Assembly (NCBI GenBank): GCA_017856605.1
Contig: JAFMES010000001.1
Coordinates: 1 to 46,222, forward strand
Direction of reading: 5' to 3'
Length of the DNA stretch: 46,222 bases
From: Chitinophagaceae bacterium
GTDB lineage: Bacteria; Bacteroidota; Bacteroidia; Chitinophagales; Chitinophagaceae
The stretch's first letter is position 1. The number at the start of each line of letters is the position of its first letter. This document shows positions 1 through 46,222 of the stretch, piece by piece. Under the pieces are notes generated by a model. It saw only the letters and a list, made by a program, of their open reading frames with translations, had not been told where the DNA came from and made no database searches. The position numbers and the translations under genes were made by a program.

Positions 1-3
1 TAC

Positions 4-375
4 ATGGTGGTTGATGGTGGAGCACCCACCACTGTTTCCTACATCAGCAATGCCAATCCCATTCCGGCCGACAAACACGAAATTGCTGTATGCACGGCGA
101 TGGCTGGCGAGATGCTGGGAATGCGACAGATCTACATGGACGCGGGAAGCGGTGCCCGCATTGCCATTGAAGATTCCATGATTCATGCCGTTGCTTCACA
201 GATCAGTATTCCCCTGATCGTGGGTGGCGGAATCCGGGAGCCGGAAAAAGCCTATCGGAATTGCAAAGCCGGTGCAGACATCATCGTCATTGGTAATGCC
301 ATTGAAAAGGACCTCGGCCTGATCAAGGAAATGGGCCAGGCCATTCACTCCTGCTCCACCGTAAGCGTTTCCTGA
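4..375 (+). CDS. Geranylgeranylglyceryl/heptaprenylglyceryl phosphate synthase (PcrB/GGGPS family), 5'-truncated by window edge
   Basis: C-terminal TIM-barrel motifs YMDAGSGA, PLIVGGGIR, GADIIVIGN. Confidence 0.88.
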   Translation: MVVDGGAPTTVSYISNANPIPADKHEIAVCTAMAGEMLGMRQIYMDAGSGARIAIEDSMIHAVASQISIPLIVGGGIREPEKAYRNCKAGADIIVIGNAIEKDLGLIKEMGQAIHSCSTVSVS

Positions 376-469
376 GCTCCTTTAATTCTATTCCAATTTT
401 TGGCTCCTTTTCATTAAAAATCGGTTTCTTTGTGGAGTAACCATTTTATTTATCAGCAGATAGTAAACA

Positions 470-598
470 ATGAAAAAAAACCTAACCTCTCCATCAATAG
501 CAGAAGCGGCCATTGTCGCTTCCACGCGTTGGGTTTTTACTGTACCCTGTGGGTCAGTTTTTTTTAGACGACCGACTCCATTTTTGGTGCGACGTTGA
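470..598 (+). CDS. Putative 42-aa leader peptide of arg operon (MKKNLTSPSIAEAAIVASTRWVFTVPCGSVFFRRPTPFLVRR)
   Basis: ATG 470 after A-rich TAAACA, TGA 596-598; 5 Arg codons, 4 of them in the last 10 codons (AGA CGA ... CGA CGT); not in ORF track. Confidence 0.6.
   Translation: MKKNLTSPSIAEAAIVASTRWVFTVPCGSVFFRRPTPFLVRR
539..565 (+). terminator. Terminator-like hairpin with U8 tract inside arg leader (possible attenuator)
   Basis: ACTG-t-ACCC tgt GGGT-CAGT; T run 558-565. Confidence 0.5.
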
Positions 599-680
599 TA
601 CCGCTCTCTACATCGAGAACGAGACTACACTCCCATCCTGGGATGCCGTAGCCATGCATCAATCTTTTCAATACCACGAA

Positions 681-1331
681 ATGGAACAACAATTCAAAAT
701 ATTCATAGCCAGCGACAAAGATTTCAATTTTGCAGAGGACATCTGCAGAGAAATGGAGGAATCTGCAAAAGCAAGAGGAACAGGAATCGCAAAACGGAGT
801 CCCGATTACATCCGCACTAAAATGCAGGAAGGAAAAGCAGTCATCGCCACCACGGATGATGGCGCCTGGGCCGGATTTTGCTACATCGAAACCTGGAGCC
901 ATGGTGAGTATGTGGCTAACTCGGGACTCATTGTGCGACCAGAATTCAGAAAAAGTGGACTGGCAAAAATGATCAAGCGCAAAATTTTTGATCTCAGTCG
1001 CTCTACTTATCCTGAAGCCAAAATCTTTGGACTGACTACCGGTCTGGCTGTAATGAAAATCAATTCTGAACTGGGATACGAACCGGTCACCTATTCCGAA
1101 CTCACCCAAGACGAAGAATTCTGGGCAGGTTGCAAGAGCTGTGTCAACTACGATATTTTAATGAGCAAAGAACGAAAGAATTGCATGTGTACGGCAATGC
1201 TCTACGATCCAAAGGATCATTATGCTCCTGAAGAAACACAAAAATTCTTTGAAGAAAATTTAAAAGGATTTGAACGCCTGTTTCGATTCCGTGAGTGGAA
1301 ACTACTTAAACCCTTTTTGAAAAATGGCTAA
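681..1331 (+). CDS. GNAT-family acyltransferase of Bacteroidota arg clusters (probable non-canonical ArgA); start moved from TTG 513 to ATG 681
   Basis: SAKARGTGIAKRS, FCYIETW, VANSGLIV..EFRKSGLA acyl-CoA loop, CKSC...CMC; first gene of arg operon, overlaps argG. Confidence 0.8.
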   Translation: MEQQFKIFIASDKDFNFAEDICREMEESAKARGTGIAKRSPDYIRTKMQEGKAVIATTDDGAWAGFCYIETWSHGEYVANSGLIVRPEFRKSGLAKMIKRKIFDLSRSTYPEAKIFGLTTGLAVMKINSELGYEPVTYSELTQDEEFWAGCKSCVNYDILMSKERKNCMCTAMLYDPKDHYAPEETQKFFEENLKGFERLFRFREWKLLKPFLKNG

Positions 1332-2532
1332 AAAGATCGTACTGGGTTTCAGCGGCGGATTGGATACCACCTTCTGCGCCAAATACCTTTCTGAAGACAA
1401 AGGATTTGAGGTCCATAGCATCATCGTAGATACCGGCGGATTCTCCAAAGAAGAATTAACCCGCATCGAGGCTCATGCCCGTTCGCTGGGTGTGGCTTCT
1501 CATACCACCATCCATGCAGTAGAAGGATACTATGATTCGATCATCCGTTATTTGATTTTTGGTAATGTACTGAAGAATAATACCTATCCTCTTAGCGTAA
1601 GCGCAGAACGATTGAGTCAAGCCATGCATATAGCCGAACATGTAAAGAAAATAGGTGCTGAGGCAGTAGCTCATGGAAGCACGGGTGCTGGCAACGACCA
1701 GGTAAGGTTCGATATGGTTTTTCATATCCTCATTCCAGGAGTTGAGATCATCACCCCCATCCGTGATCTCAAATTGAGTCGCGAAGAAGAAATTGCATAC
1801 CTCCAAACCAAAGGGGTAAGCATGAATGCTGAAAAGGCCATGTATTCAATCAACAAGGGACTTTGGGGTACCAGCGTTGGAGGCAAAGAAACCCTTTCCT
1901 CAAAAGGTATACTGCCGGAATCCGCATGGCCTACTCAAATGGAACGATCCGGTTCAGAAGAAGTGATTCTCCGCTTTACCAAAGGAGAATTGACTGGTGT
2001 AAACAATCAATCGTTCGAACACCCTTCCAAAGCCATACAACATCTCCAAGCTATAGCCGGACCTTATGGCATTGGAAGAGATATTCATGTAGGCGATACC
2101 ATCATCGGCATCAAAGGAAGAGTTGGTTTTGAAGCTGCAGCACCCATGGTCATCCTGAAATCACATCATGCGCTTGAAAAACATGTGTTGACCAAATGGC
2201 AATTGCAATGGAAAGACACCCTTTCCCAGTTTTATGGAAATTGGTTGCATGAGGGACAAATTCTGGATCCAGTTATGCGCGACATTGAAGCATTCCTCAC
2301 CCGATCCCAGGAAAATGTAACGGGTAACGTATTTATACTGCTTCAGCCCTATCGGTTCCAAGTTATTGGCATTGAATCCCCGCATGATTTGATGAACAGC
2401 CGTTTTGGTAAGTATGGAGAAATGAATAGCGGATTCACAGGAGAAGATGTACGTGGTTTCAGCAAGATATTTGGCAATCAGACCGTCATATGGAATGCCG
2501 TGAATCCTCAAAAAAATAATGATCATGCATAA
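1324..2532 (+). CDS. argG: Argininosuccinate synthase
   Basis: LGFSGGLDT, AHGSTGAGNDQVRF, GIKGRVGFEA motifs. Confidence 0.97.
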   Translation: MAKKIVLGFSGGLDTTFCAKYLSEDKGFEVHSIIVDTGGFSKEELTRIEAHARSLGVASHTTIHAVEGYYDSIIRYLIFGNVLKNNTYPLSVSAERLSQAMHIAEHVKKIGAEAVAHGSTGAGNDQVRFDMVFHILIPGVEIITPIRDLKLSREEEIAYLQTKGVSMNAEKAMYSINKGLWGTSVGGKETLSSKGILPESAWPTQMERSGSEEVILRFTKGELTGVNNQSFEHPSKAIQHLQAIAGPYGIGRDIHVGDTIIGIKGRVGFEAAAPMVILKSHHALEKHVLTKWQLQWKDTLSQFYGNWLHEGQILDPVMRDIEAFLTRSQENVTGNVFILLQPYRFQVIGIESPHDLMNSRFGKYGEMNSGFTGEDVRGFSKIFGNQTVIWNAVNPQKNNDHA

Positions 2533-3505
2533 CGGCATTCGAGCGGGCATTGTTGGAAGTGCCGGATATACCGGTGGTGAACTCCTGCGCATTCTGTTGC
2601 ATCACCCTGCAGTAACCATCGCTTTTGCTCACAGTAAAAGTCAAACTGGAAAACCCATACATGCTGTTCATCACGACTTGCTCGGTGAAACCGATTTGGT
2701 ATTTACCGCTGATTATTCCAACGAAATTGATGTGCTGTTTCTTTGCTTGGGGCATGGTGAATCAACTGCATTTCTACAACAACATCCCATTGCTGAATCG
2801 ATTCGCGTGATTGATCTGGCCAATGATTTTCGACTCACTGCCAACAGCACGCTGAACGAACGTCGTTTTGTCTACGGGTTGACTGAATTGAACGCAGCGT
2901 CTATTCAAACGGCGAAGAACATCGCCAATCCTGGTTGCTTTGCAACTGCAATACAATTGGGACTCCTTCCACTGGCACAAAAAGGAATGATCAGTGATGT
3001 GTATACCACCGGGATAACCGGATCAACCGGAGCGGGACAATCCCTCAGCACTACCAGTCACTTTAGCTGGCGATCCAACAACATTCAATCGTACAAAACA
3101 CTTACCCATCAGCACCTGGGCGAAATCCACCAATCCATCGCACAATTGCAATCGTCACAAGCATCTGTTCATTTTGTCCCTTGGCGCGGTGATTTTACCA
3201 GAGGAATATTTGTTTCTTCTACTTTAAAAACAGATTTATCACTCGAGGTGCTTAATACAATCTATCGCGATTTCTATGCTCATGCACCATTCACGCATGT
3301 ATCAACAGACGCCATCTCACTGAAGCAAGTGGTAAACACCAATAAATGCATTCTCCATCTTGAGAAAGATGGCAACACCTTGGTGATCCATTCAGTCATC
3401 GATAACCTTCTCAAAGGAGCAAGCGGACAGGCGGTAGAAAATATGAACCTGATGTTCGGACTTGAACAAACTGCTGGCTTACAATTAAAACCTTCTGCAT
3501 TTTGA
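2519..3505 (+). CDS. argC: N-acyl-gamma-glutamyl-phosphate reductase (start may be 2525)
   Basis: GSAGYTGGEL, IANPGCFATA, IDNLLKGASGQAV. Confidence 0.96.
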   Translation: MIMHNGIRAGIVGSAGYTGGELLRILLHHPAVTIAFAHSKSQTGKPIHAVHHDLLGETDLVFTADYSNEIDVLFLCLGHGESTAFLQQHPIAESIRVIDLANDFRLTANSTLNERRFVYGLTELNAASIQTAKNIANPGCFATAIQLGLLPLAQKGMISDVYTTGITGSTGAGQSLSTTSHFSWRSNNIQSYKTLTHQHLGEIHQSIAQLQSSQASVHFVPWRGDFTRGIFVSSTLKTDLSLEVLNTIYRDFYAHAPFTHVSTDAISLKQVVNTNKCILHLEKDGNTLVIHSVIDNLLKGASGQAVENMNLMFGLEQTAGLQLKPSAF

Positions 3506-4641
3506 AACTATTCAACGTATATCCGATCAACAACATCACCATTACACGCGCGCGTGGATCGCGGGTATGGGACGATGCCGGACTGGAATACCTCGATATG
3601 TATGGTGGTCATGCTGTAATCAGCATCGGTCATCAACATCCCCATTGGGTCAAACGGATCACAGAACAATTGGATAAAATTGCTTTTTACTCTAACTCCA
3701 TTCGCATTCCCATTCAAGAAGAATTGGCGAATAAATTAGGTGAGGTTTCCGGCAAACCCCAGTATGAATTGTTCCTCTGTAATTCAGGTGCTGAAGCAAA
3801 TGAAAATGCGCTCAAGCTGGCATCGTTTCACACGGGAAGAAAAAAAGTGATCGCATTTAAAAAATCATTTCACGGTCGCACTTCCCTCGCAGTTGCCGCA
3901 ACGGATAATCCGAGCATCGTTGCCCCAGTGAATGCAACCGACAATATTATTTTTCTTCCATGGAACGACGCTGAAGCGATCAGATCAACATTTGCACAAC
4001 AAGGCAATGAGATCGCTGCAGTGATCATTGAAGGCATCCAAGGAGTTGGCGGTATCAATGTTGCCCAGAACGAAATTCTTCAGCTGCTGCGTTCCATGTG
4101 CGATCAATACGGTAGCCTACTGATTGCAGATAGCGTACAATGCGGATACGGTCGTTCCGGAAAATTTTTCAGTCACGACCATTCAGGTATAGATGCCGAT
4201 ATCTATTCGATGGCCAAAGGAATGGGAAATGGATTTCCCATTGGAGGCATTATGATTGCACCCACCATACCCGCTCGGCATTTTATGCTGGGAACAACGT
4301 TTGGCGGTAATCATCTTGCTTGTGCTGCCGGACTTGCTGTTTTGGAAGTGATGCAGAACGAAAACCTGATGCAGCATGCAGACACCATCGGAAAGTTCCT
4401 GATGAATGAACTTAGAGCAATTCCTGAGATTGATCATGTAAGGGGCATGGGACTCATGATCGGGTTCGATGTGCCAGAACAATTAAAAGACCTTAAAAAA
4501 AACCTGCTCTCCACACATAAGATCTTTACCGGTGAGGCGAAACCGAATGTAATACGACTCCTTCCTTCACTCGCGCTTACTCAAGAAGATGCAGCTCATT
4601 TTATTGATTCCCTCAAACAAGCCATTGTCGATCATCCCTAA
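3502..4641 (+). CDS. argD: Acyl-ornithine aminotransferase (class III PLP), TTG start overlapping argC stop
   Basis: NSGAEANE, SFHGRT, DSVQCGYGRSG, AKGMGNGFP, TTFGGN. Confidence 0.95.
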   Translation: MKLFNVYPINNITITRARGSRVWDDAGLEYLDMYGGHAVISIGHQHPHWVKRITEQLDKIAFYSNSIRIPIQEELANKLGEVSGKPQYELFLCNSGAEANENALKLASFHTGRKKVIAFKKSFHGRTSLAVAATDNPSIVAPVNATDNIIFLPWNDAEAIRSTFAQQGNEIAAVIIEGIQGVGGINVAQNEILQLLRSMCDQYGSLLIADSVQCGYGRSGKFFSHDHSGIDADIYSMAKGMGNGFPIGGIMIAPTIPARHFMLGTTFGGNHLACAAGLAVLEVMQNENLMQHADTIGKFLMNELRAIPEIDHVRGMGLMIGFDVPEQLKDLKKNLLSTHKIFTGEAKPNVIRLLPSLALTQEDAAHFIDSLKQAIVDHP

Positions 4642-4645
4642 TAAC

Positions 4646-5608
4646 ATGAAACAATTTCTATCCGTACATGATGTAGCCGACCTTCCCCAATTGATACAGG
4701 AGGCGATGGATCATAAGGCCCAGCCTCTGCACCATAAGCATGCAGGCAGTGGAAAACGGATCGGATGCTTGTTCATGAATCCAAGTATGCGAACGCGATT
4801 AAGCACCCAAGTTGCTGCTCAACAGTTGGGGATGGAATGCATTGTTTTCAATGTTGGGGCTGATGGTTGGAACATGGAATTTGAAGATGGGGCAATCATG
4901 AATGGAACTACAGTTGAACACGTGAAAGATGCAGCACCCATCCTTGGCAAGTATTTTGATGTACTTGCTGTTCGAACGTTTCCGGGATTAAAAGATCGAA
5001 ATGCCGATTACAGCGAACACATCATTCAGCAATTCGTAAAGTATGCAGGAGTGCCTGTATTGAGTCTTGAAAGCGCAACTCGTCACCCCTTGCAAAGCCT
5101 GGCAGATCTGATGACCATCTCTGAAGTGTTAAAAAATAACTCCATCAAGCAACGTAAACCAAAAGTCGTACTTACCTGGGCTCCTCATGTAAAAGCTTTG
5201 CCGCAATGTGTTGCCAATAGTTTTGCAGAATGGATGGGGGCATGGGGAGAATCGGAATTCGTAATCGCACAACCCAAGGGATACGAACTGGAAGCTTCTT
5301 TCACTCAGACGGCAACAATTGTTCATAATCAAGAACAGGCACTTGAAGGCGCTGATTTTGTATATGCAAAGAATTGGAGTTCGTATGAGCACTATGGCTC
5401 AATGCCATCTGTGCCAGATAATTGGCTATTGAATACAACAAAATGGTCGTTGACAAACAAAGCAAAGCTCATGCATTGCTTACCCGTGAGAAGGAATGTT
5501 GAGCTTCCCGACGAACTATTGGACAGCAGTCACAGCCTCATTACCCAACAAGCTGAAAATCGGGTTTGGGCTGCTCAATCCATTATCCACCGCATGCTGC
5601 AATCATGA
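4646..5608 (+). CDS. argF: N-acyl-ornithine carbamoyltransferase (ArgF', AOTCase/SOTCase family)
   Basis: SMRT instead of STRT, HPLQ, TWAPHVKALP, HCLP; start ATG 4646. Confidence 0.92.
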   Translation: MKQFLSVHDVADLPQLIQEAMDHKAQPLHHKHAGSGKRIGCLFMNPSMRTRLSTQVAAQQLGMECIVFNVGADGWNMEFEDGAIMNGTTVEHVKDAAPILGKYFDVLAVRTFPGLKDRNADYSEHIIQQFVKYAGVPVLSLESATRHPLQSLADLMTISEVLKNNSIKQRKPKVVLTWAPHVKALPQCVANSFAEWMGAWGESEFVIAQPKGYELEASFTQTATIVHNQEQALEGADFVYAKNWSSYEHYGSMPSVPDNWLLNTTKWSLTNKAKLMHCLPVRRNVELPDELLDSSHSLITQQAENRVWAAQSIIHRMLQS

Positions 5609-6390
5609 AACCAAAACTTACCATAGTAAAAGTAGGTGGCAACATCATCGATGATGATACAAAGCTTGAAGCACTACTTATTTCATTTGTTTCAATTGCT
5701 GGATATAAGATTTTGGTACATGGAGGCGGAAAACTTGCTACGCGTTTAGCCGAACAATTAGAGATTCCACAAGAAATGGTAGATGGCAGAAGAATTACCA
5801 ATGCAGAGACACTCAAGATAGTTACCATGGTGTATGCAGGTTGGATAAATAAATCAATTGTGGCGCGTCTCAATGCATTGGGAAATTTGGCAATGGGCAT
5901 AACGGGAGCAGATGGCGGAATCATTGAAGCACATAAACGTGTTCATCCATTCATTGACTACGGATTCGTAGGAGATGTGGATGCTGTGAATACAACAACA
6001 ATCGAGCAGTGGTTAAAACAAGGCCTGAGCTTGGTGGTGGCTCCCATCACGCAAGACAAGGAAGGGCGACTCCTTAATACCAATGCCGACACCATTGCTC
6101 AGTCGCTTGCAACTGCATTATCTTCTGATTATTCTACAACCCTGATCTATTCGTTTGATAAAAAAGGCGTGCTGCAAAACCTCCAGGATGAATCATCGGT
6201 AATCCCAACCATCGATTCAACCTCATTTGAAGCATTAAAGAAAAAAGAAACGATTCATTCGGGCATGCTCCCCAAACTCGAAAATGCCTTTGACGCAATC
6301 AATGCCGGCGTAGAAAAAGTAATCATTGGTGATGCAACAGATCTAAATAAACTGGTGGCTGGTGAAGCCGGAACTCAGATTATTCCATAA
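5605..6390 (+). CDS. argB: Acylglutamate kinase
   Basis: VKVGG, VHGGG, GRRIT, NTNAD, GMLPKL; ATGA overlap with argF' stop. Confidence 0.95.
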   Translation: MKPKLTIVKVGGNIIDDDTKLEALLISFVSIAGYKILVHGGGKLATRLAEQLEIPQEMVDGRRITNAETLKIVTMVYAGWINKSIVARLNALGNLAMGITGADGGIIEAHKRVHPFIDYGFVGDVDAVNTTTIEQWLKQGLSLVVAPITQDKEGRLLNTNADTIAQSLATALSSDYSTTLIYSFDKKGVLQNLQDESSVIPTIDSTSFEALKKKETIHSGMLPKLENAFDAINAGVEKVIIGDATDLNKLVAGEAGTQIIP

Positions 6391-6392
6391 GC

Positions 6393-7496
6393 ATGAACTA
6401 TACAATCGACATAGTAAAAAAAGAGGCAGTTGAATTACTAGGTCAATTAATTTCCATTCCCTCATTCAGCAAGGAAGAAAAAGAGGTTGCCAATCACCTC
6501 CAACAATGGATAACCGATCGCGGTATGGAGTGCAAGCGACTCATGAATAATATTTACGCGACGCATTCAACTTTTGATCCGTCAAAACCCACCATCGTTC
6601 TAAACTCCCACCACGATACCGTCAAACCGGTGAATGGGTACACCAAGGACCCTTATCTGCCCATCATTGAGGATGGAAAGCTATTCGGACTGGGAAGCAA
6701 CGATGCCGGTGGGTCACTTGCATCGTTGATTGCCTCATTTGTTTACTTTTCCCAGCAAGCCCCATTGGCATTCAACCTGTGTCTGATTGCAAGCGCAGAA
6801 GAAGAGATTTCTGGTAAAAATGGAGTGGAGTTGGTGTTGAATGATGCCGATTTCCAGAATCACCTCAAGGGGAGTTCAATCATCGGAGCCATTGTAGGAG
6901 AACCCACCCGCATGCAGATGGCAGTAGCTGAAAGAGGATTGATGGTATTGGATGGTGTTGCCAAAGGACAAGCCGGTCATGCAGCCAGGGAAGAGGGACT
7001 CAATGCCATCCACTTGGCTATTCAAGATATTGAAGCAATCAATGCTATTGAGTTTAAAAAAGTTTCTGAACTCACCGGAAAAACAACGGCTAAGGTCACT
7101 GTAATTGAAACAGAAAACAAAGCACATAATGTAATTCCTTCAAACTGTCGATTTGTAGTGGATGTCCGCGTAAATGAACTCTATCATTTTGAAGAAGTGG
7201 TGGAAATGATCAAGCAAGTCGTTCAAGCTGAGCTTCAACCCAGAAGTTTTCGATTGCGCTCCACCATGATTGCATTGGATCACCCCATTGTCAAAGCAGG
7301 ATTGGCACTGGGTATTCCCTACTACGGCTCACCCACAACCAGTGATAAAGCGCTGATGCACTTTCCTGCATTGAAGATGGGACCTGGAAATTCAGCAAGG
7401 AGTCACACCGCCGATGAATTTATTTTTATAGAAGAGATCGAACAAGGAATTGAAGGGTATATTCGTTTACTGGAAACCATACAACCAACCTCCTAA
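6393..7496 (+). CDS. argE: M20 metallo-deacylase (ArgE-like acyl-ornithine/acyl-citrulline deacylase)
   Basis: NSHHDTV, GLGSNDAG, EEE, GEPT, SHTADE; inside arg operon. Confidence 0.85.
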   Translation: MNYTIDIVKKEAVELLGQLISIPSFSKEEKEVANHLQQWITDRGMECKRLMNNIYATHSTFDPSKPTIVLNSHHDTVKPVNGYTKDPYLPIIEDGKLFGLGSNDAGGSLASLIASFVYFSQQAPLAFNLCLIASAEEEISGKNGVELVLNDADFQNHLKGSSIIGAIVGEPTRMQMAVAERGLMVLDGVAKGQAGHAAREEGLNAIHLAIQDIEAINAIEFKKVSELTGKTTAKVTVIETENKAHNVIPSNCRFVVDVRVNELYHFEEVVEMIKQVVQAELQPRSFRLRSTMIALDHPIVKAGLALGIPYYGSPTTSDKALMHFPALKMGPGNSARSHTADEFIFIEEIEQGIEGYIRLLETIQPTS

Positions 7497-7506
7497 ATTT
7501 CCATCC

Positions 7507-8808
7507 ATGAAACTCTGGAGCAAAGGCACTGCCAACACAGAAAAAAAGATTGAAGCGTTTACTGTAGGTCGCGATCGCGAATTCGATCTGATGATGGCTC
7601 AATTTGACGTTCAAGGATCAATTGCGCATGTGACCATGTTGGGTGAAACAGGTATCATGACTGCAGAAGATTCAAAGCGGGCTGTAGAAGGATTAACAAC
7701 CATATTGACAACCATTTCGTCAGGCAGCTTCAGCATTGATCCGGAGGCAGAGGACATTCATTCTCAAATTGAAATGATGCTGACCAAAGCAATTGGCGAT
7801 GCAGGCAAAATGATTCATACGGGAAGAAGTCGGAATGATCAAGTCGCCGTCGACATCAAACTCTATCTGCGTTCGGCATTGAAAGAAGTCAAATCCAATG
7901 CACTTGCTCTTTTTGACCTCTTGATAGAAAAAAGTGAAGCATACAAATCAGTTCTGATTCCAGGTTATACGCACCTGCAAATTGCAATGCCTTCGTCTGT
8001 GGGACTCTGGCTGGGAGCATATGCAGAGAGCCTTGTCGACGACATGGAATTACTCAAATCAACCTATTCCATTGTCAATAAAAATCCTTTGGGCAGTGGC
8101 GCCGGTTACGGCTCTTCGTTCCCCCTGAATAGAAGTCGCACGACCGAGTTACTGGAATTTCGTGGACTACACTATAACTCTATTTATGCACAAATGAGTC
8201 GGGGTAAAACCGAAAAGCTCACTTCGATGGCACTTGCATCGATTGCTGCAACACTCAGTCGCTTGTCCATGGACTGCTGTCTTTACATGAATCAGAACTT
8301 TGGATTCATTGGATTCCCTGAAGAACTGACTACAGGAAGCAGCATCATGCCCCATAAAAAAAATCCCGATGTATTTGAGCTCATTCGCGCAAAGTGCAAC
8401 CGGATGCAATCCATTCCAAACGAACTGACCTTGTTATTGAACAACCTGCCTTCAGGCTATCACCGGGATATGCAATTGACAAAGGAGATTCTTTTCCCTG
8501 CAATAAATGAATTGAACGACTGCCTGGCAATGATGCATCTCATGCTCTCCTCTCTGCAGGTTAATGCACGGGTGCTGGAAGACAAGCGCTATGCGTTTTT
8601 GTTCAGCGTAGAGGCGGTCAATGCATTGGTCAACCAAGGAATTCCATTCAGGGATGCCTATGTGCAAGTGGGTAAGATGATCGAACAGGGAACATTTAGT
8701 TTTGATACTTCCAAGGGACTTCATCATACCCATGAAGGAAGCATAGGGAATCTCTGTAACGATGAAATCAAAAAGGCGATGCAAAAAGCGATTGCCGACT
8801 TTTCCTGA
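7507..8808 (+). CDS. argH: Argininosuccinate lyase
   Basis: HTGRSRNDQ, PGYTHLQ, GSSIMPHKKNPD; start ATG 7507 (MKLW). Confidence 0.97.
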   Translation: MKLWSKGTANTEKKIEAFTVGRDREFDLMMAQFDVQGSIAHVTMLGETGIMTAEDSKRAVEGLTTILTTISSGSFSIDPEAEDIHSQIEMMLTKAIGDAGKMIHTGRSRNDQVAVDIKLYLRSALKEVKSNALALFDLLIEKSEAYKSVLIPGYTHLQIAMPSSVGLWLGAYAESLVDDMELLKSTYSIVNKNPLGSGAGYGSSFPLNRSRTTELLEFRGLHYNSIYAQMSRGKTEKLTSMALASIAATLSRLSMDCCLYMNQNFGFIGFPEELTTGSSIMPHKKNPDVFELIRAKCNRMQSIPNELTLLLNNLPSGYHRDMQLTKEILFPAINELNDCLAMMHLMLSSLQVNARVLEDKRYAFLFSVEAVNALVNQGIPFRDAYVQVGKMIEQGTFSFDTSKGLHHTHEGSIGNLCNDEIKKAMQKAIADFS

Positions 8809-8812
8809 TTAT

Positions 8813-9466
8813 TTACTTCCAGCGGAAGGTATTGATCAAATGACGCATATCCCGTGCGATGAATTCACTTGTCAATGAAAGTGAATCTTCATTTGGGGTA
8901 GCATCAAAATACAATGCCGCTCTTAAAAAATGTCTACTTGTATCGGTCACGAAAAACTGCTTTGAAGTTGCAGCGTTTCCTGCCACATAAAAGAATATTC
9001 CGGATACCCCATTGGAATTGGTAAAGAATGAATCGACTATAGCAGATGCACGCACAGTATGTTTATAGGTCAGTTTATAGGACTCTTCCCGTAATTGCTC
9101 AAAACTGTTTTGCACGACTGAATCACGGTATCCGGTTGAAGTCTTTACTTTATAAATCGACTGTCCTTGAATGGGTTTATAACTAATATAAATTCTTCCA
9201 TTGAACTCCTTGAAATCGATGTTGATCCAGTAAGGTTGTTGAGATGCACTATCCGATTCAGGTACAATTGTTGCATACGTAGGATATTCAAATGAATAGG
9301 GGAAACCAGCTGAGTCAAATACCCTGTATTCTTTTTCAGGAAGATCAACCGTGAAATACCCTTTAGGGCGGGGTGTAAATGGAGTGTTGCATCCTATCGA
9401 CAATATAATTGCAACCAGCATTGCCGACACCAATTGAAGAGAGAAAATCCTAAGCAGTCGATTCAT
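8813..9466 (-). CDS. gldD: Gliding motility lipoprotein GldD-like
   Basis: Lipobox LSIGC, PRPKGYF, PYSFEYP, QFFVTD..HFLRAALYF; -7 box TACTTTTG at 9480-9473. Confidence 0.85.
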   Translation of the reverse strand: MNRLLRIFSLQLVSAMLVAIILSIGCNTPFTPRPKGYFTVDLPEKEYRVFDSAGFPYSFEYPTYATIVPESDSASQQPYWINIDFKEFNGRIYISYKPIQGQSIYKVKTSTGYRDSVVQNSFEQLREESYKLTYKHTVRASAIVDSFFTNSNGVSGIFFYVAGNAATSKQFFVTDTSRHFLRAALYFDATPNEDSLSLTSEFIARDMRHLINTFRWK

Positions 9467-9502
9467 GTTGTTCAAAAGTACATAAATACTCGGCGTTGAA
9501 GG

Positions 9503-10567
9503 TTAGCGGGATTGCCGATAGCGGGTAATCAAGCGTGGAAATGCCAACTGGTCGATTTGTTCTTTGCTCATCCAAGTATATCCTTTCAGTTGAAGGGGAT
9601 GTTTGATGCGAACATGAATAATTCGGGCATTGATTCGTTGGTGACTGAGCACGTGAACAATCGGTTCGGATTGGTCCATGATCTGCCAATCGTTTTTCGC
9701 ATACCGCATCCCCCAAAAAGAAGCTCTATTTATTTCTTCTAGCTCCTTTGGTTCATCCGTTTCTTTTAAAATGAATTCATGCAATTGAGACCATACATCT
9801 CCATTTTCTCGCTGGCGCACCAGTAGCCGATTTCGGTATTCAAGCATCAAGTAATAAAAGAATCGATGCCTGACATTTATCTTTTTTGATTTCACAGGAA
9901 AGTCGCCTACGGTACCTGTCGTACATGCAATGCATTTTTTTGAAAAAGGGCATTGGGTACAATTGGGATTGCGGGGCAGGCAGACTGTTGCACCGAGATC
10001 CATCATGGCCTGGTTGTGCTGAGCAGGGTTCTGTTTATCCAGCAATGATTCGGCCAACTCTTCCATGCGTTTTTTCCCTTTAGCGGTATCCACAGGCTCC
10101 CGAATGCCCAATACCCGGGATAGGACCCGATGTACGTTACCATCGACCACCGCTAGAGGAAGTCCAAAGGCGAAAGAACCTATTGCGGCGGCAGTATAGT
10201 TGCCAATGCCTTTGAGAGAAAGCAGTCCCTCTTGGGTATCTGGAAACTTTCCCTTTCGTTGGTTAGCCACCACTCTGGCCGTATGAAGGAGGTTTCGGCA
10301 TCGGGAATAGTAGCCTAATCCCTCCCATAACTTAAATACTTCATTATCAGATGCTTGCGACAAAGACTGAACGGTTGGATAGGTTTGGATGAACCGGAGG
10401 TAATAATCCCACCCCTGCTCCACCCTCGTTTGTTGCAGGATGATTTCACTGAGCCATATTTTATAGGGATCCTTTTCACCTTTCCAGGGCATTTTTCTGT
10501 TATTGGAGGATTTATTCCATTGTTTTAAACCCCGTAAAAACCACACTTTCACCTGTTTTTCAACCAC
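9503..10567 (-). CDS. mutY: A/G-specific adenine glycosylase
   Basis: SEIILQQT, WEGLGYYSR, HhH GIGNYTA, VDGNV, C-x6-C-x2-C-x5-C Fe-S motif. Confidence 0.96.
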   Translation of the reverse strand: MVEKQVKVWFLRGLKQWNKSSNNRKMPWKGEKDPYKIWLSEIILQQTRVEQGWDYYLRFIQTYPTVQSLSQASDNEVFKLWEGLGYYSRCRNLLHTARVVANQRKGKFPDTQEGLLSLKGIGNYTAAAIGSFAFGLPLAVVDGNVHRVLSRVLGIREPVDTAKGKKRMEELAESLLDKQNPAQHNQAMMDLGATVCLPRNPNCTQCPFSKKCIACTTGTVGDFPVKSKKINVRHRFFYYLMLEYRNRLLVRQRENGDVWSQLHEFILKETDEPKELEEINRASFWGMRYAKNDWQIMDQSEPIVHVLSHQRINARIIHVRIKHPLQLKGYTWMSKEQIDQLAFPRLITRYRQSR

Positions 10568-10713
10568 TTATAGCAGATTTTTTTGGCAATTTCCGATAAA
10601 TTACGCAATTTTATGATGAATGGTACGTTATTAGAGCTACCTGCCTGATAACTAACGTGTTTTGAGGGCTAAACTAAAAAAAGCAACCAGACTAATTATT
10701 AAAACGTACTACA

Positions 10714-11037
10714 ATGAGAAAAGCAGATCTCATCAATAGGATCGCCGAAAAGACCAACATCCCGAAAGTGGATGTGTTGGTGACCCTTGAAACGATGTTT
10801 AAGGAGATCAAGTCCACCCTTTCCAAAGGAGAAAACATTTATGTTCGTGGCTTTGGCTCGTTTATCACTAAACAAAGGGCTGCAAAAATTGGAAGGAATA
10901 TCAAACGCAACACCGCTGTGCATATTCCTGCCCACTATATCCCTGCCTTCAAACCTGCAAAGGAATTCATGCAGGAAGTTAAAAAGCTGGAAGTCGGCAC
11001 AGTCATTAAAGACGATGGCGCCGATGAAATGGCTTAA
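10714..11037 (+). CDS. HU/IHF-family nucleoid protein with acidic tail
   Basis: MRKADLI, VRGFGSF, GRNI, PAFKP. Confidence 0.93.
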   Translation: MRKADLINRIAEKTNIPKVDVLVTLETMFKEIKSTLSKGENIYVRGFGSFITKQRAAKIGRNIKRNTAVHIPAHYIPAFKPAKEFMQEVKKLEVGTVIKDDGADEMA

Positions 11038-11067
11038 GTCGCTACATTTGCACACAAAATTGATTGA

Positions 11068-11922
11068 ATGCTGAAAAAACAGCAATGGCTTGTAGCAGCT
11101 GCTGGTGCAGTTCTGCTCATCGTGACGTTTGTTTTTGGAAGGTTCTCGCCCAAGCATAAGGACCATCAGGAAGAAGGTGCATCGGGCGGAGAGGCTGGAG
11201 TCGGCTCCGGAATCTTCGAGATAACCACCTACATCAACGATCAAAAGAAAGCATTATCCCCCAGTCAATCTGCGTACTTGACTTCGCTAGAGGATGCCCT
11301 AACCCGGGGAGATCTGGTAACACAGCGTAAGCAAAATTTCCAGGCATTATCCAATTTCTGGAGGGATAGTGCCCGCAACTTTTTGCCATATATCTATTAT
11401 TACGGAGAGAAGGCTAAGTTGGAAAATTCTGAAAAAACACTGAACTTCGCCGCCCACTCCATGCTGGAGGAGCTGAGAGGTGTCTCTGATCCTGGACTGC
11501 GTGTATGGATGGCAACTCAGGCCAACGACCTCTTCTCCCGTTCCCTGAAAATCAACCCTGAAAACGACTCCACGGTGGTTGGACTTGGAAGCACCTATTT
11601 CTTTGGTGTTTCAGGAGCACCAATGGAAGGGATCCTGAAAGTCAGGGGGGTGGCAGATAAAAATCCCGGCAATGTATTTGCCCAGTTCATGTTGGGATAT
11701 GGAGGTCTGGTATCGGGACAAACGGATAAGGCAATTGAACGCTTTAAAGCTGTTGTTCAGTTGGACCCCAATCATACCGAAGCTATCTTTTTGCTGGCTG
11801 AAGTGTACGAGAGAAAAGGAGACAAAAAAGAGGCGGTGATGTGGTATGAAATGGGCAAGAAAAACGTAGAAAATCCTGAGCTGTTAAAAGCTCTCGAAGA
11901 AAAGATTAAGACATTAAAATAG
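11068..11922 (+). CDS. Membrane-anchored TPR protein
   Basis: N-terminal TM helix; TPR-like repeats (KAIERFKAVVQLDPNH...); -7 box TACATTTG at 11043. Confidence 0.8.
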   Translation: MLKKQQWLVAAAGAVLLIVTFVFGRFSPKHKDHQEEGASGGEAGVGSGIFEITTYINDQKKALSPSQSAYLTSLEDALTRGDLVTQRKQNFQALSNFWRDSARNFLPYIYYYGEKAKLENSEKTLNFAAHSMLEELRGVSDPGLRVWMATQANDLFSRSLKINPENDSTVVGLGSTYFFGVSGAPMEGILKVRGVADKNPGNVFAQFMLGYGGLVSGQTDKAIERFKAVVQLDPNHTEAIFLLAEVYERKGDKKEAVMWYEMGKKNVENPELLKALEEKIKTLK

Positions 11923-11948
11923 ATTTTTAACAAAAAACTCATTGCATC

Positions 11949-12044
11949 ATGCCTTGCGGTAAAAAAAGAAAGCGTCATAAGATCGCGACACACAAACGTA
12001 AAAAGAGACTGAGAAAGAATCGTCATAAGAAAGGCAAAAAATAG
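11949..12044 (+). CDS. 31-aa basic ribosomal protein bS22 (AURKAIP1/COX24/mS38-like)
   Basis: MPCGKKRKRHKIATHKRKKRLRKNRHKKGKK; resembles the recalled Bacteroidota bS22 pattern; below ORF-track cutoff. Confidence 0.85.
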   Translation: MPCGKKRKRHKIATHKRKKRLRKNRHKKGKK

Positions 12045-12078
12045 TCTTCTTTCCCTTTAGCGTCAACGCATCGGTTCT

Positions 12079-12112
12079 ATGCGCTGTAGTCACTTACGAC
12101 GATACAGCGCAT
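12079..12112 (+). terminator. Stem-loop between bS22 and RNase E/G gene
   Basis: Perfect 10-bp ATGCGCTGTA/TACAGCGCAT followed by TTCCGGTTTTT. Confidence 0.6.
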
Positions 12113-12146
12113 TTCCGGTTTTTCGCATTCCCTACATCTTTTACGT

Positions 12147-13694
12147 TTGAACAAGGAACTCGTCATACATACATCTGCTCAAGGCGTACAAATCGCCCTA
12201 CTGGAAGATAAAAAGCTGGTAGAACTGCATCATGAGAAATCGGATGCCAGTTTTGCAGTTGGTGATCTGTACCTGGGAAAAGTAAAAAAACTGATTCCCG
12301 GTTTGAATGCAGCGTTTGTCGACGTGGGATACGAAAAAGATGCGTTTTTGCATTATACCGATTTGAGTCCCTACGCCCGCTCCCTCCTTAAATTCACACA
12401 GATCTCCATCAATACTCCGGTCGCTTCACAACAGGATTTCTCCAACTTTACCGTAGAACCGGAAATTTTGAAGACCGGGAAGATCAATGAGGTGTTGGGC
12501 CAGCGCCCTAACGTACTCGTACAGATCCTCAAAGAACCCATTGCTGCAAAAGGACCGCGCTTGAGCTGTGAGATCTCATTACCAGGAAGGTTTGTGGTGA
12601 TCACTCCTTTCAACGACATCATTGCTGTCTCCAGAAAAATTCACTCTGCTGAAGAGCGCAAACGCTTACATAAAATCATTGAAGCGATCAAGCCCAAAAA
12701 TTTTGGTGTGATCGTCCGCACTGCCGCAGAAGGGAAAAATACAGCTGAATTGCACGAGGACCTCAATACCCTTTTTGCAAAATGGAAAGCCATTCAACAC
12801 AACCTGAGTGGCGCCGTTCCGCCTTCCAAGATCTTGAGTGAGCAGACCAAAGCGACCAGCATTTTGAGGGATTTGCTCAATGCAGATTTCAATAAAATCA
12901 CGGTAGACGATAAACAGCTGTATTCCGAAATCAAGACCTATATTCAAAAAATTGCCCCGGATAAGGCGGAGATTGTTGCTCTTCAGAACGGAAGCAGTTC
13001 CGTGTTTGACGCAACAGGCATTACCAAGCAAGTCAAATCTGCTTTTGGCAAAACAGTCAACTTACCCAGCGGTGCTTACCTCATCATTGAACACACCGAA
13101 GCCCTGCACGTCATCGACGTAAACAGCGGATATAAAAGCGTGAGCAGTAATCAGGAAGAAAACGCCCTTCAGACCAATCTGGAAGCAGCGGAGGAGATAG
13201 CGCGACAACTGAGACTCCGCGATATTGGCGGTATTATTGTTGTGGACTTCATTGATATGAAATTGCCCGAAAACAAAAAGAAGTTGCACGAGGCAATGGA
13301 AAACTTCATGAAAATCGATCGGGCCAAGCATGCCGTATTGGCTATTTCAAAATTCGGACTCATGCAATTGACTCGTCAGCGCATGAAGCCTGAGATGTCG
13401 ATCAATACCCAAGAACAATGTCCATCTTGTCAGGGTACCGGAAAAATATCATCCACACTGGTGCTGGAAGATGAAATTGAAAAGAACATCAGCTACCTCA
13501 GCGAGCACAAGCACAAATCACTTATTATACGAGTACATCCCATATTGTACGCGTACCTGACCAAAGGGTTCATTTCCATCAAACGCAAATGGTCGTGGAA
13601 ATACAAGATCAGCCTAACCCTTGAGGCAAATACCAACTACCACCTTACCGAGTTCCACTTTTTCGACAAACAGGAAGAAGAGATCAAACTTTAA
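12147..13694 (+). CDS. Ribonuclease E/G (Rne/Rng family), TTG start
   Basis: S1 domain (AAFVDVG), IDVNSG, TNLEAA, QLRLRDIGGIIVVDFIDM, CPSCQGTG. Confidence 0.95.
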   Translation: MNKELVIHTSAQGVQIALLEDKKLVELHHEKSDASFAVGDLYLGKVKKLIPGLNAAFVDVGYEKDAFLHYTDLSPYARSLLKFTQISINTPVASQQDFSNFTVEPEILKTGKINEVLGQRPNVLVQILKEPIAAKGPRLSCEISLPGRFVVITPFNDIIAVSRKIHSAEERKRLHKIIEAIKPKNFGVIVRTAAEGKNTAELHEDLNTLFAKWKAIQHNLSGAVPPSKILSEQTKATSILRDLLNADFNKITVDDKQLYSEIKTYIQKIAPDKAEIVALQNGSSSVFDATGITKQVKSAFGKTVNLPSGAYLIIEHTEALHVIDVNSGYKSVSSNQEENALQTNLEAAEEIARQLRLRDIGGIIVVDFIDMKLPENKKKLHEAMENFMKIDRAKHAVLAISKFGLMQLTRQRMKPEMSINTQEQCPSCQGTGKISSTLVLEDEIEKNISYLSEHKHKSLIIRVHPILYAYLTKGFISIKRKWSWKYKISLTLEANTNYHLTEFHFFDKQEEEIKL

Positions 13695-13743
13695 TTTCTT
13701 CAAAGTTTTTTTGAAGTAGTATATCTAATCAATGAGAAAAGAA

Positions 13744-13769
13744 GAAGGCTACCCTTTCGGATAGCCTTC
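13744..13769 (-). terminator. Intrinsic terminator of SusC/D/lipoprotein unit (possibly bidirectional)
   Basis: GAAGGCTA...TAGCCTTC stem; A-rich run to its left gives a U-tract on the minus strand. Confidence 0.8.
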
Positions 13770-13790
13770 AATCTTATGATGAAGATAAGC

Positions 13791-14645
13791 TTAGAGCTTT
13801 CTCATACGCAATGGATAGGTACCGTAGTTGGTTCCACTTGGCAAGGTATGGGTCAAGCTGAGAGTAATATTTCCAGTGCAAGAGAAGAAGAATCCACTTC
13901 CTTCTGCCCTGAAATTCTCAAATCCTGCACCATAGCTTCCGTAAGTCTGACGAGCTACAGTTACACCACCGGTTGCTGGATTGACGGTCAACACCAATGG
14001 AGCAAATCCGGGAGGAGCTGCATAAGGGAACGCATAAGTCAACGTAGCTGAATTTGCTGTTGCAGTAACGTCGCAGGTTTCACCAGCTGCACCATCCCAT
14101 GTATCTGCTGTGATCAGGTAAGTACCATTTGCAGCAGATGCGATGAAAGGACATACACAGGTAGCTTTCCAAGTCATTGCCATGTTATAGGCAGGGAGAC
14201 CAGCAAAGTCTGCACCGGTATTAGCCACGTCAAACGTACGGCCATCTTTAGTTACAATTTGATTGTAAATGGTATACTGGTTTCCAGGAGCAGGAACTTC
14301 ACCAAGTGCGGTTGAAATTTCTGTACCACTTACTTCCAGTTTGTAACTACCGCCAGAATTGGGTACTTCCTTGATTTTTTTCCAGGTGGCCCTGTTCAAA
14401 GAAGTGTTTCCTTTGGTAACATACATGACTATTTTTTCTTGCTCTGAACCATAAGAAGCAACTTCGATCGAAACCTTGGTTGCCAAATTGGTTGCGTCAA
14501 CGTTCAAGTTACCTGCAGCCGTCAATGTTACATACGAACCTGTGCCAAGTGAGTTGACATCTTGTACAACTTCACCCTTCTGACAAGAGTTCATGGTGAA
14601 CACCAACGCGAGGAACAAGGTTGCGGTTGATATTAATTTACGCAT
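13791..14645 (-). CDS. SusCD-associated surface lipoprotein, unknown function
   Basis: Lipobox MNSC, beta-rich sequence, directly downstream of susD. Confidence 0.8.
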   Translation of the reverse strand: MRKLISTATLFLALVFTMNSCQKGEVVQDVNSLGTGSYVTLTAAGNLNVDATNLATKVSIEVASYGSEQEKIVMYVTKGNTSLNRATWKKIKEVPNSGGSYKLEVSGTEISTALGEVPAPGNQYTIYNQIVTKDGRTFDVANTGADFAGLPAYNMAMTWKATCVCPFIASAANGTYLITADTWDGAAGETCDVTATANSATLTYAFPYAAPPGFAPLVLTVNPATGGVTVARQTYGSYGAGFENFRAEGSGFFFSCTGNITLSLTHTLPSGTNYGTYPLRMRKL

Positions 14646-14665
14646 GTCTTATAAGTTTTATAAGT

Positions 14666-16390
14666 TTATTTTAATACAGCAGGGTTTGTATCCCAGAATA
14701 CTTTCTTATCGAGCGCATTCTGAGGTGCTGCATTCTTGTTAAGGTTGGTGTACACTGAAGGATAGAAGAAGGAACGGATGTATGGACCAGAAGCCTGCAG
14801 TTTAGAGAACTGGAGGTTGTTTGGCATACCAGTACGACGATAGTTATTGTGCGCGTCAGCACCGTTACCCCAAAGGGCAATGTACCATTCTTTCATTACT
14901 ACGTTCAACTTGGGTGATGTACCGATGGCTGCATCATACGCTGCCAACACCTTGGCAACATAATCATCCACCTTAGTTGTTGTTGGAACAGCTGCAGAAG
15001 CAACCGTATAACCGATAGTCGCAGGGAAGCCCAATACTTTTGAAATGGACTTGCGAACACCAGACTCAAGCAACGCACGTGCGTCACCTGCAACTCCCAA
15101 TGTCAATACCGCTTCAGCTCTCAGGAAATCTGTGAAAGATGACTGCCAGATGGGCTGGATACCAGCACCCTGACCACCTCTGTTCAAAGAAACCCTGCTA
15201 TTCTGATTCAGATCAAACTCACCACCGGCAGGATACATACCCCAGGTTGTTCTGAAGTTTCCATCTGGTGGAATACCAGAGTTATCACCGTGGTCACGAC
15301 CCCAGAAGCCTCCAAATCCAAGGAGACAGAAAGGCATATCAGGAGTATAGTGTCCGGGAGGAGCTGATACAATACAAGAAACAGACTGTGAGTTCACGTT
15401 ACCCATAGTCGCTTGCTGGCGATAGAAGTAGTAACGTGTGCGGGGATCCGAACGATCGTTCGCAGGAGTGTTGCTGAACAATCCCTTCTCTTGTGCCATG
15501 GTATACATGAAGTGAGTACCAATGTAGTCACCTGCACTACCAGTAGTAGAACCGTTACCATTGTAGTTACCATTGTAACGTGGGTGACGGCTGTTTGGAT
15601 TGGCTTGCTTGCTTGAATATTTGAATTCAAAGTCTTGAGCAGTTCCAGAGAAAGAAGCGATAACGTTAGGATTTGCCAAAAGTGACTCAATCTTTCCTTT
15701 TGCACCAGTATCCACCAAACGAGTGGTCATATAGGCTCTGATCAACAAAAGTTTAGCTTGAGTAGCCCAACGACGTGCACCAGCTGCATTCGATACTCCA
15801 TAGAAGTTATCGTAGAAGCCTGGATATGCACCGTGTGCAAGGCGACCGTCAGCAACCAGGTCGAGCGTATCGCTCACCTCTTGCAACAACTTGATCGCTG
15901 CAGCATAAACTTCATTACCCTTGGTAATTCCAGGATTGGTTTGATCAATACCCAGGTTTGCCTCGGCATAAGGAACGTCGCCGAACATATCGACGAGTGT
16001 CATCATGGTATAGGCTTTCATCAACTTAGCCATACCCGCCTGTACATACTTCTTTTCACGAGTTGCTACAGGGATGAGTACGTTGGCATGCTTGAATACA
16101 CCGGTATAAGCGGTATTCCAAATACCATCGAAGCTGTTGGGTGAATAACCTTCATTATAAGTAGGACCGTACCAAACCACCATCCTGGTCAATTCCATAC
16201 CGAAGGATGAATAGGAGTTGAATACGCCTACGAAATTGCTCTGAATCACGGGAAGATAAAGATCCGTGTTCGCACTTTCGGGAGTAGGTCCGTTAGGGTT
16301 GACCAACAACTCATCGAGTTTCTTGGAGCAACTACCCAGCGTGATTACTGCCAGTGCTATGAGTGATATTTTCTTAAGTGTCATGTTCAT
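14666..16390 (-). CDS. SusD/RagB-family lipoprotein
   Basis: Lipobox LGSC, VDMFGDVPYAEA, YIALWGNG..A.NNYRRTG, C-terminal VFWD. Confidence 0.93.
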   Translation of the reverse strand: MNMTLKKISLIALAVITLGSCSKKLDELLVNPNGPTPESANTDLYLPVIQSNFVGVFNSYSSFGMELTRMVVWYGPTYNEGYSPNSFDGIWNTAYTGVFKHANVLIPVATREKKYVQAGMAKLMKAYTMMTLVDMFGDVPYAEANLGIDQTNPGITKGNEVYAAAIKLLQEVSDTLDLVADGRLAHGAYPGFYDNFYGVSNAAGARRWATQAKLLLIRAYMTTRLVDTGAKGKIESLLANPNVIASFSGTAQDFEFKYSSKQANPNSRHPRYNGNYNGNGSTTGSAGDYIGTHFMYTMAQEKGLFSNTPANDRSDPRTRYYFYRQQATMGNVNSQSVSCIVSAPPGHYTPDMPFCLLGFGGFWGRDHGDNSGIPPDGNFRTTWGMYPAGGEFDLNQNSRVSLNRGGQGAGIQPIWQSSFTDFLRAEAVLTLGVAGDARALLESGVRKSISKVLGFPATIGYTVASAAVPTTTKVDDYVAKVLAAYDAAIGTSPKLNVVMKEWYIALWGNGADAHNNYRRTGMPNNLQFSKLQASGPYIRSFFYPSVYTNLNKNAAPQNALDKKVFWDTNPAVLK

Positions 16391-16402
16391 CTGTTTTAAC
16401 GA

Positions 16403-19400
16403 TTAGAAAGTAACCCTTATGCTGGCACCAAAACGCTTAGAGGTTGGACCTGAAAGGTATTCCAGACCACGTACGTTACTTACACCCAGTGATGAAGTTT
16501 CAGGATCGAAACGAACATACTTGGGGAAGTTAGGCGCATTGTAGAAAAGGTTTTGTCCAGAGAATGTTATTGACAATGAACCGAACGGAGACTTGCTGAG
16601 TACGGAAGAAGGAAGCGAATAAGAAAGAGACGCTTCTCTCAAACGGATGCAAGTCGCATCGAAGGTGATGATATCTGCAGTTCCGAAGAAACCACTCAGG
16701 TTATTGAAGTACGCCTGAGAAGCACTGATCTGAACTGTATTCGGATTACCATCTCTGCCCACACCTGGAAGAATCAATGGCTTCAAACGATCGAAGTCAG
16801 TGTCTTTGGTAAGACCGCGACCAACAACCGTACCAGGAGTGTAGGCCAACATGTCACCACCTTGTGTATAATCCCACTGCATACGGAAGGTAATTCCCTT
16901 GAAGCTCAAGGTGCTGATTCCAGTGAGTTTGAAATCAGGAGTTGGGTCACCAACGATTCCGATATTGCTAGAAGAGATGTAGTTACCATTGGCATCAACG
17001 ATACGCTGACCAGTAGGCTTAGCACTTACTGCAGTTGAACCGGTATCTCTCAAAGCATAGTAACCTTGAATTACACCCAGTGGCTTACCGTCAATTGCAA
17101 ACAGACCTTCGTTAGAGAAACCATCGATTACGATCTGCTTGATTTCTCCGGGAAGAGAAACCTTGTTTCTATTCTGGAAGTAGTTTACGTCGATCTGCCA
17201 GTTCCAATCCTTATTGCGCACCACAGTGTAACCGAGTTGAAGCTCGATACCTTTGTTACGAACTGAACCTGCGTTGATGGAGGTTACAGTGAAACCAGTT
17301 GAAGGATCGAGGTCGCGTGAAAGGATCTGGTCCTTAGAGTTTCTATTGTAGTAAGTGAAGTCAACACTCAAGCGGTTGTTGAGCAATTTACCTTCAAATC
17401 CAAATTCCAACTCTTGCAGCAACTCTGGACTCAGATTGGGGTTAGCCAAACGGTTGGAGATGCTGTTCTGGTTGTAGATATTTCCTGCGCGATCGTTGAA
17501 CACGTTGGTTCCGATTGCAAGGATTGGACGAGTTTGGTAAACTGAACCAAAGTTCGCTGAAGTCGAATAACCTGCACGAAATTTGAGGTAGTTCAAGAAG
17601 TTGTTGTTTCTCAAGCTCTCGATTGCAGATGTAGGAATGAACGACACACTCGCTGAAGGATAGAAGATAGAACGGTTGGCCTTTTCCAGATTGGATGACC
17701 AGCTGTTTCTTCCACCTAAGGTAAAGTAGAGGTATTCTTTGTAACTCAACAAACCTTGAGCAAATGCACCTATTGAAAGGTACCTGCTTCTGTAGTCAAG
17801 CTGACCACCACCTTCTGAAGTGTTATCGTGGATGATGAAGTTGTCGTGATCGAACAGACCGAATACCAGCTGCTGAGTTGACTGCTGACCGTTCTGCTCA
17901 TATTGCCTGTCTTGAGAGTTCAAACCTGCGTCCACATTCAGTCTCCAATCATTGTTCAGATCGGTCTGGAAGTTGTAGAGTAAGGAGTGGTCCCAAATCA
18001 TGTTATAACCATTAGATGTCCTGTGCATACCAAGTTGGAAATCATTTCCACCTACGGTACCCCCTTTATTCTGAGAATAGAAGTTGTAATCACCATATTG
18101 GTCATAACCTACGCGATAGGTCAGGTTCATCTTCTTGCCGAGGTCGTAACGAGCCGACATGTTACCGAAGATCCTGTTGATCTTCTGTCCAGTGAACGAA
18201 TTGTTGATTGTCCACAAAGGATGCTGGATATCGTTAGCAGGACGATAATAGATAGATGATCCATCGAGTGGGTTCTGATAAGGAAGTCCCAACATGTCAA
18301 CCGCGATAGGCGTATAGATCAAGTTACCGAACACAGAAGAGGCTGATGGGTTAGAACCAAAGCCAGTCGCAGTGGGCGGTGCCTTATAATCAGTAATTGC
18401 ATAGTTGAATGTACCGGCGATGGTGAAGTTGTTGCTCAACTTGGCATTACCACCCAGACCAAATGTGTTTTTGATCAAGCGGTTACCAGGAGTAAATCCT
18501 TCATCATCCATGTACGTATAGTTGGCGTTGAATGTACCATTGGCACCACCGCTTTGAACACCTACTGAAGTAGTCCGGATCAAACCGGTACGGAAGAAGT
18601 TCTTAACGGTATTACGAATGGGCTTAAATGCAACTTTCTTACCCTGGTACTCAGGGAATGCTGCAGCAAGAGCTGCAGTATTGTATGGGTGGTTTACTGA
18701 ATCGTATGGACCTGGATCGGGTTTGAACTTCGCACCCCAGTTGGAGAAGAAGGCAAAACCGAGTGATTGGTCGAAACCACCACCATATGAATACTGGTAT
18801 TCAGGAACGTTTGCTACTTGGTTTCCGAATATAGACTGAGATACGGTGACCTCCATCTTCTTATTCGATTTACGAGTAGCACTGTTCTTGGTAGTGATCA
18901 TCACCACACCATTACGTCCCAACTCACCATACAGTGTAGTTGCACTCAATCCTTTCAACACGTTGATGCTCTCGATGCTGTTAGGATCGAGATCCAAGAA
19001 ACGGCTGGAAGTGGTGTTACCGTAAACGAAGCTGGCCTGTGCATTGGTAGATGCGTCGAAAGGCACACCGTCCACAATGAACAAAGGAGTAGAGCTACCG
19101 CTGATGGTGTTTACACCGCGGATGATGATGTTGGTACCGGAGCCGGACATACCGCTGGCGTTGAGGATGTCAACACCGGGAGCCTTACCGTTCAAGAGGC
19201 GAACCACGTCACCATCAGGGCGCAATTCAAGAGCCTTCTTGTCGACTGAAGCCACAGCATAACCGAGGGCTTTTTTCTCCCTGCGGATACCTTGTGCAGT
19301 TACCACCACCTCTTGAAGACCGCCAGTAGACGATTTCATTTGAATGTTGGAAAGATTAGAACCGGCACGAACCCTGAGGGCTTCGTAACCTACGTAAGAA

Positions 19401-19612
19401 ATCTCAAGCGTAGAGTTGAGATTGCTGACGGAAAGCGAAAATGTACCGTCTGCAGCACTGGTAGTACCCGTTTGGGTTCCCGCTGCTTTGATCGATACAC
19501 CTGACAAGGGGGAGCCATCGGCATCCGATACTTTACCCTTGACAACTGTTTGTGCAAATACCCCTGGTATCGCAAAAAGCAAACAGCACATGAACAGTGT
19601 AAGTTTTCTCAT
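16403..19612 (-). CDS. SusC/RagA-family TonB-dependent transporter
   Basis: LQEVVVTAQG, PLFIVDGVP, ESINVLKG..A..LYG..GRNGVVMITTK, C-terminal F. Confidence 0.96.
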   Translation of the reverse strand: MRKLTLFMCCLLFAIPGVFAQTVVKGKVSDADGSPLSGVSIKAAGTQTGTTSAADGTFSLSVSNLNSTLEISYVGYEALRVRAGSNLSNIQMKSSTGGLQEVVVTAQGIRREKKALGYAVASVDKKALELRPDGDVVRLLNGKAPGVDILNASGMSGSGTNIIIRGVNTISGSSTPLFIVDGVPFDASTNAQASFVYGNTTSSRFLDLDPNSIESINVLKGLSATTLYGELGRNGVVMITTKNSATRKSNKKMEVTVSQSIFGNQVANVPEYQYSYGGGFDQSLGFAFFSNWGAKFKPDPGPYDSVNHPYNTAALAAAFPEYQGKKVAFKPIRNTVKNFFRTGLIRTTSVGVQSGGANGTFNANYTYMDDEGFTPGNRLIKNTFGLGGNAKLSNNFTIAGTFNYAITDYKAPPTATGFGSNPSASSVFGNLIYTPIAVDMLGLPYQNPLDGSSIYYRPANDIQHPLWTINNSFTGQKINRIFGNMSARYDLGKKMNLTYRVGYDQYGDYNFYSQNKGGTVGGNDFQLGMHRTSNGYNMIWDHSLLYNFQTDLNNDWRLNVDAGLNSQDRQYEQNGQQSTQQLVFGLFDHDNFIIHDNTSEGGGQLDYRSRYLSIGAFAQGLLSYKEYLYFTLGGRNSWSSNLEKANRSIFYPSASVSFIPTSAIESLRNNNFLNYLKFRAGYSTSANFGSVYQTRPILAIGTNVFNDRAGNIYNQNSISNRLANPNLSPELLQELEFGFEGKLLNNRLSVDFTYYNRNSKDQILSRDLDPSTGFTVTSINAGSVRNKGIELQLGYTVVRNKDWNWQIDVNYFQNRNKVSLPGEIKQIVIDGFSNEGLFAIDGKPLGVIQGYYALRDTGSTAVSAKPTGQRIVDANGNYISSSNIGIVGDPTPDFKLTGISTLSFKGITFRMQWDYTQGGDMLAYTPGTVVGRGLTKDTDFDRLKPLILPGVGRDGNPNTVQISASQAYFNNLSGFFGTADIITFDATCIRLREASLSYSLPSSVLSKSPFGSLSITFSGQNLFYNAPNFPKYVRFDPETSSLGVSNVRGLEYLSGPTSKRFGASIRVTF

Positions 19613-19652
19613 GCAGTTGATTTTTGTTTATAAAACAATAAATGTCCAGTTG

Positions 19653-19660
19653 CGAATATA
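19653..19660 (-). promoter_or_regulatory. Putative -7 promoter element of susC
   Basis: TATATTCG, variant of TAnnTTTG, 40 nt upstream of ATG. Confidence 0.5.
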
Positions 19661-19685
19661 ACAAATAATTCACAACTAGGGCCGT

Positions 19686-19719
19686 AACGTTAAAAAAAGA
19701 TGAATTTTTGTTTAACGTT
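19686..19719. promoter_or_regulatory. Inverted repeat, candidate operator upstream of susC
   Basis: AACGTTAAA-N16-TTTAACGTT. Confidence 0.5.
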
Positions 19720-19980
19720 TCTGTTTAATAAATTAATCAAAATAAAAGGCCTTCTCTGAACAAGAAAGTCCCTCAAAAACTAAAAACGGAAAACGACTGT
19801 AAATCAAGGAGGTAATTTATTGCATATAATTATTATATATTTATAAGTATATGATTACTAAAATTTTAATAAAAAAATGAACTAGAATTGTCTTATACCA
19901 TTATTATATGTACCCAATTGATTTATTCACAATCCCGAAAATTTATTTTGTACTGTGGCCACAATTTGTAATTTAGTGGG

Positions 19981-20039
19981 AGAATTTAATGGGTTAGTAA
20001 GTACTAAAGGGTCGGCGTCAGCTGGCCCTTTGGTCTTTT
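19981..20039 (+). ncRNA. Candidate sRNA A (~59 nt)
   Basis: TTTG (19947) and TAATTTAG (19969-19976) promoter boxes; unpaired AUGGGUUAGUAAGUAC; 11-bp hairpin 20006-20031 followed by GGTCTTTT. Confidence 0.6.
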
Positions 20040-20119
20040 ATAAAATCACCCCGTTTTCCCATCATATCTCACGTGAATTATCACCTCGTTTTCATTGGTT
20101 CGATCTGTACCTTTAGTGC

Positions 20120-21484
20120 ATGAGTAAAGTGAAGAAAGCATTCTTTTGTAAAGAATGCGGACATGAATCACCCAAGTGGATTGGGAAATGTCCGGGTTGT
20201 CAACAGTGGAATACATTCATCGAAGAAATCATTCACAAAGAAAGTCAATCACAAAAAGCTTCTTGGAAAGAATCTTCTTCCAGTGATCAACGAAGCATCG
20301 CATTGCATGATGTGATTGCAGAAGATCATCCAAGAAAAATAACCAAGGATGCAGAACTCAATCGTGTATTGGGAGGAGGAATTGTACCAGGGAGTATTGT
20401 ATTGGTTGCTGGTGAACCAGGAATTGGAAAGTCAACGCTCTTTCTTCAAGATGCACTCATGATGCCTTCGTGTCGCATTCTTTATGTAAGTGGCGAAGAA
20501 AGCGAACAGCAAATTAAAATGCGCGCCAATCGCATCAATGTTGCACACGATGATTTTCATCTGCTCACGGAAACATCGACACAGAACGTGTTTCAGGAAA
20601 TCAAACGCATACGACCCGATTGGGTAATCATTGATTCAATTCAAACGTTGCAATCGCCATACATTGATTCATCTCCAGGTAGCATTTCGCAAATCAGAGA
20701 ATGCACTGCAGAATTTCAACGCTTCGCAAAAGAAACACAAACACCGGTGTTTCTGATTGGTCATGTTACTAAAGATGGAAATATAGCGGGACCAAAACTA
20801 TTGGAACATATGGTGGATACCGTATTGCAATTTGAAGGCGATCAACATTATGCATACCGCATTTTACGCACCACCAAAAACCGATTTGGTTCCACCTCCG
20901 AGATTGGCATCTATGAAATGACGGGCAATGGAATGCGACCAGTTGACAATCCATCCGATATACTGATCAATCAAAAAGAAGAACAACTCAGTGGAATCGC
21001 CATCGGTGCTACCATGGAAGGATTGCGTCCATTGCTCATCGAAGTACAAGCATTGGTTACCCCTTCGGTATACGGAACTCCACAACGTACTGCAAGTGGT
21101 TTTGATTTAAGAAGATTGCAATTGCTATTGGCCGTGCTGGAAAAAAGAGGTGGATTTCATTTTGGGACCAAAGACGTGTTTGTCAATATTGCAGGGGGAC
21201 TCAAAGTAGAAGATCCGGCAATCGATCTGGCCATGGTCTTTGCACTGCTCAGCTCCTATGAAGATGTGCCCCTCTCCCAAAAAATCTGCTTTGCTGGAGA
21301 AGTGGGATTGAGCGGGGAGATCAGAGCCGTCAATCGGGTTGATCAACGAATCTCCGAAGCAAAAAAACTTGGATTCGAACAGGTCGTCATCAGTAAATAC
21401 AATCGCCTCGCTGAACCCCATAAAGGAATCACAACCACCCAAGTGGCGCTGATCGAAGAAGTGTACCGATCGTTGTTCCCATGA
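20120..21484 (+). CDS. radA: DNA repair protein RadA/Sms
   Basis: C4 zinc finger, GEPGIGKS, KNRFG, Lon-like C-terminus. Confidence 0.97.
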   Translation: MSKVKKAFFCKECGHESPKWIGKCPGCQQWNTFIEEIIHKESQSQKASWKESSSSDQRSIALHDVIAEDHPRKITKDAELNRVLGGGIVPGSIVLVAGEPGIGKSTLFLQDALMMPSCRILYVSGEESEQQIKMRANRINVAHDDFHLLTETSTQNVFQEIKRIRPDWVIIDSIQTLQSPYIDSSPGSISQIRECTAEFQRFAKETQTPVFLIGHVTKDGNIAGPKLLEHMVDTVLQFEGDQHYAYRILRTTKNRFGSTSEIGIYEMTGNGMRPVDNPSDILINQKEEQLSGIAIGATMEGLRPLLIEVQALVTPSVYGTPQRTASGFDLRRLQLLLAVLEKRGGFHFGTKDVFVNIAGGLKVEDPAIDLAMVFALLSSYEDVPLSQKICFAGEVGLSGEIRAVNRVDQRISEAKKLGFEQVVISKYNRLAEPHKGITTTQVALIEEVYRSLFP

Positions 21485-22194
21485 TGCCATCTCCCTCACG
21501 TCTTATCATCCGAAACCTGAGTTCGGTGCTTGATCTCTTTCTACCCCAACCTTGCCCTGGTTGTAGATCCGCCATCCTCAATCACCAAGAACACCTGTGC
21601 ATGCACTGCTCCCTTACCCTTCCTTATACCCAATTTGAAACGCTTCGTAATCATCCGCTGGAAAAATTGTTTTGGGGACGAATTCCGTTTGGTTTTGCAT
21701 CTGCAACCTGGTACTTCCTTGATCATTCTCCTATTCAACACATCATACACGCCATTAAATACGAAGACCAACACGTGCTTGGCATTCACATGGGAAAGCA
21801 AATGGGCCTGCGTGTTCAACAACTGATAACCGACTTTCCCATCGATCTGCTGGTGCCAATGCCACTGCATCCAAAAAAAGAAATAAAACGAGGGTACAAC
21901 CAAGCAGAGCTGCTGTGCAAAGGAATTGCAATGACTACTGGTATTCCGATTGGAAACCGTGCAATTCAACGAACAGTCCAAACAAAAACACAAACCAGGA
22001 AAAGCAGATCTGAACGATGGGATAATGTACATACTGCTTTTTCTGTTGCACAACCCACTGCCATTCACTCAAAAAATATTGCTATAGTAGATGATGTCAT
22101 CACCACCGGAGCCTCACTGGAAGCATGCGGTCGCTCAGCACTACTCCATGGCGCCTCCTCTGTCTCGTTTCTGGGAATGGCCTTCACGGCTTGA
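21481..22194 (+). CDS. ComF-family phosphoribosyltransferase-like protein
   Basis: CxxC...CxxC, RGYNQA, VDDVITTGAS. Confidence 0.9.
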   Translation: MMPSPSRLIIRNLSSVLDLFLPQPCPGCRSAILNHQEHLCMHCSLTLPYTQFETLRNHPLEKLFWGRIPFGFASATWYFLDHSPIQHIIHAIKYEDQHVLGIHMGKQMGLRVQQLITDFPIDLLVPMPLHPKKEIKRGYNQAELLCKGIAMTTGIPIGNRAIQRTVQTKTQTRKSRSERWDNVHTAFSVAQPTAIHSKNIAIVDDVITTGASLEACGRSALLHGASSVSFLGMAFTA

Positions 22195-22260
22195 CACGCT
22201 TCCTTAGCTCACAACCTTTTCCCTACTTATTCGTTAATTTAGAACAATAAAACCAACGTT

Positions 22261-22779
22261 ATGATCCGAATGCTGATGCTGGCACTGCCACTTTTCTTCC
22301 TGAATCCGACTTCCATTCATCGTTTTAAAGTAAGCGGTATAGACGGATCCACCATCGATTTTTCTGCATTCAAAGGGAAGAAAATTCTCATCGTGAACAC
22401 TGCCTCCAAATGCGGATACACCCCTCAGTATGCCGATCTGGAAAAACTATACAAGTCCTACGGAAACAAACTGGTGATTGTTGGATTCCCTGCTAATAAT
22501 TTCGGGGGACAAGAACCTGGTTCGAATTCAGAAATCAGCGAATTCTGTAAAAAGAATTACGGCGTCAGTTTTGTCATGGCTGAAAAAGTATCAGTTAAAG
22601 GCGAAGACATGCACCCCTTGTTCAAATGGCTTACCCAAAAAACAGAGAACGGCGTAATGGATGCTGAAATCCGTTGGAACTTTACCAAATTTCTTCTGGA
22701 TGAAAAAGGACAACTCCTCGCCGTATTTCCCAGTAAAGTAAATCCCACCAGCGAAGAGATCACGCGCTTTCTGCAATAA
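22261..22779 (+). CDS. Cys-type glutathione peroxidase family protein with signal peptide
   Basis: NTASKCG, GFPANNFGGQEP, WNFTKFL; -7 box TAATTTAG at 22235. Confidence 0.93.
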   Translation: MIRMLMLALPLFFLNPTSIHRFKVSGIDGSTIDFSAFKGKKILIVNTASKCGYTPQYADLEKLYKSYGNKLVIVGFPANNFGGQEPGSNSEISEFCKKNYGVSFVMAEKVSVKGEDMHPLFKWLTQKTENGVMDAEIRWNFTKFLLDEKGQLLAVFPSKVNPTSEEITRFLQ

Positions 22780-22818
22780 ACCCTCCATCGCAAGACGGCC
22801 CATTCCTTACCTTTGGGC

Positions 22819-23952
22819 ATGCGATTTGCAGAATTAGCGGGACAAGAAACAATCAAAGAAAAATTAGTAGGATTGGTCGACTCCAATCGACTCAGTCATG
22901 CATTATTGTTTCTTGGCAAAGAAGGCTCTGGAGCACTGCAACTCGCCATCGCGCTTTCACAGTACATCGTTTGTGAAAAAACAGTTTCTAACGACAGTTG
23001 TGGTACCTGTCCCGCCTGCATCAAAGCGCACGCACTCAGTCACCCCGATATCCATTTCTCTTTTCCCACCATTACCCGAAACAGCGGCGATAAACCGGTA
23101 TGTTCCGATTTCATCATCGAATGGAGAAGCTTTGTTGCCCAAACACCATTTGGAAATGCATACGATTGGTTGCAAGCAGTGGGTGCAGAAAATAAACAAG
23201 GCAACATCACTGCGCATGAATGCGAAGACATCATCCGAAAACTGCAACTCAAAAGTTTTGAAAGCGGATACAAAGTCCTCATTCAATGGATGCCCGAATA
23301 CCTGGGTCAATCTGGCAATAAACTGCTCAAACTGATTGAAGAGCCTCCGCCAAAAACAGTATTCATTTTTGTTGCAGAAGACGAATCACGCATCCTTCCC
23401 ACCATCCTGTCCCGCACGCAACTGATCAAGATCAATCCACTGGAAACAGCATCGCTTGAACAATGGCTGATCGAGCATCAGGCAGTGCCGCGTGAGAAGG
23501 CACGTTCCATTGCTCCGATGGCGCATGGAAACATGCGGGAGGCATTTCAAATTTTACACCACGCGGATGAAGATTGGCAAGAATTACTTCGTCAGTGGCT
23601 CAATGCAATTTTGAAAAATGGTCCCGCTGCTCAACTCAAATGGGTAGAAGAAATGGCAAAATTGGGAAGAGAAAAACAAAAACAATTCCTGAATTACTTC
23701 ATCCATTTGCTGTCGTCTTCAATCCGTATTCTGCACACTGGCACAACTCCTTCGGCAACTGAGGTCGAAATCGACTTTGCCAATCGCCTTACCAAACTTG
23801 CTTCAACCGAACAGGTCAGTGCCATGGTGGATGAACTGGGCAGCAGCATTTACCACATCGAACGCAACGCAAATCCTAAGATCCTGTTCATGGCCCTCAC
23901 CATTAAAATAAGCCACATCCTAAGAGATAAATCGTTAATTTTGACTAACTAG
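22819..23952 (+). CDS. holB: DNA polymerase III delta' subunit
   Basis: HALLFLG, CGTCPAC, HPDIH, NKLLKLIEEPP, TILSR. Confidence 0.9.
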   Translation: MRFAELAGQETIKEKLVGLVDSNRLSHALLFLGKEGSGALQLAIALSQYIVCEKTVSNDSCGTCPACIKAHALSHPDIHFSFPTITRNSGDKPVCSDFIIEWRSFVAQTPFGNAYDWLQAVGAENKQGNITAHECEDIIRKLQLKSFESGYKVLIQWMPEYLGQSGNKLLKLIEEPPPKTVFIFVAEDESRILPTILSRTQLIKINPLETASLEQWLIEHQAVPREKARSIAPMAHGNMREAFQILHHADEDWQELLRQWLNAILKNGPAAQLKWVEEMAKLGREKQKQFLNYFIHLLSSSIRILHTGTTPSATEVEIDFANRLTKLASTEQVSAMVDELGSSIYHIERNANPKILFMALTIKISHILRDKSLILTN

Positions 23953-24008
23953 GTCGCTGACCAAAACAATTTTGAATACCGCGCGAAAGCGTCTAAATAG
24001 ATCTGATA

Positions 24009-25289
24009 ATGGGATGTGGTTCATGTGGTACCGGCAAAGGTTCCCCTAAAGGATGCAAAAATAACGGAGGATGCAGCTCCGGTGGTTGTAACAGACTCAA
24101 TGTACATGACTGGCTTGCCAACTTACCCTTCACCGACCCGGCTGTTTCCTGCCGCATCGTTGAAGTGACCTTCAATAATGGAAGCCGTAAAGAATATTTC
24201 CGCAATACCACCCTGCACCATTTCAATAAGGGAGAGATCGTAAGTGTGGAGGGAGTGAGTGGGTTTGACGTTGGCGTAGTCAACCTCAGTGGCGAACTGG
24301 TCCGACTCCAACTCAAGAAAAAAAGAATTCCAGAAGACAGTGCTGATCTAAAGAAAATATTGAGACGGGCGACGGAAGTCGATATTCAAAAATGGGAAGA
24401 AAATAAGGCCCGTGAGAAGGAAGCTTTAGCCCGTTCACGTGCCATAGCACGACAGCTTAAGATTATGATGAAGATCTCCGAAGTGGAGATTCAAGCCGAT
24501 GGAAGAAAAGCAACATTCTTCTATACCGCAGATGATCGTGTTGATTTTAGAGAGCTCATCAAGATCTATGCTTCGGAATTCAAAGTAAAAGTTGAAATGA
24601 AACAAATTGGCGCGCGACAAGAAGCGGCCAAAGTTGGTGGCATCGGAAGCTGCGGCAGGGAACTATGCTGCAGCAGCTGGCTGAATGACTTCAAGAGCGT
24701 TACAACGGCCATGGCTCGCTACCAGAACCTCAGCATCAATCAAACCAAGTTGAGTGGACAATGCGGCCGACTCAAATGCTGTTTGAATTATGAACTGGAT
24801 ACGTATCTGGATGCGCTGCAACATTTTCCGGATCATGCCGATGTACTGCAAACCGCAAAAGGAAATGCCCAATTGATTAAAAAAGATATTTTCAAAAATT
24901 TGATGTGGTACACCTTGCCCGATAGCAGCAAGCAATATCCACTAAGCATAGAAACGGTTCAAAAAATAAAAGCACTCAATGCAAAGGGAATTCGACCTGA
25001 AGAACTTGAAACTTCCGAACCGGTAAGTGCAAAAACAAAAGAAGTTGAACCACAGTTTGTGGATGTAGTCGGACAAATCAGTCTCCGTTCATTGGAAAGA
25101 AACGCACAGAAAAGGAAATCAAGAGAAAAATCTACTTCAAATAGACCAGGAAGTTCAGGCAATAGGCCGTCTTCCAACAAACCAGCCTCTCAACAACGCA
25201 GGCCACACGGTCCTTCACGCAAACCAGATGGTCCTCAACGCCCGATTGCTCGTCCCCAGAAGCCGAACAACCCAACACAGAACAATTAA
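24009..25289 (+). CDS. ricT: RicT/YaaT (PSP1 domain) Fe-S protein with low-complexity tail
   Basis: RVDFRELIK, GSCGRELCC, GQCGRLKCCLNYE; follows holB. Confidence 0.9.
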   Translation: MGCGSCGTGKGSPKGCKNNGGCSSGGCNRLNVHDWLANLPFTDPAVSCRIVEVTFNNGSRKEYFRNTTLHHFNKGEIVSVEGVSGFDVGVVNLSGELVRLQLKKKRIPEDSADLKKILRRATEVDIQKWEENKAREKEALARSRAIARQLKIMMKISEVEIQADGRKATFFYTADDRVDFRELIKIYASEFKVKVEMKQIGARQEAAKVGGIGSCGRELCCSSWLNDFKSVTTAMARYQNLSINQTKLSGQCGRLKCCLNYELDTYLDALQHFPDHADVLQTAKGNAQLIKKDIFKNLMWYTLPDSSKQYPLSIETVQKIKALNAKGIRPEELETSEPVSAKTKEVEPQFVDVVGQISLRSLERNAQKRKSREKSTSNRPGSSGNRPSSNKPASQQRRPHGPSRKPDGPQRPIARPQKPNNPTQNN

Positions 25290-26179
25290 CGATAAAGCAG
25301 GTAAGCGATCAGCCAAACGGCAGGTGCAGCCAGCAAGATGGAATCAAACCGATCCAAAAATCCTCCGTGTCCAGGTAAAAAAGTTCCACTATCCTTCACT
25401 TGAGCAAGTCGCTTTAACCGACTTTCCAACAAATCACCAAAGGTTCCAGCAACAGCAGCTGTGGAAGCAATTATCAGAACTTCATAATTGGCTTCCCAAC
25501 GAAAAAATGCAAAGGCCCAGATCAGTCCGGCAGATAAAACAATTCCACCCACTGTTCCTTCCCAGGTTTTTTTGGGCGACCATTTTGTTAATGGAGTTTT
25601 TCCTATCCATGAACCAACAAGATAAGCCATCGTATCGTTGATCCATATGCTCACTACCATGAGAATGGCAACAAGCTTCCCACTGAATCCAGATATAGCA
25701 CTTGTAAATGCATCACTGCTGTTTCCTTGCATCCAGATCCATCCTGAACGCAGGTTGATCAGCAATGCAAGAAATAAGGAGATATAAACCACTCCTCCCA
25801 TCGATCGCGCCAGATGACGCACTGAAAAATTTCGATTGATGATGAACAGAATGGGTAAAAAATATCCACCCCATCGAATCAGTTGATACCCGACCTTGTT
25901 GAGTGGGATACCCATCAATACAAGGTGATCAGAAACTGCTACGAGTAAAAACCCCCAGCCAAACAATGGAAAAAAAATCCGATTCAACAATGACGTTGCA
26001 TCGAAGGAAGAATCGATGCGTACTGCTAATTTTTGATATTCGTACCAGCAACCAAAATGAACAATTGAAAATAAAATGAAAAACGACCATTCGTTCCAAA
26101 GCAATCCGGTTAACATGACGACCGCATAGGCAATTGCAGTCCTGGCGCGGGTTTGAAAAACTTTTTTATCGAGTGCCAT
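25286..26179 (-). CDS. cdsA: Phosphatidate cytidylyltransferase
   Basis: SPKKTWEG, GDLLES, KDSG..LPGHGGFLDRFDS. Confidence 0.95.
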   Translation of the reverse strand: MALDKKVFQTRARTAIAYAVVMLTGLLWNEWSFFILFSIVHFGCWYEYQKLAVRIDSSFDATSLLNRIFFPLFGWGFLLVAVSDHLVLMGIPLNKVGYQLIRWGGYFLPILFIINRNFSVRHLARSMGGVVYISLFLALLINLRSGWIWMQGNSSDAFTSAISGFSGKLVAILMVVSIWINDTMAYLVGSWIGKTPLTKWSPKKTWEGTVGGIVLSAGLIWAFAFFRWEANYEVLIIASTAAVAGTFGDLLESRLKRLAQVKDSGTFLPGHGGFLDRFDSILLAAPAVWLIAYLLYR

Positions 26180-27065
26180 CAGATACCATTTGATGGAACT
26201 TGCGGATGAACCCGATCAGGAGCGCTGTTGCAACAATTCCTGCCCACCATGGAATCTGCTCCATCAAGCCATCGTCAATCGGTCGACCTGCACTTCGCAA
26301 ATAATAAACTTCACCCACCGCCATGGCGTTATTAATCAAGTGCGCAACGATGGGTACCCAGAGATTTCCGCTTCTTCCATACAGCCAACCCAGAACGATA
26401 CCCAAAGCAGTTCGTGCAAAAAATCCGTAGTACGAAAAATGAATGGCACTGAACAACAATGAAGTAACGATGATGCTTACCCATAATTGTCCCGTTGCCC
26501 GGTACATCATATTTTGAAATGTGCCCCTGAAAAAAAACTCTTCAACAATTGCAGGTACGAGTGCCATGGTAATCAGCACCACCACCAGGTCTTTCCAGTT
26601 TTTCATTTGAGACATCACTTCAATCTGCTCCATGTAACTCGCCTCCATGTCTTTGAAGTAAAGCTCCATCTGGGCAGATAATGGTATCCATTCAGTGAAT
26701 TGTGCAAGCATGCCGGCTACCAGAACCATCAACAGCATCACGACCGCACTGAATCCATAAGCCTTCCACTGAAAAGGCCGATTTAATTGAAAATAGTTAA
26801 TCGGAGATTTGGTGACAGCACGAACTGCGATCCAGGAAGGAACAAAAAATATAAAGAGGGCAAGAAGGGTTTGAGCAATTCGGACTTCCATCGCACGGGA
26901 AGGATCCAACATCGATTCGGGAGAAAAAACAGTACCGGTCATCGCCTCCCAGGCAAAATAGGCGACAAAACCGCCGATCATATACCCCATCGCCATCAAC
27001 CCAATCAATAAAAACAATGCACTTTTTTCATGCATTCCCGTCCGATCTGTATTCTCCCATTCCAT
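26166..27065 (-). CDS. CPBP-family (CAAX/Abi) intramembrane protease
   Basis: EEFFFRG, FSAIH, AHLINN; multiple TM segments. Confidence 0.9.
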   Translation of the reverse strand: MEWENTDRTGMHEKSALFLLIGLMAMGYMIGGFVAYFAWEAMTGTVFSPESMLDPSRAMEVRIAQTLLALFIFFVPSWIAVRAVTKSPINYFQLNRPFQWKAYGFSAVVMLLMVLVAGMLAQFTEWIPLSAQMELYFKDMEASYMEQIEVMSQMKNWKDLVVVLITMALVPAIVEEFFFRGTFQNMMYRATGQLWVSIIVTSLLFSAIHFSYYGFFARTALGIVLGWLYGRSGNLWVPIVAHLINNAMAVGEVYYLRSAGRPIDDGLMEQIPWWAGIVATALLIGFIRKFHQMVSDGTR

Positions 27066-27092
27066 ACTCTTATTTGTAACTTTGCGCTGTTC

Positions 27093-28091
27093 ATGATAAA
27101 GATAGGCAACATAAGCTTACCATCGTTTCCCTTGCTGCTGGCTCCCATGGAGGACGTCAGCGATCCGCCCTTCAGAGCCGTATGCAAAAAAAATGGCGCC
27201 GATCTGATGTTCACGGAATTCATCAGCAGTGAAGGATTGATTAGAGATGCGATCAAGAGTCGCCAAAAGCTCGACATCTTTGAGGAAGAACGACCCGTAG
27301 GCATTCAGATATTTGGTGGAGACGAAGAAGCGCTAGCGCTCAGCGCACGGATAGTTGAAACTGTTCAACCAGATTTACTCGACATCAATTTTGGATGTCC
27401 TGTTAAAAAAGTTGTTTGCAAAGGAGCAGGTGCCGCAGTGCTGAAAGATGTTGACCTGATGGTTCGATTGACCAAAGCAGTAATTGCTTCTACTCATCTT
27501 CCGGTAACTGTGAAAACCAGATTGGGATGGGACCACTCTTCCATCAATATCTTGGAAGTAGCAGAACGGTTACAAGACATCGGAATACAAGCGCTCTCCA
27601 TCCACGGTCGCACCCGCAGTCAACTCTACAAAGGAGAAGCGGATTGGACCTGGATCGCAAAAGTCAGGGAAAACCCTCGTATCCATATTCCCATTTTTGG
27701 CAATGGAGATATTGATTCGCCCGAAAAGGCATTGGAATATAAAAACAGATACGGTGTGGACGGCATCATGATTGGTCGCGCTGCCATCGGAAACCCCTGG
27801 TTCTTTCGTGAGGTAAAGCATTTTTTTGCAACTGGTGAGAAACTGTCTCCTCCTACCATGGAAGAAAAACTTACGGTAATTCGACAACACCTTCGAGCCT
27901 CCATTGCTTGGAAAGGAGAAAAACTGGGTATTTTCGAAATGAGGCGTCACTATGCAAACTACCTGAAAGGAATTCCACACATCAAATCCCTGCGTACGCA
28001 ACTGGTAACGCTTGGTACCCTCTCGGAAATAGAGGCAGTGCTGGATGAAGCCGCAAAAACCGCTACACATGAGTACAGCACCTTGGTCTGA
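27093..28091 (+). CDS. dusB: tRNA-dihydrouridine synthase B
   Basis: LAPMED, DINFGCP, HGRT, NGDI, MIGRAA; start ATG 27093 after TAACTTTG. Confidence 0.93.
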   Translation: MIKIGNISLPSFPLLLAPMEDVSDPPFRAVCKKNGADLMFTEFISSEGLIRDAIKSRQKLDIFEEERPVGIQIFGGDEEALALSARIVETVQPDLLDINFGCPVKKVVCKGAGAAVLKDVDLMVRLTKAVIASTHLPVTVKTRLGWDHSSINILEVAERLQDIGIQALSIHGRTRSQLYKGEADWTWIAKVRENPRIHIPIFGNGDIDSPEKALEYKNRYGVDGIMIGRAAIGNPWFFREVKHFFATGEKLSPPTMEEKLTVIRQHLRASIAWKGEKLGIFEMRRHYANYLKGIPHIKSLRTQLVTLGTLSEIEAVLDEAAKTATHEYSTLV

Positions 28092-29169
28092 TCAGATCGA
28101 CTCCCCTTCGCTAATTGTATATCCCAAGATCGTACGTGCCAATATCGAAGAGATGGTTCGGATGGCAGGATCAGCAGAGCGTCTTCGTCCACATATCAAA
28201 ACTCATAAAACCGCTGAAGGCATCCAGTTGATGCAACAAGCGGGTATTGATAAATTCAAATGTGCCACCATTGCAGAAGCAGAGCTCTTGGGGATGCAAG
28301 GCGCAAGGGATGTTCTATTGGCACATCAACCAGTGGGACTAAAAGCGAAACGATTATTGGAATTGAAACGCGAATTTCCTTCCACTACCTTCAGCACGAT
28401 TGTTGACAATGCTGCTTCAGCAATTGCGCTTGGAAATTATGTTCAAGAACAACAGGAACAACTTCATCTCTTCATCGATTTGAACGTGGGGATGAATAGA
28501 ACCGGAATTCATCCGGGTGATGAAGCGTTCGAGTTGATTCAACTGATTGTTGGTCACCCTGCTCTTGTATTCTGCGGCTTGCATGCATACGACGGACAAC
28601 ATCGCCATCCCAATCCTTTGGAAAGGGAAAAAGCTTGTGATGCAGGCTTTGCATCAGTTCTAGCCTTAAGGAAAAAATTAGTCGAGCATGGAATCCCTGA
28701 ACCGATAATCGTTGCAGGAGGTTCACCTACGTTTTCGATACACGCAAAACATCCCGATCGGGAATGCAGTCCGGGCACCAACATCTTTTGGGACCACGGC
28801 TATCACCTGATCTGCAGCGAACAATCGTTTACACCTGCGGTCCACATCCTCACCCGCATAATTTCAAAACCAGCTCCGGGTCGCATTTGCCTGGACCTCG
28901 GCCACAAAGCAGTTGCAGCAGAAAATGAACTCGCTAAGCGCATCCACTTTCCTGATCATCCAGATTGGGTGGCAGTGGGACAGAGTGAGGAACATTTGGT
29001 GATAGAAACACCCAACGCAGATGCGTATTCAGTTGGAGACGTCTTTTTGGGTATCCCCTATCATGTCTGTCCAACAATCGCACTTCATGAATCCCTTACG
29101 GCCATTGAGGATGATCGCATAACTGGAGCATGGAAAGTGGTTGCACGGAAAAGAGCGATCAGTATCTAA
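28069..29169 (+). CDS. D-threonine aldolase/D-serine dehydratase-like fold-III PLP enzyme
   Basis: LRPHIKTHK, CATIAEAE, HAYDG, QSEEH, PYHVCPT. Confidence 0.85.
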   Translation: MSTAPWSDQIDSPSLIVYPKIVRANIEEMVRMAGSAERLRPHIKTHKTAEGIQLMQQAGIDKFKCATIAEAELLGMQGARDVLLAHQPVGLKAKRLLELKREFPSTTFSTIVDNAASAIALGNYVQEQQEQLHLFIDLNVGMNRTGIHPGDEAFELIQLIVGHPALVFCGLHAYDGQHRHPNPLEREKACDAGFASVLALRKKLVEHGIPEPIIVAGGSPTFSIHAKHPDRECSPGTNIFWDHGYHLICSEQSFTPAVHILTRIISKPAPGRICLDLGHKAVAAENELAKRIHFPDHPDWVAVGQSEEHLVIETPNADAYSVGDVFLGIPYHVCPTIALHESLTAIEDDRITGAWKVVARKRAISI

Positions 29170-29209
29170 GGATGCATTTATTGTTAACTTTGAAGCTTAA
29201 CTCATTAAA

Positions 29210-29869
29210 ATGACCATACACAAGGAAGGCTTTCGTACGATTTTGATTGTTGGCTGGGCCATCGTTGCATTGATTTTTCTTTCACTCCAATACATTTACC
29301 CGCTGCAACCGATTGCACACATCCTCCTTTCCGTTGTATTGGTTGCATTCTGGCTATTCATCGTTTCTTTTTTCAGAATTCCTTCACGCAGATTCACATA
29401 CAAAGACGATGCATTCATTTCACCTGCAGATGGAAAAGTGGTGGTAATTGAGGAGACGGTAGATCCTGAATACTACAACGAAAAGCGGTTACAGATATCG
29501 GTATTTATGAGTCCCGCCAACGTCCACGTAAATCGATATCCTATTTCAGGTGAAGTGATATACAATCAATACCACAAAGGAAAATACCTTGTGGCATGGG
29601 ATCCTAAATCGTCAACAGAAAATGAACGGCACAGCCTTGTCATAAAAACTTCCCGCTGTACAGTTTTGGTGAAGCAGATTGCAGGTGCCTTGGCAAAACG
29701 AATTGTCAATTATGCAGAGGTTGGAAAATCAGTCAAACAAAACGAGGAATTGGGATTCATAAAATTTGGAAGCAGGGTTGATTTGCTTCTGCCACTGGAT
29801 GCAACTCCTGCGGTTAAAATTGGAGATCACGTTAAAAATGGCGTGACCGTTCTTGCCACATTGCCTTAA
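29210..29869 (+). CDS. psd: Phosphatidylserine decarboxylase proenzyme
   Basis: SPADG, NVHVNR, IKFGSRVD cleavage motif. Confidence 0.94.
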   Translation: MTIHKEGFRTILIVGWAIVALIFLSLQYIYPLQPIAHILLSVVLVAFWLFIVSFFRIPSRRFTYKDDAFISPADGKVVVIEETVDPEYYNEKRLQISVFMSPANVHVNRYPISGEVIYNQYHKGKYLVAWDPKSSTENERHSLVIKTSRCTVLVKQIAGALAKRIVNYAEVGKSVKQNEELGFIKFGSRVDLLLPLDATPAVKIGDHVKNGVTVLATLP

Positions 29870-30573
29870 AGTATAGCGGATAGGTCCCACAAACTATTCA
29901 ACACATAGGTTGGAACAGTTTTACCATCGTGTGGAACTGCTGTATTGAAATAGGCAGTATCCATTCCAATTTGTTGCGCTCCTAAAATATCAACATCTAA
30001 GGTGTCGCCAATCATGATGGAGCGATCAGCAGTGGTAGCTGCTTTTCCCATTGCGTATTCAAAAATTGCCGCATGCGGTTTCATGATGCCAGCTTGTTCG
30101 GAGGTGATGACCGATTGGAAATAGGAAGCAATTCCGCTGTTCTTTAGTTTTTGGTGTTGGGTCACTTCAAAGCCGTTGGTGATGAGGTGCATTGGATACC
30201 CTTTTGAGGTGAGGTAATCCAGGATCTCGCGACAATGAGGAAAGAGGTTGGGTTTGGTTGGAAGAATTTCCAGATAGCGTTCACTCATGTGTTTAGCCAA
30301 TGCCTCATCGGTGATTTTGTAATCCACCAAGGTCCTCCACATTCTCTTCCACCTTAGTTCATCCCGGTTGATGAATCCTTTTCGGAAACGATCCCAGTAG
30401 ATGGTGTTGTGGTGATGATAGGTTTGGTGGAAATGATCAAAATCATCCGTAGCAATGCGATGCAGTTCCAGTTCCTGATAGAGGTCCTTTAACGTGGCAG
30501 TAGAGTTCGTATCGAAGTCCCACAACGTATGATCAAGGTCAAAGAATAAATGGTCGTATTTCCTGGAATTCAT
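29866..30573 (-). CDS. YjjG-family HAD nucleotidase
   Basis: FDLDHTL, ITNG, KP, IGD...DILGA. Confidence 0.9.
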   Translation of the reverse strand: MNSRKYDHLFFDLDHTLWDFDTNSTATLKDLYQELELHRIATDDFDHFHQTYHHHNTIYWDRFRKGFINRDELRWKRMWRTLVDYKITDEALAKHMSERYLEILPTKPNLFPHCREILDYLTSKGYPMHLITNGFEVTQHQKLKNSGIASYFQSVITSEQAGIMKPHAAIFEYAMGKAATTADRSIMIGDTLDVDILGAQQIGMDTAYFNTAVPHDGKTVPTYVLNSLWDLSAIL

Positions 30574-30626
30574 GAAATGCAAAGCTAAGCAAGTGAGGAT
30601 TGTTACCTTTGGTTAAATTTCCCCAT

Positions 30627-31325
30627 ATGAACGTTGTGATCACCGGAGCATCTCAGGGAATGGGCAGAGCAATGGCAGAAGCCTTTGCTAAAGAGGGACA
30701 TGATCTCTTCCTGTGTGCCCGAAACATGGATAAAACTGCCGCTTGGCAACATTCCCTAATGAAAGAACAAGGTATTTCCATTACCAGTTTCAATGCGGAT
30801 CTTTCCAAGAAAGAGGGAGTGGATTCATTTGCGCACCAGCTGCTCAGCGCCACATCACGTATTGATGTATTGATCAATAATGCCGGAACCTATGAACCAG
30901 GATCAACCTATAATGAACCGGAAGGTGCCTTAGACCGGATGTTGTCCATAAATCTCCATGCGGCCTATCACTTAACTCGTGCACTGGTTGGAAAAATGAT
31001 CGAACAGAAAGAAGGTCACATCTTCAACATGTGTTCCATTGCAGCACTCAAAGCGTACGCCAATGGCGGTGCCTATAGCATCAGCAAATGGGCCATGGAA
31101 GGTTTCAGTCAAAATCTTAGGGAAGAGATGAAAGCCTTTAATATAAAAGTCACCACCATACATCCGGGAGCCACTTATACTGCATCATGGGAAGGATCTG
31201 GAGTGAATCCAGGGCGACTAATGGAGGCAAACGATATCGCTCAAATGGTTGTTGCAGCCAGCAAACTTTCCCCCCAGGCCTGTGTTGAGCAAATTATTAT
31301 CCGTCCCCAACTCGGAGATCTCTAG
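30627..31325 (+). CDS. Short-chain dehydrogenase/reductase
   Basis: TGASQGMG, NNAG, YSISK. Confidence 0.92.
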   Translation: MNVVITGASQGMGRAMAEAFAKEGHDLFLCARNMDKTAAWQHSLMKEQGISITSFNADLSKKEGVDSFAHQLLSATSRIDVLINNAGTYEPGSTYNEPEGALDRMLSINLHAAYHLTRALVGKMIEQKEGHIFNMCSIAALKAYANGGAYSISKWAMEGFSQNLREEMKAFNIKVTTIHPGATYTASWEGSGVNPGRLMEANDIAQMVVAASKLSPQACVEQIIIRPQLGDL

Positions 31326-31335
31326 CTCAGTGCTA

Positions 31336-32043
31336 TTAGATGTCGGAGAACTTATACCCTACACCCCGAACAGAATGAAAATGCTTGGGCTCACGGGGAT
31401 CCTGTTCAAAGTATTTTCTAAAACTGAGAATGAAATTATCAATGGTACGTGTAGTAGGGAATACCTGGTAGCCCCAGACAGCTTGTAAAATCTTTTCTCG
31501 GGAGACCACCTCATTGCGAAACTCAATCATGAGCTTGAGCAACATGATTTCTTTTTTACTAAGGCTGATCAGCTCTCCTTTATGATTGGTGGCATTTTGT
31601 GCTTTAAAATCAATGGTATTGCCTCCAAAACTATAGGATTCACCAACCGTAGTGTGCTCTTGTATTTTTCTATTTTTATCAATGAGTTTCTCAATGCGTA
31701 GCAACAACTCTTCCAAATTGAAAGGTTTGGTCAAGTAATCATCAGCACCCCGTTTGAGGCCCGTCACTCGGTCGTCTGACCCCGAACGTGCACTGAGCAT
31801 GAGAATAGGAGAATCGATATTCTTCAGTCGTATACCCTGGCAAACATCAAAGCCATCTACTTCCGGAAGCATGACATCCAGAATGATGAGATCAAAATAT
31901 TCAGCTTCTACCCGCTTGAGAGCAAGTGCACCATTCTCAGCACAGGTAACAGCATAGCCTTCCAATTCGAGGTTCAATTTGAGGGCCTCTCGAAGATTTT
32001 CCTCATCTTCTACAACCAGGATATTGGCTTTGGATGAATTCAT
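31336..32043 (-). CDS. OmpR-family response regulator
   Basis: VVEDE, LDVMLP, KPF, winged helix ending SVRGVGY. Confidence 0.95.
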   Translation of the reverse strand: MNSSKANILVVEDEENLREALKLNLELEGYAVTCAENGALALKRVEAEYFDLIILDVMLPEVDGFDVCQGIRLKNIDSPILMLSARSGSDDRVTGLKRGADDYLTKPFNLEELLLRIEKLIDKNRKIQEHTTVGESYSFGGNTIDFKAQNATNHKGELISLSKKEIMLLKLMIEFRNEVVSREKILQAVWGYQVFPTTRTIDNFILSFRKYFEQDPREPKHFHSVRGVGYKFSDI

Positions 32044-33026
32044 TCAGCAGATTGTTTGGGTAATACAATATTAAAAATACACCCATTTGGCTGATTGTCC
32101 TCAACCGATAACCTGCCTTTGTGGTTTTGTACAATACGTGAACTCAGATAGAGTCCCAATCCCGTCCCTTTCGTTTTGCGTATCCGCTCATCTTCCAGTC
32201 GATAAAATTTTTCAAAGACTTTCAATTTTAATGGATCGGGAATACCGGGACCCTGATCGGCTACCTGAATGAGCAAAGCGTGGGACTGATCCTTCAATGA
32301 AACTACGATTGGTGCATTAGCAGGAGTATACTTGATTGCATTTTCAATCAGATTATTAAACACGAGGCGAAGCACAAGTTCTTCTCCAAAAAATCCTATC
32401 CCCGAGGGAATATCAGACTGAATGGTGCGATCGGGATAGCGTTTTGAAAATGAGGCCACCGAAGCAGTTAATGCTCTGGAGCAGTCAAACTCCATTTTGG
32501 TGGATTGATATCCCCCTGCATCCATTTGTGAACTCAGGAGGATGTTATTACAGAGCATATCCAACCGCTCCGCTTCATTCAATGCATCGGTTAGCAGTTT
32601 GTCTTGCTTCTCCTGGGGAAGTTGGTGGCGTTGTAAGGTTTCAAGATTGAGCTTGGTTACTGCGATGGGTGTTTTGAGTTCATGAGTAACGGCTAACATG
32701 AAATTTTTCTGCTGCAAGTGATAGCGAATCTGACGGCGAACAGCACCATAAACAAAAATGGCACCCAAGATGGTAAAGATCAAAAAGGTCAGCCCCTCGC
32801 CAATGAATTGCTTTGCATTTCGATCATGTTCATCGATCACTTTTTCCAGGGTAATAGTACCGGCATTCCCCCTTGCGATCTGTTCCTGTTGAAAAGCCAG
32901 CATTTGATCATTTTGGTGATCCAGTTCAATGTACCACCAACCCAATGCGGCAACCAGATAGATCAACAACAACCAGTATACGTAGTTGATCAACCTCAAT
33001 GGTATTCGGTCAAAAATGCCCTTCAT
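32040..33026 (-). CDS. Sensor histidine kinase (2 TM)
   Basis: THELKTP, NLIENAIKY, DQGPGI, GTGLGL. Confidence 0.95.
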   Translation of the reverse strand: MKGIFDRIPLRLINYVYWLLLIYLVAALGWWYIELDHQNDQMLAFQQEQIARGNAGTITLEKVIDEHDRNAKQFIGEGLTFLIFTILGAIFVYGAVRRQIRYHLQQKNFMLAVTHELKTPIAVTKLNLETLQRHQLPQEKQDKLLTDALNEAERLDMLCNNILLSSQMDAGGYQSTKMEFDCSRALTASVASFSKRYPDRTIQSDIPSGIGFFGEELVLRLVFNNLIENAIKYTPANAPIVVSLKDQSHALLIQVADQGPGIPDPLKLKVFEKFYRLEDERIRKTKGTGLGLYLSSRIVQNHKGRLSVEDNQPNGCIFNIVLPKQSAE

Positions 33027-33027
33027 C

Positions 33028-33495
33028 TTATTTGACTTTTTCAATCCTCAATCCCATATTCACCACGCCTTCCAATGGCTCAACCCGCATGTCGTGCGAG
33101 ATCCGAATGGTATATTCACCCGGTTTACTGAATTTGACTGCATCGCGATAGAGCAATACCCGATGATCAAAGAGATCATCCATGCCGGTACCCAACCACT
33201 TGTCATCTGTTGCCAATCGCACTTCAAATCGCTCCGAACGTTCAACGGTTTCACCAGGAAGTCGACTCTTTATCTTGATCCATATATTACTAAAGGGATA
33301 GGCATCGGTATGACGCAGTATAAAATAAATACGATAACTGGCAGACGTATCGCTGATGGTAAAATTTAAAGTTGGCTCAAGGGAACGCGACCAAGTTGCA
33401 GAGGGAGTAAAGACAACTTTTTCATAAAGACCAGTGTCTTCACAAGCAGAAAGAAAAATCCACAAAGGAAAAATCAAATATCGCAACTGGCGCAT
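33028..33495 (-). CDS. gldH: Gliding motility lipoprotein GldH
   Basis: Lipobox FLSAC, LRH...YPFSNIW, KWLGTG, HDMR; start ATG 33495. Confidence 0.88.
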   Translation of the reverse strand: MRQLRYLIFPLWIFLSACEDTGLYEKVVFTPSATWSRSLEPTLNFTISDTSASYRIYFILRHTDAYPFSNIWIKIKSRLPGETVERSERFEVRLATDDKWLGTGMDDLFDHRVLLYRDAVKFSKPGEYTIRISHDMRVEPLEGVVNMGLRIEKVK

Positions 33496-33532
33496 GCAGC
33501 AAAGGTATGGATCCTTGTTCAATGGCTTCGCA

Positions 33533-34408
33533 TCAGAGCACATTGAGCACCTGCTCTTTAGCTTTTTCCAGCTCATCTTTCATCTCAACAACCGACTTTT
33601 GAATTTCTGCATCGTAGGCCTTTGAGCCCATGGTGTTGATTTCTCTGCCGACTTCCTGCAATAAAAAAGAAAGCTTGCGACCCTTGGCGATTTCGCCTTC
33701 CTGCATCAGCTTTTTAAAATAGCTGCAATGATTTGATAGCCTTACTTGCTCTTCCGTGAGATCGATTTTTTCCAGATAATAAATCAATTCTTGCTCAAAT
33801 CGATTGGTATCCACCTGATCCTTCCCAACCTGATCCTCCAACAACCGATTCAACTGCTCCCGTATTTTAACCTGGCGCTTGGGAGCCAATTCGCCAATTT
33901 TGTTTTGTAGGCTTATAATATTATCAATACGCAGAACCAGTTCCTTGCCCAGAACACGGCCCTCATCTTCCCTATGCAAGTTCAACATGGCGATTGCCTG
34001 CTGAAGGGTTTCTTTGCATGCAGCCCACTCCTGCTCATCAACGATGTCCGTTGTATTGGATACCACCTCGGGCAATCGCAGAATGGAGGCAAGTAATTGA
34101 CCCGTATCTGCACCCATAGTTCCCGCCAACTCGCTCAATTGACGGTAATAGGATGCGGCCAACTCCGTATTGATTGTTGATGGTTTGGAGGATCCATTTT
34201 GTTTGATGGTGATGGTGCACTCCACACTTCCGCGCAACAAACCTTCAGATAATTGAGAACGAATTTCAAACTCAAAGGGCTTGAGTGAAGGTGGAAGTTT
34301 CAATAACAATTCAAATTGCTTGCCATTGAGTGAACGAAGCTCTACAATGAATTCTTTATCATTCACTGCACGTTCCGCTCTTCCAAATCCGGTCATCGAA
34401 CGTATCAT
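33533..34408 (-). CDS. yicC: YicC/YloC-family endoribonuclease
   Basis: MIRSMTGFG, RG.VE, EE..RL..H, GRKL.F..QE..RE.NTMGSK, EKAKEQ. Confidence 0.93.
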   Translation of the reverse strand: MIRSMTGFGRAERAVNDKEFIVELRSLNGKQFELLLKLPPSLKPFEFEIRSQLSEGLLRGSVECTITIKQNGSSKPSTINTELAASYYRQLSELAGTMGADTGQLLASILRLPEVVSNTTDIVDEQEWAACKETLQQAIAMLNLHREDEGRVLGKELVLRIDNIISLQNKIGELAPKRQVKIREQLNRLLEDQVGKDQVDTNRFEQELIYYLEKIDLTEEQVRLSNHCSYFKKLMQEGEIAKGRKLSFLLQEVGREINTMGSKAYDAEIQKSVVEMKDELEKAKEQVLNVL

Positions 34409-34435
34409 GGTTCTGTGATTTTATTGTATAGATAC

Positions 34436-34468
34436 AAAAAAACAGCGTCCGGTTGAAACCGGACGCTG
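34436..34468 (-). terminator. Intrinsic terminator just upstream of yicC
   Basis: CAGCGTCCGGT/ACCGGACGCTG 11-bp stem followed by U7 on the minus strand. Confidence 0.85.
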
Positions 34469-34509
34469 ATATATAGATGGGTTAATAAGTACCGGGAATA
34501 AAATTCCCT
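34436..34509 (-). ncRNA. Candidate sRNA B / yicC leader (~74 nt), complementary to sRNA A
   Basis: -7-like TAATATTG (34520-34513); 5' hairpin GGGAAU/AUUCCC; unpaired GUACUUAUUAACCCAU; strong terminator. Confidence 0.6.
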
Positions 34510-34613
34510 ACACAATATTATAACTATATTTCATTAACAGAAAATTTTTTTTATACTATTTTATTCACACTTTGAGTTTTTATTGTGAATTACATTTGCC
34601 ACAAACGCCCATC

Positions 34614-35558
34614 ATGAAATTTACAACACCGGTATCAATTGAATGGATTGCATCGTTTATCGGCGCACGAATCATCGGAAAACAAGATGGAATGTGTTAT
34701 GGAATCAATGAGATCCATAAAGTAGAAACCGGTGATATCGCATTTGTAGATCATCCCAAGTACTATAAGAAGTGCATTGAATCCAATGCCTCATTCATCA
34801 TCATCGATCAACCCGCAGAATGCCCGCCCCACAAGGCTTTGCTGATTGTTGATCAACCATTCGAATCCTATAAAAAATTAGTGAATCACTTTCGCCCATT
34901 TCAACGCGCAACACAACTGATTGATGTCACTGCAGTAATTGGAAATGATTCATACATTGCTCCCAATGTGTTCATTGGCGAACATGTAACGATTGGAAAT
35001 CATTGCATCATCCATCCCAATGTAACCATACTTGGACACTGTGTAATTGGTGATCATGTAGTGATTCAGGCAGGGAGTTGCATTGGTTCCGATGCCTTTT
35101 ATTACAATACCAAGAAAAACAGGGAACATTGGTATCAAAAGATGCCCAGTTGTGGAAGAGTAGTAATTGGGGATCACGTTGAGATAGGTGCAGGTTGTAC
35201 CATCGATCGTGGAGTTACACATGATACCTCTATTGGAGCTGGTTCGAAATTGGATAACATGGTGCACATTGGTCACGATACAGTAATTGGAAAAAATTGT
35301 CTCATTGCAGCACAAGTTGGGATTGCTGGTGCGGTTACAATTGAAGATGGTGTGGTGTTGTGGGGACAAGTAGGTGTAAGTAAAACACTGACCATTGGAA
35401 AAGATGCAGTTGTTTTAGCACAATCAGGTGTTCCTTCAAGTTTAGCAGGAGGAAAAACATATTTTGGTTACCCAGCAGAAGAAGCAATTGCGAAAAAAAG
35501 GGAATTGGTATGGATCAAACGGATTCCTGAACTGTGGAAAGCCATCAAAGGCGATTAA
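34614..35558 (+). CDS. lpxD: LpxD-like UDP-3-O-acyl-glucosamine N-acyltransferase
   Basis: Hexapeptide repeats, TIDRG, KLDNMVHIGHD; -7 box TACATTTG at 34591. Confidence 0.8.
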   Translation: MKFTTPVSIEWIASFIGARIIGKQDGMCYGINEIHKVETGDIAFVDHPKYYKKCIESNASFIIIDQPAECPPHKALLIVDQPFESYKKLVNHFRPFQRATQLIDVTAVIGNDSYIAPNVFIGEHVTIGNHCIIHPNVTILGHCVIGDHVVIQAGSCIGSDAFYYNTKKNREHWYQKMPSCGRVVIGDHVEIGAGCTIDRGVTHDTSIGAGSKLDNMVHIGHDTVIGKNCLIAAQVGIAGAVTIEDGVVLWGQVGVSKTLTIGKDAVVLAQSGVPSSLAGGKTYFGYPAEEAIAKKRELVWIKRIPELWKAIKGD

Positions 35559-36528
35559 GATAGTAGTCGCAACTGGCTGCTATGGTTTCTTTCAACGGCT
35601 TAAAGGTGAATCCCGGTAGTGCATGGAGGATTTTAGCATTGTCAAAATAGACTTTCTGTTGCGCCGTTTCAGCGGTCTCTTTAGTGAGCAAGGGTTCTTC
35701 TCCGGTAAAACTGGATTTTAACCGCTCCCATCTCCAAACCAAGGCCGCCATCCAGGGGACGACTTTTCGATGAGGGGGTTTTTTACCAAAGCAGGTGGCC
35801 ATATCTTCAAAAACAGATCGATAGCTCCTATTTTCAGCCGAGAGAATAAAGCGTTCTCCGGAAATGGTACTATCCATGAGTTGGTGCATCGCAGAGGCAA
35901 CATCATCAGCATCCACAAAACCACTTATCCCTTCCGTATACCAAGGAAATTCCCGATAGGCATTCCTAAACATGGCAGAAGATCCGCTGTGCCAGTCAGC
36001 TTTCCCGAGAATAATGACCGGATTTACAATAGCCGCTTCCAGTCCTTCTGCAACTCCCCTCCATACTTCAAGTTCTGCACGGTACTTGGTCCATCCATAA
36101 AAAGAAGGATTGGACTTATCGTCCCATTTTACATTTTCAGACACCGTTTGGCCGTCTCGTTTCCTTCCGAGTGCTGCGACGGAGCTCACGTGTATCAATT
36201 TTTTTACTCCAGTTTGCAAAGCTGCATTTACAACATTGATTGTGCCTTCAACATTGATGCGCATCAAATCTCCGCGGCGCTTGGGATTAAACGATACCAA
36301 TCCCGCACAATGATATACCCGATCGCACTGCTGCATGACCTCTGACAAATGGTCCACATCCAGTATATCGCACTTGACCCAACGAATTGTGCTAGAGGCT
36401 GTTTCGGATTGTGAAGGAGGATTACTATTATATAAGGCAATGATGGGGATACCTGATGAAGCAAGTCGACTGATCAAAGCAGCTCCCAGCAGTCCTGATG
36501 CACCGGTAATGAGTGTGCTTTTCGTCAT
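35545..36528 (-). CDS. NAD-dependent epimerase/dehydratase
   Basis: TGASGLLG, HCAG, HVSSVAA, YGWTK. Confidence 0.9.
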   Translation of the reverse strand: MTKSTLITGASGLLGAALISRLASSGIPIIALYNSNPPSQSETASSTIRWVKCDILDVDHLSEVMQQCDRVYHCAGLVSFNPKRRGDLMRINVEGTINVVNAALQTGVKKLIHVSSVAALGRKRDGQTVSENVKWDDKSNPSFYGWTKYRAELEVWRGVAEGLEAAIVNPVIILGKADWHSGSSAMFRNAYREFPWYTEGISGFVDADDVASAMHQLMDSTISGERFILSAENRSYRSVFEDMATCFGKKPPHRKVVPWMAALVWRWERLKSSFTGEEPLLTKETAETAQQKVYFDNAKILHALPGFTFKPLKETIAASCDYYLNRL

Positions 36529-37557
36529 TTATGCTCCCGTGAACTGTTCCAGGAACCGAACATCGTTCTCGCTGAAGAGTCGGATGTCGGTGATTCCATA
36601 TTTAAGAAGTGCGGGTCGCTCTATTCCCATACCAAAGGCAAAGCCCGTATATGTTTCGGGATCGATTCCGCAGTTTTTAAGCACGTTGGGATGTACCATT
36701 CCACAGCCCAGAATTTCCAACCATCCCGTACGCTTACAAACAGCGCACCCTTCCCCTTTGCAAAGCATACAACTGATGTCCATTTCTGCACTGGGTTCGG
36801 TAAACGGGAAATAACTGGGACGGAATCGTACGTTTACATCATCCCCAAACATTTCTTTTACAAAAAAATAGAGCGTCTGTTTGAGGTCGGCAAACGACAC
36901 ATTGGTATCAATATACAATCCCTCTACTTGGTGAAAGAAACAGTGGGAGCGTGCGCTGATGGTTTCGTTTCGGTATACACGTCCGGGACATATGATGCGT
37001 ATTGGAGGTTGGGTACGCTCCATTTCCCTGATCTGCACATTAGAGGTATGGGTCCGTAATAATATGGCAGGGTCAGTGGATAAGTAAAACGTATCCTGCA
37101 TATCCCGGGCCGGATGATGTTCATCTAAGTTGAGAGCAGTAAAATTATGCCAGTCGTCTTCGATCTCGGGACCTTCGGCCACGGTGAAGGAAAGTCGCTG
37201 AAAGATCTCCACGATCCTGTTGCGCATGAGGGTAACAGGATGGCGACTTCCCGTCGAAAGCGGATGACCGGGTAGGGTGATGTCGATGTCGCGCTGCTCA
37301 GAAGAACTCCCCGAACTGAGTCGACTTTTCTCACTTTCAAATTTTTCTTCAGCAAGTAACTTGAATGAATTCATTACCTGTCCAAACGACTTCTTCTGGT
37401 CGACCGGCACTAGCTTCATCTCCCCCATCATGGATTTGATTATCCCTTTTACACCAAGAAACCGAATGCGGAATTGTTCCAGGGCTTCCGCATCTTGGGC
37501 GGTGAATTGCCGTATCTCATTTTGGCATGCTTCGATTTGCTTGAGCATCGCTTCCAT
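36529..37557 (-). CDS. pheS: Phenylalanine-tRNA ligase alpha subunit
   Basis: HPARDMQDTF, FHQVEG, RPSYFPFTEPS, GFAFGMGIER. Confidence 0.97.
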   Translation of the reverse strand: MEAMLKQIEACQNEIRQFTAQDAEALEQFRIRFLGVKGIIKSMMGEMKLVPVDQKKSFGQVMNSFKLLAEEKFESEKSRLSSGSSSEQRDIDITLPGHPLSTGSRHPVTLMRNRIVEIFQRLSFTVAEGPEIEDDWHNFTALNLDEHHPARDMQDTFYLSTDPAILLRTHTSNVQIREMERTQPPIRIICPGRVYRNETISARSHCFFHQVEGLYIDTNVSFADLKQTLYFFVKEMFGDDVNVRFRPSYFPFTEPSAEMDISCMLCKGEGCAVCKRTGWLEILGCGMVHPNVLKNCGIDPETYTGFAFGMGIERPALLKYGITDIRLFSENDVRFLEQFTGA

Positions 37558-37619
37558 GCCGCGAAGATAATGAATCAAAGTATCATCCATTTACAGTAGG
37601 TTTGCTGAAAGTTCAATGC

Positions 37620-38750
37620 ATGTCGTTCAATTCGTTGGCTGATTTTCTTGAACCCATCCATCTGGCTAGCATCTTAGGGGATGCTGAATTAAAAGAGGGA
37701 CAATTAGGGAAAAGCATAGTTCATTACAGTGATGACATTCCAGATTTATCTTCAGCCGATCTGATCATTGCCGGCTGCAACGACCTGCGCGGCAATGGAG
37801 ATATTTCCGGAAAAGAGGCAGGCGTAGATGCCATCCGAAAAGAGCTGTATTCACTTTACCAGTGGCACAAAGACGTTCGAATCGCCGATCTGGGAAATAT
37901 TCGCGTTGGAGCTACGGCTCAAGACACACTTGCAGCAATTCGGTCCATTGCCCGTGAATGCCTCGAACAAGGAAAGCGTTTTCTTTTGTTGGGCGGGTCG
38001 CATGATCTGACCATGGGATTGTATGACGCTTACCGCCAAAAAGAACAAATTATTGAAGCAGTTGGTGTTGACGCCTACATCGATTTATCAATTGACAATC
38101 CCGTGCGCTCCAGGAATTTCCTAATGGAAATGCTAACCGGAGATCCCAACTTCATTCGCCATTATAATCATATTGCTTTTCAAAGCTATTATGTTCATCC
38201 TACCATGCTGGAAACGATGGATCAGCTGCGGTTTGATTGCTGGCGCCTCGGAAAAGTAAAAGAAACTATTGAAGAGGTAGAGCCTGCTTTTCGCAGCAGC
38301 GATTTACTCACGTTTGATCTTTCCGCATTGGGTGCTCCTACGTTTTGGGAAGGGAGTAGTCCCAATGGACTTAACGGAGAAGAAGCCTGCTCCTTGATGC
38401 GGTATGCAGGGATGAGTGATAAAATGAAGACGCTTGGAATATTCGGATACGATCAATCCACTGATCCGAACCATACATTGGCCAAGCAAGTAGCACAAAT
38501 GATCTGGTACCTGATCGATGGCGTTCAATTTGGATCAACCGAATCGCCTCTCAATCATCGTGAAATGTTCCTGGAATGTCACATTGCATTTGGAGCAGTA
38601 GAAACCACGTTCATCAAAAGCGTTCGAACCGGCAGATGGTGGATGAAAATGCCGGACCAGAAATATGTTCCCTGCTCCTACAACGATTTTCAAATCGCAG
38701 GCAACAATGAAATTCCAGAACGATGGCTGCGCCTTCAGGAAAGAAGTTGA
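37620..38750 (+). CDS. Arginase/formimidoylglutamase-fold protein with degenerate metal motifs
   Basis: ADLGN, LGGSHDLT, DAYID, PNG. Confidence 0.8.
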   Translation: MSFNSLADFLEPIHLASILGDAELKEGQLGKSIVHYSDDIPDLSSADLIIAGCNDLRGNGDISGKEAGVDAIRKELYSLYQWHKDVRIADLGNIRVGATAQDTLAAIRSIARECLEQGKRFLLLGGSHDLTMGLYDAYRQKEQIIEAVGVDAYIDLSIDNPVRSRNFLMEMLTGDPNFIRHYNHIAFQSYYVHPTMLETMDQLRFDCWRLGKVKETIEEVEPAFRSSDLLTFDLSALGAPTFWEGSSPNGLNGEEACSLMRYAGMSDKMKTLGIFGYDQSTDPNHTLAKQVAQMIWYLIDGVQFGSTESPLNHREMFLECHIAFGAVETTFIKSVRTGRWWMKMPDQKYVPCSYNDFQIAGNNEIPERWLRLQERS

Positions 38751-38752
38751 AT

Positions 38753-40096
38753 ATGAAAGCCTTGCATCCATCTATGCATTTGTTATTTATTTCCATTTGC
38801 GGTGTCATCCTTATGGGGTGCGGGTTTCAACATAAGATAGCCCGCTCAGCACAGCAGCTAACTCAAGACGAACTGGCAACAGCACATATAGGGATTGCGG
38901 TATTTGATCCTGAAAAAAACACCTATTTATATGAGCATCAATCGGATAAACTGTTTGTCCCTGCAAGCAACACAAAAATCATTACCAGCTACGCTGGAAT
39001 GAAATTCCTGCCCACACGCATTCCTACCGCTGTGCTTAAAGAAATCGATACGGCTGTGATTGTGATTCCAATGGGGGATCCGACTTTTCTGCATCCTGAA
39101 TTCAGCGCACATCCGTTATTGGATCGGTTAAAAAAAATTGAGAAACCCATTTATCTGACAAGTTCGCATTGGAAAACTTCGCCACTAGGAAATGGATGGA
39201 GCTATGAAGATTTTTCTGAAGCGTTCATGACGGAACGAAGCGCTTTTCCGGTTTACGGAAATCAGATCCATTGGTTTCAGGAAAAAACAAAGAAAGAAAA
39301 TCCCAGTCAAGCGACCGATACGGTCGACCTTTTTATTTATTCGTATCCGGAAATCAACTGGCCCGTAGATTTTGGAAAAGCAGCAACGCAATTCAATGTA
39401 ACCCGCGCACCGCATAGCAACTCGTTTACCTTGATCGAGGGCAAAGAAAAACAAGCCCAGGCATCTGTTCCATTTATAACCAATGGAGTACAAACGGGAC
39501 TGGATCTGCTTTTCGACAGCCTACACAAACGCATAGTCAACTGGGAGGAGCCTAATTACAAAGGAATAAATACGATACGAGAGGATACTATTTTTTCTCA
39601 ACCGACCGATTCGCTTCTTTCCATCATGATGCATAGAAGCGATAATTTTTATGCTGATCAGATCCTGCTGATGGTGAGTCAACTCAAAAGAGGTGAAATG
39701 AACGAAGGTGCCATAATCGATGACCTGCTGTCGAAGGAACTAAGCTCCATGCCTGTACTTCCGCGTTGGATTGATGGAAGCGGTTTGAGTCGATATAACC
39801 TGTTCAGTCCCTCCGATATGATCCACGTACTGGAGAAAATGAGAAATGAACTGCCCTGGAATCGGATTGCAGCAGTATTCCCTCAGTCCGCTGAAGGTAC
39901 CCTTCGCTCCATTTCCGGTTTATCGGGAAAGTCCATCATCGCAAAGACAGGTTCCATGGGTGGCGTACTCTGTTTAAGCGGATACGTATTATCCAAGCAA
40001 AAGAAATGGCTTTCGTTTTCAATTATGATCAACAACCACAGTTCAAGTGGTACTGTGCTTAGAAAAAAAATCGGCGCATTCCTCAGTCAGCTTTAA
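38753..40096 (+). CDS. dacB: D-Ala-D-Ala carboxypeptidase/endopeptidase (peptidase S13), probable lipoprotein
   Basis: PASNTK, GDP, SDN, DGSGLSR, KTG. Confidence 0.9.
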   Translation: MKALHPSMHLLFISICGVILMGCGFQHKIARSAQQLTQDELATAHIGIAVFDPEKNTYLYEHQSDKLFVPASNTKIITSYAGMKFLPTRIPTAVLKEIDTAVIVIPMGDPTFLHPEFSAHPLLDRLKKIEKPIYLTSSHWKTSPLGNGWSYEDFSEAFMTERSAFPVYGNQIHWFQEKTKKENPSQATDTVDLFIYSYPEINWPVDFGKAATQFNVTRAPHSNSFTLIEGKEKQAQASVPFITNGVQTGLDLLFDSLHKRIVNWEEPNYKGINTIREDTIFSQPTDSLLSIMMHRSDNFYADQILLMVSQLKRGEMNEGAIIDDLLSKELSSMPVLPRWIDGSGLSRYNLFSPSDMIHVLEKMRNELPWNRIAAVFPQSAEGTLRSISGLSGKSIIAKTGSMGGVLCLSGYVLSKQKKWLSFSIMINNHSSSGTVLRKKIGAFLSQL

Positions 40097-40108
40097 TCGG
40101 CCCTGAGC

Positions 40109-41929
40109 TTAACTTCCAAACACGTCGTACAATTGCTGATTTCCGATTTGCATGTAAATCGGTCGACCGTCAAAATGGATTTTACTCTGTTTGCAATTGA
40201 ATAATTGTTCAACGAGTGAATGCATTTCAGTAGCAGTGAGTGAAGTTCCGGGTCGAACGGCGTGTTTCCTGGCCAGTGCTTTTGCAATTCGTTCTCGGTA
40301 AGCAGAATGAAGTTTAGACGTCGCATCCTTGACGTCTTCCAGAATCATTTCAATGATGGCAGCGCTGTTCTCATTGGGATGATCGGCAGGAGTGCCATTC
40401 AGAAGAAATGAATTCTTTCCAAAAGATTCCAATTCATATCCCATTTGCAGGAGATCGGGACGGATGGATTCCAGCAGCTGTTCATCAGAAGGCGCAGTAT
40501 GAATGGCTTGAGGAAAGAGTGCACGTTGAATTGGAATCGGTGCTCCCTCCCATGCTTTATTGAATTTCTCAAATAAGATCTGTTGATGGGCCAGTTGGTG
40601 ATGGATCAAGCGAACACCATCTGCCGCTTCTGTAACGATGTACGTCTTTTGGACGTGGAGACACGAATGCAAGGGTGGTGAATCCATGGGTGCAGTGACG
40701 GTGAGTCCTTCCAGATCTCCTTGTTGAGCCGATGTTTCTTTTGGAGCGGTTTCAAAAAAATCTTTCCAGTTTTTAAGGTTGCTGGACGACTCAATGCGAT
40801 GAGCCTGGTGACGGTCCACAAATGTTTTGTAAAGTCCCCCTGATCGAGCCTGCTGTTGCTGATCAGCGGTGAAGGGCTTGCTTACCGCATCGAGCTGCTG
40901 GATGGAAGGATCCAGTTCAAAATCAAGTGCTGGCGCAATGCTGAACTGCGCCAATGCGTGACGAATAGCAGACTTGATGAAGGCGTAGACAATCTTATCA
41001 TCGTCAAACTTGATTTCCTGCTTTGTTGGGTGAACATTGATATCGATGTGTGCAGGATCCAGTTCGATGAACAGAACAAAGAATGGAAAACTTCCCTGAG
41101 GAAGCAATTCTTCATATGCCGTTACGATGGCATGATTAAGGTAGGCGCTGCGAATAAAACGACGATTCACAAACAAGTACTGTTCACCTCGTGTTTTTCT
41201 GGCGGTATCTGGTTTCCCAATGAAGCCGGTCACATTCAAGTAATCGGTTTTTTCTTCTACCTGCACCAAACGTGAAGCATAACTGTTGCCCATTACCTGA
41301 ACAATGCGCTGTTTAAGAGTGCCTTTATCCAGGTGATACGACTCCTGCCCATTGCTGGTCATTGAAAATGAAACTTCAGGAAAAGCCAAGGCAACGTGTA
41401 AAAATTCATCGGTGATGTGACGTAATTCAACCGTATTGCTTTTCAAAAAGTTCCTGCGAGCGGGCACATTGAAGAACAGGTTCTTCATGCTGATAGAAGT
41501 ACCGGCACTGCACGCGCAGGAAGCAGTTGAGGTGATAACACTGTTTTCAAGCTCAATTGCCGTTCCCAGCTCCTGATCGTGTGGTCGCGTTTTTAATGCA
41601 ACCTGAGCAACTGCTGCGATGGAAGCCAATGCTTCGCCCCTGAACCCCATTGTTTTGATTCGAAAAAGATCTTCAATCTCCCCTATCTTGGAAGTCGCAT
41701 GACGCTGAAAGCAGTTGACGGCGTCCTCGGCACCCATCCCTTTCCCATTGTCAATCACCTGCACGAGCGATTTTCCAGCATCCTCGATGACCAGTTGGAT
41801 ATCAGTGGCGCCCGCATCTACTGCATTTTCCAATAATTCTTTAACTGCACTGGACGGGCGCTGAATGACTTCGCCAGCAGCAATCTGGTTGGCAATATGA
41901 ACGGGGAGAACGTGAATGGAATTGGGCAT
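40109..41929 (-). CDS. mutL: DNA mismatch repair protein MutL
   Basis: IAAGEVI, KELLENAVDAG, HATSK, GFRGEAL, DINVHPTK. Confidence 0.96.
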   Translation of the reverse strand: MPNSIHVLPVHIANQIAAGEVIQRPSSAVKELLENAVDAGATDIQLVIEDAGKSLVQVIDNGKGMGAEDAVNCFQRHATSKIGEIEDLFRIKTMGFRGEALASIAAVAQVALKTRPHDQELGTAIELENSVITSTASCACSAGTSISMKNLFFNVPARRNFLKSNTVELRHITDEFLHVALAFPEVSFSMTSNGQESYHLDKGTLKQRIVQVMGNSYASRLVQVEEKTDYLNVTGFIGKPDTARKTRGEQYLFVNRRFIRSAYLNHAIVTAYEELLPQGSFPFFVLFIELDPAHIDINVHPTKQEIKFDDDKIVYAFIKSAIRHALAQFSIAPALDFELDPSIQQLDAVSKPFTADQQQQARSGGLYKTFVDRHQAHRIESSSNLKNWKDFFETAPKETSAQQGDLEGLTVTAPMDSPPLHSCLHVQKTYIVTEAADGVRLIHHQLAHQQILFEKFNKAWEGAPIPIQRALFPQAIHTAPSDEQLLESIRPDLLQMGYELESFGKNSFLLNGTPADHPNENSAAIIEMILEDVKDATSKLHSAYRERIAKALARKHAVRPGTSLTATEMHSLVEQLFNCKQSKIHFDGRPIYMQIGNQQLYDVFGS

Positions 41930-41973
41930 CAAGTGACAAATTTCCTATCTTCAAAAGTAACAAATACGCCCGT

Positions 41974-44865
41974 ATGCGCATGAGAAAAACTGTATTGCTG
42001 CTGGTTGTTTCACTGGTGACGCTGAGTTCCTTCGCACAAGAAGCTCGGAAGTGGGCTGACAGTGTGATGCAAACGCTGAATGAAGACCAAAAAATAGCAC
42101 AACTCATCATGGTTCGACTTTCCTCCATTGACCTTCGAACCAGGACCATCAGCTATTACGACACCACCGTGGAGCGGGATATCCGGAAATACAATATCGG
42201 TGGGATTTGTTTGTTTCAGGGCGGTCCTATTCGCCAGACCCAGTGGGTGAACCAATTTCAATCAATAGCAAAAACTCCCATCCTGATCGCAATCGATGGT
42301 GAGACGGGTGTTGGGATGCGCATTGATAGCGTTGCTAACCTACCCAAAATGATGATGTTGGGTGCTATGCGCGATACAGCTATTGCGTTTGCCTATGGAC
42401 AATGGGTTGCCGAACAGTGTAAACAAATGGGCATTCAAATCAATTTTGCTCCAGTGGCAGACGTGAATAACAATCCCAATAATCCGGTAATCAACGACCG
42501 TTCGTTTGGAGAAGATAAATACAAAGTTGCAGCCCTAGCAGTACAGTACATGTTGGGGATGCGTTCACGCGGAATCATGGGAAGTGCAAAGCATTTTCCT
42601 GGTCATGGTGATGTAGATGTAGACTCCCATCTTGCACTTCCGGTAATCAGCAAATCAAAAGAACAATTGAACGACCTGGAATTGTATCCCTTCAGGCGAT
42701 TATTTGATGCGGGTGTTGGTAGTGCGATGGTAGGTCATCTTTTTGTACCAGTCATTGACAGCACACCTAATCGAGGCTCCTCCATTTCAGAAAAAATGGT
42801 GAATGGTTTATTGAAAACAGAAATGGGATTCAAAGGAATTACGTTCACCGACGCTTTAGAAATGAAAGGAGTTTCTGAACCCTACCCCAATGGAGGGGCA
42901 GGCGTAGAATCGATAATTGCGGGAAACGATATGATGTGCTTACCTGGAGAAGTGGGCACTGTGATTCAGAAAGTCAAGGATGCCATTGCTTCAAACAGGA
43001 TCAGTTGGCCACAGATTGAAGAACATGTTAGGAAGGTACTGGAAACAAAATACGAATTGGGACTCTCACAGTGGAAGCCAGTTCCAATTGAGGGATTGAC
43101 CGAACGATTAAATGAAAAAAGCAGTGATTTAAAGAAACTGATTGCTGAAAAAGCCATAACCCTTGCCAAGTATGACGATAAACAAAGCTTTCCCCTGCCG
43201 TTCAGCATCAATGGACGAGTAGCAGTAGTGGATGTGGCTAAAAATCGGTCTACAGCATTTAGTTCGTTGATGCGCAGTCAGTATAACGCAGATATCTTTC
43301 TCTTTGATCACAGCAAGACAGCTATAGAAGCAGATAGCATTTATCAATTGCTTGAATCATATGAACACGTGATTGTAGCCATTCATGAACTGCCGCGGTA
43401 TCCTGCAAATAACTTCAATATGAGCAAGGCTGCAGTTTCACTCATTGAACGCATCCTGATTCAAAAACCTTCCAACTTATTCATTTTCGGTAATCCTTAT
43501 GCCGCTAAAAGTTTTTGCGGTGGAAAAAACATCATCATCTGTTACGATGATGATCCCATCACTCACCGAGTGGCCGTTGATATGTTGGGCGGGAAGCAAT
43601 CGCCGGAGGGACAACTTCCCGTAACGGTTTGTCCTGGATTGAAAGTCGGTACCGGGTATTCGACTTCTATTGAATTGAGTTCTTCACCGATCAAATACCC
43701 TATCGTAGAAGATCGGATTGATTCCATCATCAACGATGCCATCCAACGAAAAGCCGCACCTGGTATGGTTTTGCTTGCTGTAAAAGATGGCAAGATCGTA
43801 GAACAACGCACCTATGGCCATCTAGCATACGATAAAAAAAATTCCACTTCACAGGAATCGGTATACGATATGGCATCGGTGACTAAAATCTGTGCTACAA
43901 CCCTCTCCATCATGAAACTGATGGATGAAGGAAAAGTTAAGCTGGATGGAAAACTAGGCGATTATTTATCGTGGACCTCCGGAACGAATAAAGCAGATCT
44001 GAACATTCGGGAGATTTTACTGCATCAAGCGGGACTTAAAGCTTGGATACCTTTTTATAAGGAGGTGTCCGACAGTGCAACTCAAAAAGCACTTCCTCAA
44101 TTTTTCTCAAAAAAAATGAGCGATCGATTTGGAGTGAAAGTAGACGATTCGTTGTACATGCGAAGTGATTGGAGAGATACCCTTTTCAGTCGCATTCTGC
44201 AATCGCCTCTTGAAAAAGAAAAAAAATACATCTATAGTGATAACGATTTTATTTTCTTGGGAGAAGTAGTCAAAGCGGTAAGTGGACTGTCATTGGATAA
44301 TTATGTTCAGAGATATTTTTATGGTCCACTGGGATTTAGAAGCTCTGGTTTTAATCCCACACGGTATATCAATAAATCAGTAATTGCTCCAACGGAGAAT
44401 GATCCTTATTTCAGAGAACGGACAGTAAGAGGATATGTACACGATCCAGGTGCTGCAATGTTTGGTGGCGTATCGGGACATGCTGGTTTATTCAGCAACG
44501 CATATGAGATTGCTGTGTTGATGCAGATCGTCATGAACAAAGGAGTCATCAATGGAAAACGTTTTCTATCAGACTCCATCGTAAGTCAATTCACCCGTTA
44601 CCAGAGCGATATCAGTCGCAGGGGACTTGGTTTTGATAAACCAGAGAAAGACAATGCAACCCGACCTGCACCTTATCCTACCATCAGCGCATCAGAACAC
44701 GCTTTTGGTCACACAGGCTTTACAGGTACCTGTGCTTGGGGAGATCCAAAAAGTGGACTGGTGTTTGTTTTATTAGCGAATCGCGTTCACCCGAAGGCCA
44801 CGAATACGTTTGGAGATCTGAATGTAAGAGGAAAGGTGATGGAAGAATTACTCAAAGCATATTGA
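41974..44865 (+). CDS. Secreted GH3 beta-N-acetylglucosaminidase fused to beta-lactamase-like serine hydrolase
   Basis: Signal peptide; KHFPGHG...DSH and TDAL.M (NagZ-type); SVTK, YSD, HTG (serine hydrolase). Confidence 0.9.
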   Translation: MRMRKTVLLLVVSLVTLSSFAQEARKWADSVMQTLNEDQKIAQLIMVRLSSIDLRTRTISYYDTTVERDIRKYNIGGICLFQGGPIRQTQWVNQFQSIAKTPILIAIDGETGVGMRIDSVANLPKMMMLGAMRDTAIAFAYGQWVAEQCKQMGIQINFAPVADVNNNPNNPVINDRSFGEDKYKVAALAVQYMLGMRSRGIMGSAKHFPGHGDVDVDSHLALPVISKSKEQLNDLELYPFRRLFDAGVGSAMVGHLFVPVIDSTPNRGSSISEKMVNGLLKTEMGFKGITFTDALEMKGVSEPYPNGGAGVESIIAGNDMMCLPGEVGTVIQKVKDAIASNRISWPQIEEHVRKVLETKYELGLSQWKPVPIEGLTERLNEKSSDLKKLIAEKAITLAKYDDKQSFPLPFSINGRVAVVDVAKNRSTAFSSLMRSQYNADIFLFDHSKTAIEADSIYQLLESYEHVIVAIHELPRYPANNFNMSKAAVSLIERILIQKPSNLFIFGNPYAAKSFCGGKNIIICYDDDPITHRVAVDMLGGKQSPEGQLPVTVCPGLKVGTGYSTSIELSSSPIKYPIVEDRIDSIINDAIQRKAAPGMVLLAVKDGKIVEQRTYGHLAYDKKNSTSQESVYDMASVTKICATTLSIMKLMDEGKVKLDGKLGDYLSWTSGTNKADLNIREILLHQAGLKAWIPFYKEVSDSATQKALPQFFSKKMSDRFGVKVDDSLYMRSDWRDTLFSRILQSPLEKEKKYIYSDNDFIFLGEVVKAVSGLSLDNYVQRYFYGPLGFRSSGFNPTRYINKSVIAPTENDPYFRERTVRGYVHDPGAAMFGGVSGHAGLFSNAYEIAVLMQIVMNKGVINGKRFLSDSIVSQFTRYQSDISRRGLGFDKPEKDNATRPAPYPTISASEHAFGHTGFTGTCAWGDPKSGLVFVLLANRVHPKATNTFGDLNVRGKVMEELLKAY

Positions 44866-45688
44866 GCTGAGTTCGAACAACGGCTTTTGCAGCTACCCAG
44901 GCCTTATGATAATTTGGAATTCGAATGCGTTCCTCAAGAATGCGTTGAGGTTGCATGGCTTTGATCTTCTTGAATAAACTCAGGTAATATTTATAGGCCA
45001 AATAAACTCCAAACCGTGCCTTGAGCGGGAGCTGGATGATGCCTAGGTATGCATGCCTGAAATCTTTTTCTATATCTGCTTCGATGGCTTCTTTCATTTC
45101 AGGAGTGAATGCATTGAAATCAACTCCGGGGAAATAAACCCGATTGAGTTGCTGATAATCCGCTTTCACATCGCGCAGGAAGTTAACCTTTTGAAATGCT
45201 GATCCAAGCGATTGTGCGTGGGGTTTGAGTTGTTCGTATTGTTTTTTATCGCCGTCACAAAAAACATACAGACACATGAGTCCCACCACTTCTGCACTTC
45301 CATAGATGTACTCGGCATATCCTTGTTGATCGTAATTGGAGCGGTCAAGGTCAAACTCCATGCTTTTGAAAAAAGCATCCACCAATGCAAGATCAATATT
45401 GTATCGGTTAACCGTTATCTGAAAACTATGCAGAATGGGATTCAGGCTGATGCCTTGTGAAATAGCATCATAGGTCTCCTTTTTAAAATTGGAAAGCAAG
45501 CTGATCTTATCATAGCCATGGAAGGTATCGACAATCTCATCTGCAAAGCGCACTAACCCGTAGATATCGTAGATCGGTCCCTGAATGTCGGCATGCAACA
45601 ACCGAATGGCACTGCTAAAAGAGGTGCTGTACCGCTGGGTAGTGATCCGGCTGCATTCGTGTGAAACAGTATGAAAAATACCGATCAT
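44852..45688 (-). CDS. crtB: Phytoene synthase
   Basis: YSTSF, RFADEIVD, GSAEVVG, NFLRD. Confidence 0.94.
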   Translation of the reverse strand: MIGIFHTVSHECSRITTQRYSTSFSSAIRLLHADIQGPIYDIYGLVRFADEIVDTFHGYDKISLLSNFKKETYDAISQGISLNPILHSFQITVNRYNIDLALVDAFFKSMEFDLDRSNYDQQGYAEYIYGSAEVVGLMCLYVFCDGDKKQYEQLKPHAQSLGSAFQKVNFLRDVKADYQQLNRVYFPGVDFNAFTPEMKEAIEADIEKDFRHAYLGIIQLPLKARFGVYLAYKYYLSLFKKIKAMQPQRILEERIRIPNYHKAWVAAKAVVRTQLNML

Positions 45689-45741
45689 CTTGTTGAATCA
45701 ATTCGAGTATTATAAAGAGTTAAGTTAAACATTTATAACGA

Positions 45742-46222
45742 TTAAGTCTTTATTTTGTTCAATTCTTTGTCGACTAGTCCTGCTACAACTTCTCCGCTGA
45801 TCAAACTGGGAGGAACTCCAGGTCCGGGGACCGTTAGTTGTCCCGTATAATATAAATTCCTGACCTTCTTGCTTTTACAAGATGGCTTCAAGTGGGCAGT
45901 TTGCAAAAGTGTGTTAGCCAGACCATATGCATTTCCTTTGAATGCGTTGTAATCCTCTACAAAATTGCTGTAGGAATAGGAACGCTTAACCACTACATGA
46001 TTTCGGATATCAACACCGGTTTTCACCTGTAAACGATCGCATAACAAATTAAAATAATGATCCCGTACCGCATCTGAATCACCATCCAATCCTGCTGCGA
46101 TTGGAATTAAAAAAAACAAATTTTCAGATCCCGTGGGTGCTTGAGAGCTGTCGGTTACGGACGTGGCACTTAAATAAAAAAGAGGTGCATCTGGCCAAGA
46201 AGGATCTGCATAGATCTGTTGA
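45742..46222 (-). CDS. crtI: Phytoene desaturase, C-terminal part (extends beyond window)
   Basis: GNAYGL, NLYYTGQLTVPGPGVPPSLISG; adjacent to crtB. Confidence 0.9.
   Translation of the reverse strand, partial: QQIYADPSWPDAPLFYLSATSVTDSSQAPTGSENLFFLIPIAAGLDGDSDAVRDHYFNLLCDRLQVKTGVDIRNHVVVKRSYSYSNFVEDYNAFKGNAYGLANTLLQTAHLKPSCKSKKVRNLYYTGQLTVPGPGVPPSLISGEVVAGLVDKELNKIKT

Follow-up and report, generated by a model that had tools for sequence, protein, structure and literature searches.

Two near-identical 16-mers in separate intergenic regions pose the question of whether they belong to two small RNA genes whose products pair with each other and, if so, on what such a pair might act. The window, that is the entire 46,222-nt stretch of Chitinophagaceae DNA that was analyzed, carries ATGGGTTAGTAAGTAC at positions 19989-20004, between a susC-like gene and radA, and ATGGGTTAATAAGTAC at positions 34477-34492, between yicC and lpxD. 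These sites (units A and B), whose near-identity had been seen in a sequence-only reading of the window, are the sole copies within one mismatch in the 2,137,325-base genome. Being separate loci, 14.5 kb apart in this genome, they were ruled out as a cis-encoded antisense pair. Boxes resembling the -7 element were located at 19969-19976 on the + strand (TAATTTAG) and at 34520-34513 on the - strand (TAATATTG), and a terminator-like site was found for each unit, at 20003-20034 (+) for A and 34468-34443 (-) for B, against 0.4 (A) and 0.3 (B) expected per shuffled region. Together with folding z-scores of -4.2 to -6.3 at the two units, this bears out the proposed framing of both sites by a box and a terminator. 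The RNA family had not been recognized from the sequence, and a covariance search against Rfam 15 likewise gave 0 matches in the window at gathering score, the weak hits at both sites being to a generic terminator and far below threshold.

Based on what we take to be the Bacteroidota promoter consensus, promoter A was assigned to 19947-19976 (+), with TTTG at 19947-19950 followed by TAATTTAG. The assignment rests on box conservation: of 120 A hits in named genomes, 117 have a TAnnTT[A/T]G box whose distance hardly varies. RNA A is predicted to be about 60 nt long (19981-20040, +), its start being placed by conservation, and contains the block GAATTTA.TGGGTTAGTAAGT, which is invariant in 48 aligned sequences. 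The putative exposed seed occupies 19982-20004 (+); its 3' part would pair with B, and the whole can pair with ftsZ leaders. It is followed by an intrinsic terminator (20003-20040, +) in which eight of nine consensus pairs show two-sided changes, and a hairpin and then a T-run follow the A core in all 120 hits in named genomes. A 5' hairpin (AUUUA/UAAGU) was perceived by eye in some lineages and was rejected, being absent from the consensus fold and from the ensemble of this genome. With a predicted promoter box of its own, an intrinsic terminator and a conserved exposed seed, A has the anatomy expected of a trans-acting base-pairing sRNA.

RNA B is predicted to be 73 nt long (34436-34508, -) and to consist of a 5' hairpin, a single-stranded anti-seed and a terminator with U7. 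Its -7 box, TAATATTG (34513-34520, -), is invariant at seven of eight positions among 46 aligned sequences, which were selected for having that box. The anti-seed (GGUACUUAUUAACCCAU, 34477-34493, -) would pair with A; its commonest form in the family carries a C where this genome has a U, which wobbles with A. In the 5' hairpin (34494-34508, -) 74% of cells pair; the hairpin is missing in two loci (L075 and L145) and is thus dispensable. The intrinsic terminator (34436-34468, -) shows two-sided changes at seven of 11 pairs, and 94% of its cells pair in 18 genus sequences. The pairing segment had been placed outside the hairpins of both RNAs, which holds for the single-stranded anti-seed of B and fails for A, since the last bases of its segment overlap the foot of the terminator stem beginning at 20003; in the fold ensemble, seed positions 19-21 are mostly paired. 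Both RNAs are presumably made from their units. In public RNA assemblies, available as contigs, the neighboring susC-like gene is well covered, and these assemblies are uninformative on the predicted small RNAs; one contig (depth 3.6) spans 34436-34487, runs on into yicC-like sequence and speaks neither for nor against a small RNA.

Upstream of both units lies the word TTATTCACA, which we named DnaA-box-like on what we take to be the DnaA consensus; its function as such is putative. At unit A it occupies 19923-19931 (+) and ends 37 nt upstream of the -7 box, and among the 114 A loci, 83 have a word of this kind in the upstream 100 nt, which in 71 stands at the 37-nt distance (shuffles, 10.6). 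At unit B it lies at 34561-34569 (+), reversed and 40 nt upstream of the -7 box, in a region common to the divergent lpxD promoter; 87 of 90 B loci have one, 64 reversed at 40 nt (shuffles, 12.9). SOS operators of the Bacteroidota, which are CTAA-N5-TTAG or GGA-N5-TCC palindromes (PMC8565304), were not found in the 500 nt around either unit.

The duplex of A and B, G-U pairing included, was confirmed at 17 contiguous pairs, and co-folding of the full RNAs gains 16.5 kcal/mol. The exact 13-nt core is present in 276 of 300 genomes of the family, and a control read backwards gave 0 in most rows, which argues that the match is more than chance. Typically a genome has one unit A, in which the RNA strand carries the core ahead of a terminator, and one unit B of opposite polarity; in relatives the two are on separate contigs or hundreds of kb from each other. 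In the 24 family genomes lacking the exact core, an A model gave nothing convincing in ten. A draw from the phylum yielded the exact core in 21/21 family genomes, 0/13 other genomes of the order and 13/379 genomes outside the family; eight of the outside hits were examined and all eight lay within ORFs, and the core as an intergenic unit was not found outside the family among the hits examined. Other families of the order gave only weak hits to the A model (E 2.6e-4 or worse, 7/26 genomes).

Among 71 genomes with both units in hand, the longest A:B helix has 15-18 pairs in 54. The mean energy of cognate pairs was -23.3 kcal/mol versus -22.0 for permuted ones, a difference reached in 0/5000 permutations, in which kin are not independent. 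Two-sided changes were identified in G044/G178 (GUG:CAC), G180 (AAU:AUU) and G097/G216 (GU:AC), and in G159/G250 the pairing has moved to the 5' end of A. Changes without compensation also occur: two mismatches in G058, a central A-A in five genomes and G-A in five. A is the more constrained partner: the common core is kept in 72/90 A units versus 41/91 B units, counts for which many units were identified through their exact core and in which this genus has more than its share, and the 5' octamer of A, usually unpaired by B, is identical in 74/90 A units. Motif conservation and compensatory changes, which the sequence-only reading had suggested looking for across Chitinophagaceae, were thus both found, and its proposal of an sRNA with a dedicated antagonist is supported by the conserved box, seed and covarying terminator in opposite polarity and by the co-change of A and B.

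The most consistent target of A found, by far, was ftsZ. Complementarity to its leader was first noticed in G162, and a set of 27 metagenome loci forming one clade with four family FtsZ proteins was used as family-type ftsZ. Sites pairing with A in the ftsA-ftsZ spacer at -14 kcal/mol or better were identified within 70 nt of the ATG in 15/27 loci and within 150 nt in 19/27, compared with 1/49 other ftsZ loci and 43/1658 or 22/468 genes of this genome; eight of the 27 have no site at that threshold even within 150 nt. Compensating changes between leader and A were found in two of three variant lineages. The G097 leader pairs with its own variant A at -14.2 versus -9.2 for the common A, and that of G044 at -12.7 versus -10.3, its best partner being the A of G097; the G195 leader pairs more strongly with the common A (-17.4) than with its own (-15.0). 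Pairing with the leaders of G303 and G195 leaves the variable central G of A as a bulge. In this genome the ftsZ site is weak (seven contiguous pairs, -9.8 kcal/mol). A thus appears to have conserved complementarity to a distant target leader, weak as it is here. The word ACTTACTAACC is common to B and to family ftsZ leaders (L693, L694, L715), and B is a likely sponge because it reads like an ftsZ leader; a target-like sequence predicted to pair with the seed of A is the pairing expected of a sponge.

Further copies of the seed were identified between stop codon and terminator of stress genes, namely recA, bacilliredoxin, an SOS-repressor-like gene and rpoD. Twenty of 27 extra exact core copies examined were in the sense orientation and followed by a terminator: nine at recA, six at bacilliredoxin, two at an HTH_3+S24 (SOS-repressor-like) gene and three stand-alone. 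The recA 3' end pairs with its own B at -15 or better in 9/28 genes versus 28/1711 background genes, leaving 19/28 recA genes without a seed site at this cut-off; the recA and bacilliredoxin 3' ends of this genome have no seed, and seven S24-type and seven bacilliredoxin-like 3' ends checked in variant genomes gave no convincing site. These 3' sites follow the variants of B, not those of A. In G195, G072 and G284 recA reads GUG like the partner of B, where A reads GAG, and the rpoD end matches the derived U of B in 10/14 genus genomes with the variant and 0/5 without, a pattern confined to one poorly resolved clade; outside the genus an rpoD site was seen by eye in only 2/21 genomes. In genome-wide tests here, with genes called by a crude ORF script, 5' regions were not enriched in complements of A or of B, nor were the stretches ahead of 113 called terminators enriched in complements of B. 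Two copies of the A core occur in one large phage, in a stretch with no match among GenBank phages. For 26 of 28 viral 16-mer hits no A-like unit was seen by eye, and these look like chance.

Based on these data, we consider it reasonably probable that the units are a conserved pair of predicted sRNA genes in which A likely lowers FtsZ by pairing with the ftsZ leader and B is likely a sponge mimicking that leader. Such a pair would be an RNA-only division brake in Chitinophagaceae, probably linked to DNA damage. Pairing of A with the ftsZ leader would block initiation or trigger mRNA decay, and pairing with B would take A out of action. A rise in stress-gene mRNAs might soak up B through their 3' ends, so that more free seed would delay division; in some species these ends may pair with ftsZ directly. 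Through the DnaA-box-like words, the balance of A to B could follow the replication cycle. Sequence alone does not tell whether any effect would be repression or activation. A bolder version, possible but doubtful to us, is an all-RNA checkpoint in which DnaA would set the A/B ratio, any stress gene could join by evolving the 13-base seed ahead of its terminator, as recA, bacilliredoxin, the SOS repressor and sigma-70 would repeatedly have done, and one large phage would have copied the seed twice to halt the division of its host.

The roles might also be reversed, with B as the main regulator, which would bind the recA, rpoD, bacilliredoxin and SOS-repressor mRNAs immediately before their terminators and alter their stability or 3' ends; A would be a decoy imitating the plain 3' end of an mRNA, and the ftsZ site would be secondary. 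The tracking of B variants by 3' sites in two separate lineages speaks for this, as do the recA 3' ends of G292 and G023, which pair with the part of B not paired by A, and the rpoD end of this genome, which is good with B (-16.7) and poor with ftsZ (-8.1). It would leave unexplained, however, the ftsZ-leader sites (15/27 versus 1/49), the conserved 5' octamer of A and the greater tolerance of B than A for wobbles and mismatches, and the 3' sites are patchy whereas almost every genome of the family has A and B; we regard it as rather unlikely. Less probable still is a genuine sRNA-sponge pair whose main A targets lie elsewhere, for example the leader of class II ribonucleotide reductase, with ftsZ as a minor target, or an A that activates ftsZ. 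Leaders of nrdJ pair with A at a mean of -10.5 versus -8.5 for shuffles (0/200; helix length 10/200), with 14-pair sites in G115 and G162, but a strong site is present in only 2/25 and nrdJ as an A target is weak and patchy, ftsZ remaining far more consistent. A 17-nt perfect site at a SWIB-domain gene in G133 and some ftsZ sites lying 60-125 nt upstream, past a hairpin, agree with this reading; for the SWIB-domain gene family none was found in six genomes searched, the control genomes being equally blank. An 11-nt match at radC in this genome was rejected, as it is not kept in 29 relatives and 60/200 shuffles were as good.

It seems very improbable that the 13-mer serves as a DNA operator or as an RNA word bound by protein, its complementarity a by-product of opposed copies. 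One protein with altered specificity could also produce the two-sided changes (GTG in both copies), and A reads AUG-codon-UAG-UAA, which might bind ribosomes; yet this start codon is gone in G058, the word is non-palindromic and matches neither Bacteroidota SOS box, and 20/27 extra copies stand behind stop codons with fixed polarity to the terminator. Moreover, the one-base bulges and G-U pairs at ftsZ sites would be expected of an RNA duplex but not of a site bound by protein. Finally, the units might be cis-acting leaders or attenuators, since in most of the loci examined A lies ahead of radA (20120-21484, +, in this genome) in the same orientation, and in many B lies ahead of yicC, an endoribonuclease gene (33533-34408, -). 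This we find barely credible: radA, with a -7-like box of its own close ahead of the ATG, is not downstream of A in eight genomes (G044, G178, G195, G072, G284, G097, G216, G293), and yicC is not a constant neighbor, B preceding a pseudouridine synthase gene in L135 and L145. The earlier alternative of an sRNA and its target leader is disfavored likewise, because some lineages have A without radA as a neighbor, and some have B without yicC or lpxD.

In Bacteroidota, few studies have addressed how DNA damage and replication are linked to cell division. Characterized sRNAs of this phylum in the literature cited here come from gut genera; the A/B pair occurs almost throughout a large family of soil and fresh water. 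The pair names its own target, ftsZ, and cell length would be a simple read-out in cultured strains; unit A is present in the records of the cultured Sediminibacterium ginsengisoli DSM 22335, Parafilimonas terrae DSM 28286 and Flavihumibacter fluminis RY-1. The joint evolution of an sRNA with its sponge, its target and rival mRNA ends may be visible here in natural sequences, and the phage seed copies suggest a route of host take-over. To our knowledge Bacteroides has no Hfq.

The closest parallels concern ftsZ. As described in PMC10907235, DinR of Klebsiella pneumoniae is an sRNA from the 3' end of an SOS gene which pairs with the ftsZ leader and delays division after DNA damage; it is given there as Klebsiella-specific, Hfq-dependent and 157 nt long, and DicF of the E. 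coli Qin prophage as a small RNA on the same leader. The recA 3' seed copies of Chitinophagaceae relatives resemble the DinR origin and have its anatomy, and the phage copies of the A core recall the prophage origin of DicF. Compared by description, A differs from DinR in being a predicted stand-alone gene of about 60 nt, family-wide, with no SOS box nearby and with a dedicated counter-RNA, and in having a seed that recurs on several unrelated stress genes. QrrX (Vibrio cholerae), SroC, SprY and FtsO are described in PMC12101431 as independent or mRNA-derived RNAs that inactivate an sRNA via its seed. Predicted B would likewise pair with the seed of an sRNA, but unlike these sponges it is stand-alone, has been kept together with A in 100+ genera, the two showing compensating changes, and has mRNA 3' ends that match it in turn; the word sponge was not mentioned in the Bacteroidota sRNA papers searched for it. 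FopS and GibS of Bacteroides thetaiotaomicron have, according to PMC11697453, an unpaired seed at the 5' end and an intrinsic terminator behind it, several copies including one in a phage, and repression near start codons; FopS is there described from Bacteroidaceae, targets susC mRNAs and is deposited in Rfam. A shares with them the single-stranded seed before a terminator, the several copies, the phage copy and, as proposed, repression near a start codon; unlike FopS, A and B match no Rfam model, and among the hits examined the core appears as an intergenic unit in Chitinophagaceae only.

The candidate sRNA-sponge pair proposed in a sequence-only reading is judged to be real and family-wide, based on its conservation and complementarity. 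The two 16-mers lie at the positions reported, and no further copy within one mismatch was found across the genome (2.14 Mb, 91.6% complete). Both sites are intergenic, as had been read: predicted RNA A (plus strand, 19981..20040; seed 19982..20004) is flanked by a susC-like gene and radA, and predicted RNA B, the candidate sponge (minus strand, 34436..34508; seed complement 34477..34493), by yicC and lpxD. The promoter box and terminator described around each unit were also found. Based on the promoter consensus, A is preceded on the plus strand by TTTG-18 nt-TAATTTAG and its seed is followed by a terminator of 14 pairs; B is preceded on the minus strand by the box TAATATTG and comprises a short 5' hairpin, the seed complement and a terminator of 11 pairs and seven U. 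With RNA starts placed by conservation, the predicted lengths are ~60 nt (A) and 73 nt (B), and the two co-fold 16.5 kcal/mol better than they fold separately.

Several features adjoin the units. The seed of A reads AUG-GGU-UAG-UAA at 19989-20000 (start codon, one codon, two stops); ATG or GTG is kept by the seed variants of most lineages and lost in one genome, G058. The end of B immediately precedes yicC (34408-34436), a linkage which is common, not constant; a preprint reports the yicC family as cleaving sRNAs (10.64898/2026.05.21.726821). Contigs from four freshwater metatranscriptome studies give good coverage of the susC-like gene divergent from A (16403-19612), the runs having been located using a stretch containing the start of that gene.

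In genus relatives both intergenic units are better kept than their flanks. The exact 13-nt core common to A and B was present in 276 of 300 Chitinophagaceae genomes (126/135 genera), usually in two copies. Among the 24 family genomes lacking that core, a covariance model identified an A unit in 14 (E no higher than 2e-5) and gave no convincing match in the other 10. In a phylum-wide draw the core was found in 21/21 family genomes, 0/13 other genomes of the order, and 13/379 genomes outside the family, one copy each; all eight of these inspected lay within ORFs. The 20-mer of A occurs in an estimated ~1800 stored stretches, and the great majority of named records bear the name Chitinophagaceae, one of its genera or a broader Bacteroidota label. 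A -7 box was present in 117 of 120 such matches, and a downstream hairpin with T-run in all 120. Covariation was seen at 8/9 terminator stem pairs of A and, among genus sequences only, at 7/11 of B.

Unit A was available from 90 genomes and unit B from 91; pairing was compared in the 71 that had both. The longest unbroken helix was 15-18 pairs in 54 of them, and cognate pairs outperformed permuted ones, a difference inflated by kinship. Compensating two-sided changes were identified in G044/G178, G180 and G097/G216, and in G159/G250 the pairing is displaced to the 5' end of A. Uncompensated changes were found in G058, together with a central A-A mismatch in five genomes and a G-A mismatch in five. 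It is very probable that A and B are both functional RNAs which pair with each other. B is more variable than A, its changes often preserving a G-U pair, and the 5' octamer of A is kept although usually unpaired by B. This asymmetry suggests a further partner of A.

A search for complements of A in five genomes gave seven matches besides A, three of them shortly upstream of start codons, including that of ftsZ. In four further relatives a site was located in the ftsA-ftsZ spacer, 26-51 nt before the ATG (-12.7 to -15.8 kcal/mol). An independent set of 80 metagenome ftsZ loci yielded 76 usable leaders, of which 27 grouped with four FtsZ proteins of the family in a single clade, carriage of A by these organisms being assumed from the clade. 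Among these 27, pairing with A at -14 kcal/mol or better was found in 15 up to 70 nt from the ATG and in 19 up to 150 nt, compared to 1/49 of the remaining loci; the background at this level among genes of this genome was 43/1658 and 22/468. With seven contiguous pairs and -9.8 kcal/mol, the site of this genome itself (C4, ~13-19 nt upstream of the ATG) is weak. For the ftsZ leaders of G097 and G044, the variant A of the same genome is a better partner than the common A; this is not so for G195. The variable central G of A is bulged out on the leader in G303 and G195. Since several ftsZ leaders hold the same word that B exposes, B reads as a target mimic. The pair most probably controls ftsZ. 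Complementary sites were also seen in leaders of class II ribonucleotide reductase (nrdJ-type, 10 nt, in this genome, G000:C22, L432; 14 pairs in G115 and G162), and a SWIB-domain gene of G133 has a 17-nt perfect complement including the 5' octamer, 13 nt before its ATG (L675:1495-1512).

Based on the DnaA box consensus, a DnaA-box-like word was identified at a fixed distance from the promoter in 83/114 A loci and 87/90 B loci (11-13 expected from shuffles), which may place both units under DnaA control. By eye, most nrdJ promoters examined have the same word in a similar place; that of this genome (L432) is kept in most relatives.

Additional exact core copies (n=27) were examined; 20 were sense and directly 5' of a terminator, and seven had no terminator. 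The 20 belonged to recA (nine genomes), BrxA/BrxB bacilliredoxin (six), a gene with HTH_3 and peptidase S24 domains (two) and stand-alone units (three). The HTH_3-S24 gene has the architecture described for Bacteroidota SOS repressors (PMC8565304) and is a putative repressor of this kind; tblastn with one such protein as query found no regulator of this type in this assembly. Pairing of recA 3' ends with their own B was scored in a set picked for variant B units, excluding one genome that lacked B, one with no recA match and one truncated contig. Of 28 recA genes in 27 genomes, nine reached -15 kcal/mol or better, as did 28/1711 genes in this genome. The recA copies of G195, G072 and G284 carry GUG where A has GAG. 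The rpoD stop-codon word GGU-UAA-UAAG matches the derived U of B in 10/14 genus genomes with that variant, including this genome (C150, one mismatch), and in 0/5 without it, an agreement which may represent one or two events because the genus tree is poorly resolved. The 3' seed copies follow B. Against their own ftsZ leaders, recA copies of three genomes gave -14.8 to -19.1 kcal/mol; the rpoD copy of this genome did not pair (-8.1). The recA of this genome has no seed site; upstream of it (G000:C231, L606) two CTAA-N5-TTAG words were seen by eye, the motif described as the SOS box (PMC8565304). A third, stand-alone unit type with its own -7-like box (L129, L150 and L548, of G090, G111 and G118; near position 1501 or 800) holds the seed within a hairpin loop (ACTTAC...GTAAGT), followed by a terminator.

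Two near-identical viral contigs of one phage carry 22-nt identity to the A seed, followed by a terminator (L423:6158-6210 = L422:2065-2117). A second copy, the GUG variant, with terminator, lies in the longer record of this phage (G717, L769:5130-5185; 132 kb, estimated 40% complete, with tail-fibre genes). The first copy pairs with B and with 16/27 family ftsZ leaders. Two of 44 ORFs of L423, both small, have an A-complementary site just before the ATG (L423:12191, 2757); the second-best energy was reached by 8/300 shuffles. Shine-Dalgarno sequences were absent by eye from the phage start regions, and Bacteroidota start regions generally lack them. On another viral-collection contig (L424:1501), a seed and 5' octamer like those of A, with a hairpin, overlap longer ORFs.

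In the simplest circuit fitting all observations, A would cover the A-rich region before the ftsZ start codon and repress ftsZ, and B would remove A through a longer, stronger duplex. Stress-gene 3' ends with the seed would compete for B or serve, perhaps after processing, as extra A, so that division would be delayed when the mRNA of recA or of the putative SOS repressor increases. The circuit as a whole is considered moderately probable.

The pair is apparently undescribed. No Rfam family matched it, in agreement with the sequence-only reading, which recognized none, and no description was found in the article texts searched, including those on IroR (10.1101/2025.09.08.672848) and MasB (PMC10994844) and a 2026 review (PMC13750123); the pair may still figure unnamed in a transcriptome table. 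The proposed role of A has a known parallel in enterobacteria, where DinR and DicF are described as repressing ftsZ (PMC10907235). QrrX and SroC are described as sponges (PMC12101431), and FopS, as presented in PMC11697453, has a seed-plus-terminator shape like that of A.
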